A stretch of 64,000 nt of DNA from Pseudomonadota bacterium (GCA_043825735.1 JBDRRP010000107.1:248001-312000); one strand, 5' to 3'; positions 1 to 64,000 are shown, counted from the stretch's first letter. Made by a program: numbers and translations. The notes: generated by a model from the letters alone, not told the origin.

Positions 1-3
1 ATC

Positions 4-1647
4 ATGAATACCCATATGCGCATCAGATATCCCGTACTTCTCGTCCTGCCCGTCTTGATCGTTCTCGGGTGCTGTCTGTTTCAGCCCGCCGCTGATGCCA
101 GCGACGAGGAGCAGGCCCCGGGACGCACCATGGCTCAGCAGGCCGTCAAGGAAGTCAAACACTGGAATACGACGAACCATGCCAAGCACACCGCGCTTCA
201 GCAGGATTTCAAGAGCGGGGCGGAAGTCACCGCGGCCTGCCTGAGCTGTCATTCGGAGGCGGCCGACCAGTTCCATAAGACGATTCACTGGACATGGCTG
301 GTATCAGCGGAGGGCCGCAAATACGGCAAAGCCGGCAATTCCGTCAACAATTTCTGCATTTCGGCCAACGCCGGCGCCGACAAAGGCTGCTATTCATGCC
401 ACCCGGGCTGGGGCAACGACACCACCGGTGGCATCAACTGCCTCAACTGCCACAGCAGCAAAGCCATGAACTGGGAGGAGGCCTTCACCGACATCAACGC
501 CTTCTTGAAGGAGGCAGACCCCGAATCGCATGATCTCGCCAAAGAGCTCATCGCCGAAGTCCAGGCCTCCGCCCAGGCGGTGACCCTGCCTGCCCGCCAG
601 AACTGCGGCGAGTGCCACTTCAAGGGTGGCGGTGGTGACGGCGTCAAGCACGGGGATCTCGACACCTCGCTGGTCAAACCGAGCAAGGCGCTGGATGTGC
701 ACATGAGTGCCGAGGGGCAGAATTTCACCTGCGTCCGATGCCACACCACCTCGCTGCACAACATCTCCGGGCGGATTTACACCAACCCGGCGTTCAAGGA
801 CAGAAAGAGCCTCATCGAAGATGATCTGGCTCCGAAGATCACCTGTGAGTCCTGTCACAGCGCCACTCCGCACAAGGCCAATTCCAAGGCCAACGACCAC
901 ACGGATCGGGTCGCCTGCCAGAGCTGCCATATCCCCGCCTTTGCCAGAGAGCTGCCCACAAAGATGTCCTGGGATTGGGAAAAGTCGGGGAAACTCGAAA
1001 ACGGCAAGAAGGTCAAGCACAAAGGCGCCTTCGGCAAGGAAGACTATCTGACCATCAAGGGGGAGATGCGGTGGGAAAAAGACGTGACACCGGAATACTT
1101 CTGGTTCAACGGCGCCATCCGATCCACCACCGTCGCCGATACCATCGACCCCAGCGGTGTGGTTAAAGTCTCATGGCCCGATGGAGATCGCAGTGACCCG
1201 AACGCGCGGATCTTTCCCTTCAAAGTGCACCAGGGCAACCAGCCCTACGACAAGGTCAACAAGACCCTGTTGGCGCCGCTGCTGAGCGGTAAGGACGGCT
1301 ACTGGAACACGCTCGATTGGTCCGATGCCCTGGGGCGCGGGCAAAATGCTCTGGGGCTGCCTTTCTCCGGAGATTTCGGATTCGTGAAAACGACCTACGT
1401 ATTTCCCACCACCCACATGGTGGCGCCCAAAGAAAACGTCGTTGCCTGCACCGAGTGCCACACCCGCCAGGGGAGCCGGCTGGTGAACCTGGCTGGTTTT
1501 TACATGCCGGCACGCGATCGCTGGAATGCACTGGACGCCATTGGCTGGGTGGCCGTGCTGGGCGCACTGGTGGGCGTGACCCTCCATGGGCTTGGCCGCG
1601 TGTTCACCCGCTCGGCGAACGGCCACGGCCGCCGGAAGGAGGACTGA
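4..1647 (+). CDS. Octaheme c-type cytochrome, tetrathionate reductase (Otr)-like family, with C-terminal membrane anchor
   Basis: Eight CxxCH motifs (CLSCH, CYSCH, CLNCH, CGECH, CVRCH, CESCH, CQSCH, CTECH), N-terminal signal-like hydrophobic stretch, family motifs 'TIHWTW', 'NNFC', 'GGGGDGVKHGDLD', C-terminal TM helix. The start could be Met1 or Met5. Confidence 0.9.
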   Translation: MNTHMRIRYPVLLVLPVLIVLGCCLFQPAADASDEEQAPGRTMAQQAVKEVKHWNTTNHAKHTALQQDFKSGAEVTAACLSCHSEAADQFHKTIHWTWLVSAEGRKYGKAGNSVNNFCISANAGADKGCYSCHPGWGNDTTGGINCLNCHSSKAMNWEEAFTDINAFLKEADPESHDLAKELIAEVQASAQAVTLPARQNCGECHFKGGGGDGVKHGDLDTSLVKPSKALDVHMSAEGQNFTCVRCHTTSLHNISGRIYTNPAFKDRKSLIEDDLAPKITCESCHSATPHKANSKANDHTDRVACQSCHIPAFARELPTKMSWDWEKSGKLENGKKVKHKGAFGKEDYLTIKGEMRWEKDVTPEYFWFNGAIRSTTVADTIDPSGVVKVSWPDGDRSDPNARIFPFKVHQGNQPYDKVNKTLLAPLLSGKDGYWNTLDWSDALGRGQNALGLPFSGDFGFVKTTYVFPTTHMVAPKENVVACTECHTRQGSRLVNLAGFYMPARDRWNALDAIGWVAVLGALVGVTLHGLGRVFTRSANGHGRRKED

Positions 1648-1650
1648 CCC

Positions 1651-2301
1651 ATGAGCAAAGAAATGATCAATGTTTATCTGTACACCCGCTACGAACGGCT
1701 TTGGCACTGGCTGCAGGCCGCGTTCATCATCATCCTTCTGGTTACCGGATTCGAGGTGCACGGGACATTCAGTCTGCTGGGGTTCCAGAGGGCCGTCACC
1801 GTTCACAATGCCGTTGGACTGACCTGGCTGGTGTCCTTCTTTTTCTTCGTGTTCTGGCTGTTCACCACCGGTGAGTGGAAACAGTACATCCCCACGACCA
1901 AAAAAATGATTTCGGTCATCCGCTATTACGCCTACGGCATTTTCCGGGGAGAGGACCATCCGGTGCCCAAGCGAAAGGACGCCAAGCACAACCCGCTGCA
2001 GCGGCTCACCTACCTCTCTCTGGCGGCGTTCTTGCTGCCGCTGCAAATGGTGACCGGGTTTTTCTATTGGGGATACAACAATCTTGCCGCCTGGGGACTG
2101 CCCCAGATCAGTCTCGGCACCATCGCTTTTGTCCATATGGCCGGCGCCTTCGCGATCCTGCAGTTTCTGGTGATCCATATTTACATGACCACGACGGGGC
2201 ACAAGATCACCGCGCACGTCAAGGCCATGATCACCGGATGGGAGGAAATGGACCCCCAAACGGACATCGAAAGTTGGGAGAAAGCCAGAAAGCCCGCATA
2301 G
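1651..2301 (+). CDS. Cytochrome b/b6-domain membrane subunit (PhsC/Ni-hydrogenase cytochrome b-like)
   Basis: 'ERLWHWLQA', 'NPLQRLTY', 'HIYM' heme-b His motifs, 4 TM helices, GGAGG RBS, 3 nt after the octaheme gene. Confidence 0.88.
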   Translation: MSKEMINVYLYTRYERLWHWLQAAFIIILLVTGFEVHGTFSLLGFQRAVTVHNAVGLTWLVSFFFFVFWLFTTGEWKQYIPTTKKMISVIRYYAYGIFRGEDHPVPKRKDAKHNPLQRLTYLSLAAFLLPLQMVTGFFYWGYNNLAAWGLPQISLGTIAFVHMAGAFAILQFLVIHIYMTTTGHKITAHVKAMITGWEEMDPQTDIESWEKARKPA

Positions 2302-2331
2302 TGCGGGTTCTCCCCGCTACCCTCCACTATC

Positions 2332-2370
2332 TGGCCGGCCGGCCCTCGCCAGGGGGCCGGCCATTTTTTT
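2332..2370 (+). terminator. Rho-independent terminator
   Basis: GC stem (ggccggccc...gggccggcc) followed by a T7 run just after the cytochrome b gene. Confidence 0.75.
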
Positions 2371-2413
2371 GGGCATCTTGCATTATTCGGTGGCGCGCCC
2401 TATAGCATAGGCC

Positions 2414-3238
2414 ATGAGACACCTGCTGAAACTGAGTGCGATTATCGTGGCACTGCTGATGTGCACCGGCGTATCGGTTGCCGCCGATTTGACGCGGGCG
2501 TTCATGAACTGCACTTACCTGATTCAGAGCCACACGGTTTACGGTACGGCATTTGTCATCGGAGAGCCGGTGCCCGATGCCCCGAGCCGTTCCAACCTGG
2601 TGTTGGTGATGGCAGCCCATATCCTGGAGTCCATGCCCGGCGAAAAGGCCGTTTTGCACGCCCGTGTGCATGATGGTGACCGGTGGCGCAAAGTGCCGTG
2701 GCCGATCACCATACGTCATCAGGGACGGGCGCTGTGGACCCGGCATCCGGCGGTGGATATCGCCGCGCTTCGCGTGGCGTTGCCCCAGGGCTCCAGTGAA
2801 CGGGTGCCGGCTATTGACCTGGCTGCCACGGATGCCGATTACCATCGATTTGGGATCCAGCCGGGAGAGGCTGTTATGGTGCTGGGCTTTCCTTTGGCCA
2901 TGGGCAGCGGTGATGCCGGGTTTGCGGTTCTCAGAGGCGGACGTGTGGCCAGTTATCCGTTGACACCGATCAGGGCCGAAAAGACGTTTCTGGTGGATTT
3001 CCCGGTATTTCCAGGCAACAGCGGCGGGCCGGTCATCATGGAAAGCGCCGGGCGCGAGCTGTCCGATGGCACGCGGGCCGGGCGGGTGCAGATTCTGCTG
3101 GGGGTCGTTTCAAGGGAGGCGCTGTCCGTTGACACCGGGCCTGACGCAACGGCGACGATTGGTCGGCCGTTGTCGCTGGCCTGGGTCGTTCACGCCGACT
3201 TCATCCGAGATCTGATCGAAATGCTGCCGCCGCCCTGA
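2414..3238 (+). CDS. Secreted trypsin-like serine protease
   Basis: Signal peptide; catalytic triad contexts 'MAAHIL', 'DIAALR', 'PGNSGGP'. Confidence 0.85.
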   Translation: MRHLLKLSAIIVALLMCTGVSVAADLTRAFMNCTYLIQSHTVYGTAFVIGEPVPDAPSRSNLVLVMAAHILESMPGEKAVLHARVHDGDRWRKVPWPITIRHQGRALWTRHPAVDIAALRVALPQGSSERVPAIDLAATDADYHRFGIQPGEAVMVLGFPLAMGSGDAGFAVLRGGRVASYPLTPIRAEKTFLVDFPVFPGNSGGPVIMESAGRELSDGTRAGRVQILLGVVSREALSVDTGPDATATIGRPLSLAWVVHADFIRDLIEMLPPP

Positions 3239-3341
3239 GGCGGCAGCCAATATGAGCATAGCGCATTTTCGACAAGCATTTACAATTATGGATCAACTCC
3301 AAAAGGGTTGACCCCTTGAACCCTATATTTTTGGAGGCCCC

Positions 3342-3635
3342 ATGTACACCGTCAGTGTAGAATTCATCGTAGATACCGTCCACCGTCAGGGGTTCCTCGA
3401 TCGGGCCAAACGCCAAGCCATGGACTCGCTTGAAAACGAGTCCGAGTGCCACCAGTTCGATGTCTGCGTTGATCCTGACGACCGCGCCCGTTTTTTTTTC
3501 TACGAGGTGTATACTGACGCGGCCGCTTTTGCCGCGCACCGTGAAACGACCTATTTTGCAAGCTACAGCGCGGACACGGCGGACTGGGTCCGTGAGAAAA
3601 CGATTCACACCTGGGAGAAACAGGCATTGGTGTGA
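3342..3635 (+). CDS. Antibiotic-biosynthesis monooxygenase (ABM/LsrG-like) protein
   Basis: 97 aa, 'E.GC/ECHQFDV', 'FFFYEVY...AFAAHRET.YF'; GGAGG RBS. Confidence 0.85.
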   Translation: MYTVSVEFIVDTVHRQGFLDRAKRQAMDSLENESECHQFDVCVDPDDRARFFFYEVYTDAAAFAAHRETTYFASYSADTADWVREKTIHTWEKQALV

Positions 3636-3668
3636 GAAAGCAGGTTTTTAGGCCGAAGACTGAAGGCT

Positions 3669-3801
3669 GACAAACTCGCAAAAAATCTAAAATTACCACA
3701 GAGGGCGCAGAGAGCACAGAGATAACTGATTAATTATTAGGCATATTCTCTGCGGTCCTCTGCGGTCTCTGTGGTTCAAAATCACTTTTTACGGGACTAT
3801 C
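3669..3801. mobile_element. MITE-like palindromic element (copy 1 of a family; copy 2 at 41741-41872)
   Basis: Imperfect terminal inverted repeats gacaaactcgcaaaaa / tttttacgggactatc enclosing inverted 9-nt-period arms; near reverse-complement of 41741-41872. Confidence 0.7.
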
Positions 3802-3931
3802 AAAGCTGAAGGGCAGAACCTGTTACCGGGGCGGATTCCATTTGAACACGTCCTAATGGCCCCTCTTATGAACGGGTTCCCGAACCACGGCTGTCTCGCA
3901 CAACCGCCATCATCCAACCAGGAGGCAAATC

Positions 3932-4798
3932 ATGAACCGGCGTTCCCTCATTTTGGCTTTGCTGTTGTCGCTGGTGTGGGCTGTTCCGGTCTGGGCAAGG
4001 ACATCTGATTTTATCGAAGTCTATACCTACAACGCCGGGGAAAACGACAGCAAGCTCACCTGCCGCACCGTATCGCTCATCGAGGTCAAGCGCCTGCTGT
4101 TGGAAAAGATCGGCACCTATCTGGAGACCCGCACCGAGGTCAAAAATTTCGAGATCACCAGCGACGACATCATCGCGCTCACCGGCGGCATCGTCAAAAC
4201 GGAAATCCTCAAGGAGGAGTGGAACGGCGATTCCTACCGCCTGACCGCGCGCATCGAGGCCGACCCCGATGATATCGCCAAAAAAATTGACGAACTGAGA
4301 AAGACGACAGGGTCGGTGGACTCTGCCCGGCGGTTGGCGGAGGTCAACGTAGCGTCTCTGGAGCAACTCAGGGAGATGCAATCGGAGATGACGCGGCTTC
4401 AATCCAACCTCGTCAAGGTCAATCAGGACCTCAATGCCAACCAGGGGCTTCTGAATGCCTGGGGGCTTTATGAAAAGGGGGTCAACCTGAGGCAGACGGG
4501 AAATCCCCAGGAGGCCGTCGGGGTGATGACCCAGGCCCTTGCTGAAAATCCGACCGCCATGGGATTTTTCGAGCGGGGCATGGCGTATATGGAGCTTCAA
4601 ATGCCTGAAAAGGCCATTGCGGATTTCACTGCGGCGCTGGCCATCGAGCCGAACATGCGCGGCGCAATGTTCAAGCGGGGGCAAGTTTACCTGAAGCAGG
4701 GGCAGAAATCGGAGGCTGTCAGCGATTTCAAACGCGCGGCAGAACTCGGACACCCCCATGCACGAAAGTGGCTGAAGAAAAACCGATATTCATTCTGA
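3932..4798 (+). CDS. Secreted tetratricopeptide-repeat protein
   Basis: Signal peptide, coiled-coil middle, C-terminal TPRs ('AIADFTAALAIEP', 'AVSDFKRAAELG'); AGGAGG RBS. Confidence 0.8.
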   Translation: MNRRSLILALLLSLVWAVPVWARTSDFIEVYTYNAGENDSKLTCRTVSLIEVKRLLLEKIGTYLETRTEVKNFEITSDDIIALTGGIVKTEILKEEWNGDSYRLTARIEADPDDIAKKIDELRKTTGSVDSARRLAEVNVASLEQLREMQSEMTRLQSNLVKVNQDLNANQGLLNAWGLYEKGVNLRQTGNPQEAVGVMTQALAENPTAMGFFERGMAYMELQMPEKAIADFTAALAIEPNMRGAMFKRGQVYLKQGQKSEAVSDFKRAAELGHPHARKWLKKNRYSF

Positions 4799-5938
4799 GG
4801 CCAACTCTCTATACCCGATATCAGCCGCATTCACGATGCTGGGGGCGGCTGTCGGCGGTGCGTTGCCGAGAAACGGTGAGATGTCCTGCTGCTGCCAGGC
4901 AGGGTAGCCCTTCAGGATGCCGGCCACGTTGGCGGCTGCCAGAGCGGCCATGCCTTCCCGGGTCCAGCGGGTGGCCGAAGCGATGTGCGGGACGATGACC
5001 GCGTTTTCCAGATCGGCGAGACCGGGCGCGAGGGCCGGTTCGTTTTCAAAGACATCGAGACCCACCCGAAATGACGGGTGCCGCCGGCAGTGGGCCACCA
5101 GGGCCGCCTCGTCGATCACCGGACCGCGGCTCGTGTTCACCAGAACGGCGTTTTCTTTCATCAGCGCCAGACGCTCGGCGTTGATGAGGTGGCGGGTGGC
5201 GTCGTCCAGAACGGTGTGGATGCTCACGCAATCGGCCATTGCAAGCAATGCTTCGACGGTATCGGCCCGGCGGCAGGTCACGGACGGCTCGTCGCGGCTT
5301 CTCAGGTATTCGGCGTACGCGGCGACGGACTGCTCAAGATCGGCGTTCGGGTAGATGTCGTAGTAGAGTGCGTTCATCTTGAGGCCTTCCACCATCATGC
5401 GGGCATAGGCCGCGCCGATGCGACCGGCGCCGATGATGCCGACCGTTTTTCCGCGCAGGAGCTCGCCCATGAGCAGGGACGGCAGCCACCCGGTGTATCG
5501 CCCCCCGCGAAGAAACCGCTCGGCCTCCCCTAGGCGCCGGGCTGCGGCAAAGGTCAGGGCCACCGCCATTTCCGCCGTGGTCTCGGTGAGCACCCCGGGG
5601 GTGTTGCCTACGGGGATGCCGTGCCGGGTGGCAGCGGTCACATCCACATTGTTGTATCCCACCGCGTAGTTGCTGTATGCGCGTCCACCGGCCGCTTTAA
5701 GCGCGGCAAACAGATCCTCTCCCCAGACTTCGGTGAGCTGGCCGATGGCCCCGTCGCAGCGGTCTCCAATGGCCGCCCGGATGTCTTCGACCTCAAGCAC
5801 GCGGGTCTCGGGACAGACCTCAACGCAGCAGTCCGCCGCGGTGAGGATGTCCAGCCAGCGTTGGCCGGGCAGCATCTTGGTGACGATGACCCGGCGCCGC
5901 CCGGAAGGATTATGGGTCTGCCAGTCGATGGGTGCCAT
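4790..5938 (-). CDS. D-glycerate dehydrogenase / hydroxypyruvate reductase (plant HPR1-like D-2-hydroxyacid dehydrogenase)
   Basis: 'GIIGAGRIG' Rossmann motif, 'NTSRGPVIDE', 'GLDVFENEP', 'PHIASA'; N- and C-termini resemble recalled plant peroxisomal HPR. Confidence 0.88.
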   Translation of the reverse strand: MAPIDWQTHNPSGRRRVIVTKMLPGQRWLDILTAADCCVEVCPETRVLEVEDIRAAIGDRCDGAIGQLTEVWGEDLFAALKAAGGRAYSNYAVGYNNVDVTAATRHGIPVGNTPGVLTETTAEMAVALTFAAARRLGEAERFLRGGRYTGWLPSLLMGELLRGKTVGIIGAGRIGAAYARMMVEGLKMNALYYDIYPNADLEQSVAAYAEYLRSRDEPSVTCRRADTVEALLAMADCVSIHTVLDDATRHLINAERLALMKENAVLVNTSRGPVIDEAALVAHCRRHPSFRVGLDVFENEPALAPGLADLENAVIVPHIASATRWTREGMAALAAANVAGILKGYPAWQQQDISPFLGNAPPTAAPSIVNAADIGYRELASE

Positions 5939-5985
5939 GAATTCACCTCCTTTTCATCAGCGCGCTACATCACCGGAAAAGAAAA

Positions 5986-6369
5986 TTTTTCTCGCGCAGA
6001 GACGCAGAGGCGCAGCGGAAGGAATCGTAAAATCGGTTGTGATACCGGTGCGTCGTCACCAGTGATGAACTGTCGATCTCGTTTGTTTGGAGTCACTGCC
6101 CGTGGTGCATATTCTTTTTCGCTTGTCTTTGAAGCGCCAGTGTCGCCTCAACGCACACTGAATTATAGCCGCTTTTTGATCACAACTACGTTCACGAAGC
6201 ACACGAATTGCTTAATTGTCCATCGTTGTAAAAGTTTTTCGCCGTGACCTTCGTGTTCTTCGTGGCGAACCATTCAATGGCACGGATAACATCCACTTGA
6301 ACCTTCTTGAGAAGCGTAATCCTTTTTGCCCTTGAAATTCTCTGCGTCTCCGCGTCTCCGCGGGAAAAT
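5986..6369. repeat. Nested inverted short-tandem-repeat element
   Basis: Outer arms ctcgcgcagagacgcagaggcgcag (5991-6015) / ctctgcgtctccgcgtctccgcggga (6340-6365); inner arms cacgaagcacacgaa (6193-6207) / ttcgtgttcttcgtg (6250-6264). Confidence 0.7.
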
Positions 6370-6416
6370 CGGTTTTGTGTTACGCCGTTGCCGTGTGTTT
6401 TTCTAAACCTGAGCAC

Positions 6417-7439
6417 TCACTGTCGCTTGCGTGCCACCACCGATTCCACCGCTGCCATGATATGCGGCGCCGACATGCCGTATTTATCCAGCAAATCCAG
6501 GTACGGGCCCGATTCGGCGAAGGTGTCCTGCACACCGATGCGTTTCATGGGGGTGGGGATATTTTCAACCAAAAATTCAGCCACGGCACTGCCCAGACCA
6601 CCGAAAACCACGTTGTTTTCAGCGGTGACGATGGCGCCGGTCTCTTGTGCGGCCTTCAAAACAGCCGCCTCGTCCAGGGGTTTCAGTGTGGGGCAGTCGA
6701 TGACCCGCACCGCGATCCCTTTTTTGGCCAGCTGGGCTGCGGCCACCAGCGCATGCGCCGTGAGATCGCGCATGGCGATGATGGTGGCGTCGGTGCCTTC
6801 CCTGACGGTGACCGATTTGCCGATTTCAAACGGGTAGTCATCGGTGAAGAGCGCAGGCACCGGATCCCGGGTAAAGCTGAGGTAGACCGGCCCGTCGTAG
6901 GCGACGACCGCACGGGTGGCCATGGCGGTGGTGACCGCGTCCGCCGGGGCGATGACGGTCGAATTGGCCACCGCGCGCAGAATGCTCATGTCTTCCTGGC
7001 CCTGGTGCGTTACGCCATCGGGGCCGGGGGTGATGCCGCTGTGACTGGCGGCGATCTTCACGTTGAGTCTGGGATAGTGGATGCTGTTACGCACCTGATC
7101 CAGCGCCCGCATGCTGGCAAATACCGCATAGGTGCAGGCAAAGGGGATGAGCCCGGCGGTGGCCATGCCGGCGGCGGCGGCAAACATGTTCTGCTCGGCG
7201 ATGCCGAAGTTGAAGGCCCGCTCGGGAAACGTGTCGTAGAACTTCCGCGTGCCGATGGACTTTGAGACATCGGCATCGAGCACCACCACTTGAGGGTGCT
7301 CGGCGCCCACGGCAAGCAGGGTTTCGGCGAAGGCGGCGCGTGTGGGGGCTTTCTCGCCTTTGACAAACAGGGTGCCGGCCGCAAGCAGGGGAATTACTTC
7401 GGGGCGGACGTAACGATAGGGCGTCGGATTATTGCTCAC
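6417..7439 (-). CDS. Transketolase, C-terminal (pyrimidine-binding) subunit
   Basis: 'FGIAEQNM', 'GPDGVTHQ', 'GGLGSAVAE'; GTG start at 7439 with AGGAGG RBS, overlapping the upstream gene's stop. Confidence 0.9.
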   Translation of the reverse strand: MSNNPTPYRYVRPEVIPLLAAGTLFVKGEKAPTRAAFAETLLAVGAEHPQVVVLDADVSKSIGTRKFYDTFPERAFNFGIAEQNMFAAAAGMATAGLIPFACTYAVFASMRALDQVRNSIHYPRLNVKIAASHSGITPGPDGVTHQGQEDMSILRAVANSTVIAPADAVTTAMATRAVVAYDGPVYLSFTRDPVPALFTDDYPFEIGKSVTVREGTDATIIAMRDLTAHALVAAAQLAKKGIAVRVIDCPTLKPLDEAAVLKAAQETGAIVTAENNVVFGGLGSAVAEFLVENIPTPMKRIGVQDTFAESGPYLDLLDKYGMSAPHIMAAVESVVARKRQ

Positions 7440-8271
7440 AGCTGCACCTCCTGATCTCTGCCAGTGCCTGATCGGCCTGCTCCCGGCCGGGCGCCTTGCC
7501 ATGCCACTCACAGACGTTTTCCATGTAAGACACGCCCTTGCCCTTGATGGTATGGGCCAGAACAAAGGTGGGAATGCCCTTGCGCGTTTTGGCCCCTTCC
7601 AGGGCATCCACCACGGCGGCCATATCGTGGCCGTCGATCTCGGTGACGTGCCAGCCGAAGGCGCGCCATTTGTCGGCCACCGGTTCGATGGGCATAAGCT
7701 CGTCCACGTACCAGTCGTTTTGAAGGTTGTTGCGGTCCATGATGGCGGTGAGATTGTCCAGCTTCCAGGCGGACGCGCTCATGGCGGCTTCCCAGACAGA
7801 GCCTTCCTGGGACTCGCCGTCACCGATGACGACCCACACGTGGTAGTCTTTTTTTTGGAGTCGTCCGGCCAGAGCCATGCCCACGCCTACGGAGAGCCCC
7901 TGCCCCAGGGAGCCGGCGGTCATGTCGATGCCGGGCACCTTGTTCATGTCCGGATGCCCCTGGAGGATGCTCCCGAGGCGCCGCAGTGTACCCAGGTGCG
8001 ATTTGTCGAAAAAGCCGCGCTCGGCCAGGGTGGCGTACCAGACCGGGCAGGCGTGCCCTTTGGAAAGGATGAACCGGTCGCGTTCGGGCCAGCGGGGGTT
8101 TGCCGGGTCGATGTTCATCAGGCGGAAGTACAGGGCCGTGACGATATCGGTGGCCGACAGAGAGCCGCCCGGATGTCCGGCGCCGGCGGTGCAGATCATG
8201 TCGATGATGTCGCACCGAATGGTGGCGGCCATCTGTTTGAGTTCGTCGATGGTGAGCGGGGGTTGGTTCAT
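7429..8271 (-). CDS. Transketolase, N-terminal (TPP-binding) subunit
   Basis: 'GHPGGSLS', 'DRFILSKGH', 'GDGESQEGSVWEA...N' TPP motif. Confidence 0.92.
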   Translation of the reverse strand: MNQPPLTIDELKQMAATIRCDIIDMICTAGAGHPGGSLSATDIVTALYFRLMNIDPANPRWPERDRFILSKGHACPVWYATLAERGFFDKSHLGTLRRLGSILQGHPDMNKVPGIDMTAGSLGQGLSVGVGMALAGRLQKKDYHVWVVIGDGESQEGSVWEAAMSASAWKLDNLTAIMDRNNLQNDWYVDELMPIEPVADKWRAFGWHVTEIDGHDMAAVVDALEGAKTRKGIPTFVLAHTIKGKGVSYMENVCEWHGKAPGREQADQALAEIRRCSCEQ

Positions 8272-8286
8272 GATGGATGTGCTCCT

Positions 8287-9252
8287 TTACTTCAGGGAAA
8301 AAATCTCCGATTCGATAAATCGCCACGTTGCCAGGTAGTCTCCGGAGGCCATCAACTGGGCGATGCGCCCGCCATCGATGCGGTCCAGCAGGGCCCAGAT
8401 CCGATGGGTGATGCGGCTGTTGGCTTCGAAGGTGCCTCGGATGTCCCAGCGGGTCGGCGACGTGTCTGAGGTGAGATAGCCGGTGTATCCGTATTTCTTC
8501 AGGTAGTAGAGAAACTCCACGTACTCGAGAAAGTGCTTGGTGCCGCAAAAATAGTCCCAGTCCCATTTGCCGTCGTTGTCGTTGATGTGGATGTAATAGG
8601 GAAAGGGGCTTTCGGCCAGCATGACCAGGGCTTCGGCCGGGTTTTCATTGCCGTACATGGAATGGCCGAAGTCGAGGGTGACGCCCACGGCCGTGTTGCC
8701 GATGTCTTTCAAAAGGCACAGCGCCTTGGCCGCAGAATCGACGAAGCACCGCCCACGGGTCTCGCTGGGCTTGTATTCCACGAAAAGGGGGATCTCGGGC
8801 CGATAGGCCCCGGCTTCGGAAAATGCTTCCACCAGGCGGCGCCAGGCAACGGCGTAGTCGTTCTGGAAAGCGAATTCGTAGCCGTCTCCCAGGGGGCAGC
8901 ACGTGACCTTGTCGGCCCCGGCGGCGGCGGCGAAATCCTTGGCTTCATTTATGAACCTCACGGCCTTGGCGCGGATTGCGGCGTCCAGGGAAGTGATTCC
9001 GCCATTTCTGAATTCAGGCTCAGCCTTCACGTTGACGTTGACCGCCGCGATCGAGAGACCGTGCTTGCCCAGCAGCGAGCGGGTGAGCGCGGCGTCGGTG
9101 ACTTCGTACGGGTAGACGATCTCAACGCCGTCGTAGCCTTCGATCTGGGTCATGAGGGCGAACTTCTGGTCCAGCTCAAGCGGTGCGTTGTAGTCGTGGA
9201 AGCGGTCCTTGGTGCGAGAGAGAAATCCGGTAATGATGCCCATTTTCAGCAT
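8287..9252 (-). CDS. Xylose-isomerase-like TIM-barrel sugar isomerase (apiose/rhamnose isomerase-like)
   Basis: Metal-binding motifs 'VEYKPSE', 'LDFGH', 'HINDNDGKWDWD', 'DTSP'. Confidence 0.8.
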   Translation of the reverse strand: MLKMGIITGFLSRTKDRFHDYNAPLELDQKFALMTQIEGYDGVEIVYPYEVTDAALTRSLLGKHGLSIAAVNVNVKAEPEFRNGGITSLDAAIRAKAVRFINEAKDFAAAAGADKVTCCPLGDGYEFAFQNDYAVAWRRLVEAFSEAGAYRPEIPLFVEYKPSETRGRCFVDSAAKALCLLKDIGNTAVGVTLDFGHSMYGNENPAEALVMLAESPFPYYIHINDNDGKWDWDYFCGTKHFLEYVEFLYYLKKYGYTGYLTSDTSPTRWDIRGTFEANSRITHRIWALLDRIDGGRIAQLMASGDYLATWRFIESEIFSLK

Positions 9253-9261
9253 AATATCCTC

Positions 9262-10812
9262 CTACTCATCGGCATCGGGTGCCGGGCAGCTTTTTCGGTT
9301 GCGCAGTTTATCCATGAGTGCGTTTTTGAATGTTCGGTACCACTGGAACTGGCTCACGACGGTCCACACGATGATGAGAAACAGGATCAGTGACACGGGG
9401 CGCGTGAACACCGGCATGAAGCTGCCCTGGGAGACCATGAGGGCACGGCGTAGGTTCTCGTCGGCCATGGGCCCCAGAATCACACCGATGACGAGGGGTG
9501 CGATGGGATAGCCCATTTCGGTGAGAAAGTAGCAGATGATACCCACGGGAATCATGAGGTAGAGATTGAATATGTTGAGCCCCAGGGCGTATGAGCCGAT
9601 GATGCACAGCACCCCGATGATGGGCATGAAGATCTGGGTCGGTATCCGGAGCACCTTCACCACTTGTTTGGCCAGCAGCATGCCGGTGATCCACATGGCG
9701 ATCGAGGCCAGCAGCAGAATGGCCGCCACTTCCAGAATGAAGGTGGGGTGCTCGAAGGAAATCATCGGCCCCGGGGTCACGCCGTGAAGCATCAGGGCGC
9801 CCAGCAGCATGGCCGCCGGAGGGCTTCCGGGAATGCCCAGATTGAGCAGCGGGATCATTGCGCCGCCCACGCAGGCGTTGTTGGCCGTCTCAGAGGCCAG
9901 CACCCCCTGGAGCTCGCCCTTGCCGAAGGTTTCCGGGTGTTTGGAGGTGTTCTTGGCGGTGCCGTAGGATACCCAACCGGCGATGTCTTCGCCGATGCCG
10001 GGCACCGCGCCGATGCCCACACCGATGAGGGCGGATCGGATGATGGCCGGAATATTTTTCAGGACCGTACCGATTTCCGGAACGATGCGGGTGAGCCGCT
10101 GGGCCTCCACGGCCTGAAACCGGTCCTTTAAGACCTGAATGATCTGAGGGATGCCGAATGCGCCGATGAGCACCGGCACCACCTCGATGCCGCCGTCGAG
10201 TTCGGCGTACCCGAAAGTGAATCGGGGGTAGAACTGGAGCAGGTCGCGCCCCACGCAGGACAGAAACAGTCCGAGGAATCCGGCGATCCATCCTTTGACG
10301 ACCAGGTCCGGGGCGGTCAGGGTGCCGCTGATGATGATGCCGAAAAAAGCCAGCAGGAAAAATTCGAAGGAAGTGAACTGCAGCGCGAAATGGCTGATGA
10401 TGGGGGAGATGCTCACCACAAAGAGCATGCTGATGATGGTGCCGATGGTAGATGCCGTCGTGGTGAGGCCGATGGCCCTGCCGGCCTCGCCTTTGCATGC
10501 CAGCGGGTAGCCGTCCAGGGCCGTGGCCGCGGCGGCCGCAGTGCCCGGTATGTTGATCAGAATGGAGGCATAGGATCCGCCGTAGGTGCCGCCGACGTAG
10601 ATGGCCAGCAGGCAGAGCATGGCCAGATCCGTGTTCATGCCGTAGGTCAGTGCGGTGAGCAGGGCCACGCCCAGAGTGGATGTCAGTCCCGGCATGGCGC
10701 CAAAGATGATTCCCAGCAGCACCGAACCGAAAAGTACGGCCAGGCTTATGGGATCGGCACACATGGTTAGGACGATGCCGAAGAAGGTGCCGATACGTTC
10801 GAAAACCAGCAT
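9262..10812 (-). CDS. tctA: Tripartite tricarboxylate transporter large permease TctA
   Basis: 'GAMPGL', 'YGGSYASILINIPGT', 'ETANNA', 'GIPGS'; start moved to MLVFER (10812). Confidence 0.9.
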   Translation of the reverse strand: MLVFERIGTFFGIVLTMCADPISLAVLFGSVLLGIIFGAMPGLTSTLGVALLTALTYGMNTDLAMLCLLAIYVGGTYGGSYASILINIPGTAAAAATALDGYPLACKGEAGRAIGLTTTASTIGTIISMLFVVSISPIISHFALQFTSFEFFLLAFFGIIISGTLTAPDLVVKGWIAGFLGLFLSCVGRDLLQFYPRFTFGYAELDGGIEVVPVLIGAFGIPQIIQVLKDRFQAVEAQRLTRIVPEIGTVLKNIPAIIRSALIGVGIGAVPGIGEDIAGWVSYGTAKNTSKHPETFGKGELQGVLASETANNACVGGAMIPLLNLGIPGSPPAAMLLGALMLHGVTPGPMISFEHPTFILEVAAILLLASIAMWITGMLLAKQVVKVLRIPTQIFMPIIGVLCIIGSYALGLNIFNLYLMIPVGIICYFLTEMGYPIAPLVIGVILGPMADENLRRALMVSQGSFMPVFTRPVSLILFLIIVWTVVSQFQWYRTFKNALMDKLRNRKSCPAPDADE

Positions 10813-10825
10813 GACGCAGCCTTTC

Positions 10826-11590
10826 CTAAAAATCCCAGTATCGAATGGCATCCATGATCGCGACGATGAGCCCTTCATTGGGCATCGGGACCAGCAGCAG
10901 ATACTTGAATGCGGCGCCGATCGTAACCGGTGCAACGATCGATAAGATGATGCTGGTGCGATATTTTTTGCGTAGCGTGCTGGTGCCGCGGCTCAATCTC
11001 CATGCATACGCGCAGTAGGCGAAAATGAAGGCGAGACAGAGCCAGTCGCCGGGGTAGGGGAGCATTTTTCCGAGAACCGCGGGAAGTTTGGTCGAAACAT
11101 AGACGAAGAGCAGCACTGTCTCAGCAAGATAGAATAGAAACAGTTTCTCCAGCAGGCGGTCATCTTCTAAGTAAAACATGGTGATAAACACTGACAGAAA
11201 GAGCACGCTGCAAAGAAAGAAATCGATGCGGGGGATACTCAGGTAGACGTAGCTCGTAAAGAGTACGACGATGGCATAAAAGCGGATGGTCGGTGGCGAT
11301 GACAGGTATCGAAGCAGATCGGGGCTCGACAGCCACCGGAAAAAACCGGCAATCGCCTCGGAACCCGTCGTCTTTAAGGCGATACGCACGAGCAGTGCCC
11401 CCAAAAAAGCGATCATCGCGCCCACCAGCAGGGGAAACAGGGCCGGGGAGACGAACCACACGTTCTGGACCCCGCCCCAGGAGCCCTTCATTGGCATTTT
11501 TACGGCCTGGCTGATCACCCAGAGCCCGAATAGGAAGCAGACGGTACCTGAAAACACGTCGGCTCTACGAAGCTTGTCTTTTTCCATCAT
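10826..11590 (-). CDS. TctB-like membrane protein (unusually long)
   Basis: Lies between tctC and tctA; 'SPALFP' and C-terminal 'FKYLLLVPMPNEG' TctB-like motifs; multi-TM. Confidence 0.7.
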   Translation of the reverse strand: MMEKDKLRRADVFSGTVCFLFGLWVISQAVKMPMKGSWGGVQNVWFVSPALFPLLVGAMIAFLGALLVRIALKTTGSEAIAGFFRWLSSPDLLRYLSSPPTIRFYAIVVLFTSYVYLSIPRIDFFLCSVLFLSVFITMFYLEDDRLLEKLFLFYLAETVLLFVYVSTKLPAVLGKMLPYPGDWLCLAFIFAYCAYAWRLSRGTSTLRKKYRTSIILSIVAPVTIGAAFKYLLLVPMPNEGLIVAIMDAIRYWDF

Positions 11591-11703
11591 GGTGAAGGGT
11601 CCTTATGAATCGACCGCGGGCGCGTGCTGTTTTTGACCGGGGCCGGCACCCCGTGGGCGCCGGCCCTTAAATCACCGAAACAGGTGCGTGGGTCTGGATA
11701 TCG

Positions 11704-12711
11704 CTACGGCTTGGGAATGCCCAGCGAAGCCGGATCCACCGTGGCCGCTTTCAGATCCCACAGCGTCCAGGCAAAATTGGACTCCAGTGCGTCGAAGACG
11801 GCTTTTGACTCGGCGCCGGTTTTGCCCGACAGCAGGTAGTAGTTCTCCTTGGCCCAGTTGACGACTTTGTCTGTTTTCATGGCCTTTTTGAAGGCATCCG
11901 TCAGGGCGGCTTTGGCGTCGGCCGGTGCGTCTGCCGGTACGGCAAAACCGATGGCCTGGGAGATGGGCAGGTACTTGGACAGGCCCGGGTAGCTGTCGAA
12001 AGAAGAGGGGATCATGCCCAGGCCTTCAACTTCGAAGGCATCGGGGATCAGCATGCCCAGCGCGCGCAGTTTGCCGCCGCGCAACAGCTGCTGCTGCTCT
12101 GCCAGGGAGGTTACCACCACGGACACCTCGCCGGTCATGGCGGCATTCTGGGCAGGGGCCGAGCCCTTGTAGGGGATGAAGTTAAACTTGGCGCCGGAGC
12201 CGTTTTCAACGGCCAACAGGTTCAGGTGGTGAATGGAGCCTGCGCCGCTGGCGGCGGCTTTGATGCTGCCGGGATTGGCCTTGGCGGCTTCGATCAGGTC
12301 CTTCAGGTTCTTGTACGGCGTGTCCGGGGTGACGGAAATCACGTCCGGCGAGCCGCCCACGATAAAGGTGTCCCAGACATCAAATTTTTTGTCCCAGCCG
12401 CCCTGTACGCCCGCGGTGACATTGGACTCTGAAAGCCCGCACAGGGTATAGCCGTCATGGGCCTTGCTGTAGGCGTCGTTCATGCCCACCGAGCCGGCGA
12501 CACCGCCTGTTTTGTTGATGACATTGACATTGACGCCGAGAAACGGCTGCATTTCGGCCATGATGATCCGGTTGCAGGTGTCGGTGCCGCCGCCGGCACC
12601 CCAGACAACCACGGTAGTGATGTTTCTGCTGGGAAATTTTTTAGCGGCCATGGTCAGGCCCGCGCCCAACGCCAGTAATACGACCAGGGTCCAAATGGTG
12701 ACTCTTTTCAT
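11704..12711 (-). CDS. tctC: Tripartite tricarboxylate transporter substrate-binding protein TctC (Bug)
   Basis: 'FPSRNITTVVVWGAGGGTD', 'IPYKGSAPA'; signal peptide from MKRVTIW with GAAGGAGG RBS. Confidence 0.9.
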   Translation of the reverse strand: MKRVTIWTLVVLLALGAGLTMAAKKFPSRNITTVVVWGAGGGTDTCNRIIMAEMQPFLGVNVNVINKTGGVAGSVGMNDAYSKAHDGYTLCGLSESNVTAGVQGGWDKKFDVWDTFIVGGSPDVISVTPDTPYKNLKDLIEAAKANPGSIKAAASGAGSIHHLNLLAVENGSGAKFNFIPYKGSAPAQNAAMTGEVSVVVTSLAEQQQLLRGGKLRALGMLIPDAFEVEGLGMIPSSFDSYPGLSKYLPISQAIGFAVPADAPADAKAALTDAFKKAMKTDKVVNWAKENYYLLSGKTGAESKAVFDALESNFAWTLWDLKAATVDPASLGIPKP

Positions 12712-12788
12712 CTGCTTGCCCTCCTTCGTGTTGGTGTTACCCCTTGGGTTATCAAACAAACGGTCGCGGCGTCGGTGCGCCGCAGGCG

Positions 12789-13493
12789 TTATGCTGCCGC
12801 ATCGTGTCTGGGTGACGGAACAGCGCCATCGGCCGCCTTTTCGATCTGCAGCTTCAACTCGGCGATGGAATTGCGGAAGTGCTGCCGCATCAGTCGCTCG
12901 GCTTCTTCCGGGTCCCGATCGCTGATGGCGGTGATAACATTCATGTGCTCTTTGATGGTTTTATCGGGAGAACGGACAAGGCCTTCCGAAGAAATGACCT
13001 GGTAGGAAAAGCTAATGATATTATAGGTCTCCAGCATGCTTTTTAGAAATTCACGGGCGCTCACTTCGACGACGAAGTTATGAAAGGCCCGGTCCTCCCG
13101 GGCATAGGCCCGCACATCCGCGAGGGTGCTTTGTGTGGAAAATGCGGAAAAAAAAGTATTGAGCCGATCGATCTGGGGGACGGTGATGTGGGTCGCCGCC
13201 CGGCGGGCAGCCAGACCTTCGAGAACTTCGCGCAGTTCAAAGATGCTCACCATCTCCTGGATGGTAAACAGCCGTACGAAATATCCCCGACGAGGCTTGG
13301 CTTCCACGAGTTTTTCATGTTCAAGGTACTTGAGGGCGTTTACCAGCGGAGTGCGACTGATCCCCAGGTCCCGGGCCAGTTTTTCCTGAGGGATCTTGTC
13401 GCCGGGCAACAGTTCCCGGCCGATGATCATATCCTTGATGATCTGATACGCTTTCTGGTCCAGATTGGCATGCTCCTCACCTAAGGTCGGCAT
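12789..13493 (-). CDS. GntR/FCD-family transcriptional regulator
   Basis: 'LARDLGISRTPLVNAL' wHTH plus FCD domain ('DRAFH', 'EHMNVI'). Confidence 0.9.
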   Translation of the reverse strand: MPTLGEEHANLDQKAYQIIKDMIIGRELLPGDKIPQEKLARDLGISRTPLVNALKYLEHEKLVEAKPRRGYFVRLFTIQEMVSIFELREVLEGLAARRAATHITVPQIDRLNTFFSAFSTQSTLADVRAYAREDRAFHNFVVEVSAREFLKSMLETYNIISFSYQVISSEGLVRSPDKTIKEHMNVITAISDRDPEEAERLMRQHFRNSIAELKLQIEKAADGAVPSPRHDAAA

Positions 13494-13557
13494 GGCGGCT
13501 CCCTCGATTTCAGGGTTACTGAGAGCACGAAGGTCTTTTATGATTCAGGCCTTGCGC

Positions 13558-13584
13558 ATTTTGTATTTTGCATACAAAATGCAA
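13558..13584. promoter_or_regulatory. Palindromic candidate GntR operator upstream of the sugar-acid operon
   Basis: attttgtat-tttgc-atacaaaat inverted repeat in the divergent gntR/AKR spacer. Confidence 0.55.
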
Positions 13585-13915
13585 TAGTTGATGTGGGGCG
13601 GCGTTGTCAAGAAAAAGATGACCCCACCCGTTCTTGTTCACCGATCACGGGCGGGGATCCTCCTTCGCCAAGGCTATGGCGGACAGGAAAAGCCCGCACC
13701 CTACACGATTTTGTGCTTCCCGGTGTCTATATGAAACACCGCGTGTCCATTCACTGGAGAATCGTGCATAACCAGGTTCGGGAATTGAGGGCGAGGGATT
13801 GTGGTGATTTAGAAGGAAAGGGCTTCGCTCACTCTTGACGTTTGGGCGTCTTCCCTGTTTCTATGAAGGAATTTTTGAAATGATGTGCGGCACCGGACAT
13901 TCAGGGAGGTGAAAA

Positions 13916-14902
13916 ATGGTCTATCGACGACTCGGCCGATCCGGGCTGAAAATCTACCCGATGGTACTTGGGACCATGAATTTTGGAAAACCCACGCCGC
14001 CAGGCGAGGCATTCCGCATCATCGATGCGTCTTTGGATAGAGGCCTCAACCTCATCGATTGCGCAGACATCTACGCCGGCGGTGAGAGTGAGCGCATCGT
14101 CGGGGAGGCGCTTTACCGAAACGGACGGCGAAACGACGTTCTTCTCACTACCAAGGTGTTCAATCCCACCGGTGACGGACCCAACGATTCGGGCAACAGC
14201 CGTTACCACATCGTCAACGGGTGCGAGCGCAGCCTCAAACAGCTTCGGACCGATGTCATCGACATCTATTTTTTACATCGGCACGATCCGACCCTGCCCC
14301 AGGAAGAAGCGCTGGCGGCGCTGGATCTTCTGACGCGTCAGGGCAAGATCCGTTACGCGGCCTGCTCCACCCACCCGCCGTTTCGGGTGGCCGAGGCCCT
14401 CATGATCGCCGACCGCTATGGGTACCCAAAGTACGTGTGCGAGCAGCCGCCATACAATCTGATCGATCGGCGCATGGAAAACGAATACGTTCCCATGTGC
14501 CGGGCCTTCGATATGGGCATCATCAGTTTCTCGCCACTGGCCCACGGCGTGCTGGCCGGTCGGTACACCGACGCCGCGAATCTTCCCGAAGGCAGCCGCG
14601 GCACCCTGCGCGACGTCTACCGCCAGCGGATCACCCAGGCGGGGATCGATGTGGGGCTGCGTTTTGCCGCTCGGGCCGCCGAGAAAGGCTGCACCCCGGC
14701 ACAACTGGCCGTGGCCTGGGTGCTTCACCAGCCCGGCATTACCGGGACCATCATAGGGCCGCGGGATCTCACCCAGTTCGAGGACCTGATGCCGGCCATT
14801 GATGTGGCGCTCTCCGAAGACGATATGGCCTTTTGCGACGCCCTGGTGCCGCCGGGCACCCATGTGACGAGTTTTTTCAACACGTCGCAGTGGATGCCGT
14901 GA
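13916..14902 (+). CDS. Aldo/keto reductase
   Basis: 'LGTMNFG', 'DCADIY', 'SLKQLRTDVIDIYFLH', 'SPLAHGVL'. Confidence 0.92.
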   Translation: MVYRRLGRSGLKIYPMVLGTMNFGKPTPPGEAFRIIDASLDRGLNLIDCADIYAGGESERIVGEALYRNGRRNDVLLTTKVFNPTGDGPNDSGNSRYHIVNGCERSLKQLRTDVIDIYFLHRHDPTLPQEEALAALDLLTRQGKIRYAACSTHPPFRVAEALMIADRYGYPKYVCEQPPYNLIDRRMENEYVPMCRAFDMGIISFSPLAHGVLAGRYTDAANLPEGSRGTLRDVYRQRITQAGIDVGLRFAARAAEKGCTPAQLAVAWVLHQPGITGTIIGPRDLTQFEDLMPAIDVALSEDDMAFCDALVPPGTHVTSFFNTSQWMP

Positions 14903-14954
14903 TGCCATGAGACAGTTTGTGCTGCATTGCACCCAGCGCGGCCTGACCGCTACT

Positions 14955-15171
14955 AAAAACCGGTTCTCGCGCAGAGGCGCTGAGGCGCAGAGAAATGCAC
15001 AAGGTCGATCCCATAACTGGCGCTTCATAAAGAGCCCAATCAAAGGTTTCGACGCATGGCGAAGTTCCGGTGCTGCCGGGGCGCTTTTATCTGCGCTGGA
15101 CGACGCTGCGCTTTCAAGATCACTTCATGCAGTTCTCAGCGCCTCAGCGTCTCTGCGCGAGAATTGGTTTT
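14955..15171. repeat. Inverted 9-nt-period repeat element
   Basis: aaaaaccggttctcgcgcagaggcgctgaggcgcagagaa (14955-14994) pairs with ttctcagcgcctcagcgtctctgcgcgagaattggtttt (15133-15171). Confidence 0.75.
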
Positions 15172-15260
15172 GGTTGAGGTGAGATCATAGATCTGCCTGA
15201 GATAACTTTTAAGGGCGCCGTTTATAGGCTGCCTTGCAACCACTGACAGGAGAGATTGAC

Positions 15261-16205
15261 ATGGGAGTGTTCATCACCGGTGGGCACGGGCATATCGGTT
15301 CCTACGCCGCAAAATACTTGGCTGAGCAGGGTAAGCGGGTCATTATTTATGATACCAACCCGGTGATTCCCGATTGCCTGGCCGCGCTGCAGCCGCACAT
15401 CACATTCATCCGGGGAGACGTGATGAATTTTCCCCACCTGGCCGACGTTTGTCGCCGGTACCGGGGCGAGATCGACGGTATCATCCACACAGTGGGAATC
15501 ATGGGCGAATTGGTGCTCGAAGCTCCTTACGCCAACGTGCAGCTCAATATCACCGGCACCCACAATGTCCTTGAAGCCGCCCGGCAGTTCCAAATTCCGA
15601 AAGTGGTCTACACCAGCACCGGTGCGGTCTACGGCGCGGTGCCGGGGGTCGTCGCCGAAGACGACTACCCGGTGGCGCCGGCCGACCTTTACGGCGCCAC
15701 CAAGGCCTCGTGCGAGTTTCTGGGGCTTCAGTACGGTAACAATTTCGGCATCGATTTTCGCATCGGCCGGGTCTTTTTCTGCTACGGCCCCGGCAAGCTG
15801 CCCTCCACGTTCATCCGGCTCTACCGCCTTGTCTTCGGTGCGCTGGAAGGCCTGGATAATCTGACGCTGGACAGCGGCGCCGACCAGCGGCTGGACTTTG
15901 TTTATATTGCCGACGCCGGCCGCGGCACCGCGTTGCTCTATGGCGCTGACAATCCGCCCCACCGGATCTACAACATCGCCACCGGCGTCTCTCACAGCCT
16001 CAGGGAGGTGGCGGATTTGGCGTGTGCCCACTCATCTTTTAAAGGCGTTTCTGTTGAAATGGGGCCTGGGAAACTGATGCAGCGCTGTGATGCGCTCAAC
16101 ATCGACCGGGCCCGCAGTGAGTTGAGTTTTACACCTGAATACACGCTGGAGGCTGGGGTGGCGGCATACGCTCAGTGGATTCGCGAAAAACTGGGGCGGG
16201 GGTGA
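15261..16205 (+). CDS. NAD-dependent epimerase/dehydratase (extended SDR)
   Basis: 'ITGGHGHIG', 'STGAVYG', 'YGATK' (YxxxK); AGGAG RBS before ATG 15261. Confidence 0.88.
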   Translation: MGVFITGGHGHIGSYAAKYLAEQGKRVIIYDTNPVIPDCLAALQPHITFIRGDVMNFPHLADVCRRYRGEIDGIIHTVGIMGELVLEAPYANVQLNITGTHNVLEAARQFQIPKVVYTSTGAVYGAVPGVVAEDDYPVAPADLYGATKASCEFLGLQYGNNFGIDFRIGRVFFCYGPGKLPSTFIRLYRLVFGALEGLDNLTLDSGADQRLDFVYIADAGRGTALLYGADNPPHRIYNIATGVSHSLREVADLACAHSSFKGVSVEMGPGKLMQRCDALNIDRARSELSFTPEYTLEAGVAAYAQWIREKLGRG

Positions 16206-16357
16206 GGCGAGGCGCTCACCACGTCTGTCAATTTAGAGCGCACTCCTGAAATAGACCCACCGGTGTTTTCCCGTTTATCTTCAGCAGCAAGGCTATGCTG
16301 CAGCCTCGTTAGGAAGGTCCCAACCCGGAAAAACGAGCACTTTTCGGGGCCGTCTCA

Positions 16358-16395
16358 AATAAAAAACGGCGGCAGGGCCAGGCCCTGCCGCCGTT
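16358..16395 (-). terminator. Rho-independent terminator on the minus strand, after the small ORF
   Basis: aacggcggcagggc-c(a)g-gccctgccgccgtt 14-bp stem with an A-run on its left (T-tail on the minus strand). Confidence 0.8.
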
Positions 16396-16413
16396 CGGTG
16401 TTTGGCTGAAATG

Positions 16414-16506
16414 TCAGAGTTTGCAGACAGCGCTTTCGGTGGCACGGCTGAAGCAGTTGTTCAAAAATACGCCGATTGTCACTAAGGCAATTGCGGTTCC
16501 TATCAT
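16414..16506 (-). CDS. Unannotated 30-aa small hydrophobic protein (MIGTAIALVTIGVFLNNCFSRATESAVCKL)
   Basis: AGGAGG RBS 6 nt before ATG, TTGACA upstream (~16581-16586), terminator directly downstream; too short to appear in the ORF track. Confidence 0.6.
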   Translation of the reverse strand: MIGTAIALVTIGVFLNNCFSRATESAVCKL

Positions 16507-16711
16507 GGCTGGCCTCCTCGTATTCAGATTGCTGTTTGATGGTTTCGTCTGAACCGTAATTTGGTGGCCGTCCGCCGATCTGTCAACGCACGGTTTTCCA
16601 GGGGCCCCTCAACACGTAGTAGTATTGTTTCTAAAAATGAAATGACAACAGGCCCTTAAAAATAAACGACAGGTTAGTCCTATCATTAAGACCTTGTTGT
16701 ACTCTAAAAAC

Positions 16712-18010
16712 TTAGCTCAGCTTTTCACCCTGCTCGACGAACTCGGCAAACCCGGCGGTGTCGTCGGCGGCAGCAGCGATGCGGCGGACACCTTCTTCCA
16801 GTGTCTTCAGGTCGGCGGCGATGGATAGCCGCAGGAAGTGACGGTCGGCCGTGCCGATGGCCCCGAAGCTGCGCCGGTCCATGACAGCCACCTGGTGGCG
16901 GTAAAGGGCGAACATCTGAAAAAGGGTGGACGGGCTGGTGGCTTTGCGTGCGGTGTCAGAAAGCTGCTCAAACGCATCGAAGACGCCCAGACGCCGGCAG
17001 ACACCCTCGATATTGGGAAACAGGTAAAAGGCCCCGCCCGGGGTTCGGCAGGTGATGCCGTCGACGGCGTTGAGTTTTTCGACGATGACGTCCCGTCGCT
17101 GCTGGAAGGTGGCGGCCATCTCGGCCATCCAGGGGCCCGACTGGGGGTTTTCCAGCGCCTCGCGCCCCCCTTCCTGGTTGTAGGGGGGCACGCAGGAAAA
17201 ATAGTTGATGTTCATGGTCTTGAACGCATCGGCCTCGGCCACCGTGGGCAGCACGGCATAGCCCAGGCGCCCCCCGGTCCAGGCAAAGGATTTGGACAGG
17301 CCGCTTGAGATGATGGTGCGTTTTTCCATGCCGGGAACCGATGCGATGGAAAAATGTTTCTGCCCGTCGAAGATGATGTTCTCGTAAATCTCGTCCGAGT
17401 AGACCCGTACGGTGTCCTCGCACCGGTCAATGATCACCCGGGCGATGGACTCGAGCTGCTCGCGGGTGGCCACGCCGCCGGTGGGGTTGGACGGGAAATT
17501 GAGGATGATGAGCTTGGTGCGGTCGGTGATGAGGGCGGCCAGCTGATCCGCGGTGAAGGTGAAGTCGGCCGCTTCTTCCAGGTGCAGCGGCACGGGCACC
17601 GCATCCACGTAGCGGATGAAAGACTCGTAGATGGGAAAGCCGGGGCTGGGGTAGATGACCTCATCGCCCGGATTGCAGTAGATTTCCTGGGTAAAGCCGA
17701 TGGAGGGTTTTCCACCGGGAAACACGCAGACCTGATCCGGGCTCACCGACAGCCCCCGGGTGGCGTTGATCTGGCCTGCGATGGCTTTTCGAAAGGGCAG
17801 TATCCCCTTGGGGTCGCAGTAGTGGCTGTTGTCCTTTTCGATCTGCCGGATCACTTCGTCTTTTACCCACCTCGGCGCGCTGAAATCCGGCTCGCCGAGA
17901 TTGAGTTTGACCACCGGCGTTCCCCGGGACTCCACGGCCACGATGTGGGGGCCGATCTTGAAGGCGTTTTCCGTGCCGATGGCGTTCATCCGCCGCGCAT
18001 ACAATGCCAT
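16712..18010 (-). CDS. PLP-dependent aminotransferase class I/II (aspartate aminotransferase-like)
   Basis: 'LNLGEPDF', 'NFPSNPTGG', 'SDEIY', 'SGLSKSFAWTGGRLGY'. Confidence 0.92.
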   Translation of the reverse strand: MALYARRMNAIGTENAFKIGPHIVAVESRGTPVVKLNLGEPDFSAPRWVKDEVIRQIEKDNSHYCDPKGILPFRKAIAGQINATRGLSVSPDQVCVFPGGKPSIGFTQEIYCNPGDEVIYPSPGFPIYESFIRYVDAVPVPLHLEEAADFTFTADQLAALITDRTKLIILNFPSNPTGGVATREQLESIARVIIDRCEDTVRVYSDEIYENIIFDGQKHFSIASVPGMEKRTIISSGLSKSFAWTGGRLGYAVLPTVAEADAFKTMNINYFSCVPPYNQEGGREALENPQSGPWMAEMAATFQQRRDVIVEKLNAVDGITCRTPGGAFYLFPNIEGVCRRLGVFDAFEQLSDTARKATSPSTLFQMFALYRHQVAVMDRRSFGAIGTADRHFLRLSIAADLKTLEEGVRRIAAAADDTAGFAEFVEQGEKLS

Positions 18011-18166
18011 GCAGTGTCCCTTTCCGTTGTCATTATAGATGCCGAGCTGCCGTGTTGCATGTTTTCATCCAAATCGCTATCGCAATCGAAATCGGATTTT
18101 TTAAAAGGCTCGAATGAACCGACGATTTCGATAGCGATTTCGATTTCGATCCAGAACCCGATCCCC

Positions 18167-18227
18167 ATCGCGCCGGGACAGCCACGCCGCAGCGTCATAC
18201 AACACTATCCGGGCGGTGGTAAAGCCC
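18167..18227 (+). repeat. 61-nt direct repeat, copy 1 (copy 2 at 20233-20293)
   Basis: Shared core gcagcgtcatacaacac and collinear flanks; both copies follow ATCGNN hexamer arrays. Confidence 0.75.
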
Positions 18228-18340
18228 GGGGGCATCCGGGTATCGATGCCGCCTTCGATCTGTGGATACGTAACCACAGATCGGCCGGTCGCGGTATTAG
18301 GAACTGCCCCCGCCCCACGCCGAACCGGAACACCCCGATC

Positions 18341-18366
18341 GTAGGGGCAGGCCCCCGTGCCTGCCC
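18341..18366 (+). repeat. GTAG-type REP palindrome
   Basis: gtaggggcaggcccccgtgcctgccc; near-identical copy at 37762-37787. Confidence 0.75.
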
Positions 18367-18657
18367 TTTCAAAGGTCATTACCCCCAGCTCTGTTTGATT
18401 ACCACGTCACGGAGAAAACCAAAAGCAGTTGATTTTGATACCAAATCTCCGTGTCCTCCGTGACCCCGTGGTTCAACATCGCTGTGGGAAGAGACCGGCT
18501 GGAGGTTTTGCATAAGCGTATTCTATAATCGGATTGACACGGGCAAAATAATCGGCGATATTATCGGCATGAATTTCTTAATATTATTGAATAATGGATT
18601 GTAAATCATTGTATATATAATAAAAATTAATTTAATAGATCGGAAAAATAATCGGCA

Positions 18658-19875
18658 ATGAAAGCCAGGATTGACCAGATGACCCCGTTTTTGCCCCCAG
18701 GGGATGAAGCCTTGACCGGCCTGGCCGAAGACCTTATCGCGCGTTCGGCGCGTCTTGGCGGAATTTTGCACCCGGTTACAAGCGGAACGGTCATCGCCTA
18801 TCTCAAGATGACCAATTCGTACTATTCGAATCTGATCGAAGATCATCATACCCACCCGGTGGACATCGAACGGGCCATGGCCGGCGATTACGCCCAGGAG
18901 CCGACAAAACGGGCAATGCAGTTTGAGGGTTTGGCCCATGTCGAAATCCAGGACAGAATCGATGCGAAGCTGACCGACAACACATCGATTGAGGTTTGCC
19001 ATCCGGATTTTATCTGTTGGGTCCACCAGGCGTTTTACAAACGGCTGCCGGAAGAAATGCGAACGATCACGGACGCGGAAGGCGAAGAAAGAACCCTGGT
19101 GGTTCCGGGTGAACTCCGGCGACGAGAGGTCCAGGTGGCCAGGCACGTGGCGCCGAACTGGGAGTCCATTCCCGCCTTCCTGGAAAAATACCATGAACTC
19201 TACGAACCCGACCGATTCAAAACCACTGCCGGCCGGCTCTTGGCGGCGGCGGCCGCACATCATCGGTTGCTGTGGATCCATCCGTTCCTGGACGGCAACG
19301 GCCGGGTGGCCAGGTTGCTGACGGATGCCTATTTTCGGCGCATGGGACTCCAAGGGACCGGTCTGTGGACGGTAAGCCGCGGACTTGCCCGCCACCGGGA
19401 CCTGTACATGGCCATGCTTGCCGAAGCCGATGCACCGCGCCGGGGGGACTTGGACGGTCGGGGCAGCCTGTCCCAATCGGGTTTGTTGGCCTTCTGCCGC
19501 TTTTTTCTGGAAACCAGCCTGGACCAGGTCGATTTCATGGGTCGGATGCTGGACCTGCCGGGGCTCATGGACCGGATTCAGGGTTATGTGGCCCTAAGGG
19601 GGCAGAAGATGATTCCGGGCCGGCCGGTCCTGAGGCCTCAAGCCGGCCACCTGCTCCGCGAGGCGCTTCTTCGCGGCGCGTTTTCACGGGGCGAGGCTTC
19701 CCGGGTGACCGGACTGGGCGAGCGCACGGCCCGGACGCTAATATCCCAATTGACCGATGAACGCCTCTTGACCTCCGACACCCCCAAGAGCGACCTCAAG
19801 CTCGGGCTGCCGACGCACACCGCGCGATACTATTTCCCGGATCTGGTGGAGACGATAGACTCACCTGATTATTGA
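18658..19875 (+). CDS. Fic-family protein with C-terminal wHTH
   Basis: Canonical Fic motif HPFLDGNGRVAR; N-terminal 'SYYSNLIED'; AT-rich promoter region. Confidence 0.92.
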   Translation: MKARIDQMTPFLPPGDEALTGLAEDLIARSARLGGILHPVTSGTVIAYLKMTNSYYSNLIEDHHTHPVDIERAMAGDYAQEPTKRAMQFEGLAHVEIQDRIDAKLTDNTSIEVCHPDFICWVHQAFYKRLPEEMRTITDAEGEERTLVVPGELRRREVQVARHVAPNWESIPAFLEKYHELYEPDRFKTTAGRLLAAAAAHHRLLWIHPFLDGNGRVARLLTDAYFRRMGLQGTGLWTVSRGLARHRDLYMAMLAEADAPRRGDLDGRGSLSQSGLLAFCRFFLETSLDQVDFMGRMLDLPGLMDRIQGYVALRGQKMIPGRPVLRPQAGHLLREALLRGAFSRGEASRVTGLGERTARTLISQLTDERLLTSDTPKSDLKLGLPTHTARYYFPDLVETIDSPDY

Positions 19876-20232
19876 CGGTTCGCGAAGTGAGAAAACACCT
19901 CGATAGCTTCCCATAAGCTGGATGGTGCGGGCCGTGGCCACCCTCTCGCGGATCACTGCCGAAGGCTCGGCATTGATCTTTGCTGCCAGATCCTTGCAGG
20001 GAACGGCCGGCATGTCCTATTCGGAGGGGGGAGAGCCCGGGCAACCGGGGTTTCCCACCCCTATAGCGATTATCAAGCATTTCTGGACCCCGGCCTTCCA
20101 CCGTCGCTACGCTATGGCGGACAGGTCGCCGGGGTGATGGGCGTTGGGACTTTTTACGGAGCCATCGGAGTTGGTTTTCATCCCAATCGAAATCGGGAGC
20201 GGATCTGGGCCGAAATGCGTCTTTCGGTATCG

Positions 20233-20293
20233 ATCGCGCCAGGACCGCAGCGCGGCAGCGTCATACAACACAACCCGGGCGGAGGCAAACCCC
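20233..20293 (+). repeat. 61-nt direct repeat, copy 2
   Basis: Aligns ungapped with 18167-18227. Confidence 0.75.
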
Positions 20294-20466
20294 GCCCTTG
20301 AGAAACCGGCGAGGGTCGGTTCACCGGGTCGCGTGGGGCAGGCAAGGGGGGCGCTCCCTTCCGCCAGACCGGGGGGCATGGCGGGACGCGCTCTGTCGCG
20401 TCCGCATGGTTTTTTCGGACAATCTGGAGAACTGCCGATCCCGATAGCGATACCGATAGCGATGGA

Positions 20467-21462
20467 TCAGGGGCCGAAGGCATACCCCAGCAGGAACATG
20501 ATCTTGGAATCCCACTTTTCCCTGGCCTTGGGGCTGGGGGCGTTGTTCCAGTCGTAGTTGTACTGCAAGGTGGCGTTGAATCCCCTGGTGATGGGCACCC
20601 GGACGCCCTGGCGGGTCTTGACGGCCCATTGGTTGGCATCCTCGAGGCCCACGAAGCCGTCCTGGCGGTGAAAGAGCTGAAAGGCCCGGCCAAAGAAGTA
20701 CTGGTCGTAATGGATCGCCCACTGGGCCGAGGGGAAGTCGTCTTCGGGGGCGCTGCCGTATGCGGTCTTCACCCAGGCGGCGCCGGCGGAAGCCGACAGG
20801 TTGAGATCCTTGGATTCGAAAAACTGGTAGCCGGCGCCGGCGCCCAGGGTCGTTCTCAGGTCCAGGTCGGCGAGCTCGTCGTGCTCGAAGCGGGCGCTGC
20901 CGTAGCCGTACCACTGACGGGTCATGTAGTGCCGGGCACTGCCATAGCCCGTCCAGTTGTCGGCGGTCTTGATGTCGTCGGCAAACTCCCGGTCGTACTC
21001 CCCGCCGACATTATAGCGCTGGTGCCGGGTGCGGGCCACCAGGTCGGCGTCGAGATTGAGCTTTTCGGTGTCGGTGTTGCCCTTTTCCGAGGACACCCCC
21101 GCGTTGGCCCGGCCGGAGAAGACCACGGCCGGCGGCGCCTCGGGCTGGATCAAGGCGGCGCCGGTCAAAGAGAAGTCGTTACCGCTGCCGGCCGTCCGCC
21201 CGAACACCCGCCCCGATGCCGTGGTCCCGTCGGGCATCTCCACGTAGACCGGGGCATCGGTGGTGAGACGCGCCACCCGGCCGGCCGGCACCGTGACGTC
21301 CTTTCCCCAGTCGGTCCTGAACAGCACCTTGCCGTCGGCCGCCCGCACCAGCGTGCCGGTGATGCGGTCGCCGTTGTCCAGGCTGAGCGTGTCGGCGGAC
21401 AGCGCCGCCGGCAGTGCCAGCAGCAGCGCCCAGGCAATGAAGAAACACCGCTTTTTTGCCAT
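20467..21462 (-). CDS. DUF481 (YdiY-like) outer-membrane beta-barrel protein
   Basis: Signal peptide, 'NGDRITG', 'GNTDTEK', 'LGAGAGYQF', C-terminal 'LGYAF'. Confidence 0.8.
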   Translation of the reverse strand: MAKKRCFFIAWALLLALPAALSADTLSLDNGDRITGTLVRAADGKVLFRTDWGKDVTVPAGRVARLTTDAPVYVEMPDGTTASGRVFGRTAGSGNDFSLTGAALIQPEAPPAVVFSGRANAGVSSEKGNTDTEKLNLDADLVARTRHQRYNVGGEYDREFADDIKTADNWTGYGSARHYMTRQWYGYGSARFEHDELADLDLRTTLGAGAGYQFFESKDLNLSASAGAAWVKTAYGSAPEDDFPSAQWAIHYDQYFFGRAFQLFHRQDGFVGLEDANQWAVKTRQGVRVPITRGFNATLQYNYDWNNAPSPKAREKWDSKIMFLLGYAFGP

Positions 21463-21582
21463 TATGCTGACTCCCGTCGTCCTGACTGATATCAATGGCG
21501 TTTGCGGCCTCAGGCCGCTGTTCAATGCAGTTCTCCGCGCCTTGGCGCCTCTACCGCGAGACCTGTTTTTGCCGTCACCCCG

Positions 21583-22233
21583 CTACTCGAACTGTTTTCT
21601 GAACTCGAGAAACGCACGCTTCAACGCCGCCATTTCCTCCTCGAGGGCCGCCACCGTAGCTTCCAGTTTCTCCATGCGACGAACGTTTTCGGCCGATTCG
21701 GTGGATTCCGGCGGCGGCGCCGGGGCAGCGGCGGGTGCGGCTGTCTCCGGCGCACCAGACAACAGATGCGCGTATCGCGATTCTTTGTGGCCGGGAAGAC
21801 GTGCCAGGCGCGCCGCAACCCCCAGCGCTTCGAGGGTGCCCATCGATTCGGCCGCCTCTTCCAGGCTCTGGAACGCATAGAGCCGGCTCGTCCGGGTGCG
21901 GATCTCTCCGATGGTCTGGGCGCCGCGCAGCAGCAGTACGCAAAGGACCGCGGTTTCCCGGGGCACCAGGCTGTGAAGCTGCGAAAAGCGCTCCTCGAAT
22001 TTGCTCACCCGGCCGACACGGCTTTCATACACCAGCTCCCGGCTGGCGAGATCGTCCGCCGCGGCCTGTACCGTGGCCTCGTCATAGGCCACCACCGGCT
22101 CCCGGCTCGATTTCTGGTTGCAGGCTGCGGTGAGGGCGTTGAGCGACAGGGGGTAGTACTCCGGCGTAGCCAGGGCCTTTTCCATAAGACTGCCCAGCAC
22201 GCGGACCGCCGCATCATCAATGCTATTGGCCAT
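21583..22233 (-). CDS. yceH: YceH / DUF480 family protein
   Basis: 'RVLGSLMEK..ATPEYYPLSLNAL..ACNQKSSREPV', 'LLLRGAQT.GE', 'ESRYAHL'. Confidence 0.9.
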   Translation of the reverse strand: MANSIDDAAVRVLGSLMEKALATPEYYPLSLNALTAACNQKSSREPVVAYDEATVQAAADDLASRELVYESRVGRVSKFEERFSQLHSLVPRETAVLCVLLLRGAQTIGEIRTRTSRLYAFQSLEEAAESMGTLEALGVAARLARLPGHKESRYAHLLSGAPETAAPAAAPAPPPESTESAENVRRMEKLEATVAALEEEMAALKRAFLEFRKQFE

Positions 22234-22356
22234 CTCTGTCCTCCGTGTTGCCTCTCAGGGGCTGTGCCCCGTGTCGCCGGCCTTGAACACCGGCGTGCGT
22301 TCATCCTGGCGTTTTTGGGCATGAACGTCAATACCGGCCCGCTCCAGGGGCCCTCA

Positions 22357-22385
22357 TTGACAGGGAATTGTTGTCGAATTACCAT
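22357..22385 (+). promoter_or_regulatory. Sigma70-type promoter for the GAF-ATPase gene
   Basis: TTGACA-17 nt-TACCAT. Confidence 0.55.
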
Positions 22386-22525
22386 TGCGGCCGTCAGAGT
22401 ATACCGCCAATGATGCAGATCTTCCTTGGCGGGAAAGAAGACCTGTAGAAAACCGGCAGGCGGTGAGTGCGAACACTGTGCCCGCCCGCATCATAACGCG
22501 GGCGGGTTTCGAGAAAGGCGGCAAG

Positions 22526-24817
22526 GTGAATCAACCAGTTTCGGCGGCGCTGTTTCATCCCGAAGCGAAGAAAATCCTGGACCGGGCGCTTTCGCTGCAC
22601 CACGCCACGAATATCGGCGATATTACAAGAGCGCTCGCTGCAGACGTCTGCGAATTCTTCAGCGCGGAACGCGTGCGCCTGTTTGCTTACGACGCAGTCG
22701 GCAACGAGATGTATACCCGGATCCGGCTCACCGATGACATCGTTGAGCTCAAGTTTCCGGTTTCGGAGCAATCGCTGGCCGGATACACGGCCCTGCACCG
22801 GCGGCCGGTCGCCATCGACGATGTGAGCGATCCCAAGCAGCTCGCCCGATACCCGGGGATGCGCTACGATAACCGCTTCGAGGCACGAACGGGCGTTAGG
22901 GTGCGTTCCATCATTTCCCTGCCGCTGCTGGAGAATGCTTCGGATCTGATCGGCATCATCCAGTTGGTGAATGTGGCGCGGCCGGTCGGCGATTACGCCG
23001 CCGATCTCGATTTTCTGGAGTCGATCGGAAAAGTGGTGGCCGCCGCCATGTTCCACCATGACAAGGCGCAGCGGCGGGCAACGCCGTTCGAGTTGCTGAT
23101 GGAAGAGGGCGTCGTCAGCCGCGAGACGATCGCTGCCGCCGTTCGGTCGGCCGAGGCGCACGCCGACGATCCCGTCAAGGGAGACCCCGTCGGCGTGCTC
23201 ATGGACGATTACGGTGTTTCCGAAGCGGACATGCAGGCATCCTTGGCCCGGTACTACCTCACCGATTTTTTGCCCCTCGACGAAACGCGCCTCATCCCGC
23301 CCGAGCTGTTTCGGGGGTTCAATGCCGGATACTTCAAAAAAAACGGGGTCGCCCCCATCGCGCTCGAAGGCGGCGTCCTGACGGTGGTGATGGAAGACCC
23401 CTTCAACGCGGCCCTGGTCAGGGATCTCAAACGAACCTATCAGACGAACCGATGCCGTTTATACGTGGGGTTTCGACGGGACATCCTGGCGACCATCGAT
23501 CGCGGGCAGGAGCAGGCCCTGACCGACGCCGGCGGGACATCGTCGCTTGAAGTGATGTCGGCCGATACGGCCGAGCCCGCAGAAAACCGGGAAGAGGACA
23601 TTCTCAACGAGGACGCGCCCCTTGTGGTCCAGGTGGTGAACAAGCTCATCCTGGAAGCTTTCGAAAAAAAGGTCTCCGATATCCACGTGGAGCCGGGGAT
23701 CGGCAACGGCGAGACCGCTATCCGGTACCGAAAGGACGGCGTCTGCTTTCAGCACGCACTGGTGCCCGCCAATCTCACCCCGGCACTCATCAGCCGCATC
23801 AAGGTGCTTGCGCGGCTCAAACTGGAAGAGCACCGGTTTCCGCAATCGGGCAAGATACGGCTCAAATACGGCGATTCGGTGATCGAGCTGCGCGTGGAGG
23901 TGACCCCCACGGTGGGCCGAAAAGAGGACGTGGTGCTGCGCATCCTCGCCGGCGGAACGTTTCTGGCCATCGACGATCTGGACCTGTCCGAGTCCAACCG
24001 GTCAGCGCTTTTGGGCATGATCGCCAAACCCTACGGCATTCTTCTCGCCGTGGGACCCACCGGCTCCGGTAAAACCACCACCTTGCACGCCATCCTCCAC
24101 CATCTGAATTCGGTGGAGAAGAAGATCTGGACCGTGGAGGACCCGGTGGAGATCACCCAGCCGGGCCTTCGCCAGGTGCAGGTGAATCTCAACATCAAGC
24201 CCGAGCCCTTCGATTTCGCCAAGGCCATGCGCTCGTTTCTGCGCGCCGATCCGGACATCATCATGGTGGGCGAGATGCGCGACAAGCAGACCGCCGGTAT
24301 CGCCATCGAAGCCTCGCTCACCGGCCACCTGGTGCTCTCCACCCTGCACACCAACTCGGCCCCCGAGACCATCACACGGCTGATCGAGATGGGCATCGAC
24401 CCCCTGAACGTGGCCGACAGCCTGCTGGGGGTGCTGGCCCAGCGGCTGGTGCGGGTATTGTGCCCCGAGTGCAAGGAAGCCACCGCGCCGGACGACGGAG
24501 AGATCGAGGCGCTGAAGGTGGCCTGCGGCCGAGAGCATGCCGCGGCCTGCCATCTGGAGGATCCCATCGAGACGCTCTACCGGCCGGTGGGGTGCCCCCG
24601 GTGCAGCAACCTCGGCTTCCGCGGGCGCGCGGGCATCCACGAACTGCTCCAGGCCACGCCGGCGGTCAAACAGGCCATCGGCACCGGCAGCCCCATGACG
24701 GTCATTCGCGATGCGGCCATGGCCGATGGCATGGCCACCCTCAAGATGGACGGCATCCGCCGCATCGTCGCCGGCCAGACCACCCTGGCCGAAGTGCTCA
24801 AGGTCTGCATCGACTGA
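22526..24817 (+). CDS. GAF-domain-fused GspE/PilB-family secretion/pilus ATPase
   Basis: N-terminal GAF, 'SDIHVEP', Walker A 'GPTGSGKTT', 'RADPDIIMVGEMRD', 'TGHLVLSTLHTN', CxxC...CxxC; GTG start estimated. Confidence 0.88.
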   Translation: MNQPVSAALFHPEAKKILDRALSLHHATNIGDITRALAADVCEFFSAERVRLFAYDAVGNEMYTRIRLTDDIVELKFPVSEQSLAGYTALHRRPVAIDDVSDPKQLARYPGMRYDNRFEARTGVRVRSIISLPLLENASDLIGIIQLVNVARPVGDYAADLDFLESIGKVVAAAMFHHDKAQRRATPFELLMEEGVVSRETIAAAVRSAEAHADDPVKGDPVGVLMDDYGVSEADMQASLARYYLTDFLPLDETRLIPPELFRGFNAGYFKKNGVAPIALEGGVLTVVMEDPFNAALVRDLKRTYQTNRCRLYVGFRRDILATIDRGQEQALTDAGGTSSLEVMSADTAEPAENREEDILNEDAPLVVQVVNKLILEAFEKKVSDIHVEPGIGNGETAIRYRKDGVCFQHALVPANLTPALISRIKVLARLKLEEHRFPQSGKIRLKYGDSVIELRVEVTPTVGRKEDVVLRILAGGTFLAIDDLDLSESNRSALLGMIAKPYGILLAVGPTGSGKTTTLHAILHHLNSVEKKIWTVEDPVEITQPGLRQVQVNLNIKPEPFDFAKAMRSFLRADPDIIMVGEMRDKQTAGIAIEASLTGHLVLSTLHTNSAPETITRLIEMGIDPLNVADSLLGVLAQRLVRVLCPECKEATAPDDGEIEALKVACGREHAAACHLEDPIETLYRPVGCPRCSNLGFRGRAGIHELLQATPAVKQAIGTGSPMTVIRDAAMADGMATLKMDGIRRIVAGQTTLAEVLKVCID

Positions 24818-24896
24818 TTCTTGCCGGCAACCATTATAGCAAATGTCATTATGACGTTCCGATTGGTCGAGCGTTTAAGACAATGCGTTAGACCCA

Positions 24897-27737
24897 TCAT
24901 ACCTCCGAAAGAATCTCTTGGATTTTTTCGGAGAGGTCCACCAGACTGAAAGGCTTTTGGAGGAATCCGCGGCATCCTTTGTTGAGGATGTTCGTGGCCT
25001 GCCCGTCGATGCTGTATCCGCTGGAGAGGATGACCCGAACCTTGGGATCGATGGCGTTGAGGCGATCGAAGGTCTCGCCGCCGCTCATGCCCGGCATGAT
25101 CATGTCGAGGATGACCAGGTTGATGTCGGCAGACCGGTTCTGGAAAATATCGACGGCGGACTGTCCGTCGGCGGCGGTGAGTACCGTGTAGCCCAGACGC
25201 GCGAGCATCTGGCGGCCGACGTCCAGAGCCACCGGTTCGTCGTCGACAAGGAGAATGAGGCCGTGGCCGGTCGCCAATGCGCCGGTATCCGCTGCGGGAG
25301 TCTCCACCGGTTTTTCAGAGGCCGGTAAAAAGAGCGTCAGCGTCGAGCCCACGCCCACTTCGCTCTCGACGGTGATAAAGCCGCCGTGGTTTTTGATGAT
25401 GCCGTAGGCCGAAGCCAGACCCAGGCCGGTGCCGCGCCCTTTTTCCTTTGTCGTGAAAAACGGATCGAATATGCGCTGCAGGGTGCCTGCATCCATGCCG
25501 ATGCCGGTGTCGCCGACGGCGATTTTCACATAGCGGCCGGTGGTGGCCTGAAAGGGCGCGGCCTGCGTGTCATCGACACTGCAAAGCGCCGTCTGCAGTG
25601 AGATGGTGCCGCCGCCGGGCATGGCCTGCCAGGCATTGATGAACAGATTGAGCAGTACCTGGTTGAGCTGCGTCCGGTCGGCCTCCACGGTGCCGATGTC
25701 CGGTGCCAGTTTGTACACGACGTTGATTTCTTTCCGGGTCCGGGCAAAGAGTGTGAGACTTTCCTGGGCCAGTGCGTTGACATCTACGGGGGTCACTTCG
25801 TACTTGCCGCCGCGGGCCATGCCCAGAAGCTGTTTGGTGAGCCCAGTGGCGCTTGTTACGCAGGTGTTGATGCCGTCCAGGTGTTCGCCGAGCGAAAGTG
25901 GGGTGCCGGGATCGGCTTTCATGAGCGATACGCGTCCGAGTATCCCCATCAGCAGGTTGTTGAAATCGTGGGCGATGCCGCCGGCCAGGGTGCCGATGGC
26001 TTCCATTTTCTGGGCCTGAAGCAGTTGGGCCTGGAGTTTTTCTCTTTCTGCTTCGGCATCCAGGCGAAAACGGATGTCGCGGATGGCCGCAACATGCACC
26101 GGGCGGCCTTTCCAGGTGAAGTGCCTTGCGGTGATCTCCACCGGTAGCCGAGCGCCGTCTTTGGCCCGGTGGTAGCGGATGGGAATCGTGGTTTTCGGGC
26201 TCACGGTCGCATCCCGGGTTTTTTCCGGCTCCGCGGACAGGTCCGTGTTTTTCATCGTGAGCAACTCTTCCCGGCTGTAACCGTAGAGTTCGACCGCGGC
26301 GGCATTGACCTCGATGATCGCGCCGCTGTCTCTGTCGATGAGGAAGATGGCGTCCATTTCCATTTCGAAAAGCTGCCGGTAGCGTTCCTCGTTTTCCTTC
26401 AGATCTCTCAGGGTGTTCTTGCTGGCGGTGATGTCCAGCGCGGTGAACGTAACGCCCGCCGAGAGATCCCGGGCATCGAGCGGCGTCGAACTCAGCAGCA
26501 CGTCGATGACTTCGCCGTTTTTTCGCCGCCAGCGGGTTTCCACCGTACCGGTGCCGGTGGCGCGGATCTGGAGATACTTCTCCCGGCCGACATACTCGTA
26601 CGCTTCGTCGCTGGGATAGAGCATGCGTGCATTCTGGCCGATCATTTCTTCCCGCGAATATCCCGTCATTTCGCACAGACGGTCGTTGGCGCGTGAAATG
26701 ACCCGGTGGACCACCATACCGATTCCCGTGGGCGCAGCACGGAAAATGCTGGCAAGGGTCGCTTCCCGTTGTCTGAGTTCTTCAGTCGTGACCCGGTGCC
26801 GATCGATTTCGTTCTGCAGTTCGGCCGTACGATCGGCCACGGCCTTTTCTAGTTCCTCCCGATGGTGCTGCAACGCCTCCTGGGCGCGGATCCGTTCGGT
26901 GATCATCAGGTTTGCAGTGACCGCCAATTCCTGGAATTCCTTGAAATGAAGCCGGGCCGGATCAATTTGGGTGGTGCTGTCGGTGGCGGCTTTGAAGAAG
27001 GTCGTAAAGGTGTGCAGATTCACCATGATCTTGCCCACCGTCAGATGGACGAACACTGCGGCAATCACCACCGCCAGAAGCATTGCGACAAGGCTGCGAA
27101 GGATGGTGGGCGTAAAGGCGTTCTGGCGAGCACTGCGTTTTTTCGCCACTGCCGCATGGATGTCGTCCAGATAGATGCCGGTGGCAATCACCCACTGCCA
27201 GTCGGGGACGCTTTTGGCGAAGGTGATCTTCTCAGCCGGTCTGCCCGTTGCCGGTTGTATCGATCCGATGTAGCGCACGAAACCGCCGTCCGGCTGCCGG
27301 GCCGCGCGGGTCACCTCCTGGACGGCCTTCACGCCGTTGGCATCGGTGAAATCCCACATGTTTTTACCGATATTGCCGGTCTTGAAGTGCGCGAGGATGG
27401 TACCGTCGTAGGTATTCACAACGACGTATTGGTTCCTCCCCAATTGAATGCTGTTGATCCACCGGAGCACCGACTGCTGGGCCGCGGTGCGCGCCGCGGC
27501 GTCCCCCTCCGGCAGCTCACGCCGGATGTGGTCGATAGTGCTGATGATAATGGCGACTTCATTTTTTAAGGCCACCTTTGTCATCGCCGTACATTCCGCC
27601 AGGTCTTCGGCCGCCATGACGCTCAGGTGGTTGCGCTCGTTGGCGATGAACAGATATCCGAGAACGGCGATGGTAACCGCAATGACGATGACGGTATTGA
27701 GCAGGAAGGTGCGGGCGATGCTTTTCGGGGCGGGCAT
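24897..27737 (-). CDS. Hybrid sensor histidine kinase (Cache-PAS-PAS-HisKA-HATPase-REC)
   Basis: Periplasmic Cache ('GKNMWDFTDANG', 'WQWVIATGIYLDD'), 'IAHDFNNLL', 'FDPFFTTK..GRGTGLGL', 'LDMIMP'. Confidence 0.92.
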   Translation of the reverse strand: MPAPKSIARTFLLNTVIVIAVTIAVLGYLFIANERNHLSVMAAEDLAECTAMTKVALKNEVAIIISTIDHIRRELPEGDAAARTAAQQSVLRWINSIQLGRNQYVVVNTYDGTILAHFKTGNIGKNMWDFTDANGVKAVQEVTRAARQPDGGFVRYIGSIQPATGRPAEKITFAKSVPDWQWVIATGIYLDDIHAAVAKKRSARQNAFTPTILRSLVAMLLAVVIAAVFVHLTVGKIMVNLHTFTTFFKAATDSTTQIDPARLHFKEFQELAVTANLMITERIRAQEALQHHREELEKAVADRTAELQNEIDRHRVTTEELRQREATLASIFRAAPTGIGMVVHRVISRANDRLCEMTGYSREEMIGQNARMLYPSDEAYEYVGREKYLQIRATGTGTVETRWRRKNGEVIDVLLSSTPLDARDLSAGVTFTALDITASKNTLRDLKENEERYRQLFEMEMDAIFLIDRDSGAIIEVNAAAVELYGYSREELLTMKNTDLSAEPEKTRDATVSPKTTIPIRYHRAKDGARLPVEITARHFTWKGRPVHVAAIRDIRFRLDAEAEREKLQAQLLQAQKMEAIGTLAGGIAHDFNNLLMGILGRVSLMKADPGTPLSLGEHLDGINTCVTSATGLTKQLLGMARGGKYEVTPVDVNALAQESLTLFARTRKEINVVYKLAPDIGTVEADRTQLNQVLLNLFINAWQAMPGGGTISLQTALCSVDDTQAAPFQATTGRYVKIAVGDTGIGMDAGTLQRIFDPFFTTKEKGRGTGLGLASAYGIIKNHGGFITVESEVGVGSTLTLFLPASEKPVETPAADTGALATGHGLILLVDDEPVALDVGRQMLARLGYTVLTAADGQSAVDIFQNRSADINLVILDMIMPGMSGGETFDRLNAIDPKVRVILSSGYSIDGQATNILNKGCRGFLQKPFSLVDLSEKIQEILSEV

Positions 27738-27858
27738 GAGTCCACCTCTACCGGAATCGTATCTCCTGAAAACGTGATTGCAATGAGCTCACGGCACTGA
27801 TTTAGAAAGAAATGTTCACACATCCGGCAGCTTGCGTCAACAGGTGCGGTTTGCGGTG

Positions 27859-29808
<1,950 letters not shown>

Positions 29809-30079
29809 GGGGGGCTCCTTCAATGGGTGCCGGTGCCTCTGACCTGGTCCGGGGGTGGCTCAAGAGCGTACGCGCGTTGCCACTGTGGGCGTGACGCCTT
29901 CCTGACGGCGGCGGTGTCCTCTAAGATGAGATTGAACCACAGCGCCGGTGGGGGAGGCAAGGGGTAAATCGCATGAAGCCGTGGGGGGCACGCGCAGGCA
30001 TTGCGGAAAACTCGGCCCACCGCGGGCGGCGAGCCGAGTTTGCTGCAGCAATTGAAGCCGTTGTACTGATTTCCCGGCC

Positions 30080-31813
30080 TCAGCCTTTGATGATTCGCGG
30101 CAGGATCATCTGATGCTGGGGGCAGATCGATTTCGGGTTCTGGTAGGCCGCCCCGGCAAACGCCGTGAGGTAGCTGCGCAGCGCCGGGTAGTTGACGATC
30201 TCGTCCACCATGCCTGTGCGGGCACAAAACAGGGGGCGCGAATTGTCGTGATAGGCCTGGGCCATTTCGTTCATCTTGTCGACGATGGGCTGCAGATCCC
30301 GGCCGGCGGCCTTTTCCTTCACCAGGCGGCGCGAATAGGTGGCCGCTGCCGCCGTTTCCCCGTGCATCACGTAGATTTCGGTGGTCGCAGTGCCCAGCGT
30401 GAAGGCATTGTGACGATTGGCCGTGGGGCCGCCCATGACATAGTGGGCCGCGGCCGATCCCTTGCGCAGCAGTACCAGCATCTGGGGGACATCGGTCTGC
30501 TGGATGGAGTAGATGAGGCTCTGGCCGAGGCCCAATAGCTCGGCCTTCTCGGCGATGTCGCCCACGTCGATGCCGGAGGTGTCCTGGAACCAGACGATGG
30601 GCAGCCGGTCGCGGCCGCAAAGGGTCACGAACTCGTTCATCTTGATCAGGCCCTGGCGGTAAAGTTTGCTGCCGATGCCGAAGTAGTCGGCGTACTCCGG
30701 GTAGTCCGCCCCTAAGAATCCCTGGCGGTTGCCGATCACCCCCACCAGAAACCCGTCCAGCTTGCACAGGCCTGTGTAGACTTCAGGGCCGTAACCGGGC
30801 CGAAACTCCATGGCTTCACTGCCGTCCACCAGGCGGGCCAAAACCTCTTCGAAATCATAGGCGCGTTTCTGATTGAACGGGACAAGATCGTACAGATCCT
30901 TCGCCGCAAATGCGGGCGACTTGGGCTCGGCCACCCGGAAGAATTTGGGGGCATAGGCCGGCATGTCCTTCATATAGTCCTTGATGCCGGCGAGCACCGC
31001 TTCTTCGGTGTCGTAGACATAGCGGAAGAACCCGGTCTGGTCGTGGTGAATGGCCACCGAACCGGGCGGCGAGGCCTTGAACTGTTTGGCGCTGGCGATC
31101 AGCGCCTCGGCACCTTCCAGATCGAAGTGCCCCTTGGGAGACATGCCGCTCAATATGCCGCCGCCGCCGACGGCGATGTTGGCATCCTTGTGGGCGAAGA
31201 GCACCGTCGGGCTGATCCCCTGGTAGCCGCCGCCGGCCGGATTGGTTCCGTAAATGGCGGCCAGAATGGGAATGCCGGCCTGTTCCAGTTCGGTGTGCCG
31301 GAAAAAGGGGGTGCCGCTGCCGCGTCGGTTGGCGTAGAACTTCTCCTGCTCGGGCAGCTTGACGCCGCTGCAGTTGACCAGCCAGACCAAGGGGATGTTG
31401 AGCCGCATGGCGAGATCCGTCACCCGCAGGATGTTTTCCGACTGGCCGGGCACCCAGGCGCCGGCCAGTGTTTTGTTGTCAAAGCCGATGATGACGGCCC
31501 ACTTGCCGGAGATCTTCCCCAGACCGTCAAAGACGTTGGTGTGCCCCTCTTCATTTCCCTCCGGGTTGTAGAGGGTGTGCAGCGGGCACCAGGTGCCCGG
31601 GTCCACCAGATAGTCCAGTCGCTGCCAGATGGTGAGCATCCCCCGGGCGTTGATTTTTTCCTGGGGAAACCCAACGGTCTTTACGGCTACAACTGCCTCG
31701 GCGATCTGTTTTTCGACGGCCCTGATCTGGGCGGCGCTTTCGGCCGCACTGTTGTGGGCGCCATTGTCGATGGGATTGCCGAAACGGGGCATTGATTCAA
31801 AATAGGGTCTCAT
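30080..31813 (-). CDS. gcdA: Glutaconyl-CoA decarboxylase alpha subunit (carboxyltransferase)
   Basis: 'LAGAWVPGQ', 'NCSGVK', 'NRRGSGTPFFR', 'YGTNPAGGGY..ISP' match recalled Acidaminococcus GcdA; adjacent to glutaryl-CoA dehydrogenase. Confidence 0.88.
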   Translation of the reverse strand: MRPYFESMPRFGNPIDNGAHNSAAESAAQIRAVEKQIAEAVVAVKTVGFPQEKINARGMLTIWQRLDYLVDPGTWCPLHTLYNPEGNEEGHTNVFDGLGKISGKWAVIIGFDNKTLAGAWVPGQSENILRVTDLAMRLNIPLVWLVNCSGVKLPEQEKFYANRRGSGTPFFRHTELEQAGIPILAAIYGTNPAGGGYQGISPTVLFAHKDANIAVGGGGILSGMSPKGHFDLEGAEALIASAKQFKASPPGSVAIHHDQTGFFRYVYDTEEAVLAGIKDYMKDMPAYAPKFFRVAEPKSPAFAAKDLYDLVPFNQKRAYDFEEVLARLVDGSEAMEFRPGYGPEVYTGLCKLDGFLVGVIGNRQGFLGADYPEYADYFGIGSKLYRQGLIKMNEFVTLCGRDRLPIVWFQDTSGIDVGDIAEKAELLGLGQSLIYSIQQTDVPQMLVLLRKGSAAAHYVMGGPTANRHNAFTLGTATTEIYVMHGETAAAATYSRRLVKEKAAGRDLQPIVDKMNEMAQAYHDNSRPLFCARTGMVDEIVNYPALRSYLTAFAGAAYQNPKSICPQHQMILPRIIKG

Positions 31814-31834
31814 GATGTACTCCTAAAAAACGAT

Positions 31835-32127
31835 AAGGGTTCAAGGATTCCAGGGGTCAAGGGTTCAAGGGTTTTAAACCCAAGGGTCGATTTGCTATTT
31901 TTATGATCACTGTGAATCATAAATTTGGACCCCGGAATCCCAATTGAACATGGCTGTTTCTGATTACGGTAAAACTGCGGCGTTTACGCCGAGCCCATCA
32001 ATTACCTCACCAAGGCCCGGGAAAAGGCCGGTAAAACGCATGTTGAAAAAACACACCGCACAGGGTAGGGCGATGCCCGCTGTTGCTTTATCCCTTGACC
32101 CCTCGACCCCTTGGCCCCTTGAACCCT
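31835..32127. repeat. Inverted 8-nt-period tandem repeat arms between acd and gcdA
   Basis: aagggttc-aaggattc-caggggtc-aagggttc-aagggtt (31835-31873) vs cccttgac-ccctcgac-cccttggc-cccttgaa-ccct (32092-32127). Confidence 0.8.
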
Positions 32128-32140
32128 CGCTTTGTTTCCT

Positions 32141-33304
32141 TCAGCGGTTGGCTTTCCGGATGCCGAGCTGGTCCAGAGCGATGATCCATTTGCAGATGTT
32201 GGAGGAGCCTTCCACCATGGTGTAGGTGGGGGCGTCCCGGTAAAAGCGCGCCACCGGGTACTCGGTGGAGTAGCCGTAGGCGCCCAGGATGCGCATGGCG
32301 TAGTTGGCGCTCTTTATTGCCGTCTCCCCGGCGAAGTACTTGGCCATGGCCACGTCGAGCCCGTTGTTGAGCTCGCCCTGGTCCTTGACCCATGCCGCCT
32401 TATAAACCAAAAGACGTGCGGCTTCGATCTCGGTGGCCATCTGGGCCACCATGTCCTGGTTCATCTGGTATTCGCCGATGGGCTTTCCAAACTGCTTTCG
32501 GGTGCTGCAGTATTTGACCACCGTGTCGAGGCAGGCCTGGGCAAGCCCGACAGCGCCGGCGGCCGCCGACAGACGGGTCTGGTTCAGGGAGCCGAAAACG
32601 ATCTTGGCGCCGTCGCCGGGGGCGCCGATGATATTCTCCTTGGGTACCCGGGTGTCGGCAAGAAAAATTTCGCCGGTGGGAGAGGAGTGGGAGCCCATTT
32701 TCTCCAGTTTCGAGGTCTTCACCCCGTTGAAGTTCTTCAGCTCCACGACAAAGGCCGACAGCCCCTTGGCGCCCTTGGATTTGTCGGTGTAGGCGTAGTA
32801 GATGACCACGTCTCCCACCGGGGCATTTGATATCCAGGTCTTTGAGCCGTTGAGCAGCCAGTGATCGCCCTTGTCTTCGGCCGTGGAGGTCATGGCCATG
32901 ACGTCGGAGCCGGCGTCGGATTCGGTAATACCAAATCCGCCCACGTACTCGGCGCGCACCAGTTTGGATACATATTTTTCAGCAAGTTCCGGGCTGCCGT
33001 AGTGGTAGATGGTATAGGCGCAGCCCAGGGTCTGCATGTTGATCTGCACCCTGAGGGAACTGGAGACCCGGGCGATCTCTTCGGTGACGATCATTGCCGC
33101 CAGCCATCCCATTTCCTCGCCATCGTATTTTTCGGGGATTACCGTTCCGAAAAACCCGAGCTTGCCCATGGGCACCATCGCTTCCTTGTAGGGGAAGTGA
33201 TGGGCGGCGTCCCATTCATCCACATTGGGGGCGAGTTTCTTGTTGGCGAACTCACGTACGGCCTTTCTCAACATTTCCAAGTCTTTAGGCAGATTGAAAT
33301 CCAA
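32141..33304 (-). CDS. acd: Glutaryl-CoA dehydrogenase, non-decarboxylating (glutaconyl-CoA forming)
   Basis: TTG start '(M)DFNLPKDL' with AGGAGGAGG RBS; 'GWLAAMIVTEEIAR.SS.LRVQ', 'YSTEYPVARFYRDAPTY.MVEGS', 'DQLG.RKANR' closely match the recalled Desulfococcus multivorans enzyme. Confidence 0.9.
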   Translation of the reverse strand: MDFNLPKDLEMLRKAVREFANKKLAPNVDEWDAAHHFPYKEAMVPMGKLGFFGTVIPEKYDGEEMGWLAAMIVTEEIARVSSSLRVQINMQTLGCAYTIYHYGSPELAEKYVSKLVRAEYVGGFGITESDAGSDVMAMTSTAEDKGDHWLLNGSKTWISNAPVGDVVIYYAYTDKSKGAKGLSAFVVELKNFNGVKTSKLEKMGSHSSPTGEIFLADTRVPKENIIGAPGDGAKIVFGSLNQTRLSAAAGAVGLAQACLDTVVKYCSTRKQFGKPIGEYQMNQDMVAQMATEIEAARLLVYKAAWVKDQGELNNGLDVAMAKYFAGETAIKSANYAMRILGAYGYSTEYPVARFYRDAPTYTMVEGSSNICKWIIALDQLGIRKANR

Positions 33305-33416
33305 GTCGCGTCCTCCTCCTGTAATGATGATGAATTCGAATGATGAATTCGAAACACCGCCGAATTCATCATGTGTTAAGTGCGCTACGAAATAATTTCT
33401 AATGCAATATTTCGCT

Positions 33417-34736
33417 TTACCCCTGTGCCGTTGCCTCCCCATAGGCGGCCAGTGTAGCGTCGACGACGCCCAGCGCGCTTTCCAGCTGCGCTCCGGCAAA
33501 GCGCAGCCGAAGGGCTGCAGACAGCATGTCGGGTGCCAGCACCCGGCGGTGAGCTGCCATCAGGGCCAGTGCGGCCAGGGCCCAGTCCGGTGCCTTGATT
33601 TTCCAAGCCTTGAAGTCGATGATCTTGACCGCGGCGGCCGTGGGCGGCAGTGTGAGGCCCGCGGCTGCCAGGACCATGGCCTCGGTGCTCAGTTTTGCAA
33701 ATAGCCCCTTGCGCCGGTCCACGCCTTCCTGGGCGAGGGCGACGACGGCGGTGGGCCGCTGAATACCGGTATAGCCGATCTCGGATGTCGACAGAATCAT
33801 TTCGCTCACCGAATGGCCGCGCATGACGGTGATGGGATAATCGCTTTTCTGGGTGGCGTTGAGACCCGCCGCGGCGCCGGCCAGGCAGAGGATCTCGCCG
33901 GCGGTGATGATGCGCTGGCCGGCGCTGCCCATCATGACCACTTCCTGGCGTCCGTTTCCGGGCGCTTGGCAGGTGGCGGCGATGGGCGCCAGCGCGACGG
34001 CCGCCGGCAGGCTTGCGGCGACGCTTCGGTAAGTCCAGCCGTATTCTTCGCGGGCGTTACCCTGTGCGTGATCGGAAGCCGGCGGCAGCGCGTCCAGGGC
34101 GGCATCGATGCTCTGGATGCTGAGCTTGTTTCGTTTGGTGTATCGCCCCGGACAGATGCCCCAGATATCCATTACCGAGAAACCGTTGAAAGCGATGGCG
34201 CTCTTAAGGGTCTCAACTAAGCGCTTGTCATAGGTTGAGGCTCTTGCCAGCCATGGGGCGCCGGCGGCGCCGGCCACCCGGCAGACGTCCAGGGGGGGTT
34301 CCAACTGGTTGAGGAAACCGGAGCCGACCCGTGCCTCCTGAGGCGTGGTGGCGCTGCACTGGCCACCGGTCATGCCATAGTTGAAATTGTTCAGAACCAG
34401 CAGGGTCAGGTCCAGATTGCGGCGACAGGCGCTCAGGATGTGGGCGCCGCCGATGCCCATGCCCCCATCGCCCATGGTGACGATGACGGTGAGTTCGGGC
34501 CGGGCCATTTTGAGCCCCGTGGCGTAGGTGAGGGCGCGGCCATGAAGGCCATGAAAGGCATGTGTGTTGAAAAAGGTGTCAAAGAGCCCCGAGCAGCCGA
34601 TGTCACTGACGATGGCCACCTGATCGCCGGCAAGTCCCATTTCCTGCAGCGCCTGATCCAGGGCGTGGACGATCTTGTCGTGAGCGCATCCCGGACAGAA
34701 AACGGGCGGGCGGCTGGGGTTGAGCAGGCTATCCAT
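33417..34736 (-). CDS. 2-oxoacid:ferredoxin oxidoreductase beta subunit fused to a gamma-like domain
   Basis: 'FCPGC', 'SDIGCS', 'LHGRAL', 'GDGG...NNFNYGMTGGQ' TPP domain, then 'GSAGQRIITAG...TQKSDY' gamma domain. Confidence 0.88.
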   Translation of the reverse strand: MDSLLNPSRPPVFCPGCAHDKIVHALDQALQEMGLAGDQVAIVSDIGCSGLFDTFFNTHAFHGLHGRALTYATGLKMARPELTVIVTMGDGGMGIGGAHILSACRRNLDLTLLVLNNFNYGMTGGQCSATTPQEARVGSGFLNQLEPPLDVCRVAGAAGAPWLARASTYDKRLVETLKSAIAFNGFSVMDIWGICPGRYTKRNKLSIQSIDAALDALPPASDHAQGNAREEYGWTYRSVAASLPAAVALAPIAATCQAPGNGRQEVVMMGSAGQRIITAGEILCLAGAAAGLNATQKSDYPITVMRGHSVSEMILSTSEIGYTGIQRPTAVVALAQEGVDRRKGLFAKLSTEAMVLAAAGLTLPPTAAAVKIIDFKAWKIKAPDWALAALALMAAHRRVLAPDMLSAALRLRFAGAQLESALGVVDATLAAYGEATAQG

Positions 34737-35853
34737 GGGCGATCACCTCCTGGATCTGGGCCGGAGAGATGAGCTCGCCGTTCATTTGCCCAAAAAAGGT
34801 GACGGGCCTGTCCGTGCACACCCGGCGGATCTCGTTGACGTACTGGCCCAGATTCATTTCCACCACTACAATGCGGCGGCAGTGTGCGGTATGCGTTCTG
34901 ATCAGTGCTTCGGGGACCGGCCAGAGGGTCTTGAGCACCAGCAGCGCCACAGAAACGCCTTCCTGCCCGGCGGCGGTAACCGCATCCCGGGCGGCGCGGG
35001 CAGTGACGCCGTAGGCGATCACCAGGGTGTTGGCGTCGGCCGGGCCATAAAACGCATGGAATGAAAACCCGTCAACCGCATCTTCCACTTTGGCCCGAAG
35101 TCGTTCCTGGGTGGCGGCGATGACCGCCGGATCGGCGGTGATGTATCCGTCGGGACCGTGGGTCGAAGACGTCTGCCGCACCAGCGGGCCGCCGGGTATC
35201 ATGGGTAGAAAATCGGGCGTGAGGCTGCCGGCCGGGGCGGCGAAGGGGACGAAAGGCCGGGTGGCCTCTGCCGCGCGGCGATGGCGCAGCGCCGGCAATG
35301 CCGCGGCGTCCAGGTCCACCGTCTCCCGGGTCATGGAGATTTCCTTGTTGGCAGCGATAAAGACCGGGCAGCGCAAATCCTCGGCCAGGTTGAAGGCTTC
35401 AACCGTCAGTTCAAGACAGTCGCGAACATCCACCGGCGCCAGCACCACCACGGGAAGTCCGCCGGAGCTGCCCCATCGGAGAAACTGCACGTCGCCGTCG
35501 GCGCCCTTGGTGGCCGACCCGGTGGAGGGCCCCAATCGCTGGACATCAACAATGACGATGGGGATTTCACTGCCCACGGCAAAGGAAATCTGCTCGCTGT
35601 AAAGGCTGATGCCCGGCCCGGAAGTGGCCGTCATCACCTTCATGCCGGCCATGGCCGCGCCCAGGCAGAAACCGATTGAGGCGATTTCGTCTTCGCCTTG
35701 GAGACAGACCCCGCCCGCCGGCGGCAGCAGCGAGAGCATGGTGTTGTAAATGGTGGTGGCCGGTGTGATCGGATACCCGGCAAAAAAGGTGCACCCCGCG
35801 GCAACAGCCGCGCGGCCGATGGCCTCGTTGCCTTCCATCAGGCTGAGTCCCAT
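34729..35853 (-). CDS. 2-oxoacid:ferredoxin oxidoreductase alpha subunit
   Basis: 'EGNEAI', 'FAGYPITPAT', 'EDEIAS', 'ATSGPG', 'QRLGPSTG', 'VEMNLGQY'. Confidence 0.92.
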   Translation of the reverse strand: MGLSLMEGNEAIGRAAVAAGCTFFAGYPITPATTIYNTMLSLLPPAGGVCLQGEDEIASIGFCLGAAMAGMKVMTATSGPGISLYSEQISFAVGSEIPIVIVDVQRLGPSTGSATKGADGDVQFLRWGSSGGLPVVVLAPVDVRDCLELTVEAFNLAEDLRCPVFIAANKEISMTRETVDLDAAALPALRHRRAAEATRPFVPFAAPAGSLTPDFLPMIPGGPLVRQTSSTHGPDGYITADPAVIAATQERLRAKVEDAVDGFSFHAFYGPADANTLVIAYGVTARAARDAVTAAGQEGVSVALLVLKTLWPVPEALIRTHTAHCRRIVVVEMNLGQYVNEIRRVCTDRPVTFFGQMNGELISPAQIQEVIAHG

Positions 35854-35867
35854 TAGGTAGTCTCCAT

Positions 35868-35881
35868 TATTTGATCAAATA
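35868..35881. promoter_or_regulatory. Palindromic operator TATTTGATCAAATA (second copy 36776-36787)
   Basis: Perfect palindrome just upstream of the OFOR alpha RBS; same core upstream of gntR. Confidence 0.7.
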
Positions 35882-36019
35882 TAAAATCAACTATATGATC
35901 CAAATGCCCCTGTCAATTGGATTCTCACCCTGAGTCCCGACGCTGCGGTCCAGAATGTCCCGGGATCACAATAGCGCGGTTCCGGCGGTCGTAAATGTCC
36001 GACGCCGGTGCCCGTTTTG

Positions 36020-36712
36020 TCAGAAGCGGGTCGCCGCCAGCATTGTTTCAACGCCCCGGACCACATGGGTCTTTACTCGGCGAATGTGCTGGGAGAGCAC
36101 TTGACTGGCGCCCTTGGCGTCGCCCTCCTGGATGCGGGAAAAGAGCGCTTTGTGGTCGGTGTCGGCTGAGTCCATGGATGTGGAGAAAAGGTAGTTGCCG
36201 CCGTATTTGAGGTAGAGCAGGTCGAAGAGGTTTTTCAGGGTTTGCTGCTGCACCCGGCAGGTCGAGAGCGCGGCGAGGGTGAGGTGAAATTCCATGTCCT
36301 TGAGCAGTCGGCCGTGCAGGTAGACGTCCTTGGCCGCCTTCAGGTGCGCGTCCAGCGCTGCGGCCAGTTGACGGATGCCGGCGGGCGTCAACTGCTTGAA
36401 AGACTTTGACAACAGGTCGAGTTCGATGAGTTCGCGAAGATCGTAGATTTCCGCCACTTCCTGGATGTCGATGGGCGCGGTGTAGTAGCCCCGGTTGGGT
36501 TCGTGGCGCACTAACTGCTGAAATTCAAGCCATTTGAGTGCCTGGATCACCGGAGTCTGGCTCATCCCCAGCCGCTCGGACAGATCCCGGTAGGAAATTT
36601 TCTGGCCGGGCACGATTTCGCTGTGAAACAGCATGTTTCGAATGCCCATGTAGGCTTTTTTGGTATGCCCCTCCGGATCGCGAAGCGGTTGTTTTTTTAT
36701 CGCAATGGGCAC
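36020..36712 (-). CDS. GntR/FCD-family transcriptional regulator
   Basis: 'LSERLGMSQTPVIQAL' wHTH; FCD 'DMEFH'. Confidence 0.9.
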   Translation of the reverse strand: MPIAIKKQPLRDPEGHTKKAYMGIRNMLFHSEIVPGQKISYRDLSERLGMSQTPVIQALKWLEFQQLVRHEPNRGYYTAPIDIQEVAEIYDLRELIELDLLSKSFKQLTPAGIRQLAAALDAHLKAAKDVYLHGRLLKDMEFHLTLAALSTCRVQQQTLKNLFDLLYLKYGGNYLFSTSMDSADTDHKALFSRIQEGDAKGASQVLSQHIRRVKTHVVRGVETMLAATRF

Positions 36713-36775
36713 CGGGCTGACTCCTGTTTGATGATTCCCCGCAATCGGCCTCCAGCGGGTTGTCGGAAATCTGAA

Positions 36776-36787
36776 ATTTGATCAAAT
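36776..36787. promoter_or_regulatory. Palindromic operator ATTTGATCAAAT upstream of gntR
   Basis: Identical core and 'ata' flank to 35868-35881. Confidence 0.7.
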
Positions 36788-36851
36788 ATATAATCGAATA
36801 ATCACATAAGTGCTGATGCTGTCAATATGATTAAAAGCGGCGCAGCCGCTT

Positions 36852-37640
36852 TTAATCATCGTGCTTGATAAATTCGTAGATCTTTTTGTCCCGGTCGGAA
36901 AGCGCGGCTTTTTCTTCATAGGTTCGGTGCAGGAAGTAGTGGTAGAAGTCGTGCTGCAGACTGTCGCGGTTGGTGGTTACGAAACTGCGGTTGCGGGTCC
37001 AGATGATGGGGGACTGCTCCGGCGCGGCGGTTTCAAAAACCCCGACCAGGGCTTCACTTTTATCGGCGATGATGTCGATGGACTCACCGCCGATGCGTTC
37101 CCTGAGGCCATCGGCATCGGGGTGAACGACCTGTATGTCGGTGACGCGGGGGATGGCCCCCATGGCGATGAAGCGCACGCCAACGCCCCGGTGCATGGCC
37201 TGATCGAGGGCCTTTGAAAGCTGCTCCCAGGTGTTGGGGAAGATCCGGATATAAAGCTCATGGCGCGCGGCGGTGATGATGTCCCGGGCTTTGGTCATCA
37301 CCGCAGCGTATCCTTTCAAGGTCAACAGGTATTCGGTGCTGGTTTCAGCCGCCAGGGTGCTGAGTTGTTCTTCCAGGATGGCCAGGTTGGACTCGAACTG
37401 GCTGCGCAGGCGTTTTTTGAGCTCGGTGAAGGGCAGGGGAACGTACAGGCCTTTGTCCACCTCGAAAACGAGGCCCTTTTTCCCAAGGCTGCGAAGCACG
37501 TCGTAGATGCGGGAGCGCGCGATGCCCGACAGTTTGCTGATCTGGGAGCCGTTGGCCGGGTGCTGATTGAGCAGCGCCAGATAGCAGGCCGATTCGTATT
37601 GGGAAAAGGCAAAATCGCGCAGCAGGGCGGCAATGTCCAT
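36852..37640 (-). CDS. TrmB-family transcriptional regulator
   Basis: 'FSQYESACYLALL', 'ISKLSGIARSRIYDVLRSL' HTH plus effector-binding domain. Confidence 0.88.
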   Translation of the reverse strand: MDIAALLRDFAFSQYESACYLALLNQHPANGSQISKLSGIARSRIYDVLRSLGKKGLVFEVDKGLYVPLPFTELKKRLRSQFESNLAILEEQLSTLAAETSTEYLLTLKGYAAVMTKARDIITAARHELYIRIFPNTWEQLSKALDQAMHRGVGVRFIAMGAIPRVTDIQVVHPDADGLRERIGGESIDIIADKSEALVGVFETAAPEQSPIIWTRNRSFVTTNRDSLQHDFYHYFLHRTYEEKAALSDRDKKIYEFIKHDD

Positions 37641-37654
37641 GGTAGGTGTCCTCA

Positions 37655-37674
37655 GTTGCTATATTTAAAGCAAC
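37655..37674. promoter_or_regulatory. Operator GTTGCT-N8-AGCAAC upstream of trmB
   Basis: gttgct-atatttaa-agcaac; same motif at 37986-38005. Confidence 0.7.
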
Positions 37675-37761
37675 ATTTTAGTCGGTGGTGGGTATCGGCA
37701 CAGTCCAGTGAGGGCGCGAGGGGTGTCACCGTCTGGTCCATGGTCGGGCATCACGGTTATT

Positions 37762-37787
37762 GTAGGGGCAGGCCCCCGTGCCTGCCT
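37762..37787 (+). repeat. GTAG-type REP palindrome
   Basis: gtaggggcaggcccccgtgcctgcct; copy of 18341-18366. Confidence 0.75.
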
Positions 37788-37955
37788 GGGTACTTTGTAA
37801 TCATGCCTGGCATGGCAACCACAAAGAGATCCCCCGACCTTTCGATTTCCGGATGGGCTGCATAGTCATGCATGGCACACCATGCCCCCTGATTTCAAGT
37901 ACCAATGACGGCGAGCGGTTTCTGGGGGCAAATTGCGGCGGCGCCGAGCGCCTTC

Positions 37956-38005
37956 TTGACAATCGAAGCGGCAGAGGCATATATTGTTGCTACCTTGTAA
38001 GCAAC
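37956..38005 (+). promoter_or_regulatory. Sigma70 promoter plus GTTGCT-N8-AGCAAC operator for the class III aminotransferase
   Basis: TTGACA (37956)...TATATT (37980) followed at once by gttgct-accttgta-agcaac. Confidence 0.7.
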
Positions 38006-38026
38006 TATATAGGCTGAGAGGTCCTC

Positions 38027-39328
38027 ATGAGCATCACAAGTTTGAAACGATTCGATTCCCCGGTGTACGGATTTTCCAATATATCCGATGAGAATGTCCT
38101 TGCTCTTGAGGCGCGTTTCGGCGCCCACCATTACCGGCGGCTGCCCGTGGTGGTCCGCCAGGCCCGGGGGAGCTGGATCACCGATGTGAGTGGGAAAAAA
38201 TATCTGGACTGCCTTGCGGCCTATTCCGCGGCCAACCCCGGCCATCATCATCCGACAATCGTCAGCGCCATGGTTCGTGCCCTTTTAGGCGACTACGCGT
38301 CGGTGATTTCCAACGTGGTCTACACCGATCCCCTGGCCCTGTTTCTATCCCGACTGGCCGAGTTCGTGCCGCAGATGGCACCCCGGTTCGGGGCAGTGGG
38401 CAACAAGGTGCTGCCTAAAAACGGCGGGGTGGAGTCGGTGGAAACCGCCATCAAGATGGCCCGCTACTACGGTTGGAAGCAAAAGGGGATACCCGATGGC
38501 AAACAGGAAATCATTGTTTTCGACAGCAATTTCCACGGCCGCATGATCACCGTTGTCTCCTTTTCCTCGGTGGATAAATACAAGCAAGGCTTCGGTCCCC
38601 TGACGCCGGGATTTGTTTCGGTGCCCTTTGGCAGCATGGATGCGGTCGAAAAGGCCGTGACGAAAAACACCTGCGGCATCCTTGTCGAGCCCATGCAGGG
38701 CGAGGGGGGCATGCGGGTGCCGCCGACCGGATTTCTCAAGGGCCTGCGGGATATCGCCGACGCCCACGATCTGCTGCTGCTCTTTGATGAAATCCAGGTG
38801 GGGCTGGGGCGCACGGGAAAACGGTTCTGCTTTGAGCACGAAAAGGTCGTCCCTGACGGCCTCATCCTGGGAAAGGCCTTGTCGGGCGGTCTCGTTCCCC
38901 TGTCGGCCTTTGTCACCAGTGCCGAGCTCATGGATCTGGCCTTCAAGATCGGCTCGGACGGCTCGACCTTCGGGGGCTATCCCCTGGCCTGTGTGGCCGG
39001 CTGCGCCGCACTGGACGTGATGGAAACCGAGCGTCTGGCCGAATCCTCGGCCTCACAGGGCGCCAAGCTCAAAAAGCGCATCGAAGCCATCGCCGCCCGC
39101 TCCGGGCAGGTGCAGGAAGTCCGGGGCCGGGGTCTTTTCATCGGCATCGAGGTGGTCCATGCCAATGCCATGGTCTTTTGCCGCGAGCTGCTCGATCGGG
39201 GCCTTATCGTCAACGACAGCCACGGCCACACCATCCGCATCTCGCCGCCGCTGAACATCTCCGACGCGGATCTGGATTTTCTCACCGACAATCTGGAAGC
39301 GGTATTGGTCAAGCCGCGCGCGGTTTAA
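38027..39328 (+). CDS. Class III (omega) aminotransferase, ornithine aminotransferase/RocD-like
   Basis: 'YLDCLAAYSAANPGHHHP', 'NFHGR', 'EPMQGEGG', 'DEIQVGLGRTG', 'LGKALSGG', 'GSTFGG'. Confidence 0.9.
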   Translation: MSITSLKRFDSPVYGFSNISDENVLALEARFGAHHYRRLPVVVRQARGSWITDVSGKKYLDCLAAYSAANPGHHHPTIVSAMVRALLGDYASVISNVVYTDPLALFLSRLAEFVPQMAPRFGAVGNKVLPKNGGVESVETAIKMARYYGWKQKGIPDGKQEIIVFDSNFHGRMITVVSFSSVDKYKQGFGPLTPGFVSVPFGSMDAVEKAVTKNTCGILVEPMQGEGGMRVPPTGFLKGLRDIADAHDLLLLFDEIQVGLGRTGKRFCFEHEKVVPDGLILGKALSGGLVPLSAFVTSAELMDLAFKIGSDGSTFGGYPLACVAGCAALDVMETERLAESSASQGAKLKKRIEAIAARSGQVQEVRGRGLFIGIEVVHANAMVFCRELLDRGLIVNDSHGHTIRISPPLNISDADLDFLTDNLEAVLVKPRAV

Positions 39329-39517
39329 GGCGCCAAGCGGCGAAGATGGATTTTGAAGCGTCATGAAAACGGGGGAGGACGGCCCTGACAAGTCGCTTCC
39401 CCCGAATTTTTGATCGCAACCATTTTCGATCCAAACTTGACAGGAACGCGGGTGCGCAGATAACTGGAGCTCATCCACATAAGACCGCATCCCTCGATTT
39501 GAAGGATTCTCCAAACA

Positions 39518-40002
39518 ATGCCCGACGATAAGGCAAGCCGCACGGCGCTGGGTTCCGCCTTCCTTCGCGCCGCGCATCGTGGATGCGGCCGATCGCCACC
39601 ATCGACTTCGAGCGCGAATCGCTGCGCGATGGCTTAAGAAGGCATCGTGTCTCGACGGCCGCGCCGACCTTTTTTTCCTGGCTGGGCGCAACAATGTATC
39701 TGAAGGAAGACGCCATCGATGCGGCTCTCCGGTCTGTTGCCGCGTTTCCTAAAGAAAGCGAGATCGTGCTGACTTTCGCGTTGACGGGCGATGCGCCGTC
39801 AGTGGCCCGGCGCGCAGCAAGTTATGGAGAACCCTGGGTGAGCTGCTTCGCGCCTGATGCGATCGAGGCGAAACTGCGCAGCGCCGGCTTTGCCGACGTG
39901 GTGCCCCTTGCACCCGAAGAGGCAGAGGCGGGGTACTTCAGGGGCCGGTCAGGAGACCTTCCGGTACCGAAGCGGACCAACATCCTGTATGCAGTGGTTT
40001 AG
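39518..40002 (+). pseudogene. Internally deleted, frameshifted SAM-dependent methyltransferase (LCM/TIGR00027-like)
   Basis: ATG 39518 gives the typical N-terminus 'MPDDKASRTALGSAFLRAAH'. It jumps in another frame to 'IDFERESL...TFFSWLGATMYL...GEPW', and the SAM-binding middle is missing. Confidence 0.7.
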
Positions 40003-40093
40003 CTTTAGCTTTGCGATCTCTGCGGCTTTGCGAGAGATTCGGCCTTTTTACGGGGCCATCAAAGTTGAATGGGCGACCGGTCTGCCACTCTCC

Positions 40094-41635
40094 TCAGATG
40101 TCGAATTTGATCCCCTGCGCCAGCGGCAGCGTGGTGCCGTAGTTGATGGTGTTGGTCTGGCGCCGCATGTAGGCTTTCCAGGCATCCGAACCGGATTCGC
40201 GGCCGCCGCCGGTCTCCTTTTCCCCGCCGAACGCCCCGCCGATCTCGGCGCCGGAAGTGCCGATGTTGACGTTGGCCAGGCCGCAGTCCGATCCGGCAGG
40301 TCCCAGGAAGATCTCCGCCTGCCGAAGGTCCGTTGTGAAGATGGACGAAGAGAGCCCCTGAGGGACATCGTTTTGTAGGGCGATGGCGTTTTCCACCCCG
40401 CCGCTGTATCGGATCAAGTACAAAACTGGCGCGAAAGTTTCTTGCTGGACGATGGGATAGGTGTTTTCAACGACGACCAGCGCGGGGGTGACGTAGCAGC
40501 CAGATTCATAGCCCGGGCCTTCGAGTACCCGGCCCCCGCAAAGCACCTCACCGCCGCACTGGCGAATCGTGTCAAGGGCTGCCGTGAACTGTGCCACGGC
40601 CTGACGGTCGATGAGCGGCCCCATGTGATTGGATGCATCCAGCGGAGAGCCGATCCGCAGACTGGTGTAAGCCTTTGTCAGTGCCAGTTTTACCAGCTCG
40701 AAAATCGATTCGTGGATAATGAGCCGGCGGGTGCTGGTGCAGCGCTGACCGGCGGTGCCGACCGCGCCGAAAACCGCCGCCGGCACGGCCAGTTTAAGGT
40801 CGGTGTGTTCGGTGAGAATGATCGCATTGTTACCGCCCAGTTCCAGTATGGTCCGGCCCAGTCGACCGGCCACGGTCGCTGCGATCCGTCTGCCGATGCG
40901 GGTCGAGCCGGTAAAGGAAATCAGGGGCAGACGCGGGTCGGACAGCATCCGGTCGCCGATGGTGCTGCCGCTGCCGATGATCAGGTTGAAGATGCCTTCG
41001 GGCAGTGCGTTTTCGGCGATGACTTCACCGACGATGCGCTGGATCGCGATGGCTGTTATAGGCACCTTCGAGGACGGTTTCCACACGATGACATCGCCGC
41101 AGACGGCGCCGATCAGCGCATTCCAGGACCAAACGGCCACTGGAAAGTTGAACGCGGTGATGACACCGATCGGGCCCAGGGGATGGTACTGGTCATACAT
41201 GCGGTGGCTGGGGCGTTCCGAGGGCATGGTAAAACCGTAGAGCTGACGGGAGAGACCGACGGCGAAATCGGCGATGTCGATCATCTCCTGAACCTCGCCC
41301 ATGCCTTCCTGGATGGATTTTCCCATTTCGGTGCTCACCAGACGACCCAATGGTTCCTTGTATCGGCGAAGCCGCAGGCCGATCTGGCGCACGATTTCTC
41401 CGCGCTTGGGCGCCGGCGTGCAGCGCCAGGCGTGAAAGGCATCGATGGCCCTTTGCATCAGCTGTTCATAGTCGTCTTCCGAGGCTTTTCGCACGGCGGC
41501 GATTTTCCCACCATCCACGGGAGAGGTGCTTGTCAACAGCGCGCTGTCCGCCGCGGTGTGCCACTGCACCCCAGTGGAGGCGCCGTCATTGACGGCGGCA
41601 ACGCCGAGGGTGTCAAGCATCGTTGACATTTCCAT
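40094..41635 (-). CDS. ALDH7/antiquitin-family aldehyde dehydrogenase (alpha-aminoadipate semialdehyde / P6C dehydrogenase-like)
   Basis: 'TPAPKRGEIVRQ', 'GEVQEMIDI', 'TAFNFPVAVW', 'ELGGNNA', 'GTAGQRCT', 'GAEIGGAFGGEK.TGGGRESGSDAWKAYMRR', 'LPLAQGIKF'. Confidence 0.92.
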   Translation of the reverse strand: MEMSTMLDTLGVAAVNDGASTGVQWHTAADSALLTSTSPVDGGKIAAVRKASEDDYEQLMQRAIDAFHAWRCTPAPKRGEIVRQIGLRLRRYKEPLGRLVSTEMGKSIQEGMGEVQEMIDIADFAVGLSRQLYGFTMPSERPSHRMYDQYHPLGPIGVITAFNFPVAVWSWNALIGAVCGDVIVWKPSSKVPITAIAIQRIVGEVIAENALPEGIFNLIIGSGSTIGDRMLSDPRLPLISFTGSTRIGRRIAATVAGRLGRTILELGGNNAIILTEHTDLKLAVPAAVFGAVGTAGQRCTSTRRLIIHESIFELVKLALTKAYTSLRIGSPLDASNHMGPLIDRQAVAQFTAALDTIRQCGGEVLCGGRVLEGPGYESGCYVTPALVVVENTYPIVQQETFAPVLYLIRYSGGVENAIALQNDVPQGLSSSIFTTDLRQAEIFLGPAGSDCGLANVNIGTSGAEIGGAFGGEKETGGGRESGSDAWKAYMRRQTNTINYGTTLPLAQGIKFDI

Positions 41636-41740
41636 GGGGCCATCCTCCAGTTTAGCGTCAAAGACCGGCGTCCCTGGCGACATTGTGACCACCACGGAGT
41701 CCCGGAGATCACGGAGAAAAACAATTGGTTTTTAAATTAT

Positions 41741-41872
41741 GATAAAACCGTAAAAAGTGATTTCGAACCACAGAGACCGCAGAGAACCGCAGAGAATTTA
41801 CTGAATAATTAGTAAGTTATCTCTGCGCTCTCTGTGTCCTCTGTGGTGATTTCAGACTTTTACGGCACCATC
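41741..41872. mobile_element. MITE-like palindromic element (copy 2)
   Basis: TIRs gataaaaccgtaaaaagt / acttttacggcaccatc; reverse-complement homologue of 3669-3801. Confidence 0.72.
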
Positions 41873-42497
41873 AACGATGCGAACAGGAACGGATTCCGGC
41901 CAGGGAAAATCGGAGGATGTGATCGGCCAGGGCCTGGATCAGTTCCGGCGATACGGTCTGCTCCATCAGATACTCCAGGTCGCTGGTGCGCAGCATGAGC
42001 AGCGCCCGGCACTGGTTGACGATGCTGAGTTCACAAAACCGCACCGCTTCATCGCTGACATCAGGGCCGGCGATCTCCCTGACCATGGCCAGCAGATATT
42101 GGCGCCGTGGTTCGATGGCCCGGCGCCAGCTTTCATCGATCAACCCGGTCGGGTTGGCCAACTCCATAAGATACATTTTCATAAACACGCCTTTGGCGCC
42201 AGGCGAGCAGAACTTGTGGACCAGGGCGTGGATTTTCCGGCGAAGGCGATCTTCCGGGGCACTGTCGGGCGATTCGGGCAAGTCGGGGACGATGTCCTTT
42301 TCGAATGCCTGCTGCCAGGCCTCGGTGTAGAGCGCATCCTTGCTGCCGAAGTAGTAACTGACGGCGGCCACATTGGTGTCGGCCCGTCGGCAGATCTGTG
42401 CCACTGTGGCGTCGCGAAACCCTTTTTCGCCGAAAACGTCGCAGGCTGCGGCCAATAGCCGGGTGCGGGTTATTTTGCCGTCTTTTCTTTGAGCCAT
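41871..42497 (-). CDS. TetR-family regulator (CecR/CerR-like)
   Basis: 'FGEKGFRDATVAQIC...NVAAVSYYFGSKDALY'; C-terminal 'ADHILRFSLAGI'; divergent from the efflux operon. Confidence 0.88.
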   Translation of the reverse strand: MAQRKDGKITRTRLLAAACDVFGEKGFRDATVAQICRRADTNVAAVSYYFGSKDALYTEAWQQAFEKDIVPDLPESPDSAPEDRLRRKIHALVHKFCSPGAKGVFMKMYLMELANPTGLIDESWRRAIEPRRQYLLAMVREIAGPDVSDEAVRFCELSIVNQCRALLMLRTSDLEYLMEQTVSPELIQALADHILRFSLAGIRSCSHR

Positions 42498-42616
42498 TGT
42501 GCGGGTTTTCTGCCTTTGTTAAGTTTTTTTCGCCGTCGCCACTACGGCGGCGAATAACCCGGCAGGGGCTGTGCCAGGAGAGGGAATCTGCCTGGGTTGA
42601 AAGGGCGCGAATTAAG

Positions 42617-42632
42617 TTAAATGAGAATTTAA
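42617..42632. promoter_or_regulatory. Candidate TetR operator
   Basis: ttaaat-gaga-atttaa palindrome in the AT-rich tetR/RND spacer. Confidence 0.45.
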
Positions 42633-42799
42633 AATAAATATTTGAAATAGTCAATAGGGCATGATATGCGCTGTCTTCAATGCCTTTTATGGCATCGCGT
42701 GAACTCAGCGACGGTTAACGGTTAGTCAAAAACGGCGTGTCTCTGTCCTTCGCAAAGGATCGGTGGCGCTTTTCAATCGTCTGTAAGGAGCGGTTCTCT

Positions 42800-43945
42800 A
42801 TGCGATTTCGATTGTCTCAACCTTGTTTGGCATCTGCTTTTGCGCTCTTTTTTGTCATGGTCGGAACCAATTCCGGAGCGGCTGCCCCGCCGGGCCCCGG
42901 CGGCGCCCGGCGCCCGGTGGTCACCGTTCAGGTGGTCACCGACGAGGAGGTCAACCCGCCCACCGAATACGTAGGGCGGGTGGAAGCCATCCAGGCGGTG
43001 GACTTGCGTGCGCGCGTGCAGGGGTTTCTCGATGCGGTGGCCTTCAAGGAAGGCGCCAGCGTGAGCGCAGGTGACACCCTCTACCGCATCGAGCAGACCG
43101 TTTATAAGGCCAAGGTCAATGAGGCCGGTGCCAAAGTGACCGCTTCCCGCGCTGCCCTCAACAAAAGTCAGCAATACCTCAAACGCCTCCAGTCCGTGTA
43201 TGCCGGCGGTGTGTCGGAGGCGGATCTGGAAAGCGCCGTGAGCACGGAGCAGCAGGCAAAGGCCCAACTCCAGGAGAATCTGGCCAGCCTGGAACTGGCC
43301 GAACTGAACCTGGGCTATACCACCATCACCGCCCCCATCGGTGGCCGCATCGGGCGCTCGGCCTATACTCGGGGCAACCTGGTCGGCCCGGAGTCCGGGG
43401 TTCTGGCCCGGATCGTTCAGACCGACCCGATCAGGGTCGTTTATTCCATGAGCGAAAACGAACTGGTGGCCACACGGGTGGCTGAAAGGGAAATTGGCGC
43501 CGACAGCGTCGACTGCCGCCTCGTGCCGCGGATACAACTGGCCGGCGACGGCATGTATCCGCTGGCCGGTCGTCTGGACTTCGTTGACAATGAAATCGAT
43601 GCGGCCACCGGCACTATCGCCGTCAGAGCGGTATTCGACAACCCCGACGGCATTCTGCTGCCCGGCCAGTACGTGTCCGTGTTCGTTACCTGCCGGGAAG
43701 GAAAGCGACTGCCGATGGTTCCCCAGTCCGCGGTTCTGGCAGACCGGGAGGGGCGCTATGTGTTCGTCGTGGATGCCGGGGGCAAGGTCCAGCAACGGCG
43801 CATCACCACCGGGCCGGTCCTGGATACCCGGTGGGCGGTGTCTTCCGGTTTGATACCCGGAGAGACCATCATCGTGCAGGGGATTCAGAAAGTTAAGCCC
43901 GGCCAGGAAGTCGACGTCGTCCACGCCGCCGACGGCAAGAAATAA
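42800..43945 (+). CDS. RND efflux periplasmic adaptor (MFP)
   Basis: 'VDLRARVQGFL', 'ITAPIGGRIG', 'TGTIAVRAVFDNP..LLPGQYV'; AAGGAG RBS. Confidence 0.9.
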   Translation: MRFRLSQPCLASAFALFFVMVGTNSGAAAPPGPGGARRPVVTVQVVTDEEVNPPTEYVGRVEAIQAVDLRARVQGFLDAVAFKEGASVSAGDTLYRIEQTVYKAKVNEAGAKVTASRAALNKSQQYLKRLQSVYAGGVSEADLESAVSTEQQAKAQLQENLASLELAELNLGYTTITAPIGGRIGRSAYTRGNLVGPESGVLARIVQTDPIRVVYSMSENELVATRVAEREIGADSVDCRLVPRIQLAGDGMYPLAGRLDFVDNEIDAATGTIAVRAVFDNPDGILLPGQYVSVFVTCREGKRLPMVPQSAVLADREGRYVFVVDAGGKVQQRRITTGPVLDTRWAVSSGLIPGETIIVQGIQKVKPGQEVDVVHAADGKK

Positions 43946-43954
43946 GGAAACGGC

Positions 43955-46900
43955 ATGTTCTCACGCATCTTCATCGAGCGCCCCCGGCTGGCCATGGTGA
44001 TCTCCATCATCATCACCCTGGCCGGCGTACTGGCCCTGCTCAACATTCCCATCGCGCAGTACCCGCAGATTACGCCGCCTGAGATCCGGGTGACCGCCAC
44101 GTATCCCGGTGCCAGCGCGGAAGTGGTGGCCGCAACGGTGGCCGCGCCGCTGGAAGCGGAAGTCAACGGCGTCGAAAACATGCTCTACATGTCTTCGACC
44201 TGCTCCAACAACGGCAGCTATGCACTGAGTGTGACCTTTGCCGTGGGAACCGATCCGGCCATCGCCCAGGTGAACGTCCAGAACCGGGTGCAACAGGCCG
44301 TGCCAAAACTGCCCAAAGAGGTGACCGACCAGGGCATATCGGTGCGCACGCGGTCCACGGACTTTCTGGGCGTGATTTCCTTCTTTGTCCCTGGTGGCGG
44401 CAAGGATGCGCTGTTTCTGAGTAACTACGTCAGCATCAACGTCAAGGACGCATTGACCCGGCTCAACGGAGTCAGCGAAGCCTATATCTTCGGTGCCCAG
44501 GACTACAGCATGCGGATCTGGATGAACCCGGAGCGGCTCACTGCGCTGCAATTGACGGCTGATGACGTGATCGGCGCCATCCGGGCTCAAAACATCCAGG
44601 CCGCCGCCGGCGGTATCGGGTCGGCGCCGTCGGGAGACGACCAGCAGATCCAGTACACCCTGCGGGCCAAGGGCCGTCTCAAAGAGGCTGGCGATTTCGA
44701 AGAAATCATCATCCGCGCCAACGCGCAGGGCGGTATCGTACGCCTGCGGGACGTGGCCCGCGTGGAACTCGGGGCCCAGTCCTACGCGTCCAGATCCATG
44801 CTCAACGGCGCCCCTGCCGTGAACATGGCCATCTACAGCAACGCCAGCGCCAATGCCCTGGACACCATCGAGGCGGTCAACCGAGAAGTCGCGCGCCTCT
44901 CCAAGGGGTTTCCAAAGGACATCGAGTACCGGTTCGTCTACGACACCACCAAATTTGTGCGGGTGGCGATCCATGAGATCGTGCTGACACTGCTGGTCAC
45001 CTTTTTCCTCGTTGTGGGCGTTACTTACATTTTCCTTCAGGACTGGCGCGCGACCCTCATCCCCAGTCTGACCATTCCGGTGTCCCTTGTCGGCTCTTTC
45101 GCGGTGCTTCTGGCGATGGGCTTCAGCGCCAACACGGTCACGCTGTTTGCACTCATTCTCGCCATCGGACTGGTGGTCGACGATGCCATCGTGGTGGTGG
45201 AAAACGTCCAACGGATCATGATGGAAGAGCAGCTTGACGCCCCGGCGGCGGCCATCAAAGCCATGGGGCAGGTCATCGGCCCCATCATCGCAACCACCCT
45301 GGTACTGATCGCTGTTTTTTTGCCGGTCGGGTTTATACCGGGGATCACGGGGCAACTGTACAGGCAGTTCGCGGTCACCATCATCACGGCGGTCATTTTG
45401 TCGGCCATCAACGCCCTGACCCTGAGTCCCGCCCTGTGCGCCGTGCTGCTCAGGCCCCACGTCACCGTTCAGCACGGGCCCCTGGCCTGGTTCAGCCGGG
45501 TGCTTGCGGCCTCGCGCCGGATTTACGTGGGCATCGCCGGGTGGCTGGTGCGTCGGTTCGTAGTGGCGCTGTGCATCTACGTGATGGTGTTCACCGCCGG
45601 CTACTACCTGTTCAGCACGCGTCCGGTCAGCTTTTTACCCAGCGAAGATCAGGGCGTGTTTTTCGTCAATGCGCAGCTCCCCGAAGCTTCGGCCCTGGTC
45701 CGGACCAACATCGTCATGAGGCAGATCTCGGAAGTGCTCACGAAGACACCCGGCGTGGCCGACGTGATTGCCGTCAGCGGTTTCAGCATCATCAGCGGCT
45801 CCGCCGAAAATGTGGGGCTGTGTGTGGTCGTGCTCGACACCTGGGATAAGCGTAAAACCCCCGAGCTGCAGATCGAGGGCATCCTGGGCCGTGTCCGGCG
45901 GGAACTGGCAGCCCTGCCATCGGCCAATATTTTTGCCTTCAGCCCGCCGGCCATCCGCGGGCTGGGCCTGACCGGCGGTTTCGATTTCCGGCTCCAGGCC
46001 GTGGGCGACCAGAGTCCCCAGGAGCTTTCCGCCGTGACCCGCGCAATGGTCATCGCGGCCAACCAGGACCCGACTCTGCGGGCCGCATTCAGCACCTATA
46101 CGGCCGATGCGCCGCAGCTCTACCTGAACCTGGACCGAACGAAGGCGGAAATTTTGAAAGTGCCTGTCGACCGTGTTTTCTCAACGCTTCAGGCCAACCT
46201 GGGTTCCCGGTATGTCAATGATTTCAATCTGTTCAGCAGGGTGTTTCAGGTTAAGGTCCAGGCCGATGCGCCCTACCGCGATTCCGTGGACGACATCAAG
46301 CGCATCTACGTACGCAGCGACGACGGCAACATGGTGCCCATGAGCAGCCTTGCCAGTTTGTCCACCGTGCTGGCACCACAGCTGGTCACGCGCTACAATC
46401 AGTTTGCCTCGGCCCAGATCAACGGCGAGGCCGCCCGGGGGTTCAGCACCGGCGAGGCGATGGACGCCATGGCGCAAGTGGCCGCCAAAACACTGCCCGA
46501 CGGGTATGCCTACGAATGGTCCGCCATCTCCTATCAGGAGCAGCAGAGCGGCGGACAGGCGCCGGTGCTGCTGCTGCTGGCACTGGTTTTCGGCTACCTT
46601 TTCCTGGTGGCCCAGTACGAAAGCTGGACCATTCCGCTGAGCGTCATGATTTCCATTTCGGTGGCGGTCCTGGGCGCGCTGGCGGGGCTCTGGGCGACCG
46701 GCCTGGATCTGAGCATCTACGCCCAGATCGGCCTGGTGCTGCTGGTGGGGCTGGCAAGCAAGAACGCCATTCTCATCGTGGAGTTCTCCAGAGACCAGCG
46801 CGCCGCCGGGGTGCCGCTGTTCGAAGCGGCGGTGGCCGGTGCACGGATCCGCTACCGGGCCGTGCTCATGACGGCGTTTTCCTTTATTTTAGGCGTGCTG

Positions 46901-47107
46901 CCCCTGGTGATCGCAGAAGGTGCCGGCGCCAACAGCCGGCGTTCCATGGGCACTACGGTGTTCTTTGGCATGCTGGCAGCAACGGTGGCCGGCATCTTCC
47001 TCATCCCGGCGCTCTATTACGTGTTGCAGAACGGGCGGGAGGCCATGTTGGCCCGCCGGCAGCGGCGGCGGGAGAACATCGAACATCGAACGTCCAACAT
47101 CGAATGA
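43955..47107 (+). CDS. RND efflux permease (HAE1, AcrB/BepE-like)
   Basis: 'FIERPRLA', 'AQYPQITPP', 'IGLVVDDAIVVVEN', 'SKNAILIVEF', 'RAVLMTA'. Confidence 0.95.
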   Translation: MFSRIFIERPRLAMVISIIITLAGVLALLNIPIAQYPQITPPEIRVTATYPGASAEVVAATVAAPLEAEVNGVENMLYMSSTCSNNGSYALSVTFAVGTDPAIAQVNVQNRVQQAVPKLPKEVTDQGISVRTRSTDFLGVISFFVPGGGKDALFLSNYVSINVKDALTRLNGVSEAYIFGAQDYSMRIWMNPERLTALQLTADDVIGAIRAQNIQAAAGGIGSAPSGDDQQIQYTLRAKGRLKEAGDFEEIIIRANAQGGIVRLRDVARVELGAQSYASRSMLNGAPAVNMAIYSNASANALDTIEAVNREVARLSKGFPKDIEYRFVYDTTKFVRVAIHEIVLTLLVTFFLVVGVTYIFLQDWRATLIPSLTIPVSLVGSFAVLLAMGFSANTVTLFALILAIGLVVDDAIVVVENVQRIMMEEQLDAPAAAIKAMGQVIGPIIATTLVLIAVFLPVGFIPGITGQLYRQFAVTIITAVILSAINALTLSPALCAVLLRPHVTVQHGPLAWFSRVLAASRRIYVGIAGWLVRRFVVALCIYVMVFTAGYYLFSTRPVSFLPSEDQGVFFVNAQLPEASALVRTNIVMRQISEVLTKTPGVADVIAVSGFSIISGSAENVGLCVVVLDTWDKRKTPELQIEGILGRVRRELAALPSANIFAFSPPAIRGLGLTGGFDFRLQAVGDQSPQELSAVTRAMVIAANQDPTLRAAFSTYTADAPQLYLNLDRTKAEILKVPVDRVFSTLQANLGSRYVNDFNLFSRVFQVKVQADAPYRDSVDDIKRIYVRSDDGNMVPMSSLASLSTVLAPQLVTRYNQFASAQINGEAARGFSTGEAMDAMAQVAAKTLPDGYAYEWSAISYQEQQSGGQAPVLLLLALVFGYLFLVAQYESWTIPLSVMISISVAVLGALAGLWATGLDLSIYAQIGLVLLVGLASKNAILIVEFSRDQRAAGVPLFEAAVAGARIRYRAVLMTAFSFILGVLPLVIAEGAGANSRRSMGTTVFFGMLAATVAGIFLIPALYYVLQNGREAMLARRQRRRENIEHRTSNIE

Positions 47108-47398
47108 TGAATGAAAAGGCGAACGACGAAGGGCGAACATCGAACATCGAATGGTGAATGAAAGGGCGGAGGGCGAACGTCGAATGAAAGGGTAACGAAT
47201 GCTGTCGATGCGGTTTGCATTCGATGTTAATATCTCTCGCCTTTCTTGGCGCGAGAACCGGTTTTTTGGTTTTCTATTCGATGTTCAGCGTTCGACGTTC
47301 GATGTTCGAAGTTCATTTTTAATTTTGCTTTTCTTTGCGCCGTTGCGTCTTTGCGCGAGAACCGGTTTTTTGGTTTTTTATTTGACGTTCATCGATTG
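47075..47398. repeat. Inverted 7-nt-period (ATCGAAC) tandem-repeat array
   Basis: aacatcg/aacgtcc/aatgatg... units at 47075-47190, complementary ttcgatg units at 47277-47316; ~40-nt internal duplication 47249/47355. Confidence 0.8.
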
Positions 47399-47535
47399 AA
47401 TGCTCATAAAAACCAGCGATGTATCCTAAGTGGTGAAGGTTGCCGGTGACGATTACGAGCACGCGCACGAGCACGAAAAAAGCAACGGCTTGAGCTTTCC
47501 GGATAACCGCGTACTTTTAAATGGGAAGTACTTTC

Positions 47536-48981
47536 ATGCGACGCATTTTTTGGATTGGCAACCTTATTCTCTTGTCGGTGCTTGTTTCCGGATGCGCCAG
47601 TGTCGGTCCGGATTACACGCCCCCATCCATCGATGCCCCGGAGCACTGGCACACGGATTTGAAGGACGGCCTGACGCCGCAGCCGTCAGACCCGGCGGTA
47701 CTTGCGGGCTGGTGGCGCACCCTTGACGATCCGTTGCTTTCCGCATTGATGGCGCGTGCCGTCAAAGGCAATCTGGACCTTCGGGAGGCCCGGGCGCGGG
47801 TCCGTGAGGCGCGGGCCCGGCGGGGCATCAGTGAAGCGGCCTTCTACCCGAGCGTGGACGCCACCGGCTCGGTCAGCAAGGGGCGCAGCAGTGAAAACAG
47901 CGGCTCCGGCAAGGAGAGCACCCTCTACAGCGCCGGGTTCGACGCCGGCTGGGAGCTGGATGTCTTCGGCGGGACACGCCGCACTGTCGAGGCCGCCCAG
48001 GCCGGACTTGAGGCCAGTGACGCCGATCTGAGCGATGTCCTGGTGAGCCTGCTGGCCGAGGTGGCGCGCAACTATATCGACGTGCGCACTTACCAGGCAC
48101 GGCTTCGGGTGGCCGAGGCCAATATTTCGGCGCAGGAGGCCTCGCTCAATCTCACCCAGTCGCGGTTCGAGGCTGGACTCAGCGACGAACTCGGGGTGCA
48201 GCAGGCCCGCTACAATCTGGAGAACACCCGCGCACTGCTGCCGACGCTGCGCACCGGTCTGTACGCGGCCCAGAACCGACTCTCGGTTCTGCTGGGGGAG
48301 CGCCCCGGGTCGGTAGTCGCTGAACTGACGCCCGATCACGGCATTCCTGTTCCTCCGATCAGCGTGGCCGTCGGCATCCCGGCCGACACCCTTCGGCGGC
48401 GGCCGGACATTCGCCGTGCCGAGCGCCGGCTGGCGGCACAGACCGCCCAGATCGGCGTGGCCACGGCCGATCTCTATCCCCGGTTCCGGCTGCCCGGGGC
48501 CATCGGTCTGGAATCGCTGTCCGCAGATACCTGGCTCAATTCTTCCAGCCTGTTTTGGCGGATCGCCCCCGGCGTGACCTGGAACATCTTCGATGCCGGC
48601 GCCGTTCGTCAGAACATCGAGGTCCAGGGCGCTCTCCAGGAGCAGGCGCTTGCCCGCTACGAGGCGGCGCTTCTTACAGCCACCGAGGAGGTGGAGAACG
48701 CCCTGAAGGCCTATGCCGAAGAGCAGCTCAGACGCGACGCCCTCATCGCGGCCATCGATGCCGCCGGAAAATCCGTGCAACTGTCCGAAGCGCAGTACAA
48801 AGCCGGGCTCACCGATTTCAGCAACGTGCTTATCGCCCAGCGGTCCCTGCTCGCTTTTCAGGACAACCTGGCCGTGAGTGAGGGGACGGTGACCGCCAAC
48901 CTGGTGCGTCTGTACAAGGCGCTGGGCGGCGGCTGGCAGCCGCTGGCAGCCGAAAATGACCGGGAGACAAGCGCGCCATGA
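47536..48981 (+). CDS. Efflux outer-membrane lipoprotein (NodT/TolC family)
   Basis: Lipobox 'VSGC', 'WWRTLDDPLL', 'WELDVFG', 'RRPDIRRAE', 'LYKALGGGW'; the start may be 47521. Confidence 0.92.
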   Translation: MRRIFWIGNLILLSVLVSGCASVGPDYTPPSIDAPEHWHTDLKDGLTPQPSDPAVLAGWWRTLDDPLLSALMARAVKGNLDLREARARVREARARRGISEAAFYPSVDATGSVSKGRSSENSGSGKESTLYSAGFDAGWELDVFGGTRRTVEAAQAGLEASDADLSDVLVSLLAEVARNYIDVRTYQARLRVAEANISAQEASLNLTQSRFEAGLSDELGVQQARYNLENTRALLPTLRTGLYAAQNRLSVLLGERPGSVVAELTPDHGIPVPPISVAVGIPADTLRRRPDIRRAERRLAAQTAQIGVATADLYPRFRLPGAIGLESLSADTWLNSSSLFWRIAPGVTWNIFDAGAVRQNIEVQGALQEQALARYEAALLTATEEVENALKAYAEEQLRRDALIAAIDAAGKSVQLSEAQYKAGLTDFSNVLIAQRSLLAFQDNLAVSEGTVTANLVRLYKALGGGWQPLAAENDRETSAP

Positions 48982-50288
48982 CCGATCCCTTGAAAAACGG
49001 CGCTCCGGATCTGGCCGACGACGTTACCCGTACGCTGGCTCTTGAATCTGCAGCCCGCCGTCGCCGCCGACGGTGGCGGTGGTTTTTTGCTGTGCTGCTG
49101 GTGCTGATTGCAGGGGCCGGCATTCTCAAATGGGAGGACCGCCGGCAGACCCCGGCCACCCAGTTTGTCACGCTGCCGGCGACGACCGGCAGCCTGACCG
49201 TCACCGTCACGGCCACCGGCAACCTGCAGCCGATCAACGAAGTGGATGTGGGCAGTGAACTGTCCGGGATCGTTCGGAGCGTGGAAGTCGACTACAATGA
49301 CGCGGTAAAGCAGGGGCAGGTGCTGGCGCGGCTCGACACCACCAAGCTCCAGGCGCAGGTGCTTCAGTCCACCGCCGCGCTTGCGGCGGCCAAGGCCAAG
49401 GTGCTTCAGGTGCAGGCCACCATTGCGGAGACCCGGGCCAAACGCGACCGGCTTAAAAACCTGAGCGTCCTCAGTGAGCAGCGGGCCGTCAGCCAGCTCG
49501 ATATCGACGTGGCCGATGCCGCCTTGGCCAGGGCCGAGGCTGACAAGGCCGCCGCCATTGCGGAAGCCGACCGGGCCAAGGCCATCCTGGAGGCCAATGA
49601 GACCGATCTGGGAAAAGCCGTGATCCGCTCACCCATCAACGGGGTCGTGCTGGTGCGTGCCGTCGAGCCGGGCCAGACCGTGGCCGCTTCGCTTCAGGCC
49701 CCGGTGCTCTTCACCCTGGCTGAAGACCTCTCCCAGATGGCGCTCCACGTCGACGTTGACGAAGCCGACGTGGGGCAGGTCAAAGCCGGGCAGGAGGCCA
49801 CCTTTACCGTGGACGCCTTTGCCGATCGCGTCTTCCCGGCGCAGATCACCCAGGTCCGATTCGGCTCGAAGACCACCGGCGGTGTCGTCACTTATGAAAC
49901 CCTGCTCAAAGTGGACAACGGCGACCTGTTGCTGCGTCCCGGGATGACCGCCACCGCCGAGATCGTGGTGCGCAAGATCGAAAACGCCCTGTTGGTGCCG
50001 AACGCGGCGCTGCGGTTTACGCCACCGGCCACCGTCCAGGGTGGGCAACGCAGAAGTGGCGGCATCCTCACCAGGCTCTTTCCGCGGCCGCAACGAAACA
50101 CTGAAAAAAAACCGGCCACGGCGGGGAACGGCAAAACACAGCTGCGCGTGTGGACGCTTCGTGACGGCCGGTCGGTGCCTGTCGCCATTTTCACCGGCAT
50201 GACCGACGGCGCCAGCACGCAGGTCACCGGCGGCGATCTCCAGCCCGGCATGCCGCTGATTGTTGACGTGGTGACACAAGGCAAATGA
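48978..50288 (+). CDS. MacA-like efflux periplasmic adaptor
   Basis: 'VGSELSG', 'IRSPINGVV', 'GQTVAASLQAP.LF', 'LRPGMTATA'. Confidence 0.9.
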   Translation: MTDPLKNGAPDLADDVTRTLALESAARRRRRRWRWFFAVLLVLIAGAGILKWEDRRQTPATQFVTLPATTGSLTVTVTATGNLQPINEVDVGSELSGIVRSVEVDYNDAVKQGQVLARLDTTKLQAQVLQSTAALAAAKAKVLQVQATIAETRAKRDRLKNLSVLSEQRAVSQLDIDVADAALARAEADKAAAIAEADRAKAILEANETDLGKAVIRSPINGVVLVRAVEPGQTVAASLQAPVLFTLAEDLSQMALHVDVDEADVGQVKAGQEATFTVDAFADRVFPAQITQVRFGSKTTGGVVTYETLLKVDNGDLLLRPGMTATAEIVVRKIENALLVPNAALRFTPPATVQGGQRRSGGILTRLFPRPQRNTEKKPATAGNGKTQLRVWTLRDGRSVPVAIFTGMTDGASTQVTGGDLQPGMPLIVDVVTQGK

Positions 50289-51025
50289 CGACCGCAACCG
50301 AGCCATTTCCAGAAACGGATCGCCTGCCGCCGCTCATCGCCTTGCGGGCCGTGAGCAAGGTTTACGGGGCCGGCACCGCTGCCGTGCATGCACTGCGTGG
50401 CATCGATCTTTCAATTGCATCTGGAGAATTCGTGGCGGTCATGGGTCCGAGCGGGTCGGGCAAATCCACCTGCATGAACATTCTGGGATGCATGGACACC
50501 CCGTCGGCGGGTGAATTCCGTTTCGAGGGAATCAGCGTCGGATCGCTCTCCCGGGACCAGCGCGCCCTGTTGCGGCGCCACCACCTGGGCTTCGTTTTTC
50601 AGGGTTTCAATCTCCTGAACCGTACCACTGCTTTGGAGAATGTCGAGCTGCCGCTGATATACCGCGGCCTGCCGGCGGCCCGGCGGCGTGAAATGGGCCG
50701 GGAAGCGCTGGCATCCGTAGGTCTTTCCGGATGGGAATCCCATACCCCGGGAGAGCTCTCTGGCGGCCAGCAGCAGCGCGTGGCCATCGCGCGGGCCATT
50801 GTGGCCGCGCCCGAAGTCCTGCTGGCCGATGAGCCGACAGGCAACCTCGACTCTGAAAGAAGCCGGGAGATCATGGCGCTGCTCACCCGCTTCAACCGTG
50901 AGCGGGGGATCACGATTGTCATGGTGACCCATGAGGCCGAGATGGCGGCCTATGCCCGGCGTTGCATCGTCTTCAGGGACGGTCGCATTATCGAAGATCC
51001 GCTATCGAAAGAAATCGCGTCATGA
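50285..51025 (+). CDS. ABC transporter ATP-binding protein (MacB/LolD-like)
   Basis: 'GPSGSGKST', 'LSGGQQQRVAIAR', 'LADEPTGNLD', 'VTH'. Confidence 0.93.
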   Translation: MTTATEPFPETDRLPPLIALRAVSKVYGAGTAAVHALRGIDLSIASGEFVAVMGPSGSGKSTCMNILGCMDTPSAGEFRFEGISVGSLSRDQRALLRRHHLGFVFQGFNLLNRTTALENVELPLIYRGLPAARRREMGREALASVGLSGWESHTPGELSGGQQQRVAIARAIVAAPEVLLADEPTGNLDSERSREIMALLTRFNRERGITIVMVTHEAEMAAYARRCIVFRDGRIIEDPLSKEIAS

Positions 51026-52233
51026 TCGGGGAAAGCATCCATCTGGCATTGCGGGAGATCCGTCGCAACGTGCTGCGCTCCTCGCTCACGATTCTCGGCA
51101 TCGTGATCGGCGTGGCGGCGGTCATCGTCATGGTGACCATCGGCGCCGGTGCCACGGCCCAGGTCACCAACGATATCGCCAAACTGGGCAGCAATCTGCT
51201 CATGGTGCGTCCCGGGCAGGGATTCCGGGGGCCGGGGGGCTCGCGCTCCAGTGCGGAGGGCTTTGAGACGGACGATGCCGATGCCATCGCCGGCGAAATC
51301 AGCGGTCTTTCCAGCGTGGCGCCCACTTCGAGTCAGTCGAGTCAGGCCATTTTCGGCAATACCAACTGGGCGACCACGGTCACCGGCAGCACCAACGCAT
51401 ACCTCGATGCCCGCGATTGGCACCTGGCCACAGGACGCCGGTTTTCCGAAGGCGAGCTGCGCTCCGGCAAGGCAGTCTGCATCATCGGCGCTACGGTGAA
51501 AAGGGAGCTTTTCGGCGCGCAGAAGGCCGTCGGTGAGGCAATCCGGCTCAAACAGCTCACCTGCCAGGTGATCGGGGTGTTCGACGAAAAGGGGCAGTCC
51601 GGTTTCGGTCAGGACCAGGACGACTTCGTGCTGGTGCCGCTGCGGATGTTCCAGCGCCGCATTGCGGGTGATACGCGCGTCGGCATCATTTACGTGTCCG
51701 CCCGGGATGGGGTGCCCACCGAGAAGGTCCAGGCCGCCATCGAGCGTCTGATGCGAGAACGGCGGCGCATCGCTCCGGGCAAGGATGACGACTTCAATGT
51801 CCGGGACATGAAGGAGATCATGGCCACCCTCACCGGCACCACCCGGATTCTCACCGCGCTCTTGAGCGCCGTGGCGGCCGTGAGTCTGCTGGTGGGGGGG
51901 ATCGGCATCATGAACATCATGCTGGTCTCGGTGACCGAGCGGACCCGCGAGATCGGCATCCGCCTGGCCATCGGTGCGCTTGAAGGCGACGTGCTCAAGC
52001 AGTTTCTGGTCGAGTCGGTCGTCTTGTCGTGCCTGGGCGGGCTGGTCGGGATCGCGCTGGGACTGGGCGGTGCGGCCGCCGGTGCCCGAATGCTGGAGAT
52101 CCCCTTTATCTTAAATCCCATCATCGTCCTGGAGGCGTTCTTTTTTTCGGGCGCCGTCGGTGTGATCTTCGGCTATTTTCCGGCCAGAAAGGCCGCCCGC
52201 CTGGATCCCATCGAGAGCCTGCGCCACGAGTAG
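51022..52233 (+). CDS. MacB-like ABC permease (FtsX family)
   Basis: 'RSSLTILGIVIGV', 'VGGIGIMNIMLVSVTERTREIGIR', 'PARKAARLDPIESLRHE'. Confidence 0.93.
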   Translation: MIGESIHLALREIRRNVLRSSLTILGIVIGVAAVIVMVTIGAGATAQVTNDIAKLGSNLLMVRPGQGFRGPGGSRSSAEGFETDDADAIAGEISGLSSVAPTSSQSSQAIFGNTNWATTVTGSTNAYLDARDWHLATGRRFSEGELRSGKAVCIIGATVKRELFGAQKAVGEAIRLKQLTCQVIGVFDEKGQSGFGQDQDDFVLVPLRMFQRRIAGDTRVGIIYVSARDGVPTEKVQAAIERLMRERRRIAPGKDDDFNVRDMKEIMATLTGTTRILTALLSAVAAVSLLVGGIGIMNIMLVSVTERTREIGIRLAIGALEGDVLKQFLVESVVLSCLGGLVGIALGLGGAAAGARMLEIPFILNPIIVLEAFFFSGAVGVIFGYFPARKAARLDPIESLRHE

Positions 52234-52237
52234 CTTT

Positions 52238-52434
52238 GATGGTCATGTAAGAAGTCGCATTTCTCCTTTTCCGGTCATCCCGGCGAAGGCCGGGATCCAG
52301 AGGTTTTAAATACATCTTGTATCTGGATTCATCCCGAAGCCAGGGTCTCTCGAATACCGGTTTACAGCCGTCGGCACTGCTGGATACCGGATCGGGTCCG
52401 GTATGACAATCGGGGCACTTTTTACGGTTTCATC
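52238..52434. mobile_element. MITE-like element with the family TIR, carrying GTCAT-type REP palindromes
   Basis: Left gatggtcatgtaagaagt, right actttttacggtttcatc; inside gtcatcccggcgaaggccgggatccag and ctggataccggatcgggtccggtatgac. Confidence 0.6.
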
Positions 52435-52540
52435 GACCTCGAATATATAAAAAGGGCGGCCGGCCGGAGATAGCCGTCGCCCTCAATGACATCTATTGTC
52501 GCGGAGTCATCCGTTGACGTTTTTGTGGGAGCAGCCCTTT

Positions 52541-53203
52541 TTATTGCTTGATATTGGCGATAAACTGCTCGGAGCTCTTGATGGAAGCGTTCATGTTTTG
52601 AATCAAGCCGTCGATGTCTTTTTTCAGCGTCGAGAACTCGGCTTTCAATGACCCGATGGCCTGAGCGTTCAGGTTGTGCTTGAGAAAGAGCACGTTGTCA
52701 CGGAATGTGTTCAGAACCGGCGTCATGCTCTTTTCGGCCTTGCGCATGCTGGCCAGCATGGCCTTGTAGCGCGCGCGGGTATCGTTGAGTTTGCGCTGGC
52801 TGGATTGCCGCAGCGAGGCACTGGTGTAAAGTGCAAGCTCGTCCTCCCATTCCTCGAAAAGTGCCTCTGCCACCGATGCCACCTTGTCGATGCGATCGGA
52901 AACGGTTTTGGCGGCATCCTCGCAGTCCTCGAACTCGGCATTGAGCTTTTCGTAGGCCGCTTTCAGATCGCTGTCACCGATGTTGACCACCGCGCTGAAC
53001 TGCTCAAGCGCCGATTTGAACTGGTCCTGTGCCTCGGTCTGCGCGTCCCGTGCCCCTTCCACCCGGTCGATGAGAATGTCCCGTTTGTGAACGCCGACTT
53101 TTTCCATGGCACCGTAGTACGCGCTTGCGCAGCCGCCTGCCAGCGCGGCGGCAGCCAGGATGATCAGGCATTTCAGGGCACGGAATGTGGTGGATCGTTT
53201 CAT
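52541..53203 (-). CDS. DUF2959-family lipoprotein
   Basis: Lipobox 'AGGC', 'YYGAMEKVGVHKRDILIDRV', 'FLKHNLNAQAIGSL'. Confidence 0.88.
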   Translation of the reverse strand: MKRSTTFRALKCLIILAAAALAGGCASAYYGAMEKVGVHKRDILIDRVEGARDAQTEAQDQFKSALEQFSAVVNIGDSDLKAAYEKLNAEFEDCEDAAKTVSDRIDKVASVAEALFEEWEDELALYTSASLRQSSQRKLNDTRARYKAMLASMRKAEKSMTPVLNTFRDNVLFLKHNLNAQAIGSLKAEFSTLKKDIDGLIQNMNASIKSSEQFIANIKQ

Positions 53204-53285
53204 GACTGGCTCCTTTGGGAGGGCGCTGACTAAAACGCCCCCTGCGGATACGCACAGGGGGCGCGGTTTTCGGCTAATCAGCGGA

Positions 53286-53537
53286 TCAGGCCAGAAAACC
53301 CGGATCGATGTCCTTGACGAATTCGTCGATGGCATCGCCGAAGTGCGTCAGAAATTTATCCATGCCTTTGCTGCCGGACATTTTGCCGGCAATGACGGCC
53401 GCCTTGGCGTAAACCTCTTCGAATCCGTTTTTGTCAAGGCCACTGATTTCGTGCGCCTCTTCTTTGGAGATGTGCCCCGTGTGCGCGAATACGGCCGCAA
53501 GAACACCCGTCACTTTTTTCACTTTTTCCTTGGCCAT
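53286..53537 (-). CDS. Small hypothetical protein (83 aa)
   Basis: AAGGAGG RBS, typical codon usage, hairpin at ~53232-53268 downstream. Confidence 0.7.
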   Translation of the reverse strand: MAKEKVKKVTGVLAAVFAHTGHISKEEAHEISGLDKNGFEEVYAKAAVIAGKMSGSKGMDKFLTHFGDAIDEFVKDIDPGFLA

Positions 53538-53888
53538 CGTACCTCCTTCCGTTTAGCTGGCGTGGTTGCTGCATTGACCCACTGCGTTTTGGATACCCAT
53601 GTTCAAATATGCATTATAGCCATTGTCATAAAACCGTTCCGTTTGCACAACAACGCATGGTGAACATCGAAATCGCTATCGGTATCGCTATCGGCCTCGG
53701 AAAACATCGATTTCGACCCCGAGAGGATCTTGGCGATGAAACGGAACATTATTCTGCCAAGCACGCTTAAAACAAAGACAAAATCCGGAGACAGCTACCA
53801 GAATTTTTTGCCTTATGTCCATTCATAAATACCCCTCCCCTGGTGGGAGGGGACAGGGGAGCACCGAGGCTGAAAATGCCCGCCGCTG

Positions 53889-54326
53889 TTACATGCTTGC
53901 CCGCAGCAGGGGTAGACCTTCTCCCATCGCCGATTGCGTCAATCGCTCATCGAAACAGGCGAAAATGAGATCATTGGGCAATCGTTCATGAATAAGGAGG
54001 GCGGACGCCAAGTGGATGGCATCAAACCCCCTTAGCGGGTGTTTTTCAAGCACGGATCGGATCAGATCGTTCAGACCGTCATTGACCTCCACCCGAATGA
54101 ACCCCGTCCAGTCGTTTTTAAAATCTACCATCGCTTTGTCAAACAGCGCCAAGGCCTCGGGTCCGGACGCTCTTTTTTTCCGATAAATGGCCGCTAAAGC
54201 TTCGGCGTATGCCACGGCAGACGTCGCCACTTCATCGGCCTGATTCCATGCAGCGACGAGCATCTCGGAAAAGGATTCTTTAAAATACTTTTTGACCAGG
54301 GCGCTGGTGTCCAGATACAAAATCAT
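53889..54326 (-). CDS. vapC: VapC PIN-domain toxin
   Basis: 'YLDTSALVK', 'AYAE', 'LRGFDAIHLASA', 'ACFDERL'. Confidence 0.9.
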   Translation of the reverse strand: MILYLDTSALVKKYFKESFSEMLVAAWNQADEVATSAVAYAEALAAIYRKKRASGPEALALFDKAMVDFKNDWTGFIRVEVNDGLNDLIRSVLEKHPLRGFDAIHLASALLIHERLPNDLIFACFDERLTQSAMGEGLPLLRASM

Positions 54327-54607
54327 CGCCGGTCCTCAATGACCATATCAGACACAGGCGTACCACTGACTGGTTGCTGGGGCGGAAGAATCGATTTTTT
54401 TTTCAGACGGGTGGTCGGCAGGGAAACCAACCCTTCCTTGACAAGGGGTGACAGGGCCGCGCGTATCGATTTAGCGTCGGGTTTTTCTCTGATAATTCTG
54501 GCAATGGGTTTTCCCCTTTCCGTGATAATCACCTCGTCACCGGATTTTACAGCGGCCAGATAGCGGCTCAGATTGTTTTTGATTTCTTTGACACCGGCGT
54601 TAATCAT
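54323..54607 (-). CDS. Phd/YefM-family antitoxin
   Basis: 'GVKEIKNNLSRYL..VKSGDEVIITERGKPIARI'; 4-nt overlap with vapC. Confidence 0.9.
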   Translation of the reverse strand: MINAGVKEIKNNLSRYLAAVKSGDEVIITERGKPIARIIREKPDAKSIRAALSPLVKEGLVSLPTTRLKKKSILPPQQPVSGTPVSDMVIEDRR

Positions 54608-54717
54608 GGCGGTCAACTCCAGAGTAGCTACTTGTGGCAAAATCGTATCCACTTTTTCTGCAGAAATCAACCCGTAATATATGCTGCGGACGGCGCTTGG
54701 GGGCATGCAAGCGGTTC

Positions 54718-55587
54718 TTATGGCGTCACGTAAAGCAGCGGTCTCAGGGCCGTCAGTGTTGCCGGGCCGATGCCCTTGACCTTTGTCAACGCATCCACGG
54801 ATCGGTAAGGCCGCCCGGAAATGATTTCTGCCGCAAGCGATGGCCCGATTCCCTTGATAGCGGCCAACTGCTCCGCGCTGGCGGTGTTGATGTCGATCCT
54901 TTTCTGCGGCGTTTCTTGAACGCGCACCTGTTGCTGGATATCCGACAGTTTGCGGTCCTCCGCGCGCTGCGCCGCCCTCAACTCGGCGATGCGATCCGGG
55001 TCGCTGCGCGCCCAGATGCCGGCCCGTTTCAACATGGCCGAGGCCTCCATGTCTTTGAGCCGCTGGCTCATTTCGTCATGAGCGACGCCCTCCGGCGTTT
55101 CCCGCCGGACGCCAAAAGGACGGGCGAGTCCATTTTTGACCAAAAGGCTCGCCAGATCATCACCGCCGGCGGTTTCGATAAAGCCGTAAATTCGCGGGAT
55201 GGATGAGCGCCCGGGCGCCGATGCGAATGTCGTATACAGCGTAAACGGCGCCGAGAGCACCCTGGCGGTAAACGCTGCTGCCGCCTTGCCGAAGCTCACG
55301 GCCTCGACAACGCTGGGCAGACCGAAGTACCGCATCTGCTCGCTCAACCGCCGGGCATCGGAGGTCGCCAGGGCGGATGTTTCGGGGCAGTCGACAAAAT
55401 AGAGCCTCACCAGCAGGTGCCTGCCGCCGGCCATGACATGAAAACTGTCACCGTCGTTTGAATCCGATGCTGTCAACGCCACGTTGTGAAAAATCTCGAG
55501 GCTACCGGCACGGCAAATCGATACCACTGAAAGCATCAGCATGGCGATGGAAAAAAAGACAACACCGACAGGCGCTTTGCGAATCAT
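54718..55587 (-). CDS. Secreted thermonuclease(SNase)-like domain fused to a ComEA-type helix-hairpin-helix domain
   Basis: Signal peptide, 'NDGDSF', 'VRLYFVDCPE', 'LVKNGLA', C-terminal 'IDINTASAEQL..IKGIGP...VKGIGP'. Confidence 0.8.
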   Translation of the reverse strand: MIRKAPVGVVFFSIAMLMLSVVSICRAGSLEIFHNVALTASDSNDGDSFHVMAGGRHLLVRLYFVDCPETSALATSDARRLSEQMRYFGLPSVVEAVSFGKAAAAFTARVLSAPFTLYTTFASAPGRSSIPRIYGFIETAGGDDLASLLVKNGLARPFGVRRETPEGVAHDEMSQRLKDMEASAMLKRAGIWARSDPDRIAELRAAQRAEDRKLSDIQQQVRVQETPQKRIDINTASAEQLAAIKGIGPSLAAEIISGRPYRSVDALTKVKGIGPATLTALRPLLYVTP

Positions 55588-55698
55588 GAGTCCCCTCTGG
55601 AAGTATTCATTACAGGATTTCAGCCCGAGGGATTCGGGCCGCGGTTTCAGCTTACCGCGATGGAAAGCCCATACAGCCGGCGATGTTTTGGTGTCCTC

Positions 55699-56670
55699 TC
55701 ATTGGCCTAAAACGCGGCTCGCCAGATATGCGGTGTAGCCGACATAGCATGCCAGCAATGCCGCTCCCTCGAAACGGTTGATGCGCCCGGGCCCCCGGAA
55801 ACCGTAGCCGATGACAAAGAGAGAGACCGTGAGTGCGGCCATGACCGGAACGTCCCGGGAGAGAACTTCCGGCCCCACGCGCATCGGGTGAATCGCCCCG
55901 GCGATGCCGACCACGGCCAGCGTGTTGAAAAGATTGGAGCCCAGAATATTGCCCAGGGCAATGTCGTGCTCTCCTTTGCGGGCGGCGATGATTGACGAGG
56001 CCAGCTCCGGCAGCGAGGTGCCAACGGCCACTATGGTGAGCCCGATGATGAGATCGCTCACCCCGAAGCCGCGGGCGATCTCGACCGCCCCCCAGACCAG
56101 GAGCCTGGAGCTGGCGACCAGCACGGCCAGTCCGATGATGAGCCAGAAGACCGCCCGGACGATCGGCAGGGTGCGTGCCTCCAGTTCCATCGCCATTTCT
56201 CTTCCCAGGGCGTCCGGCTGCCCGCGCAGGCCCTGGCGGATGGTCCAGGCCATCAGGGCGCCAAATACACCGAGCAGCACCAGGGCGTCGGCGCGGGAGA
56301 TCTCGCCGTCCAAAAGCTGATAGGCGGCCAAGGTGGTGACGGCGGTGAGTATCGGCAGTTCCTTGCGAAGTACCTGAGAATGCACGGCGATGGGACTGAT
56401 CAGGGCGGCCACTCCGAGGATCAGGGCGATGTTCGCGATATTCGAGCCGTAGGCGTTGCCAAGGGCGATGCCCGGGTTGCCCTGAGCGGCCGAGAGCGCC
56501 GAGACCAGCATTTCGGGTACGGAAGTGCCAAAACCCACGATCACCATTCCGATCAGCAGCGGCGGCATCCCGAAATGGCGTGCGGTGGCCGCAGCGCCTT
56601 CCACAAACCGGTCCGCGCTCCACACCAGGAGCACCAAACCAACGGCGATAGCGAGAATAGCGAGAGCCAT
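55699..56670 (-). CDS. Calcium/sodium antiporter (YrbG/CaCA family)
   Basis: Alpha repeats 'GTSVPE...GSNIAN' and 'GTSLPE...GSNLFN'. Confidence 0.92.
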   Translation of the reverse strand: MALAILAIAVGLVLLVWSADRFVEGAAATARHFGMPPLLIGMVIVGFGTSVPEMLVSALSAAQGNPGIALGNAYGSNIANIALILGVAALISPIAVHSQVLRKELPILTAVTTLAAYQLLDGEISRADALVLLGVFGALMAWTIRQGLRGQPDALGREMAMELEARTLPIVRAVFWLIIGLAVLVASSRLLVWGAVEIARGFGVSDLIIGLTIVAVGTSLPELASSIIAARKGEHDIALGNILGSNLFNTLAVVGIAGAIHPMRVGPEVLSRDVPVMAALTVSLFVIGYGFRGPGRINRFEGAALLACYVGYTAYLASRVLGQ

Positions 56671-56798
56671 AGGGTGGGTTACCACGCTTGCCGCACTGGC
56701 AGAGGCCCTGGAACAACCGCAAGGCTGCCGAACCGGGCGCGGTTCAGGGTGGTGTATAAGGTATTGGCCGGGTCAAAGGATAAATGGCCACGTTTTCA

Positions 56799-57953
56799 TT
56801 AAGGCGTTCGCTTGACCGGCCTTCGTGTCCGGCGTTTTTTCCCTTCAATTTTTTCGATGGGATCGTTTACATAGACTTTTCCTAGCCCGATCGGCGAGGT
56901 AAATGTCCCGCCTTTTTTGTCTTCACTGATGCCATCTGAAAACCCTAAATCCAATGGCACTTTTCCCCGGCCGCCCATGGCATCGACGACATAGGTCGGG
57001 CGAAGAAAACCGGTCGTGGATCCGCAAAGGTCCCTGCAGATTTCTTTGCCGCGGTATACGTCTGTTCTGAAATGGCCGGTGCCCTCAACGAGATCGGCAT
57101 AATACAGATAATATGGTTTTATCCCCATCTTACCCAGGCCGTGCATCAGGACCCTCATGACATCGGTGTCATCGTTGACGCCCTTCATCAAGACGGTCTG
57201 GTTCCCGAGCGGAATGCCCAACTCCCTTAAAATCTTAACGGCCTTGTAGCTTTCTGCCGTGATTTCATTGGGGTGATTGAAGTGGGTGTTGATGTAAAAC
57301 TGCGGTTCTTTCAGCGACTGGGGCGTGTGTTTTCTCAGCACCTCAACCAGTTCTTTGTCTTCAATAATTTTTTGCGGCCACACGCAGGGCACCCTTGTCC
57401 CGATTCTGATCATTTCGAGGTGGCGGATTTCTTTCAGTTTCCCCAGGATCTCATCGAGCCGGCTGACCTTGATTAAAAACGGGTCTCCGCCGGAGATCAA
57501 TACGTCCCTGATGTCTTCGTGGGAAGCAACGTATTCGATCCCTTTTTTGATGTCCTCGATTGACGGGTTTTTTCGTTCGTCGCCAACTTTTCGCTTTCTG
57601 GTGCAAAAGCGGCAATACATGGCGCACTCGTTCGATACGAGCAGCAGCACCCGATCCGGATACCGGTGGACGATCGTCCTCGGCCCGCCCAGCGGGATGT
57701 CGCCTTCCTCATCGAGCGGATCCGCCGTCAGGTCCATGTAGTGATCGAGCTCGTCGACATTGGGAATGGACTGTTTCCAAATGCCGTCGTTCATTTTCTC
57801 GATAAGGTTGAGGTAATAGGTGTTGACCCGCATGGGGTATCTGGCAATGACCTCCTCGAGTCTGGGGTCGACTTTGACCCGACGCCCGGCAAGCCATTTC
57901 TCCAGATCGGCGAATGTTTTGATGCCGTTTCTTAAGATGTCCCTGTAAGCCAT
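56799..57953 (-). CDS. kamA: KamA-family radical SAM enzyme (lysine 2,3-aminomutase-like)
   Basis: 'HRYPDRVLL', CxxxCxxC 'CAMYCRFCTRKR', 'SGGDP', 'HFNHPNE', 'PTYVVDAMGGRGK'. Confidence 0.85.
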   Translation of the reverse strand: MAYRDILRNGIKTFADLEKWLAGRRVKVDPRLEEVIARYPMRVNTYYLNLIEKMNDGIWKQSIPNVDELDHYMDLTADPLDEEGDIPLGGPRTIVHRYPDRVLLLVSNECAMYCRFCTRKRKVGDERKNPSIEDIKKGIEYVASHEDIRDVLISGGDPFLIKVSRLDEILGKLKEIRHLEMIRIGTRVPCVWPQKIIEDKELVEVLRKHTPQSLKEPQFYINTHFNHPNEITAESYKAVKILRELGIPLGNQTVLMKGVNDDTDVMRVLMHGLGKMGIKPYYLYYADLVEGTGHFRTDVYRGKEICRDLCGSTTGFLRPTYVVDAMGGRGKVPLDLGFSDGISEDKKGGTFTSPIGLGKVYVNDPIEKIEGKKRRTRRPVKRTP

Positions 57954-58173
57954 AACTGAGCTTCCTTCCTATTTCTTGTGACGTCAAGCCGGCATCAATA
58001 CTTTTCTGTGTTGAACCGACGCCTCGGCGGTGATTTGGCTATAGAAGATCACAGTCTTGGATTTGCGGTTATAATTAGCGAGGTTGGCGTTCAGGATCAA
58101 GGTAAAAATGAGGAAGAGGCAGGACGGGTGCATAAAGAGGCCAGTGATTTTAAACTACAACCCGGAGGCCGTT

Positions 58174-59373
58174 CTACAAGCGACATTCCCGCCACGGCCG
58201 AACCAGCAGAATGAGCCAGGCCGCCCCGATATACATCAGGCCCAGGTAGGAAAAGACCAGGGTATAGTTGCCTTGGGTAACGTCCAGAATATGGCCGGTG
58301 AGCCAGGGGCCCAGGGGGCCGGCCACGAAGCCGTAGGCGGTAAACACCAGGCCGAAAATGGCCCCGAAGTGCGCCATGCCGAAACAGTCGCCGGCCAGGG
58401 GGCCGGATACCGCAAACAGGGTCCCGAAGGCAAAACCGATGACCGCCGCCAGCGCGGCCCACAGCCACAGCCCGCCCAGATGCGGCATGAGCAGATAGGC
58501 CGCGCCCGCGCAGGCAAAGCTCACGGCCATGGTGAGGGTTCGCCCGATGCGGTCCGAATAGTACCCGCTGATCAACCGTCCGCAGCCGTTGGTCACGTTG
58601 AAGGCCGTGAGCAGCACGACGGCCTGGGGCAGAGTTAGGCCCCGGGCCAGGCCGAACCCGGTGGCCAGTACCAGCATGCTGGCCCCGGCGGCGCCGGCCA
58701 GCACCCAGGTGAGCCACAGGCACCAGAACTCGCGGCTTTTCAGCGCGTCTTCCACCGTACGGCCCGAGAGCGGTGGTGAGGGTTCGGCTGACGGGGTCGA
58801 CGCCGCTGTCTCCGGAAACCGGATCAGGGCGGCAGCGGCCAGGCCGATGGTGAGTGCGGCGAAACCCGCGGCCAGGATCAATGTTTCATAGCCCCATTTC
58901 AGCAGCAGGATAGAAAATACCGGTGACATGATCGCTGCCGACAGTCCGAACACCATATTGAAAAAACCCGAGACCAGGCCCCGCCGGTGTGGATACCAGC
59001 GCTGGACCACCGTCAGCCCCGGAAGGTAGACAAACGCCGACGACGCGCCGACAAAAAACGCCCATATGTTGACTTCGTGTATGCTGCCGGCCGAACTCAG
59101 CCAGATGGCGCTGCCGCCGCACGCCACGGCCCCGATGGCAGTCAGTCGTCCCGGTCCATACTTTTGCATCAGGCGCCCGCACAGGTACATAAAGCAGGTC
59201 GCGCCGGTGAGTACAAAAAAGACCGTTCCGCCGACCTCTCGGCCGCTGGCGCCGAAGGCCTGCTGCCAGTGCTGGCGCAGGATCCCCGGAAGACCGAAAA
59301 TGAATGCCCCCGGCCAGAAAATGGCACAGGCGCAAGCAATCAGGACAAAGCCTCGGGCGTTTTTTGTCGGCAT
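58174..59373 (-). CDS. MFS transporter, oxalate:formate antiporter (OFA) family
   Basis: 12 TM, 'WYPHRRGLVSG', 'NGCGRLISGYYSDRIG', 'FGMAHFGAIFG'. Confidence 0.85.
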   Translation of the reverse strand: MPTKNARGFVLIACACAIFWPGAFIFGLPGILRQHWQQAFGASGREVGGTVFFVLTGATCFMYLCGRLMQKYGPGRLTAIGAVACGGSAIWLSSAGSIHEVNIWAFFVGASSAFVYLPGLTVVQRWYPHRRGLVSGFFNMVFGLSAAIMSPVFSILLLKWGYETLILAAGFAALTIGLAAAALIRFPETAASTPSAEPSPPLSGRTVEDALKSREFWCLWLTWVLAGAAGASMLVLATGFGLARGLTLPQAVVLLTAFNVTNGCGRLISGYYSDRIGRTLTMAVSFACAGAAYLLMPHLGGLWLWAALAAVIGFAFGTLFAVSGPLAGDCFGMAHFGAIFGLVFTAYGFVAGPLGPWLTGHILDVTQGNYTLVFSYLGLMYIGAAWLILLVRPWRECRL

Positions 59374-59510
59374 GCGGGCTCCTTGGTCGATACCGGATCG
59401 GCAGCGATGTATCAGCGCCCTATATCATGATGTCCCTATTTGGGCGAGTGTGGAGGGCTTAGGGCAATCGTCAGAATAATATTCCGGGTCACCCCCAAGA
59501 TTCTCTCGCA

Positions 59511-59592
59511 ATCAGGATCGTAATCGGGATCGAAATCGATGTCTTACAAGGCCGATACCGATACCGATATCGATTGCGATATCGATTTCGAT
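59511..59592. repeat. ATCGNN hexamer tandem/inverted array
   Basis: atcagg-atcgta-atcggg-atcgaa-atcgat ... cgatac-cgatac-cgatat-cgattg-cgatat-cgattt-cgat. Confidence 0.75.
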
Positions 59593-59738
59593 GTTCGCCA
59601 GATAATCCGGTTGAGAAGGGCCCCTTATCTCAGTTGTTGATTGCGTCCGTTCGCAATTATGGAGTATCCTGAAACCGCATTTCGAACCCGGTCGCCCAGT
59701 CGCTGAAGAATTGAAAAAAGAACTCACTGAAAAAAAAT

Positions 59739-61214
59739 ATGGACCAGACTGGACAGGGAGGTTTCATGCCGGAAGAAAAAACACGGACTCATGCGCTGAC
59801 ATCGGGCGAATCGGAATACCAGACCTTTGTAAACAATCTGCGCGCCGGTGTGTACCGGGTCACCGGGGGCGACGGCGGCCGGTTCCTTCAGGCCAATACC
59901 GCCATGATGGTCCTCTTCGGCTTCGAATCGATGGATGAATTGAACCAGGCGAAGATATCCGACCTGTACATCGATCCGGAGGATAGGGTTCGGTTTATCG
60001 AGGAGGTCCGACAGACCGGCAACGCCAGAGGCAAGGAGCTGCGGCTGAGGAAAAAAGACGGCACGCCGTTCTGGGCTTCGTGCACCGCCTCGATCCGCAC
60101 CGATGACCAGGGCGTTGTTCAGTATATCGAAGGCATCATCGAGGACATTACCGAACGCAAAAACGCGGAGCGGGCGCTCCGGGACAGCGAAAAGGAGAAT
60201 CGCACGCTCCTTGAAAATCTGCGCGCCGGCGTGTACCGGGTCACTGGAAAGGGTGTCGGCGATTTCATCCGGGCAAATTCGGCGATGATTTCGCTGTTCG
60301 GCTTTGACTCATGGGAAGACCTGAAGCGATCTTCCGTAGCCGATCTGTACGCCGAAAACGAAGACCGAATCGGCTTTGTTGAAGAAGTTTTCAGTAAGGG
60401 GTATGCCAAGGGCAAAGAGCTGCGGTTGAAAAAAAAAGACGGCACCCCGTTCTGGGGCGCATGCACGGCGGCTATCCGCAGGGATGAAGACGACCATGTC
60501 CTTTACGTCGAAGGGATCATTGAAGACATCACCGATCGAAAGCTGGCCGAAGAGGCGCTCCGGCATTCCAACGAGATCCTGAACAACATTCTGTCGGCAT
60601 CGCCCGTCGGAATCGGGCTACTGGAAGACGATGTCATTCAGTGGGCCAACACGGAAATGAGCACCATGTTCGGTTTCAGAAGCGAGGATGAATGCAGGGG
60701 GCAGAAGATCGCTTCGATCTATACCTCCGCGGAAGAATACGAACGGGTGATCCGTCAAATCAAGGAAAATCTGAAATCCGGTCGCCCGCCCGAGGTGGAT
60801 GCCGCATATCAGCGAAGAGACGGTCAGACTTTTACCGGCCATTTCAAAATGAGCTGTCCAGATCCATCCAACCCTTCGAAACGCGCTATTTTCACCATTC
60901 ACGATATTTCCTGGCGGTTGCAGGCGGAAAAAGAGCGCATTCAGAGAGAGAAACTCCAGGGTGTTCTCGAAATGGCCGGTGCCGTGTGTCACGAGATGAA
61001 TCAGCCGCTGCAGGGCATTTTCGGATACGCGGAGACCTGCATGTTCGGGTTGGACAAGGACCACCCGCTGTACGAAAAACTGGAAAAAATTGTCGGTTTC
61101 TCGGCCAGAATGGGGCAGATCACCAACAAACTGCAGCATATCACCACTTACGCGACAAAGGATTATACCGCTGGGGTCAAAATAATAGACATCGACCGCT
61201 CGACACAGCAGTAA
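59739..61214 (+). CDS. Triple-PAS protein with C-terminal HisKA (H-box) but no HATPase domain
   Basis: Two near-duplicate PAS domains plus a third; 'AGAVCHEMNQPLQ'; ends ~60 aa later. The start may be 59766. Confidence 0.85.
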   Translation: MDQTGQGGFMPEEKTRTHALTSGESEYQTFVNNLRAGVYRVTGGDGGRFLQANTAMMVLFGFESMDELNQAKISDLYIDPEDRVRFIEEVRQTGNARGKELRLRKKDGTPFWASCTASIRTDDQGVVQYIEGIIEDITERKNAERALRDSEKENRTLLENLRAGVYRVTGKGVGDFIRANSAMISLFGFDSWEDLKRSSVADLYAENEDRIGFVEEVFSKGYAKGKELRLKKKDGTPFWGACTAAIRRDEDDHVLYVEGIIEDITDRKLAEEALRHSNEILNNILSASPVGIGLLEDDVIQWANTEMSTMFGFRSEDECRGQKIASIYTSAEEYERVIRQIKENLKSGRPPEVDAAYQRRDGQTFTGHFKMSCPDPSNPSKRAIFTIHDISWRLQAEKERIQREKLQGVLEMAGAVCHEMNQPLQGIFGYAETCMFGLDKDHPLYEKLEKIVGFSARMGQITNKLQHITTYATKDYTAGVKIIDIDRSTQQ

Positions 61215-61232
61215 GCCAAAGTTTTTTTATTA

Positions 61233-61374
61233 GGACCTATCTCAAAAAACGGATTTTTGGTTCAGATCAAGGCGAAGGCAAGCATCAACCCGCAGGAATA
61301 CTGCTGGATTTTGAGGACTTGATGCGCGGCTTAAACGCCGATATGGGCCAAAAAGACTTTTTTGAGATAGGTTC
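61233..61374. mobile_element. MITE with ~17-bp TIRs and TA flanks
   Basis: ta-GGACCTATCTCAAAAAA ... TTTTTTGAGATAGGTTC-ta; no coding capacity. Confidence 0.75.
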
Positions 61375-61692
61375 TATAATCGGTCCAAAGACGCCGGCTT
61401 GGCAGTATGCAGAAAATATAAAGTTCGTATCGTCCAAATTTAAATATTAAGGGCATTCCCAATAATCGCGTGATTTATAATCAACACCCCCTTTTTCCCT
61501 CTGTCTTCCGGCCCTTTTACCAAACCTAAAAATCCTTTTTATTTCATGCCACCGCAATCTTTATCAACTCTTTACAGTTTCTTTAAATTTCCTTTTTATT
61601 CAATGGCTATCTTCTTTCCATTACGGACTGTCGGGTTATTGGATTTCCAATAATGGCAGTCTCACAACAATTTATGGAAGGGAGAACAGATC

Positions 61693-61887
61693 ATGAAAGC
61701 ATCGAGGTACTTAAGAGTCGGCCTGATGGGATTGGCGTTGCTGGGTTTCACGTTCAGCATGGCAAGTTGTGGAATGTCGAATAAATCAATGAATAACGAT
61801 GGGATGAAATCCGAGAGCACGATGGAAAAGCCCATGACAACGGATACAATGAAATCCGAGGGCATGATGGAAAAGCCGATGAAATAG
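61693..61887 (+). CDS. Small Met-rich lipoprotein with pentapeptide repeats (MXKDX-like)
   Basis: Signal peptide with 'MASC' lipobox; repeats NNDGM KSEST MEKPM TTDTM KSEGM MEKPM; GGAG RBS. Confidence 0.75.
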   Translation: MKASRYLRVGLMGLALLGFTFSMASCGMSNKSMNNDGMKSESTMEKPMTTDTMKSEGMMEKPMK

Positions 61888-62021
61888 GACGATATGAAAT
61901 AAAAACCAGCGTGCGGACACTCTGAAGCTTTCGAAATTATGCTTTGGAGTGTCCTTTCGGAGGGGGGGCAAAATCAGAGGGGCCAGATGGCAGACTGCGG
62001 CTGTTGATCTGCCCTCTTCGG

Positions 62022-62984
62022 TTACACTGCAATTTGCTTCACCTGCAGGTTTTCGACATCCATGCGGCCAAGGCCCGCTTCATGGGCCATCTTGATGTGA
62101 TCGATCTGTCCGGGATGAAGGCGCCCCCCATTCCAGGTGCACAACTTGACGGTCATCGCATCGGCGGCCACCATGTCCGCCGATGCGATGACCTTGTTTT
62201 CGGCGATGATGTCACCGGGCCCATGGGGCCCGTTGGTGGACAGCACGCGTGTAGCATCGACCACCACGAGCTGCGGCTTTAGACGGGTGGCCAGCTTTAC
62301 TATGGAAGCGTCCAACCGTGCGATCCCATGCAAGGCCTGGCGGTCGTAGACCAGCCCCATCATGCCCTTCATGGAAAGACTGACACCGGTGGTTTCGTGT
62401 TCTTTGGCCTTGGGTGCCGCAATCAGGACATCCGCGCTCAACACCTCTTTCATGACATCCGCCTCATTGAAGCCAATCCATGAATCGGACACGCTGACTG
62501 GCGAGAATTGGTCGGCATCTTCAATGGCAGCGACCATTCCGGGCTTGATGGGGTCGCAGGCTTGCCGAATGTCTTCGATACAGAATTTGGAAAAACCCGT
62601 TGGGTGATCCAGAATACGGACTGCACCGGCGCTTGCCTCAAGGCACATGACGGCCAACTCCCGCACGATTCCGGCATCGGTGTTGGTGGCGTGCGCCTGT
62701 CCTTTGCCAAAACTCATGTTTGGCTTGATGACCACCTTCTGCCCAGGCTTGACGAACCGTTTCATTCCCCCGAGGGCATCAACGGCAGCCCGCGCTGCGG
62801 GCCCCGGAGCGCCGGTGACCACGCTGATATCGGGATAGGCTCCGGCGAACACGCCCCGAGGCAGCCACAGGCCGGATGCACCAGCGGCCAGATAGAAAGC
62901 CCCTTTGAGTTGCGTTTTGAGAAAATCCCGGCGGGTTGACATGTCGCTACGAACGGCCGAGTTCGCAATCGTGCAGGGTTTCAT
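62022..62984 (-). CDS. Tat-exported DUF362 protein
   Basis: 'TRRDFLK' twin-arginine signal; 'LGGMKRFVKPGQKVVIKPN', 'LSMKGMMG', 'DMVAADA'; AAGGAGG RBS. Confidence 0.85.
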   Translation of the reverse strand: MKPCTIANSAVRSDMSTRRDFLKTQLKGAFYLAAGASGLWLPRGVFAGAYPDISVVTGAPGPAARAAVDALGGMKRFVKPGQKVVIKPNMSFGKGQAHATNTDAGIVRELAVMCLEASAGAVRILDHPTGFSKFCIEDIRQACDPIKPGMVAAIEDADQFSPVSVSDSWIGFNEADVMKEVLSADVLIAAPKAKEHETTGVSLSMKGMMGLVYDRQALHGIARLDASIVKLATRLKPQLVVVDATRVLSTNGPHGPGDIIAENKVIASADMVAADAMTVKLCTWNGGRLHPGQIDHIKMAHEAGLGRMDVENLQVKQIAV

Positions 62985-63507
62985 TAGCGCCCTCCTTATG
63001 GGAGACGTGGGATTATGGGCGCAGTATATACTCATATGAGTATTTTGCAAGAATTTACTGAGCCATGTCCGATAGCATCCTCAGACACTTCTAAGAATCG
63101 GCGAATATTACCTATATATACAAAATTATTATGTAAAATTATTATTTTCGACGCATTGCCTGCCAGGGAATACAGGCGAAAATTCGCTTGAAATAGAACC
63201 GAATGAATAATCATAAATGCCCAAATGGGCATTTTGATGGAGTAGGGATACATTTAAAATTAAAAAATTCTCAAAATATCCGGTGAAGGTTTGTCCAAAG
63301 CAACGGGGATCTTCACAGGGACAAATCTACCAACGGGGACCTGATTCCAATTTGGGACGCCAAATCTTAAGAAGGCAATACCGGGGAGGTGTCCTGGCCA
63401 ATAAGTGGTCTTCCGTCAACAACGTCCCGTTTTCTTTCGCTTTGGTGGTGATTTAAGAGGGGCTGGGCAGGAGGCCCGCTTAGGGAGGGCGTGGAAAACG
63501 AATTGGC

Positions 63508-64000
63508 CTATCTGTCTGGTAGTTCCGTGCCCCGATTTATGACTTCGATATAACCTGCATAGCTAAATAGTCGGTTGCGTCTTCTGGCGGTGAGCTCCTT
63601 CACGATGCCGAGTTGCACCAGGTGTACGAGCGTCTTGTTGACCGTAGCCGAGGTGATACCGGTTTTTTCCACCAACCAGCCCGATGTGGCGATGGGACGT
63701 TCCATTAGTGCTCGGTGGACCCGCAGCGTGGATGCCGCCGCACGGCCAAGGCCGCTGATCTTGTCCCGGTCCTGATTTGACAGATCGAGAAGCTGCTGCG
63801 CCGTTTCCACCGCCTGGGTGGCGGTGACGATGACCGCCTCGGCGAAAAAATCGAGCCATGCCTCCCAGTCACCGGTCATGCGCACGTTGTTGAGCAGTTC
63901 GTAGTAATACTGGCGATGCGTCTTGAAGTAGAGACTGAGGTAGAGCATCGGCTCCCGCAGCACCTTCTGCTCGCACAACAACAGCGTGACCAGCAGACGA
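63508..64000 (-). CDS. Fic-family protein, C-terminal part (truncated by the window edge)
   Basis: 'RLLVTLLL...LREPMLYLSLYFKTHRQYYYELL..VR.TGDWEAWLDFF' plus wHTH 'RRRNRLFSY'. Confidence 0.8.
   Translation of the reverse strand, partial: RLLVTLLLCEQKVLREPMLYLSLYFKTHRQYYYELLNNVRMTGDWEAWLDFFAEAVIVTATQAVETAQQLLDLSNQDRDKISGLGRAAASTLRVHRALMERPIATSGWLVEKTGITSATVNKTLVHLVQLGIVKELTARRRNRLFSYAGYIEVINRGTELPDR

Follow-up and report, generated by a model that had tools for sequence, protein, structure and literature searches.

Many sulfate-reducing bacteria carry an oxidoreductase of the OFOR family that most likely makes glutaryl-CoA from 2-oxoadipate, which arises in lysine degradation, without oxygen. 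We found its genes in a 64,000-nt stretch of DNA from a Pseudomonadota bacterium (the window), and we read the enzyme as a 2-oxoadipate:ferredoxin oxidoreductase with a probability of roughly 0.6. For the central step, from 2-oxoadipate to glutaryl-CoA, the comparative sequence support is strong. From sequence and context we infer the substrate and direction of the OFOR, the substrate of a neighboring aminotransferase, a missing transaminase and induction by lysine. The step has hitherto been tied to another enzyme complex, and a literature search found no 2-oxoadipate OFOR.

Gene organization and candidate operators

All of the genes named in a reading made earlier from this DNA alone (the sequence-only reading) were found in their places (Table 1). 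As that reading held, the OFOR genes lie upstream of acd and gcdA and in the same direction; the minus-strand run is, in transcription order, gntR, oforA, oforBG, acd and gcdA, and the oforA and oforBG frames overlap by 8 bp. It had also put an aminotransferase and an ALDH7 gene right next to the OFOR. Both genes are real, but the adjacency is not direct, since gntR and a trmB-like regulator gene stand between. The class III aminotransferase gene diverges from these, and a methyltransferase remnant, missing between the corresponding genes of genome G062, separates it from ALDH7, which is oriented toward it. The genes at 30080-41635 form three transcription units rather than a single operon.

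Table 1. Features between positions 30080 and 41635 of the window
Feature	Position	Strand	Remarks
gcdA, glutaconyl-CoA decarboxylase carboxyltransferase subunit	30080..31813	-	PF01039; PDB 3gf3/1pix
acd, non-decarboxylating glutaryl-CoA dehydrogenase	32141..33304	-	NF045552; 3mpi; 387 aa
oforBG, OFOR fused beta-gamma subunit	33417..34736	-	TPP_enzyme_C + POR domain
oforA, OFOR alpha subunit	34729..35853	-	YPITP motif, substrate-binding Arg
Candidate GntR operator, palindrome core TTTGATCAAA	35870..35883	.	17 bases ahead of oforA
gntR, GntR/FCD regulator	36020..36712	-	member of recurring gntR-oforAB-acd-gcdA module
Candidate GntR box, second copy	36777..36790	.	just 3' of gntR sigma-70-like promoter (36825-36798)
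TrmB-like regulator	36852..37640	-	accompanies aminotransferase gene across loci
Candidate TrmB operator GTTGCT-N8-AGCAAC, copy 1	37655..37674	.	exact-site search of genome
Candidate TrmB operator, copy 2	37986..38005	.	abuts -10 box of 11/12 sigma-70-like promoter (37956-37985)
Ornithine-aminotransferase-like class III enzyme, probably of a separate clade	38027..39328	+	TIGR01885 368 < 378
Methyltransferase remnant, broken SAM type (TIGR00027-like)	39518..40002	+	frames interrupted; outside pathway
ALDH7, piperideine-6-carboxylate (aminoadipate semialdehyde) dehydrogenase	40094..41635	-	NF050084

Both motifs in Table 1 are clear sequence elements and candidate operators. The identical 14-mers ahead of oforA and gntR are two of the three genome matches with at most one mismatch, and the box precedes oforA in 8 of the 16 gntR-containing loci, compared with 5 of 81 that lack gntR. 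The candidate TrmB box has exactly two exact sites in the 6.8-Mb genome and, with at most two mismatches, precedes the aminotransferase orthologue in 10 of 17 loci.

The oxidoreductase and its partner enzymes

The identities of acd, gcdA and ALDH7 are established. Acd, whose gene starts with TTG behind a ribosome site, scores 757 bits (756.8) on NF045552 (cut-off 470), and 3mpi is its only PDB match at E<=1e-90 (E 1e-201). The best PDB matches of GcdA are the GcdA structures 3gf3 and 1pix (E 1e-229), as expected of this subunit, and the genome has one close copy of gcdA. ALDH7, with one copy in the genome, scores 779 on NF050084 (cut-off 730). For the membrane/biotin-carrier Gcd subunits, three TIGR01109 genes lie elsewhere in the genome and none in the 64-kb window; such genes sit inside the module at four other loci (L049, L129, L184 and L185).

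The OFOR fold is established, as judged from a predicted model of OforBG (pLDDT 93), in which both folds are present, the beta part being like 8ys5_C/6n2n_B and the gamma part like 3on3. The alpha subunit retains the YPITP motif and the substrate-carboxylate Arg, as defined for this superfamily (PMC5020499), and the beta part has the TPP motif and the four cluster Cys (14, 17, 48 and 195) of KorAB-type [4Fe-4S] enzymes. Leu51 replaces the Lys/Arg of 2-oxoglutarate-using enzymes (StOFOR beta 49), as in 77 of the 77 listed among 78 motif matches of the clade; in StOFOR1, K49I abolished 2-oxoglutarate activity (PMC5020499). The Kor equivalog cut-offs of NCBIfam are missed by alpha (382 < 411 and 286 < 579) and beta (174 < 364), and three of the four other Kor/Vor OFORs of the host keep Lys/Arg. 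However, sister enzymes (33-41% identity) likewise lack Lys/Arg and yet stand in TCA surroundings, with aconitase and isocitrate dehydrogenase (L234) or citrate synthase (L236); Leu51 is therefore compatible with 2-oxoglutarate and its weight is lowered.

Distribution and linkage of the OFOR clade

We compared 201 genomes of one major sulfate-reducing order and examined 80 OFOR loci for neighbors. The OFOR is a distinct clade present in 101 of the 201 genomes. In 27 of the 82 genomes with both genes (16 families), no more than 10 kb separates it from gcdA; the ordinary KorB paralogue, used as a control, gave 0 of 94 (gene positions for 148 of 164 KorB genomes). This linkage exceeds chance, and the central step passes the synteny check that the sequence-only reading had set. 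Linkage to ALDH7 was found in 5 of 43 genomes (KorB control, 0 of 51). Neighbors at the 80 loci were Acd (13), GcdA (12), ALDH7 (11), AOR (6), the cyclodeaminase family (4), GcdH (2) and AmaA-like proteins (2); none of the pathway genes was found in 25 of the 47 loci with 3 kb on each flank.

The gntR-oforAB-acd-gcdA module recurs across loci, and three types of glutaryl-CoA dehydrogenase adjoin the clade: Acd (72-89%), an Acd-like group (46%) and a GcdH type (best PDB matches 2eba, 3sf6 and human 1siq). One locus (L039) has ALDH7-oforA-oforBG-class I transaminase-acd-gcdA on one strand, and in another (L061) a glutamate-dehydrogenase-like gene separates ALDH7 and OFOR. The order class III transaminase (best PDB match 7vno)-ALDH7-OFOR is found in L102, L104 and L105, and ALDH7 is paired with a pipecolate-oxidase-like gene (NF050086 463-490, under the cut-off of 600) in L051, L055 and L125.

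ALDH7 is absent from 58 of the 101 OFOR genomes, and 40 have neither ALDH7 nor the linked AOR group; the OFOR occurs in 14 of the 15 genomes carrying the closest AOR group. One genome (G072) has LAT, ALDH7 and GcdA and gave no OFOR match. The OFOR tracks the benzoyl-CoA pathway as tightly as it does ALDH7, a point missed before: it is present in 62 of 75 genomes with the benzoate marker Oah, which the host carries too. In Oah-positive genomes it occurs in 23 of 28 with ALDH7 and 39 of 47 without, and in Oah-negative genomes in 20 of 30 and 19 of 96, respectively. The association with Oah may stem from kinship and co-transfer with acd-gcdA.

Among 8000 scored proteins, 3188 are similar at E<=1e-80, with database labels of 2-oxoglutarate OFOR or TPP enzyme. 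Since the OFOR is so common (101 of 201 genomes; 3188 proteins), it may be mis-assigned in metabolic models of sulfate reducers from sediments. Cultured carriers are Desulforhopalus sp. IMCC35007 and Desulfosediminicola flagellatus.

Aminotransferases and the upper pathway

The class III enzyme had been connected with lysine 6-aminotransferases. Membership of that family is ruled out, because TIGR03251 (LAT) is not within the best 25 of 69 families for it; a true LAT beside a different ALDH7 scores 708. On TIGR01885 (cut-off 378) the L033 orthologue scores 391 and the host's own RocD 536. The enzyme, 44% identical to this RocD and with clade-wide changes in four active-region stretches, is by sequence an altered ornithine-aminotransferase paralogue. 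Its orthologue lies 34 bases from ALDH7 on the same strand in G062, immediately precedes oforA in four loci (L033, L067, L112 and L293) and precedes an AOR in two (L113 and L114); the OFOR is present in 18 of the 20 genomes with this clade. We propose it as a lysine epsilon-aminotransferase (or 2-aminoadipate transaminase), a lysine activity that is plausible by context because of these neighbors and the separate RocD and PutA-like genes in the host. OAT-type enzymes can take lysine, since the archaeal omega-aminotransferases TK2101 and PH1423 have both L-Orn and L-Lys as substrates and TK2101 also accepts 2-oxoadipate (PMC9986279). Taken alone, the proposed substrate has about even odds.

Nothing supports the class I enzyme at 16712-18010, suggested earlier as one candidate for the 2-aminoadipate transaminase: it shares only 31% identity with the class I transaminase encoded inside OFOR operons, and none of the 80 loci contains an orthologue. 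In the host genome we identified no 2-aminoadipate transaminase. For the Kam route, the best KamA-like protein of the host scores 492 (cut-off 525); KamD (PF09043) gave no match, and its control was likewise silent.

Alternative explanations

Every upstream neighbor is also compatible with the ornithine/proline series, one carbon shorter, and this counts against the 2-oxoadipate reading. The enzyme could be a second 2-oxoglutarate:ferredoxin oxidoreductase: ornithine or proline would pass through glutamate semialdehyde and glutamate to 2-oxoglutarate, from which the OFOR would make reduced ferredoxin and succinyl-CoA, the latter supplying CoA to activate glutarate; in Thauera, KGOR supplies reduced ferredoxin for benzoyl-CoA reductase, and the OFOR tracks Oah. 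Among solved structures, OGORs come closest; ornithine aminotransferase is the best-scoring family for the aminotransferase (the L033 orthologue passing TIGR01885), and sister enzymes occur in TCA clusters and, at L220, next to a succinate-glutarate CoA-transferase-like gene. In L039, L097 and L188 the OFOR has a glutamate dehydrogenase gene nearby, and the L183 module is flanked by reductase/dehydratase-like genes and Oah. We nevertheless regard this as unlikely: a standard KorB is already present in 164 of 201 genomes, the host encodes RocD and a PutA-like protein, the aldehyde dehydrogenase that recurs belongs to the P6C family and is not a P5C dehydrogenase, and glutaryl-CoA enzymes of three types lie downstream, whereas none of the 80 loci has a sucD-like gene. 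Alternatively, the same reaction may serve another purpose, clearing 2-oxoadipate from uptake or from a homocitrate/Re-citrate-synthase-type side product, or running backwards to carboxylate glutaryl-CoA in benzoate degraders, with lysine one use of several. Many OFOR copies stand alone amid housekeeping genes, 31 Oah-positive OFOR genomes have neither ALDH7 nor the aminotransferase, and in L277, L278, L280 and L283 a sister clade adjoins a GcdH-type gene (as in L284 too) and a homocitrate-synthase-like gene (TIGR02146 score 396, below the cut-off of 414). This is rather improbable, as the OFOR follows ALDH7 in Oah-negative genomes, AOR can replace ALDH7, and the Oah link may reflect kinship; furthermore, with no LysX above the cut-off and a LysA-like gene, the host lacks an aminoadipate route to lysine that could be fed.

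A pocket that has lost its basic residue, together with Asp at position 45, would suit 6-amino-2-oxohexanoate, the open form of piperideine-2-carboxylate, as substrate, giving 5-aminovaleryl-CoA that is deaminated and oxidized to glutaryl-CoA. Genes of the cyclodeaminase/Pip2C-reductase family and GabT-type transaminases (TIGR00700 532 > 507) are found in L045, L052 and L085; the latter are not decisive, because the P. putida 2-aminoadipate transaminase weakly accepts 5-aminovalerate (bioRxiv 450254). Runs in which ALDH7 precedes the OFOR together with a class I transaminase (L039) or an amino-acid dehydrogenase (L061) fit the path from 2-aminoadipate to 2-oxoadipate and make this substrate very unlikely. 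We give still less credence to an oxidoreductase for aromatic 2-oxoacids (making benzoyl-CoA from phenylglyoxylate, the lysine genes being bystanders): the PadG model scores only 55 bits, phenylacetate genes do not recur among the OFOR loci, and the ALDH7 and pipecolate-oxidase-like neighbors are left unexplained, against the hydrophobic GLFDTFF stretch at the pocket, the Oah association and a phenylglyoxylate step that lacks an assigned enzyme in D. multivorans (PMC5109826).

Proposed pathway and comparison with known systems

On the 2-oxoadipate reading, the aminotransferase, under putative TrmB control, would most likely convert lysine to aminoadipate semialdehyde in the host, ALDH7 would oxidize this to 2-aminoadipate, and a transaminase encoded elsewhere would form 2-oxoadipate. 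The OFOR, which in anaerobes would take the place of the lipoyl 2-oxoadipate dehydrogenase complex, would convert 2-oxoadipate, CoA and 2 oxidized ferredoxin to glutaryl-CoA, CO2 and 2 reduced ferredoxin. Acd would then oxidize glutaryl-CoA to glutaconyl-CoA, which GcdA, together with sodium-pump subunits whose genes lie elsewhere, would turn into crotonyl-CoA; this lower module, under putative GntR control, would serve benzoate and glutarate breakdown as well. If true, the OFOR family gains a substrate class, lysine and pipecolate gain an oxygen-independent aminoadipate route, and energy is conserved twice, as reduced ferredoxin and by sodium-pumping decarboxylation. It is a long shot that the clade, found in about half of the sampled genomes, is dedicated to 2-oxoadipate/glutaryl-CoA and works reversibly, oxidizing lysine and pipecolate where the upper genes are present and, in benzoate degraders without them, using reduced ferredoxin to carboxylate glutaryl-CoA. 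That C5-to-C6 step would fix CO2 and could join a homocitrate-type cycle.

With the 2-oxoglutarate OFORs (H. pylori OorDABC, 8ys5; M. marinus OGOR, 6n2n; S. tokodaii StOFOR, 5b46-48), the enzyme shares the fold, YPITP, the alpha Arg, the TPP site and the four Cys. It differs in that its beta part is fused to gamma, beta coming first, that Leu replaces Lys/Arg after the third Cys and Asp replaces Gly before it, that the TPP motif is one residue shorter and that the gamma loop is altered; identity is about 30-40%, and it falls under every Kor cut-off. The aminotransferase has the class III fold of RocD, TK2101 and PH1423, but the divergence from RocD described above suggests a clade of its own. 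The lipoyl 2-oxoadipate dehydrogenase (DHTKD1 complex) of lysine degradation in mammals has the same overall reaction as proposed here (PMC12655727), whereas the OFOR is from an unrelated family, would use ferredoxin instead of lipoamide/NAD and is followed by non-decarboxylating Acd and GcdA. In the D-lysine/pipecolate route of P. putida (AmaA, AmaB, PP_4108 and PP_5260), AmaB-type ALDH7 and AmaA-like oxidases likewise feed 2-aminoadipate and 2-oxoadipate, but PP_5260 turns 2-oxoadipate into D-2-hydroxyglutarate, and its authors stated that the glutaryl-CoA route had not previously been observed in bacteria (bioRxiv 450254). Finally, the host acd and gcdA are clear members of the benzoate Acd/Gcd module of Desulfococcus multivorans (3mpi), and the host has Oah; its module differs in being headed by gntR and the OFOR and in having its Gcd membrane subunits outside the 64-kb window.

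Gene organization

All of the genes on which the sequence-only reading had built an anaerobic aminoadipate route (the OFOR, acd, gcdA, the aminotransferase and ALDH7) were found in the window, whose contig (C107) belongs to a 6.8-Mb genome that is 100% complete. They form three units: a minus-strand module in the order gntR, oforA, oforBG, acd, gcdA; a trmB-like gene with the divergent class III aminotransferase gene; and ALDH7. A broken methyltransferase gene separates the aminotransferase gene from ALDH7, and these two face each other. The acd product clears the Acd equivalog (757, cut-off 470) and matches 3mpi, the gcdA product matches solved GcdA chains, and ALDH7 clears the model for P6C dehydrogenase (779, cut-off 730).

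Positions of features in the window and at compared loci
Sequence	Positions	Feature
Window	4-2301	Cytochrome b561-type gene with multiheme cytochrome c
Window	4790-13493	Separate sugar-acid cluster: GntR, tripartite tricarboxylate transporter, sugar-isomerase-like TIM barrel, split transketolase, 2-hydroxyacid dehydrogenase
Window	16712-18010	Class I aminotransferase gene
Window	18658-19875	Fic-domain gene
Window	38027-39328 (+)	Class III aminotransferase gene
Window	41871-52233	CecR-type TetR gene with RND and MacAB-type efflux genes; no relation to the pathway
Window	53889-54706	PIN/Phd toxin-antitoxin pair
Window	56799-57953	KamA-like radical SAM gene, 370 bits, below the lysine 2,3-aminomutase cut-off; no adjoining Kam partners seen
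L138 (own genome, contig C9)	5000-14000	Keto-acid cleavage enzyme, IclR, TAXI-TRAP, class III and D-amino-acid transaminases, MFS
L306 (own genome, contig C99)	1338-2637	GcdB-type gene (sodium-pump decarboxylase beta) with a weak GntR-box match upstream
L154 (genome G072)	50-3015	True lysine 6-aminotransferase gene directly 3' of ALDH7; G072 has GcdA and no OFOR match
L179	8511-13999	2-Hydroxyacyl-CoA dehydratase or benzoyl-CoA-reductase-like genes and activator adjoining gntR-OFOR-acd-gcdA
L183	1-4503	As L179; Oah nearby
L277	3469-5792	GcdH-type gene and homocitrate-synthase-like gene at a sister OFOR, with additional reductase/dehydratase-like subunits

A 14-mer palindrome is present upstream of both oforA and gntR, which account for two of its three hits in the genome, and it was found upstream of oforA at 8 of 16 loci with gntR versus 5 of 81 without. 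The only two exact genomic sites of another palindrome lie upstream of trmB and the aminotransferase gene, where it abuts a strong sigma-70-like promoter; it recurs at 10 of 17 orthologous loci. These operator-like palindromes would mark two regulons, and both are candidate regulator-binding sites. With three transcription units and two distinct operator motifs, a single operon for all of the pathway genes is ruled out. A search of the 201 sampled genomes of the order with the GntR box was too noisy to yield further regulon genes. The GcdB-type gene on contig C99 possibly encodes the Gcd membrane subunit for the module in the window.

The OFOR and its clade

The alpha subunit retains YPITP and the substrate Arg, and the beta part, with the gamma domain fused behind it, retains four Cys and the TPP motif. 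Neither subunit reached the Kor cut-offs, and the predicted structure of the beta-gamma protein supports the fold only. The enzyme belongs to one tight group found in 101 of the 201 genomes, and its named relatives are mostly from Desulfobacterales and other Desulfobacterota. A quick tree of 108 beta domains, used for clade separation and not for origin, sets this group apart (SH-aLRT 95). According to the study on the S. tokodaii enzyme (StOFOR), Ile in place of beta Lys49 abolished 2-oxoglutarate activity (PMC5020499). Leu occupies this position in the window OFOR and in all 77 listed of the 78 clade motif matches, and Lys or Arg is kept in three of the four further Kor/Vor-type OFORs of the genome.

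Linkage to glutaryl-CoA and semialdehyde genes

In the set of 201 genomes, which includes our own genome, many fragmented assemblies and non-independent kin, GcdA was found in 107, of which 82 also have the OFOR; in 27 of these, spread over 16 families, at most 10 kb separates the two genes. ALDH7 is present in 58 genomes (43 with the OFOR, five within 10 kb) and the aminotransferase clade in 20 (18 with the OFOR, three within 10 kb). KorB, the standard 2-oxoglutarate OFOR paralogue, present in 164 genomes with positions listed for 148, was never found within 20 kb of either gcdA (0 of 94 genomes) or ALDH7 (0 of 51). Thus the synteny survey that the sequence-only reading had called for bears out the proximity of the OFOR and gcdA (27/82 versus 0/94 for KorB), and at one locus, L039, the whole proposed lower route lies on one strand.

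A second set was drawn from a species collection and consisted of the 80 best-ranked of 584 loci, which may partly overlap the first set. The genes found next to the OFOR in these 80 were Acd (13), GcdA (12), GcdH-type (2), ALDH7 (11), DAO-family oxidase (9), aldehyde oxidoreductase family, AOR (6), cyclodeaminase family (4), orthologues of the class III aminotransferase in the window (3), class I transaminase (2) and AmaA-like genes (2). Among the 47 of these loci with at least 3 kb on each side, pathway genes were found in 22, both upper and lower in 6, and none in 25. A sucD-like gene was found at none of the best 80 (query, the genome's own partial SucD).

Three separate types of glutaryl-CoA enzyme occur beside the OFOR: Acd, an Acd-like protein at 46%, and a GcdH type nearest to 2eba and the human enzyme. 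The upper neighbours vary and include ALDH7 or AOR, an AmaA-like oxidase (463-490 bits, cut-off 600), and, between ALDH7 and acd at some loci, a class I transaminase or glutamate-dehydrogenase-like gene. Another is a class III transaminase with its best structure match in 7vno, presumably PH1423. Ornithine and lysine are given as substrates of PH1423 and TK2101 in PMC9986279. The varying upper neighbours would always produce or consume a C6 semialdehyde or amino acid. They fit the C5 series too, and only two features favour C6, namely the glutaryl-CoA genes of the lower route and the assignment of the aldehyde dehydrogenase to ALDH7. One TPP-dependent oxidative decarboxylation, of 2-oxoadipate, joins ALDH7 to glutaryl-CoA by established chemistry. 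We put the probability that the window-type OFOR would convert 2-oxoadipate to glutaryl-CoA at roughly 0.6.

At L041, L045, L052, L085, L064, L038 and L042, a larger cluster contains GntR, a racemase-family gene (PRK07475), an amino-acid ABC transporter, DAO-family oxidase, ALDH7 or AOR, OFOR, Etf, cyclodeaminase family, Acd-like, GcdA and a GabT-type transaminase. It looks like a cluster for pipecolate use; pipecolate oxidase was not found in our own genome.

Possible other substrates and other feeds

Sister OFORs (33-41% identity), from Phycisphaerales, Anaerolineae and Ca. Thermokryptus, share an Asp and mostly the Leu. The neighbours of some are TCA-cycle genes, for aconitase with isocitrate dehydrogenase or for citrate synthase, and in another case a succinate-glutarate CoA-transferase-like gene adjoins. 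As proof against 2-oxoglutarate, Leu51 is weakened by this sister group; because enzymes sharing the pocket change sit in TCA clusters, the change is compatible with that substrate. Further sister OFORs adjoin ALDH7 (L229) or, at L277, L278, L280 and L283, a GcdH-type gene and a divergent homocitrate-synthase-like gene (TIGR02146 396, cut-off 414), with the GcdH-type gene also at L284; such loci might encode a path to glutaryl-CoA by way of homocitrate. The lower route also has other feeds, since our own genome encodes the benzoyl-CoA marker Oah and a glutaconate-CoA-transferase-like gene. The OFOR was found in 62 of 75 genomes with Oah versus 39 of 126 without; it is independent of ALDH7 among the former, and among the latter it occurs in 20 of 30 with ALDH7 versus 19 of 96 without. 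With the queries used, 40 of 101 OFOR genomes have neither ALDH7 nor a linked AOR group; there, 2-oxoadipate may be taken up or supplied through different aldehyde-oxidising enzymes, unless the OFOR serves a second purpose.

The aminotransferase and the upper route

Family scores ruled out a lysine 6-aminotransferase identity for the class III enzyme, which is ornithine-aminotransferase-like, just below the cut-off, and 44% identical to a clear RocD on contig C21. Its clade departs from RocD in four conserved stretches that would, as in human OAT, line the substrate site. Since RocD and a PutA-like protein are encoded in the genome, ornithine and proline breakdown is served by separate genes. 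In genome G062 the orthologue is 34 bases upstream of ALDH7 on the same strand, and elsewhere it lies upstream of oforA or an AOR; at L049 its unit and the OFOR unit are both present, arranged differently. Many orthologues are accompanied by trmB only, and ALDH7 is absent from 13 of the 20 genomes with this clade. Lysine epsilon-transamination would be its likeliest reaction, with a probability of about one half, and 2-aminoadipate transamination is possible. We are somewhat doubtful of a full lysine route with this enzyme as the first step. The anabolic LysW route was ruled out, with no LysX above the cut-off and a LysA-like gene present.

The class I gene, earlier named as one candidate for the missing 2-aminoadipate transaminase, gained no support from comparison with OFOR-linked transaminases. 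A better lead may be the TAXI-TRAP-aminotransferase cluster on contig C9, three proteins of which are 77, 79 and 68% identical to those immediately upstream of oforA at L099; at L129, L115 and L116, too, orthologues lie close to either the OFOR or the class III aminotransferase gene. Because a keto-acid cleavage gene adjoins, its substrate may be a beta-amino acid.

Comparison with known systems

No 2-oxoadipate OFOR was described among the matches listed from the literature searched, which was mostly without subscription journals; older enzymology may have tried 2-oxoadipate on other OFORs. The available part of the Desulfococcus multivorans proteome paper makes no mention of such an enzyme (PMC5109826). 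The OFOR is widespread and real, and its predicted function probably completes an anaerobic aminoadipate route. In proposed function it is like the mammalian 2-oxoadipate dehydrogenase step, as presented in PMC12655727, but it differs in family, being an OFOR. With Pseudomonas putida the upper route is in common, whereas there 2-oxoadipate is disposed of otherwise, and the authors of that study state that no bacterium had been seen to use the glutaryl-CoA route (bioRxiv 450254).
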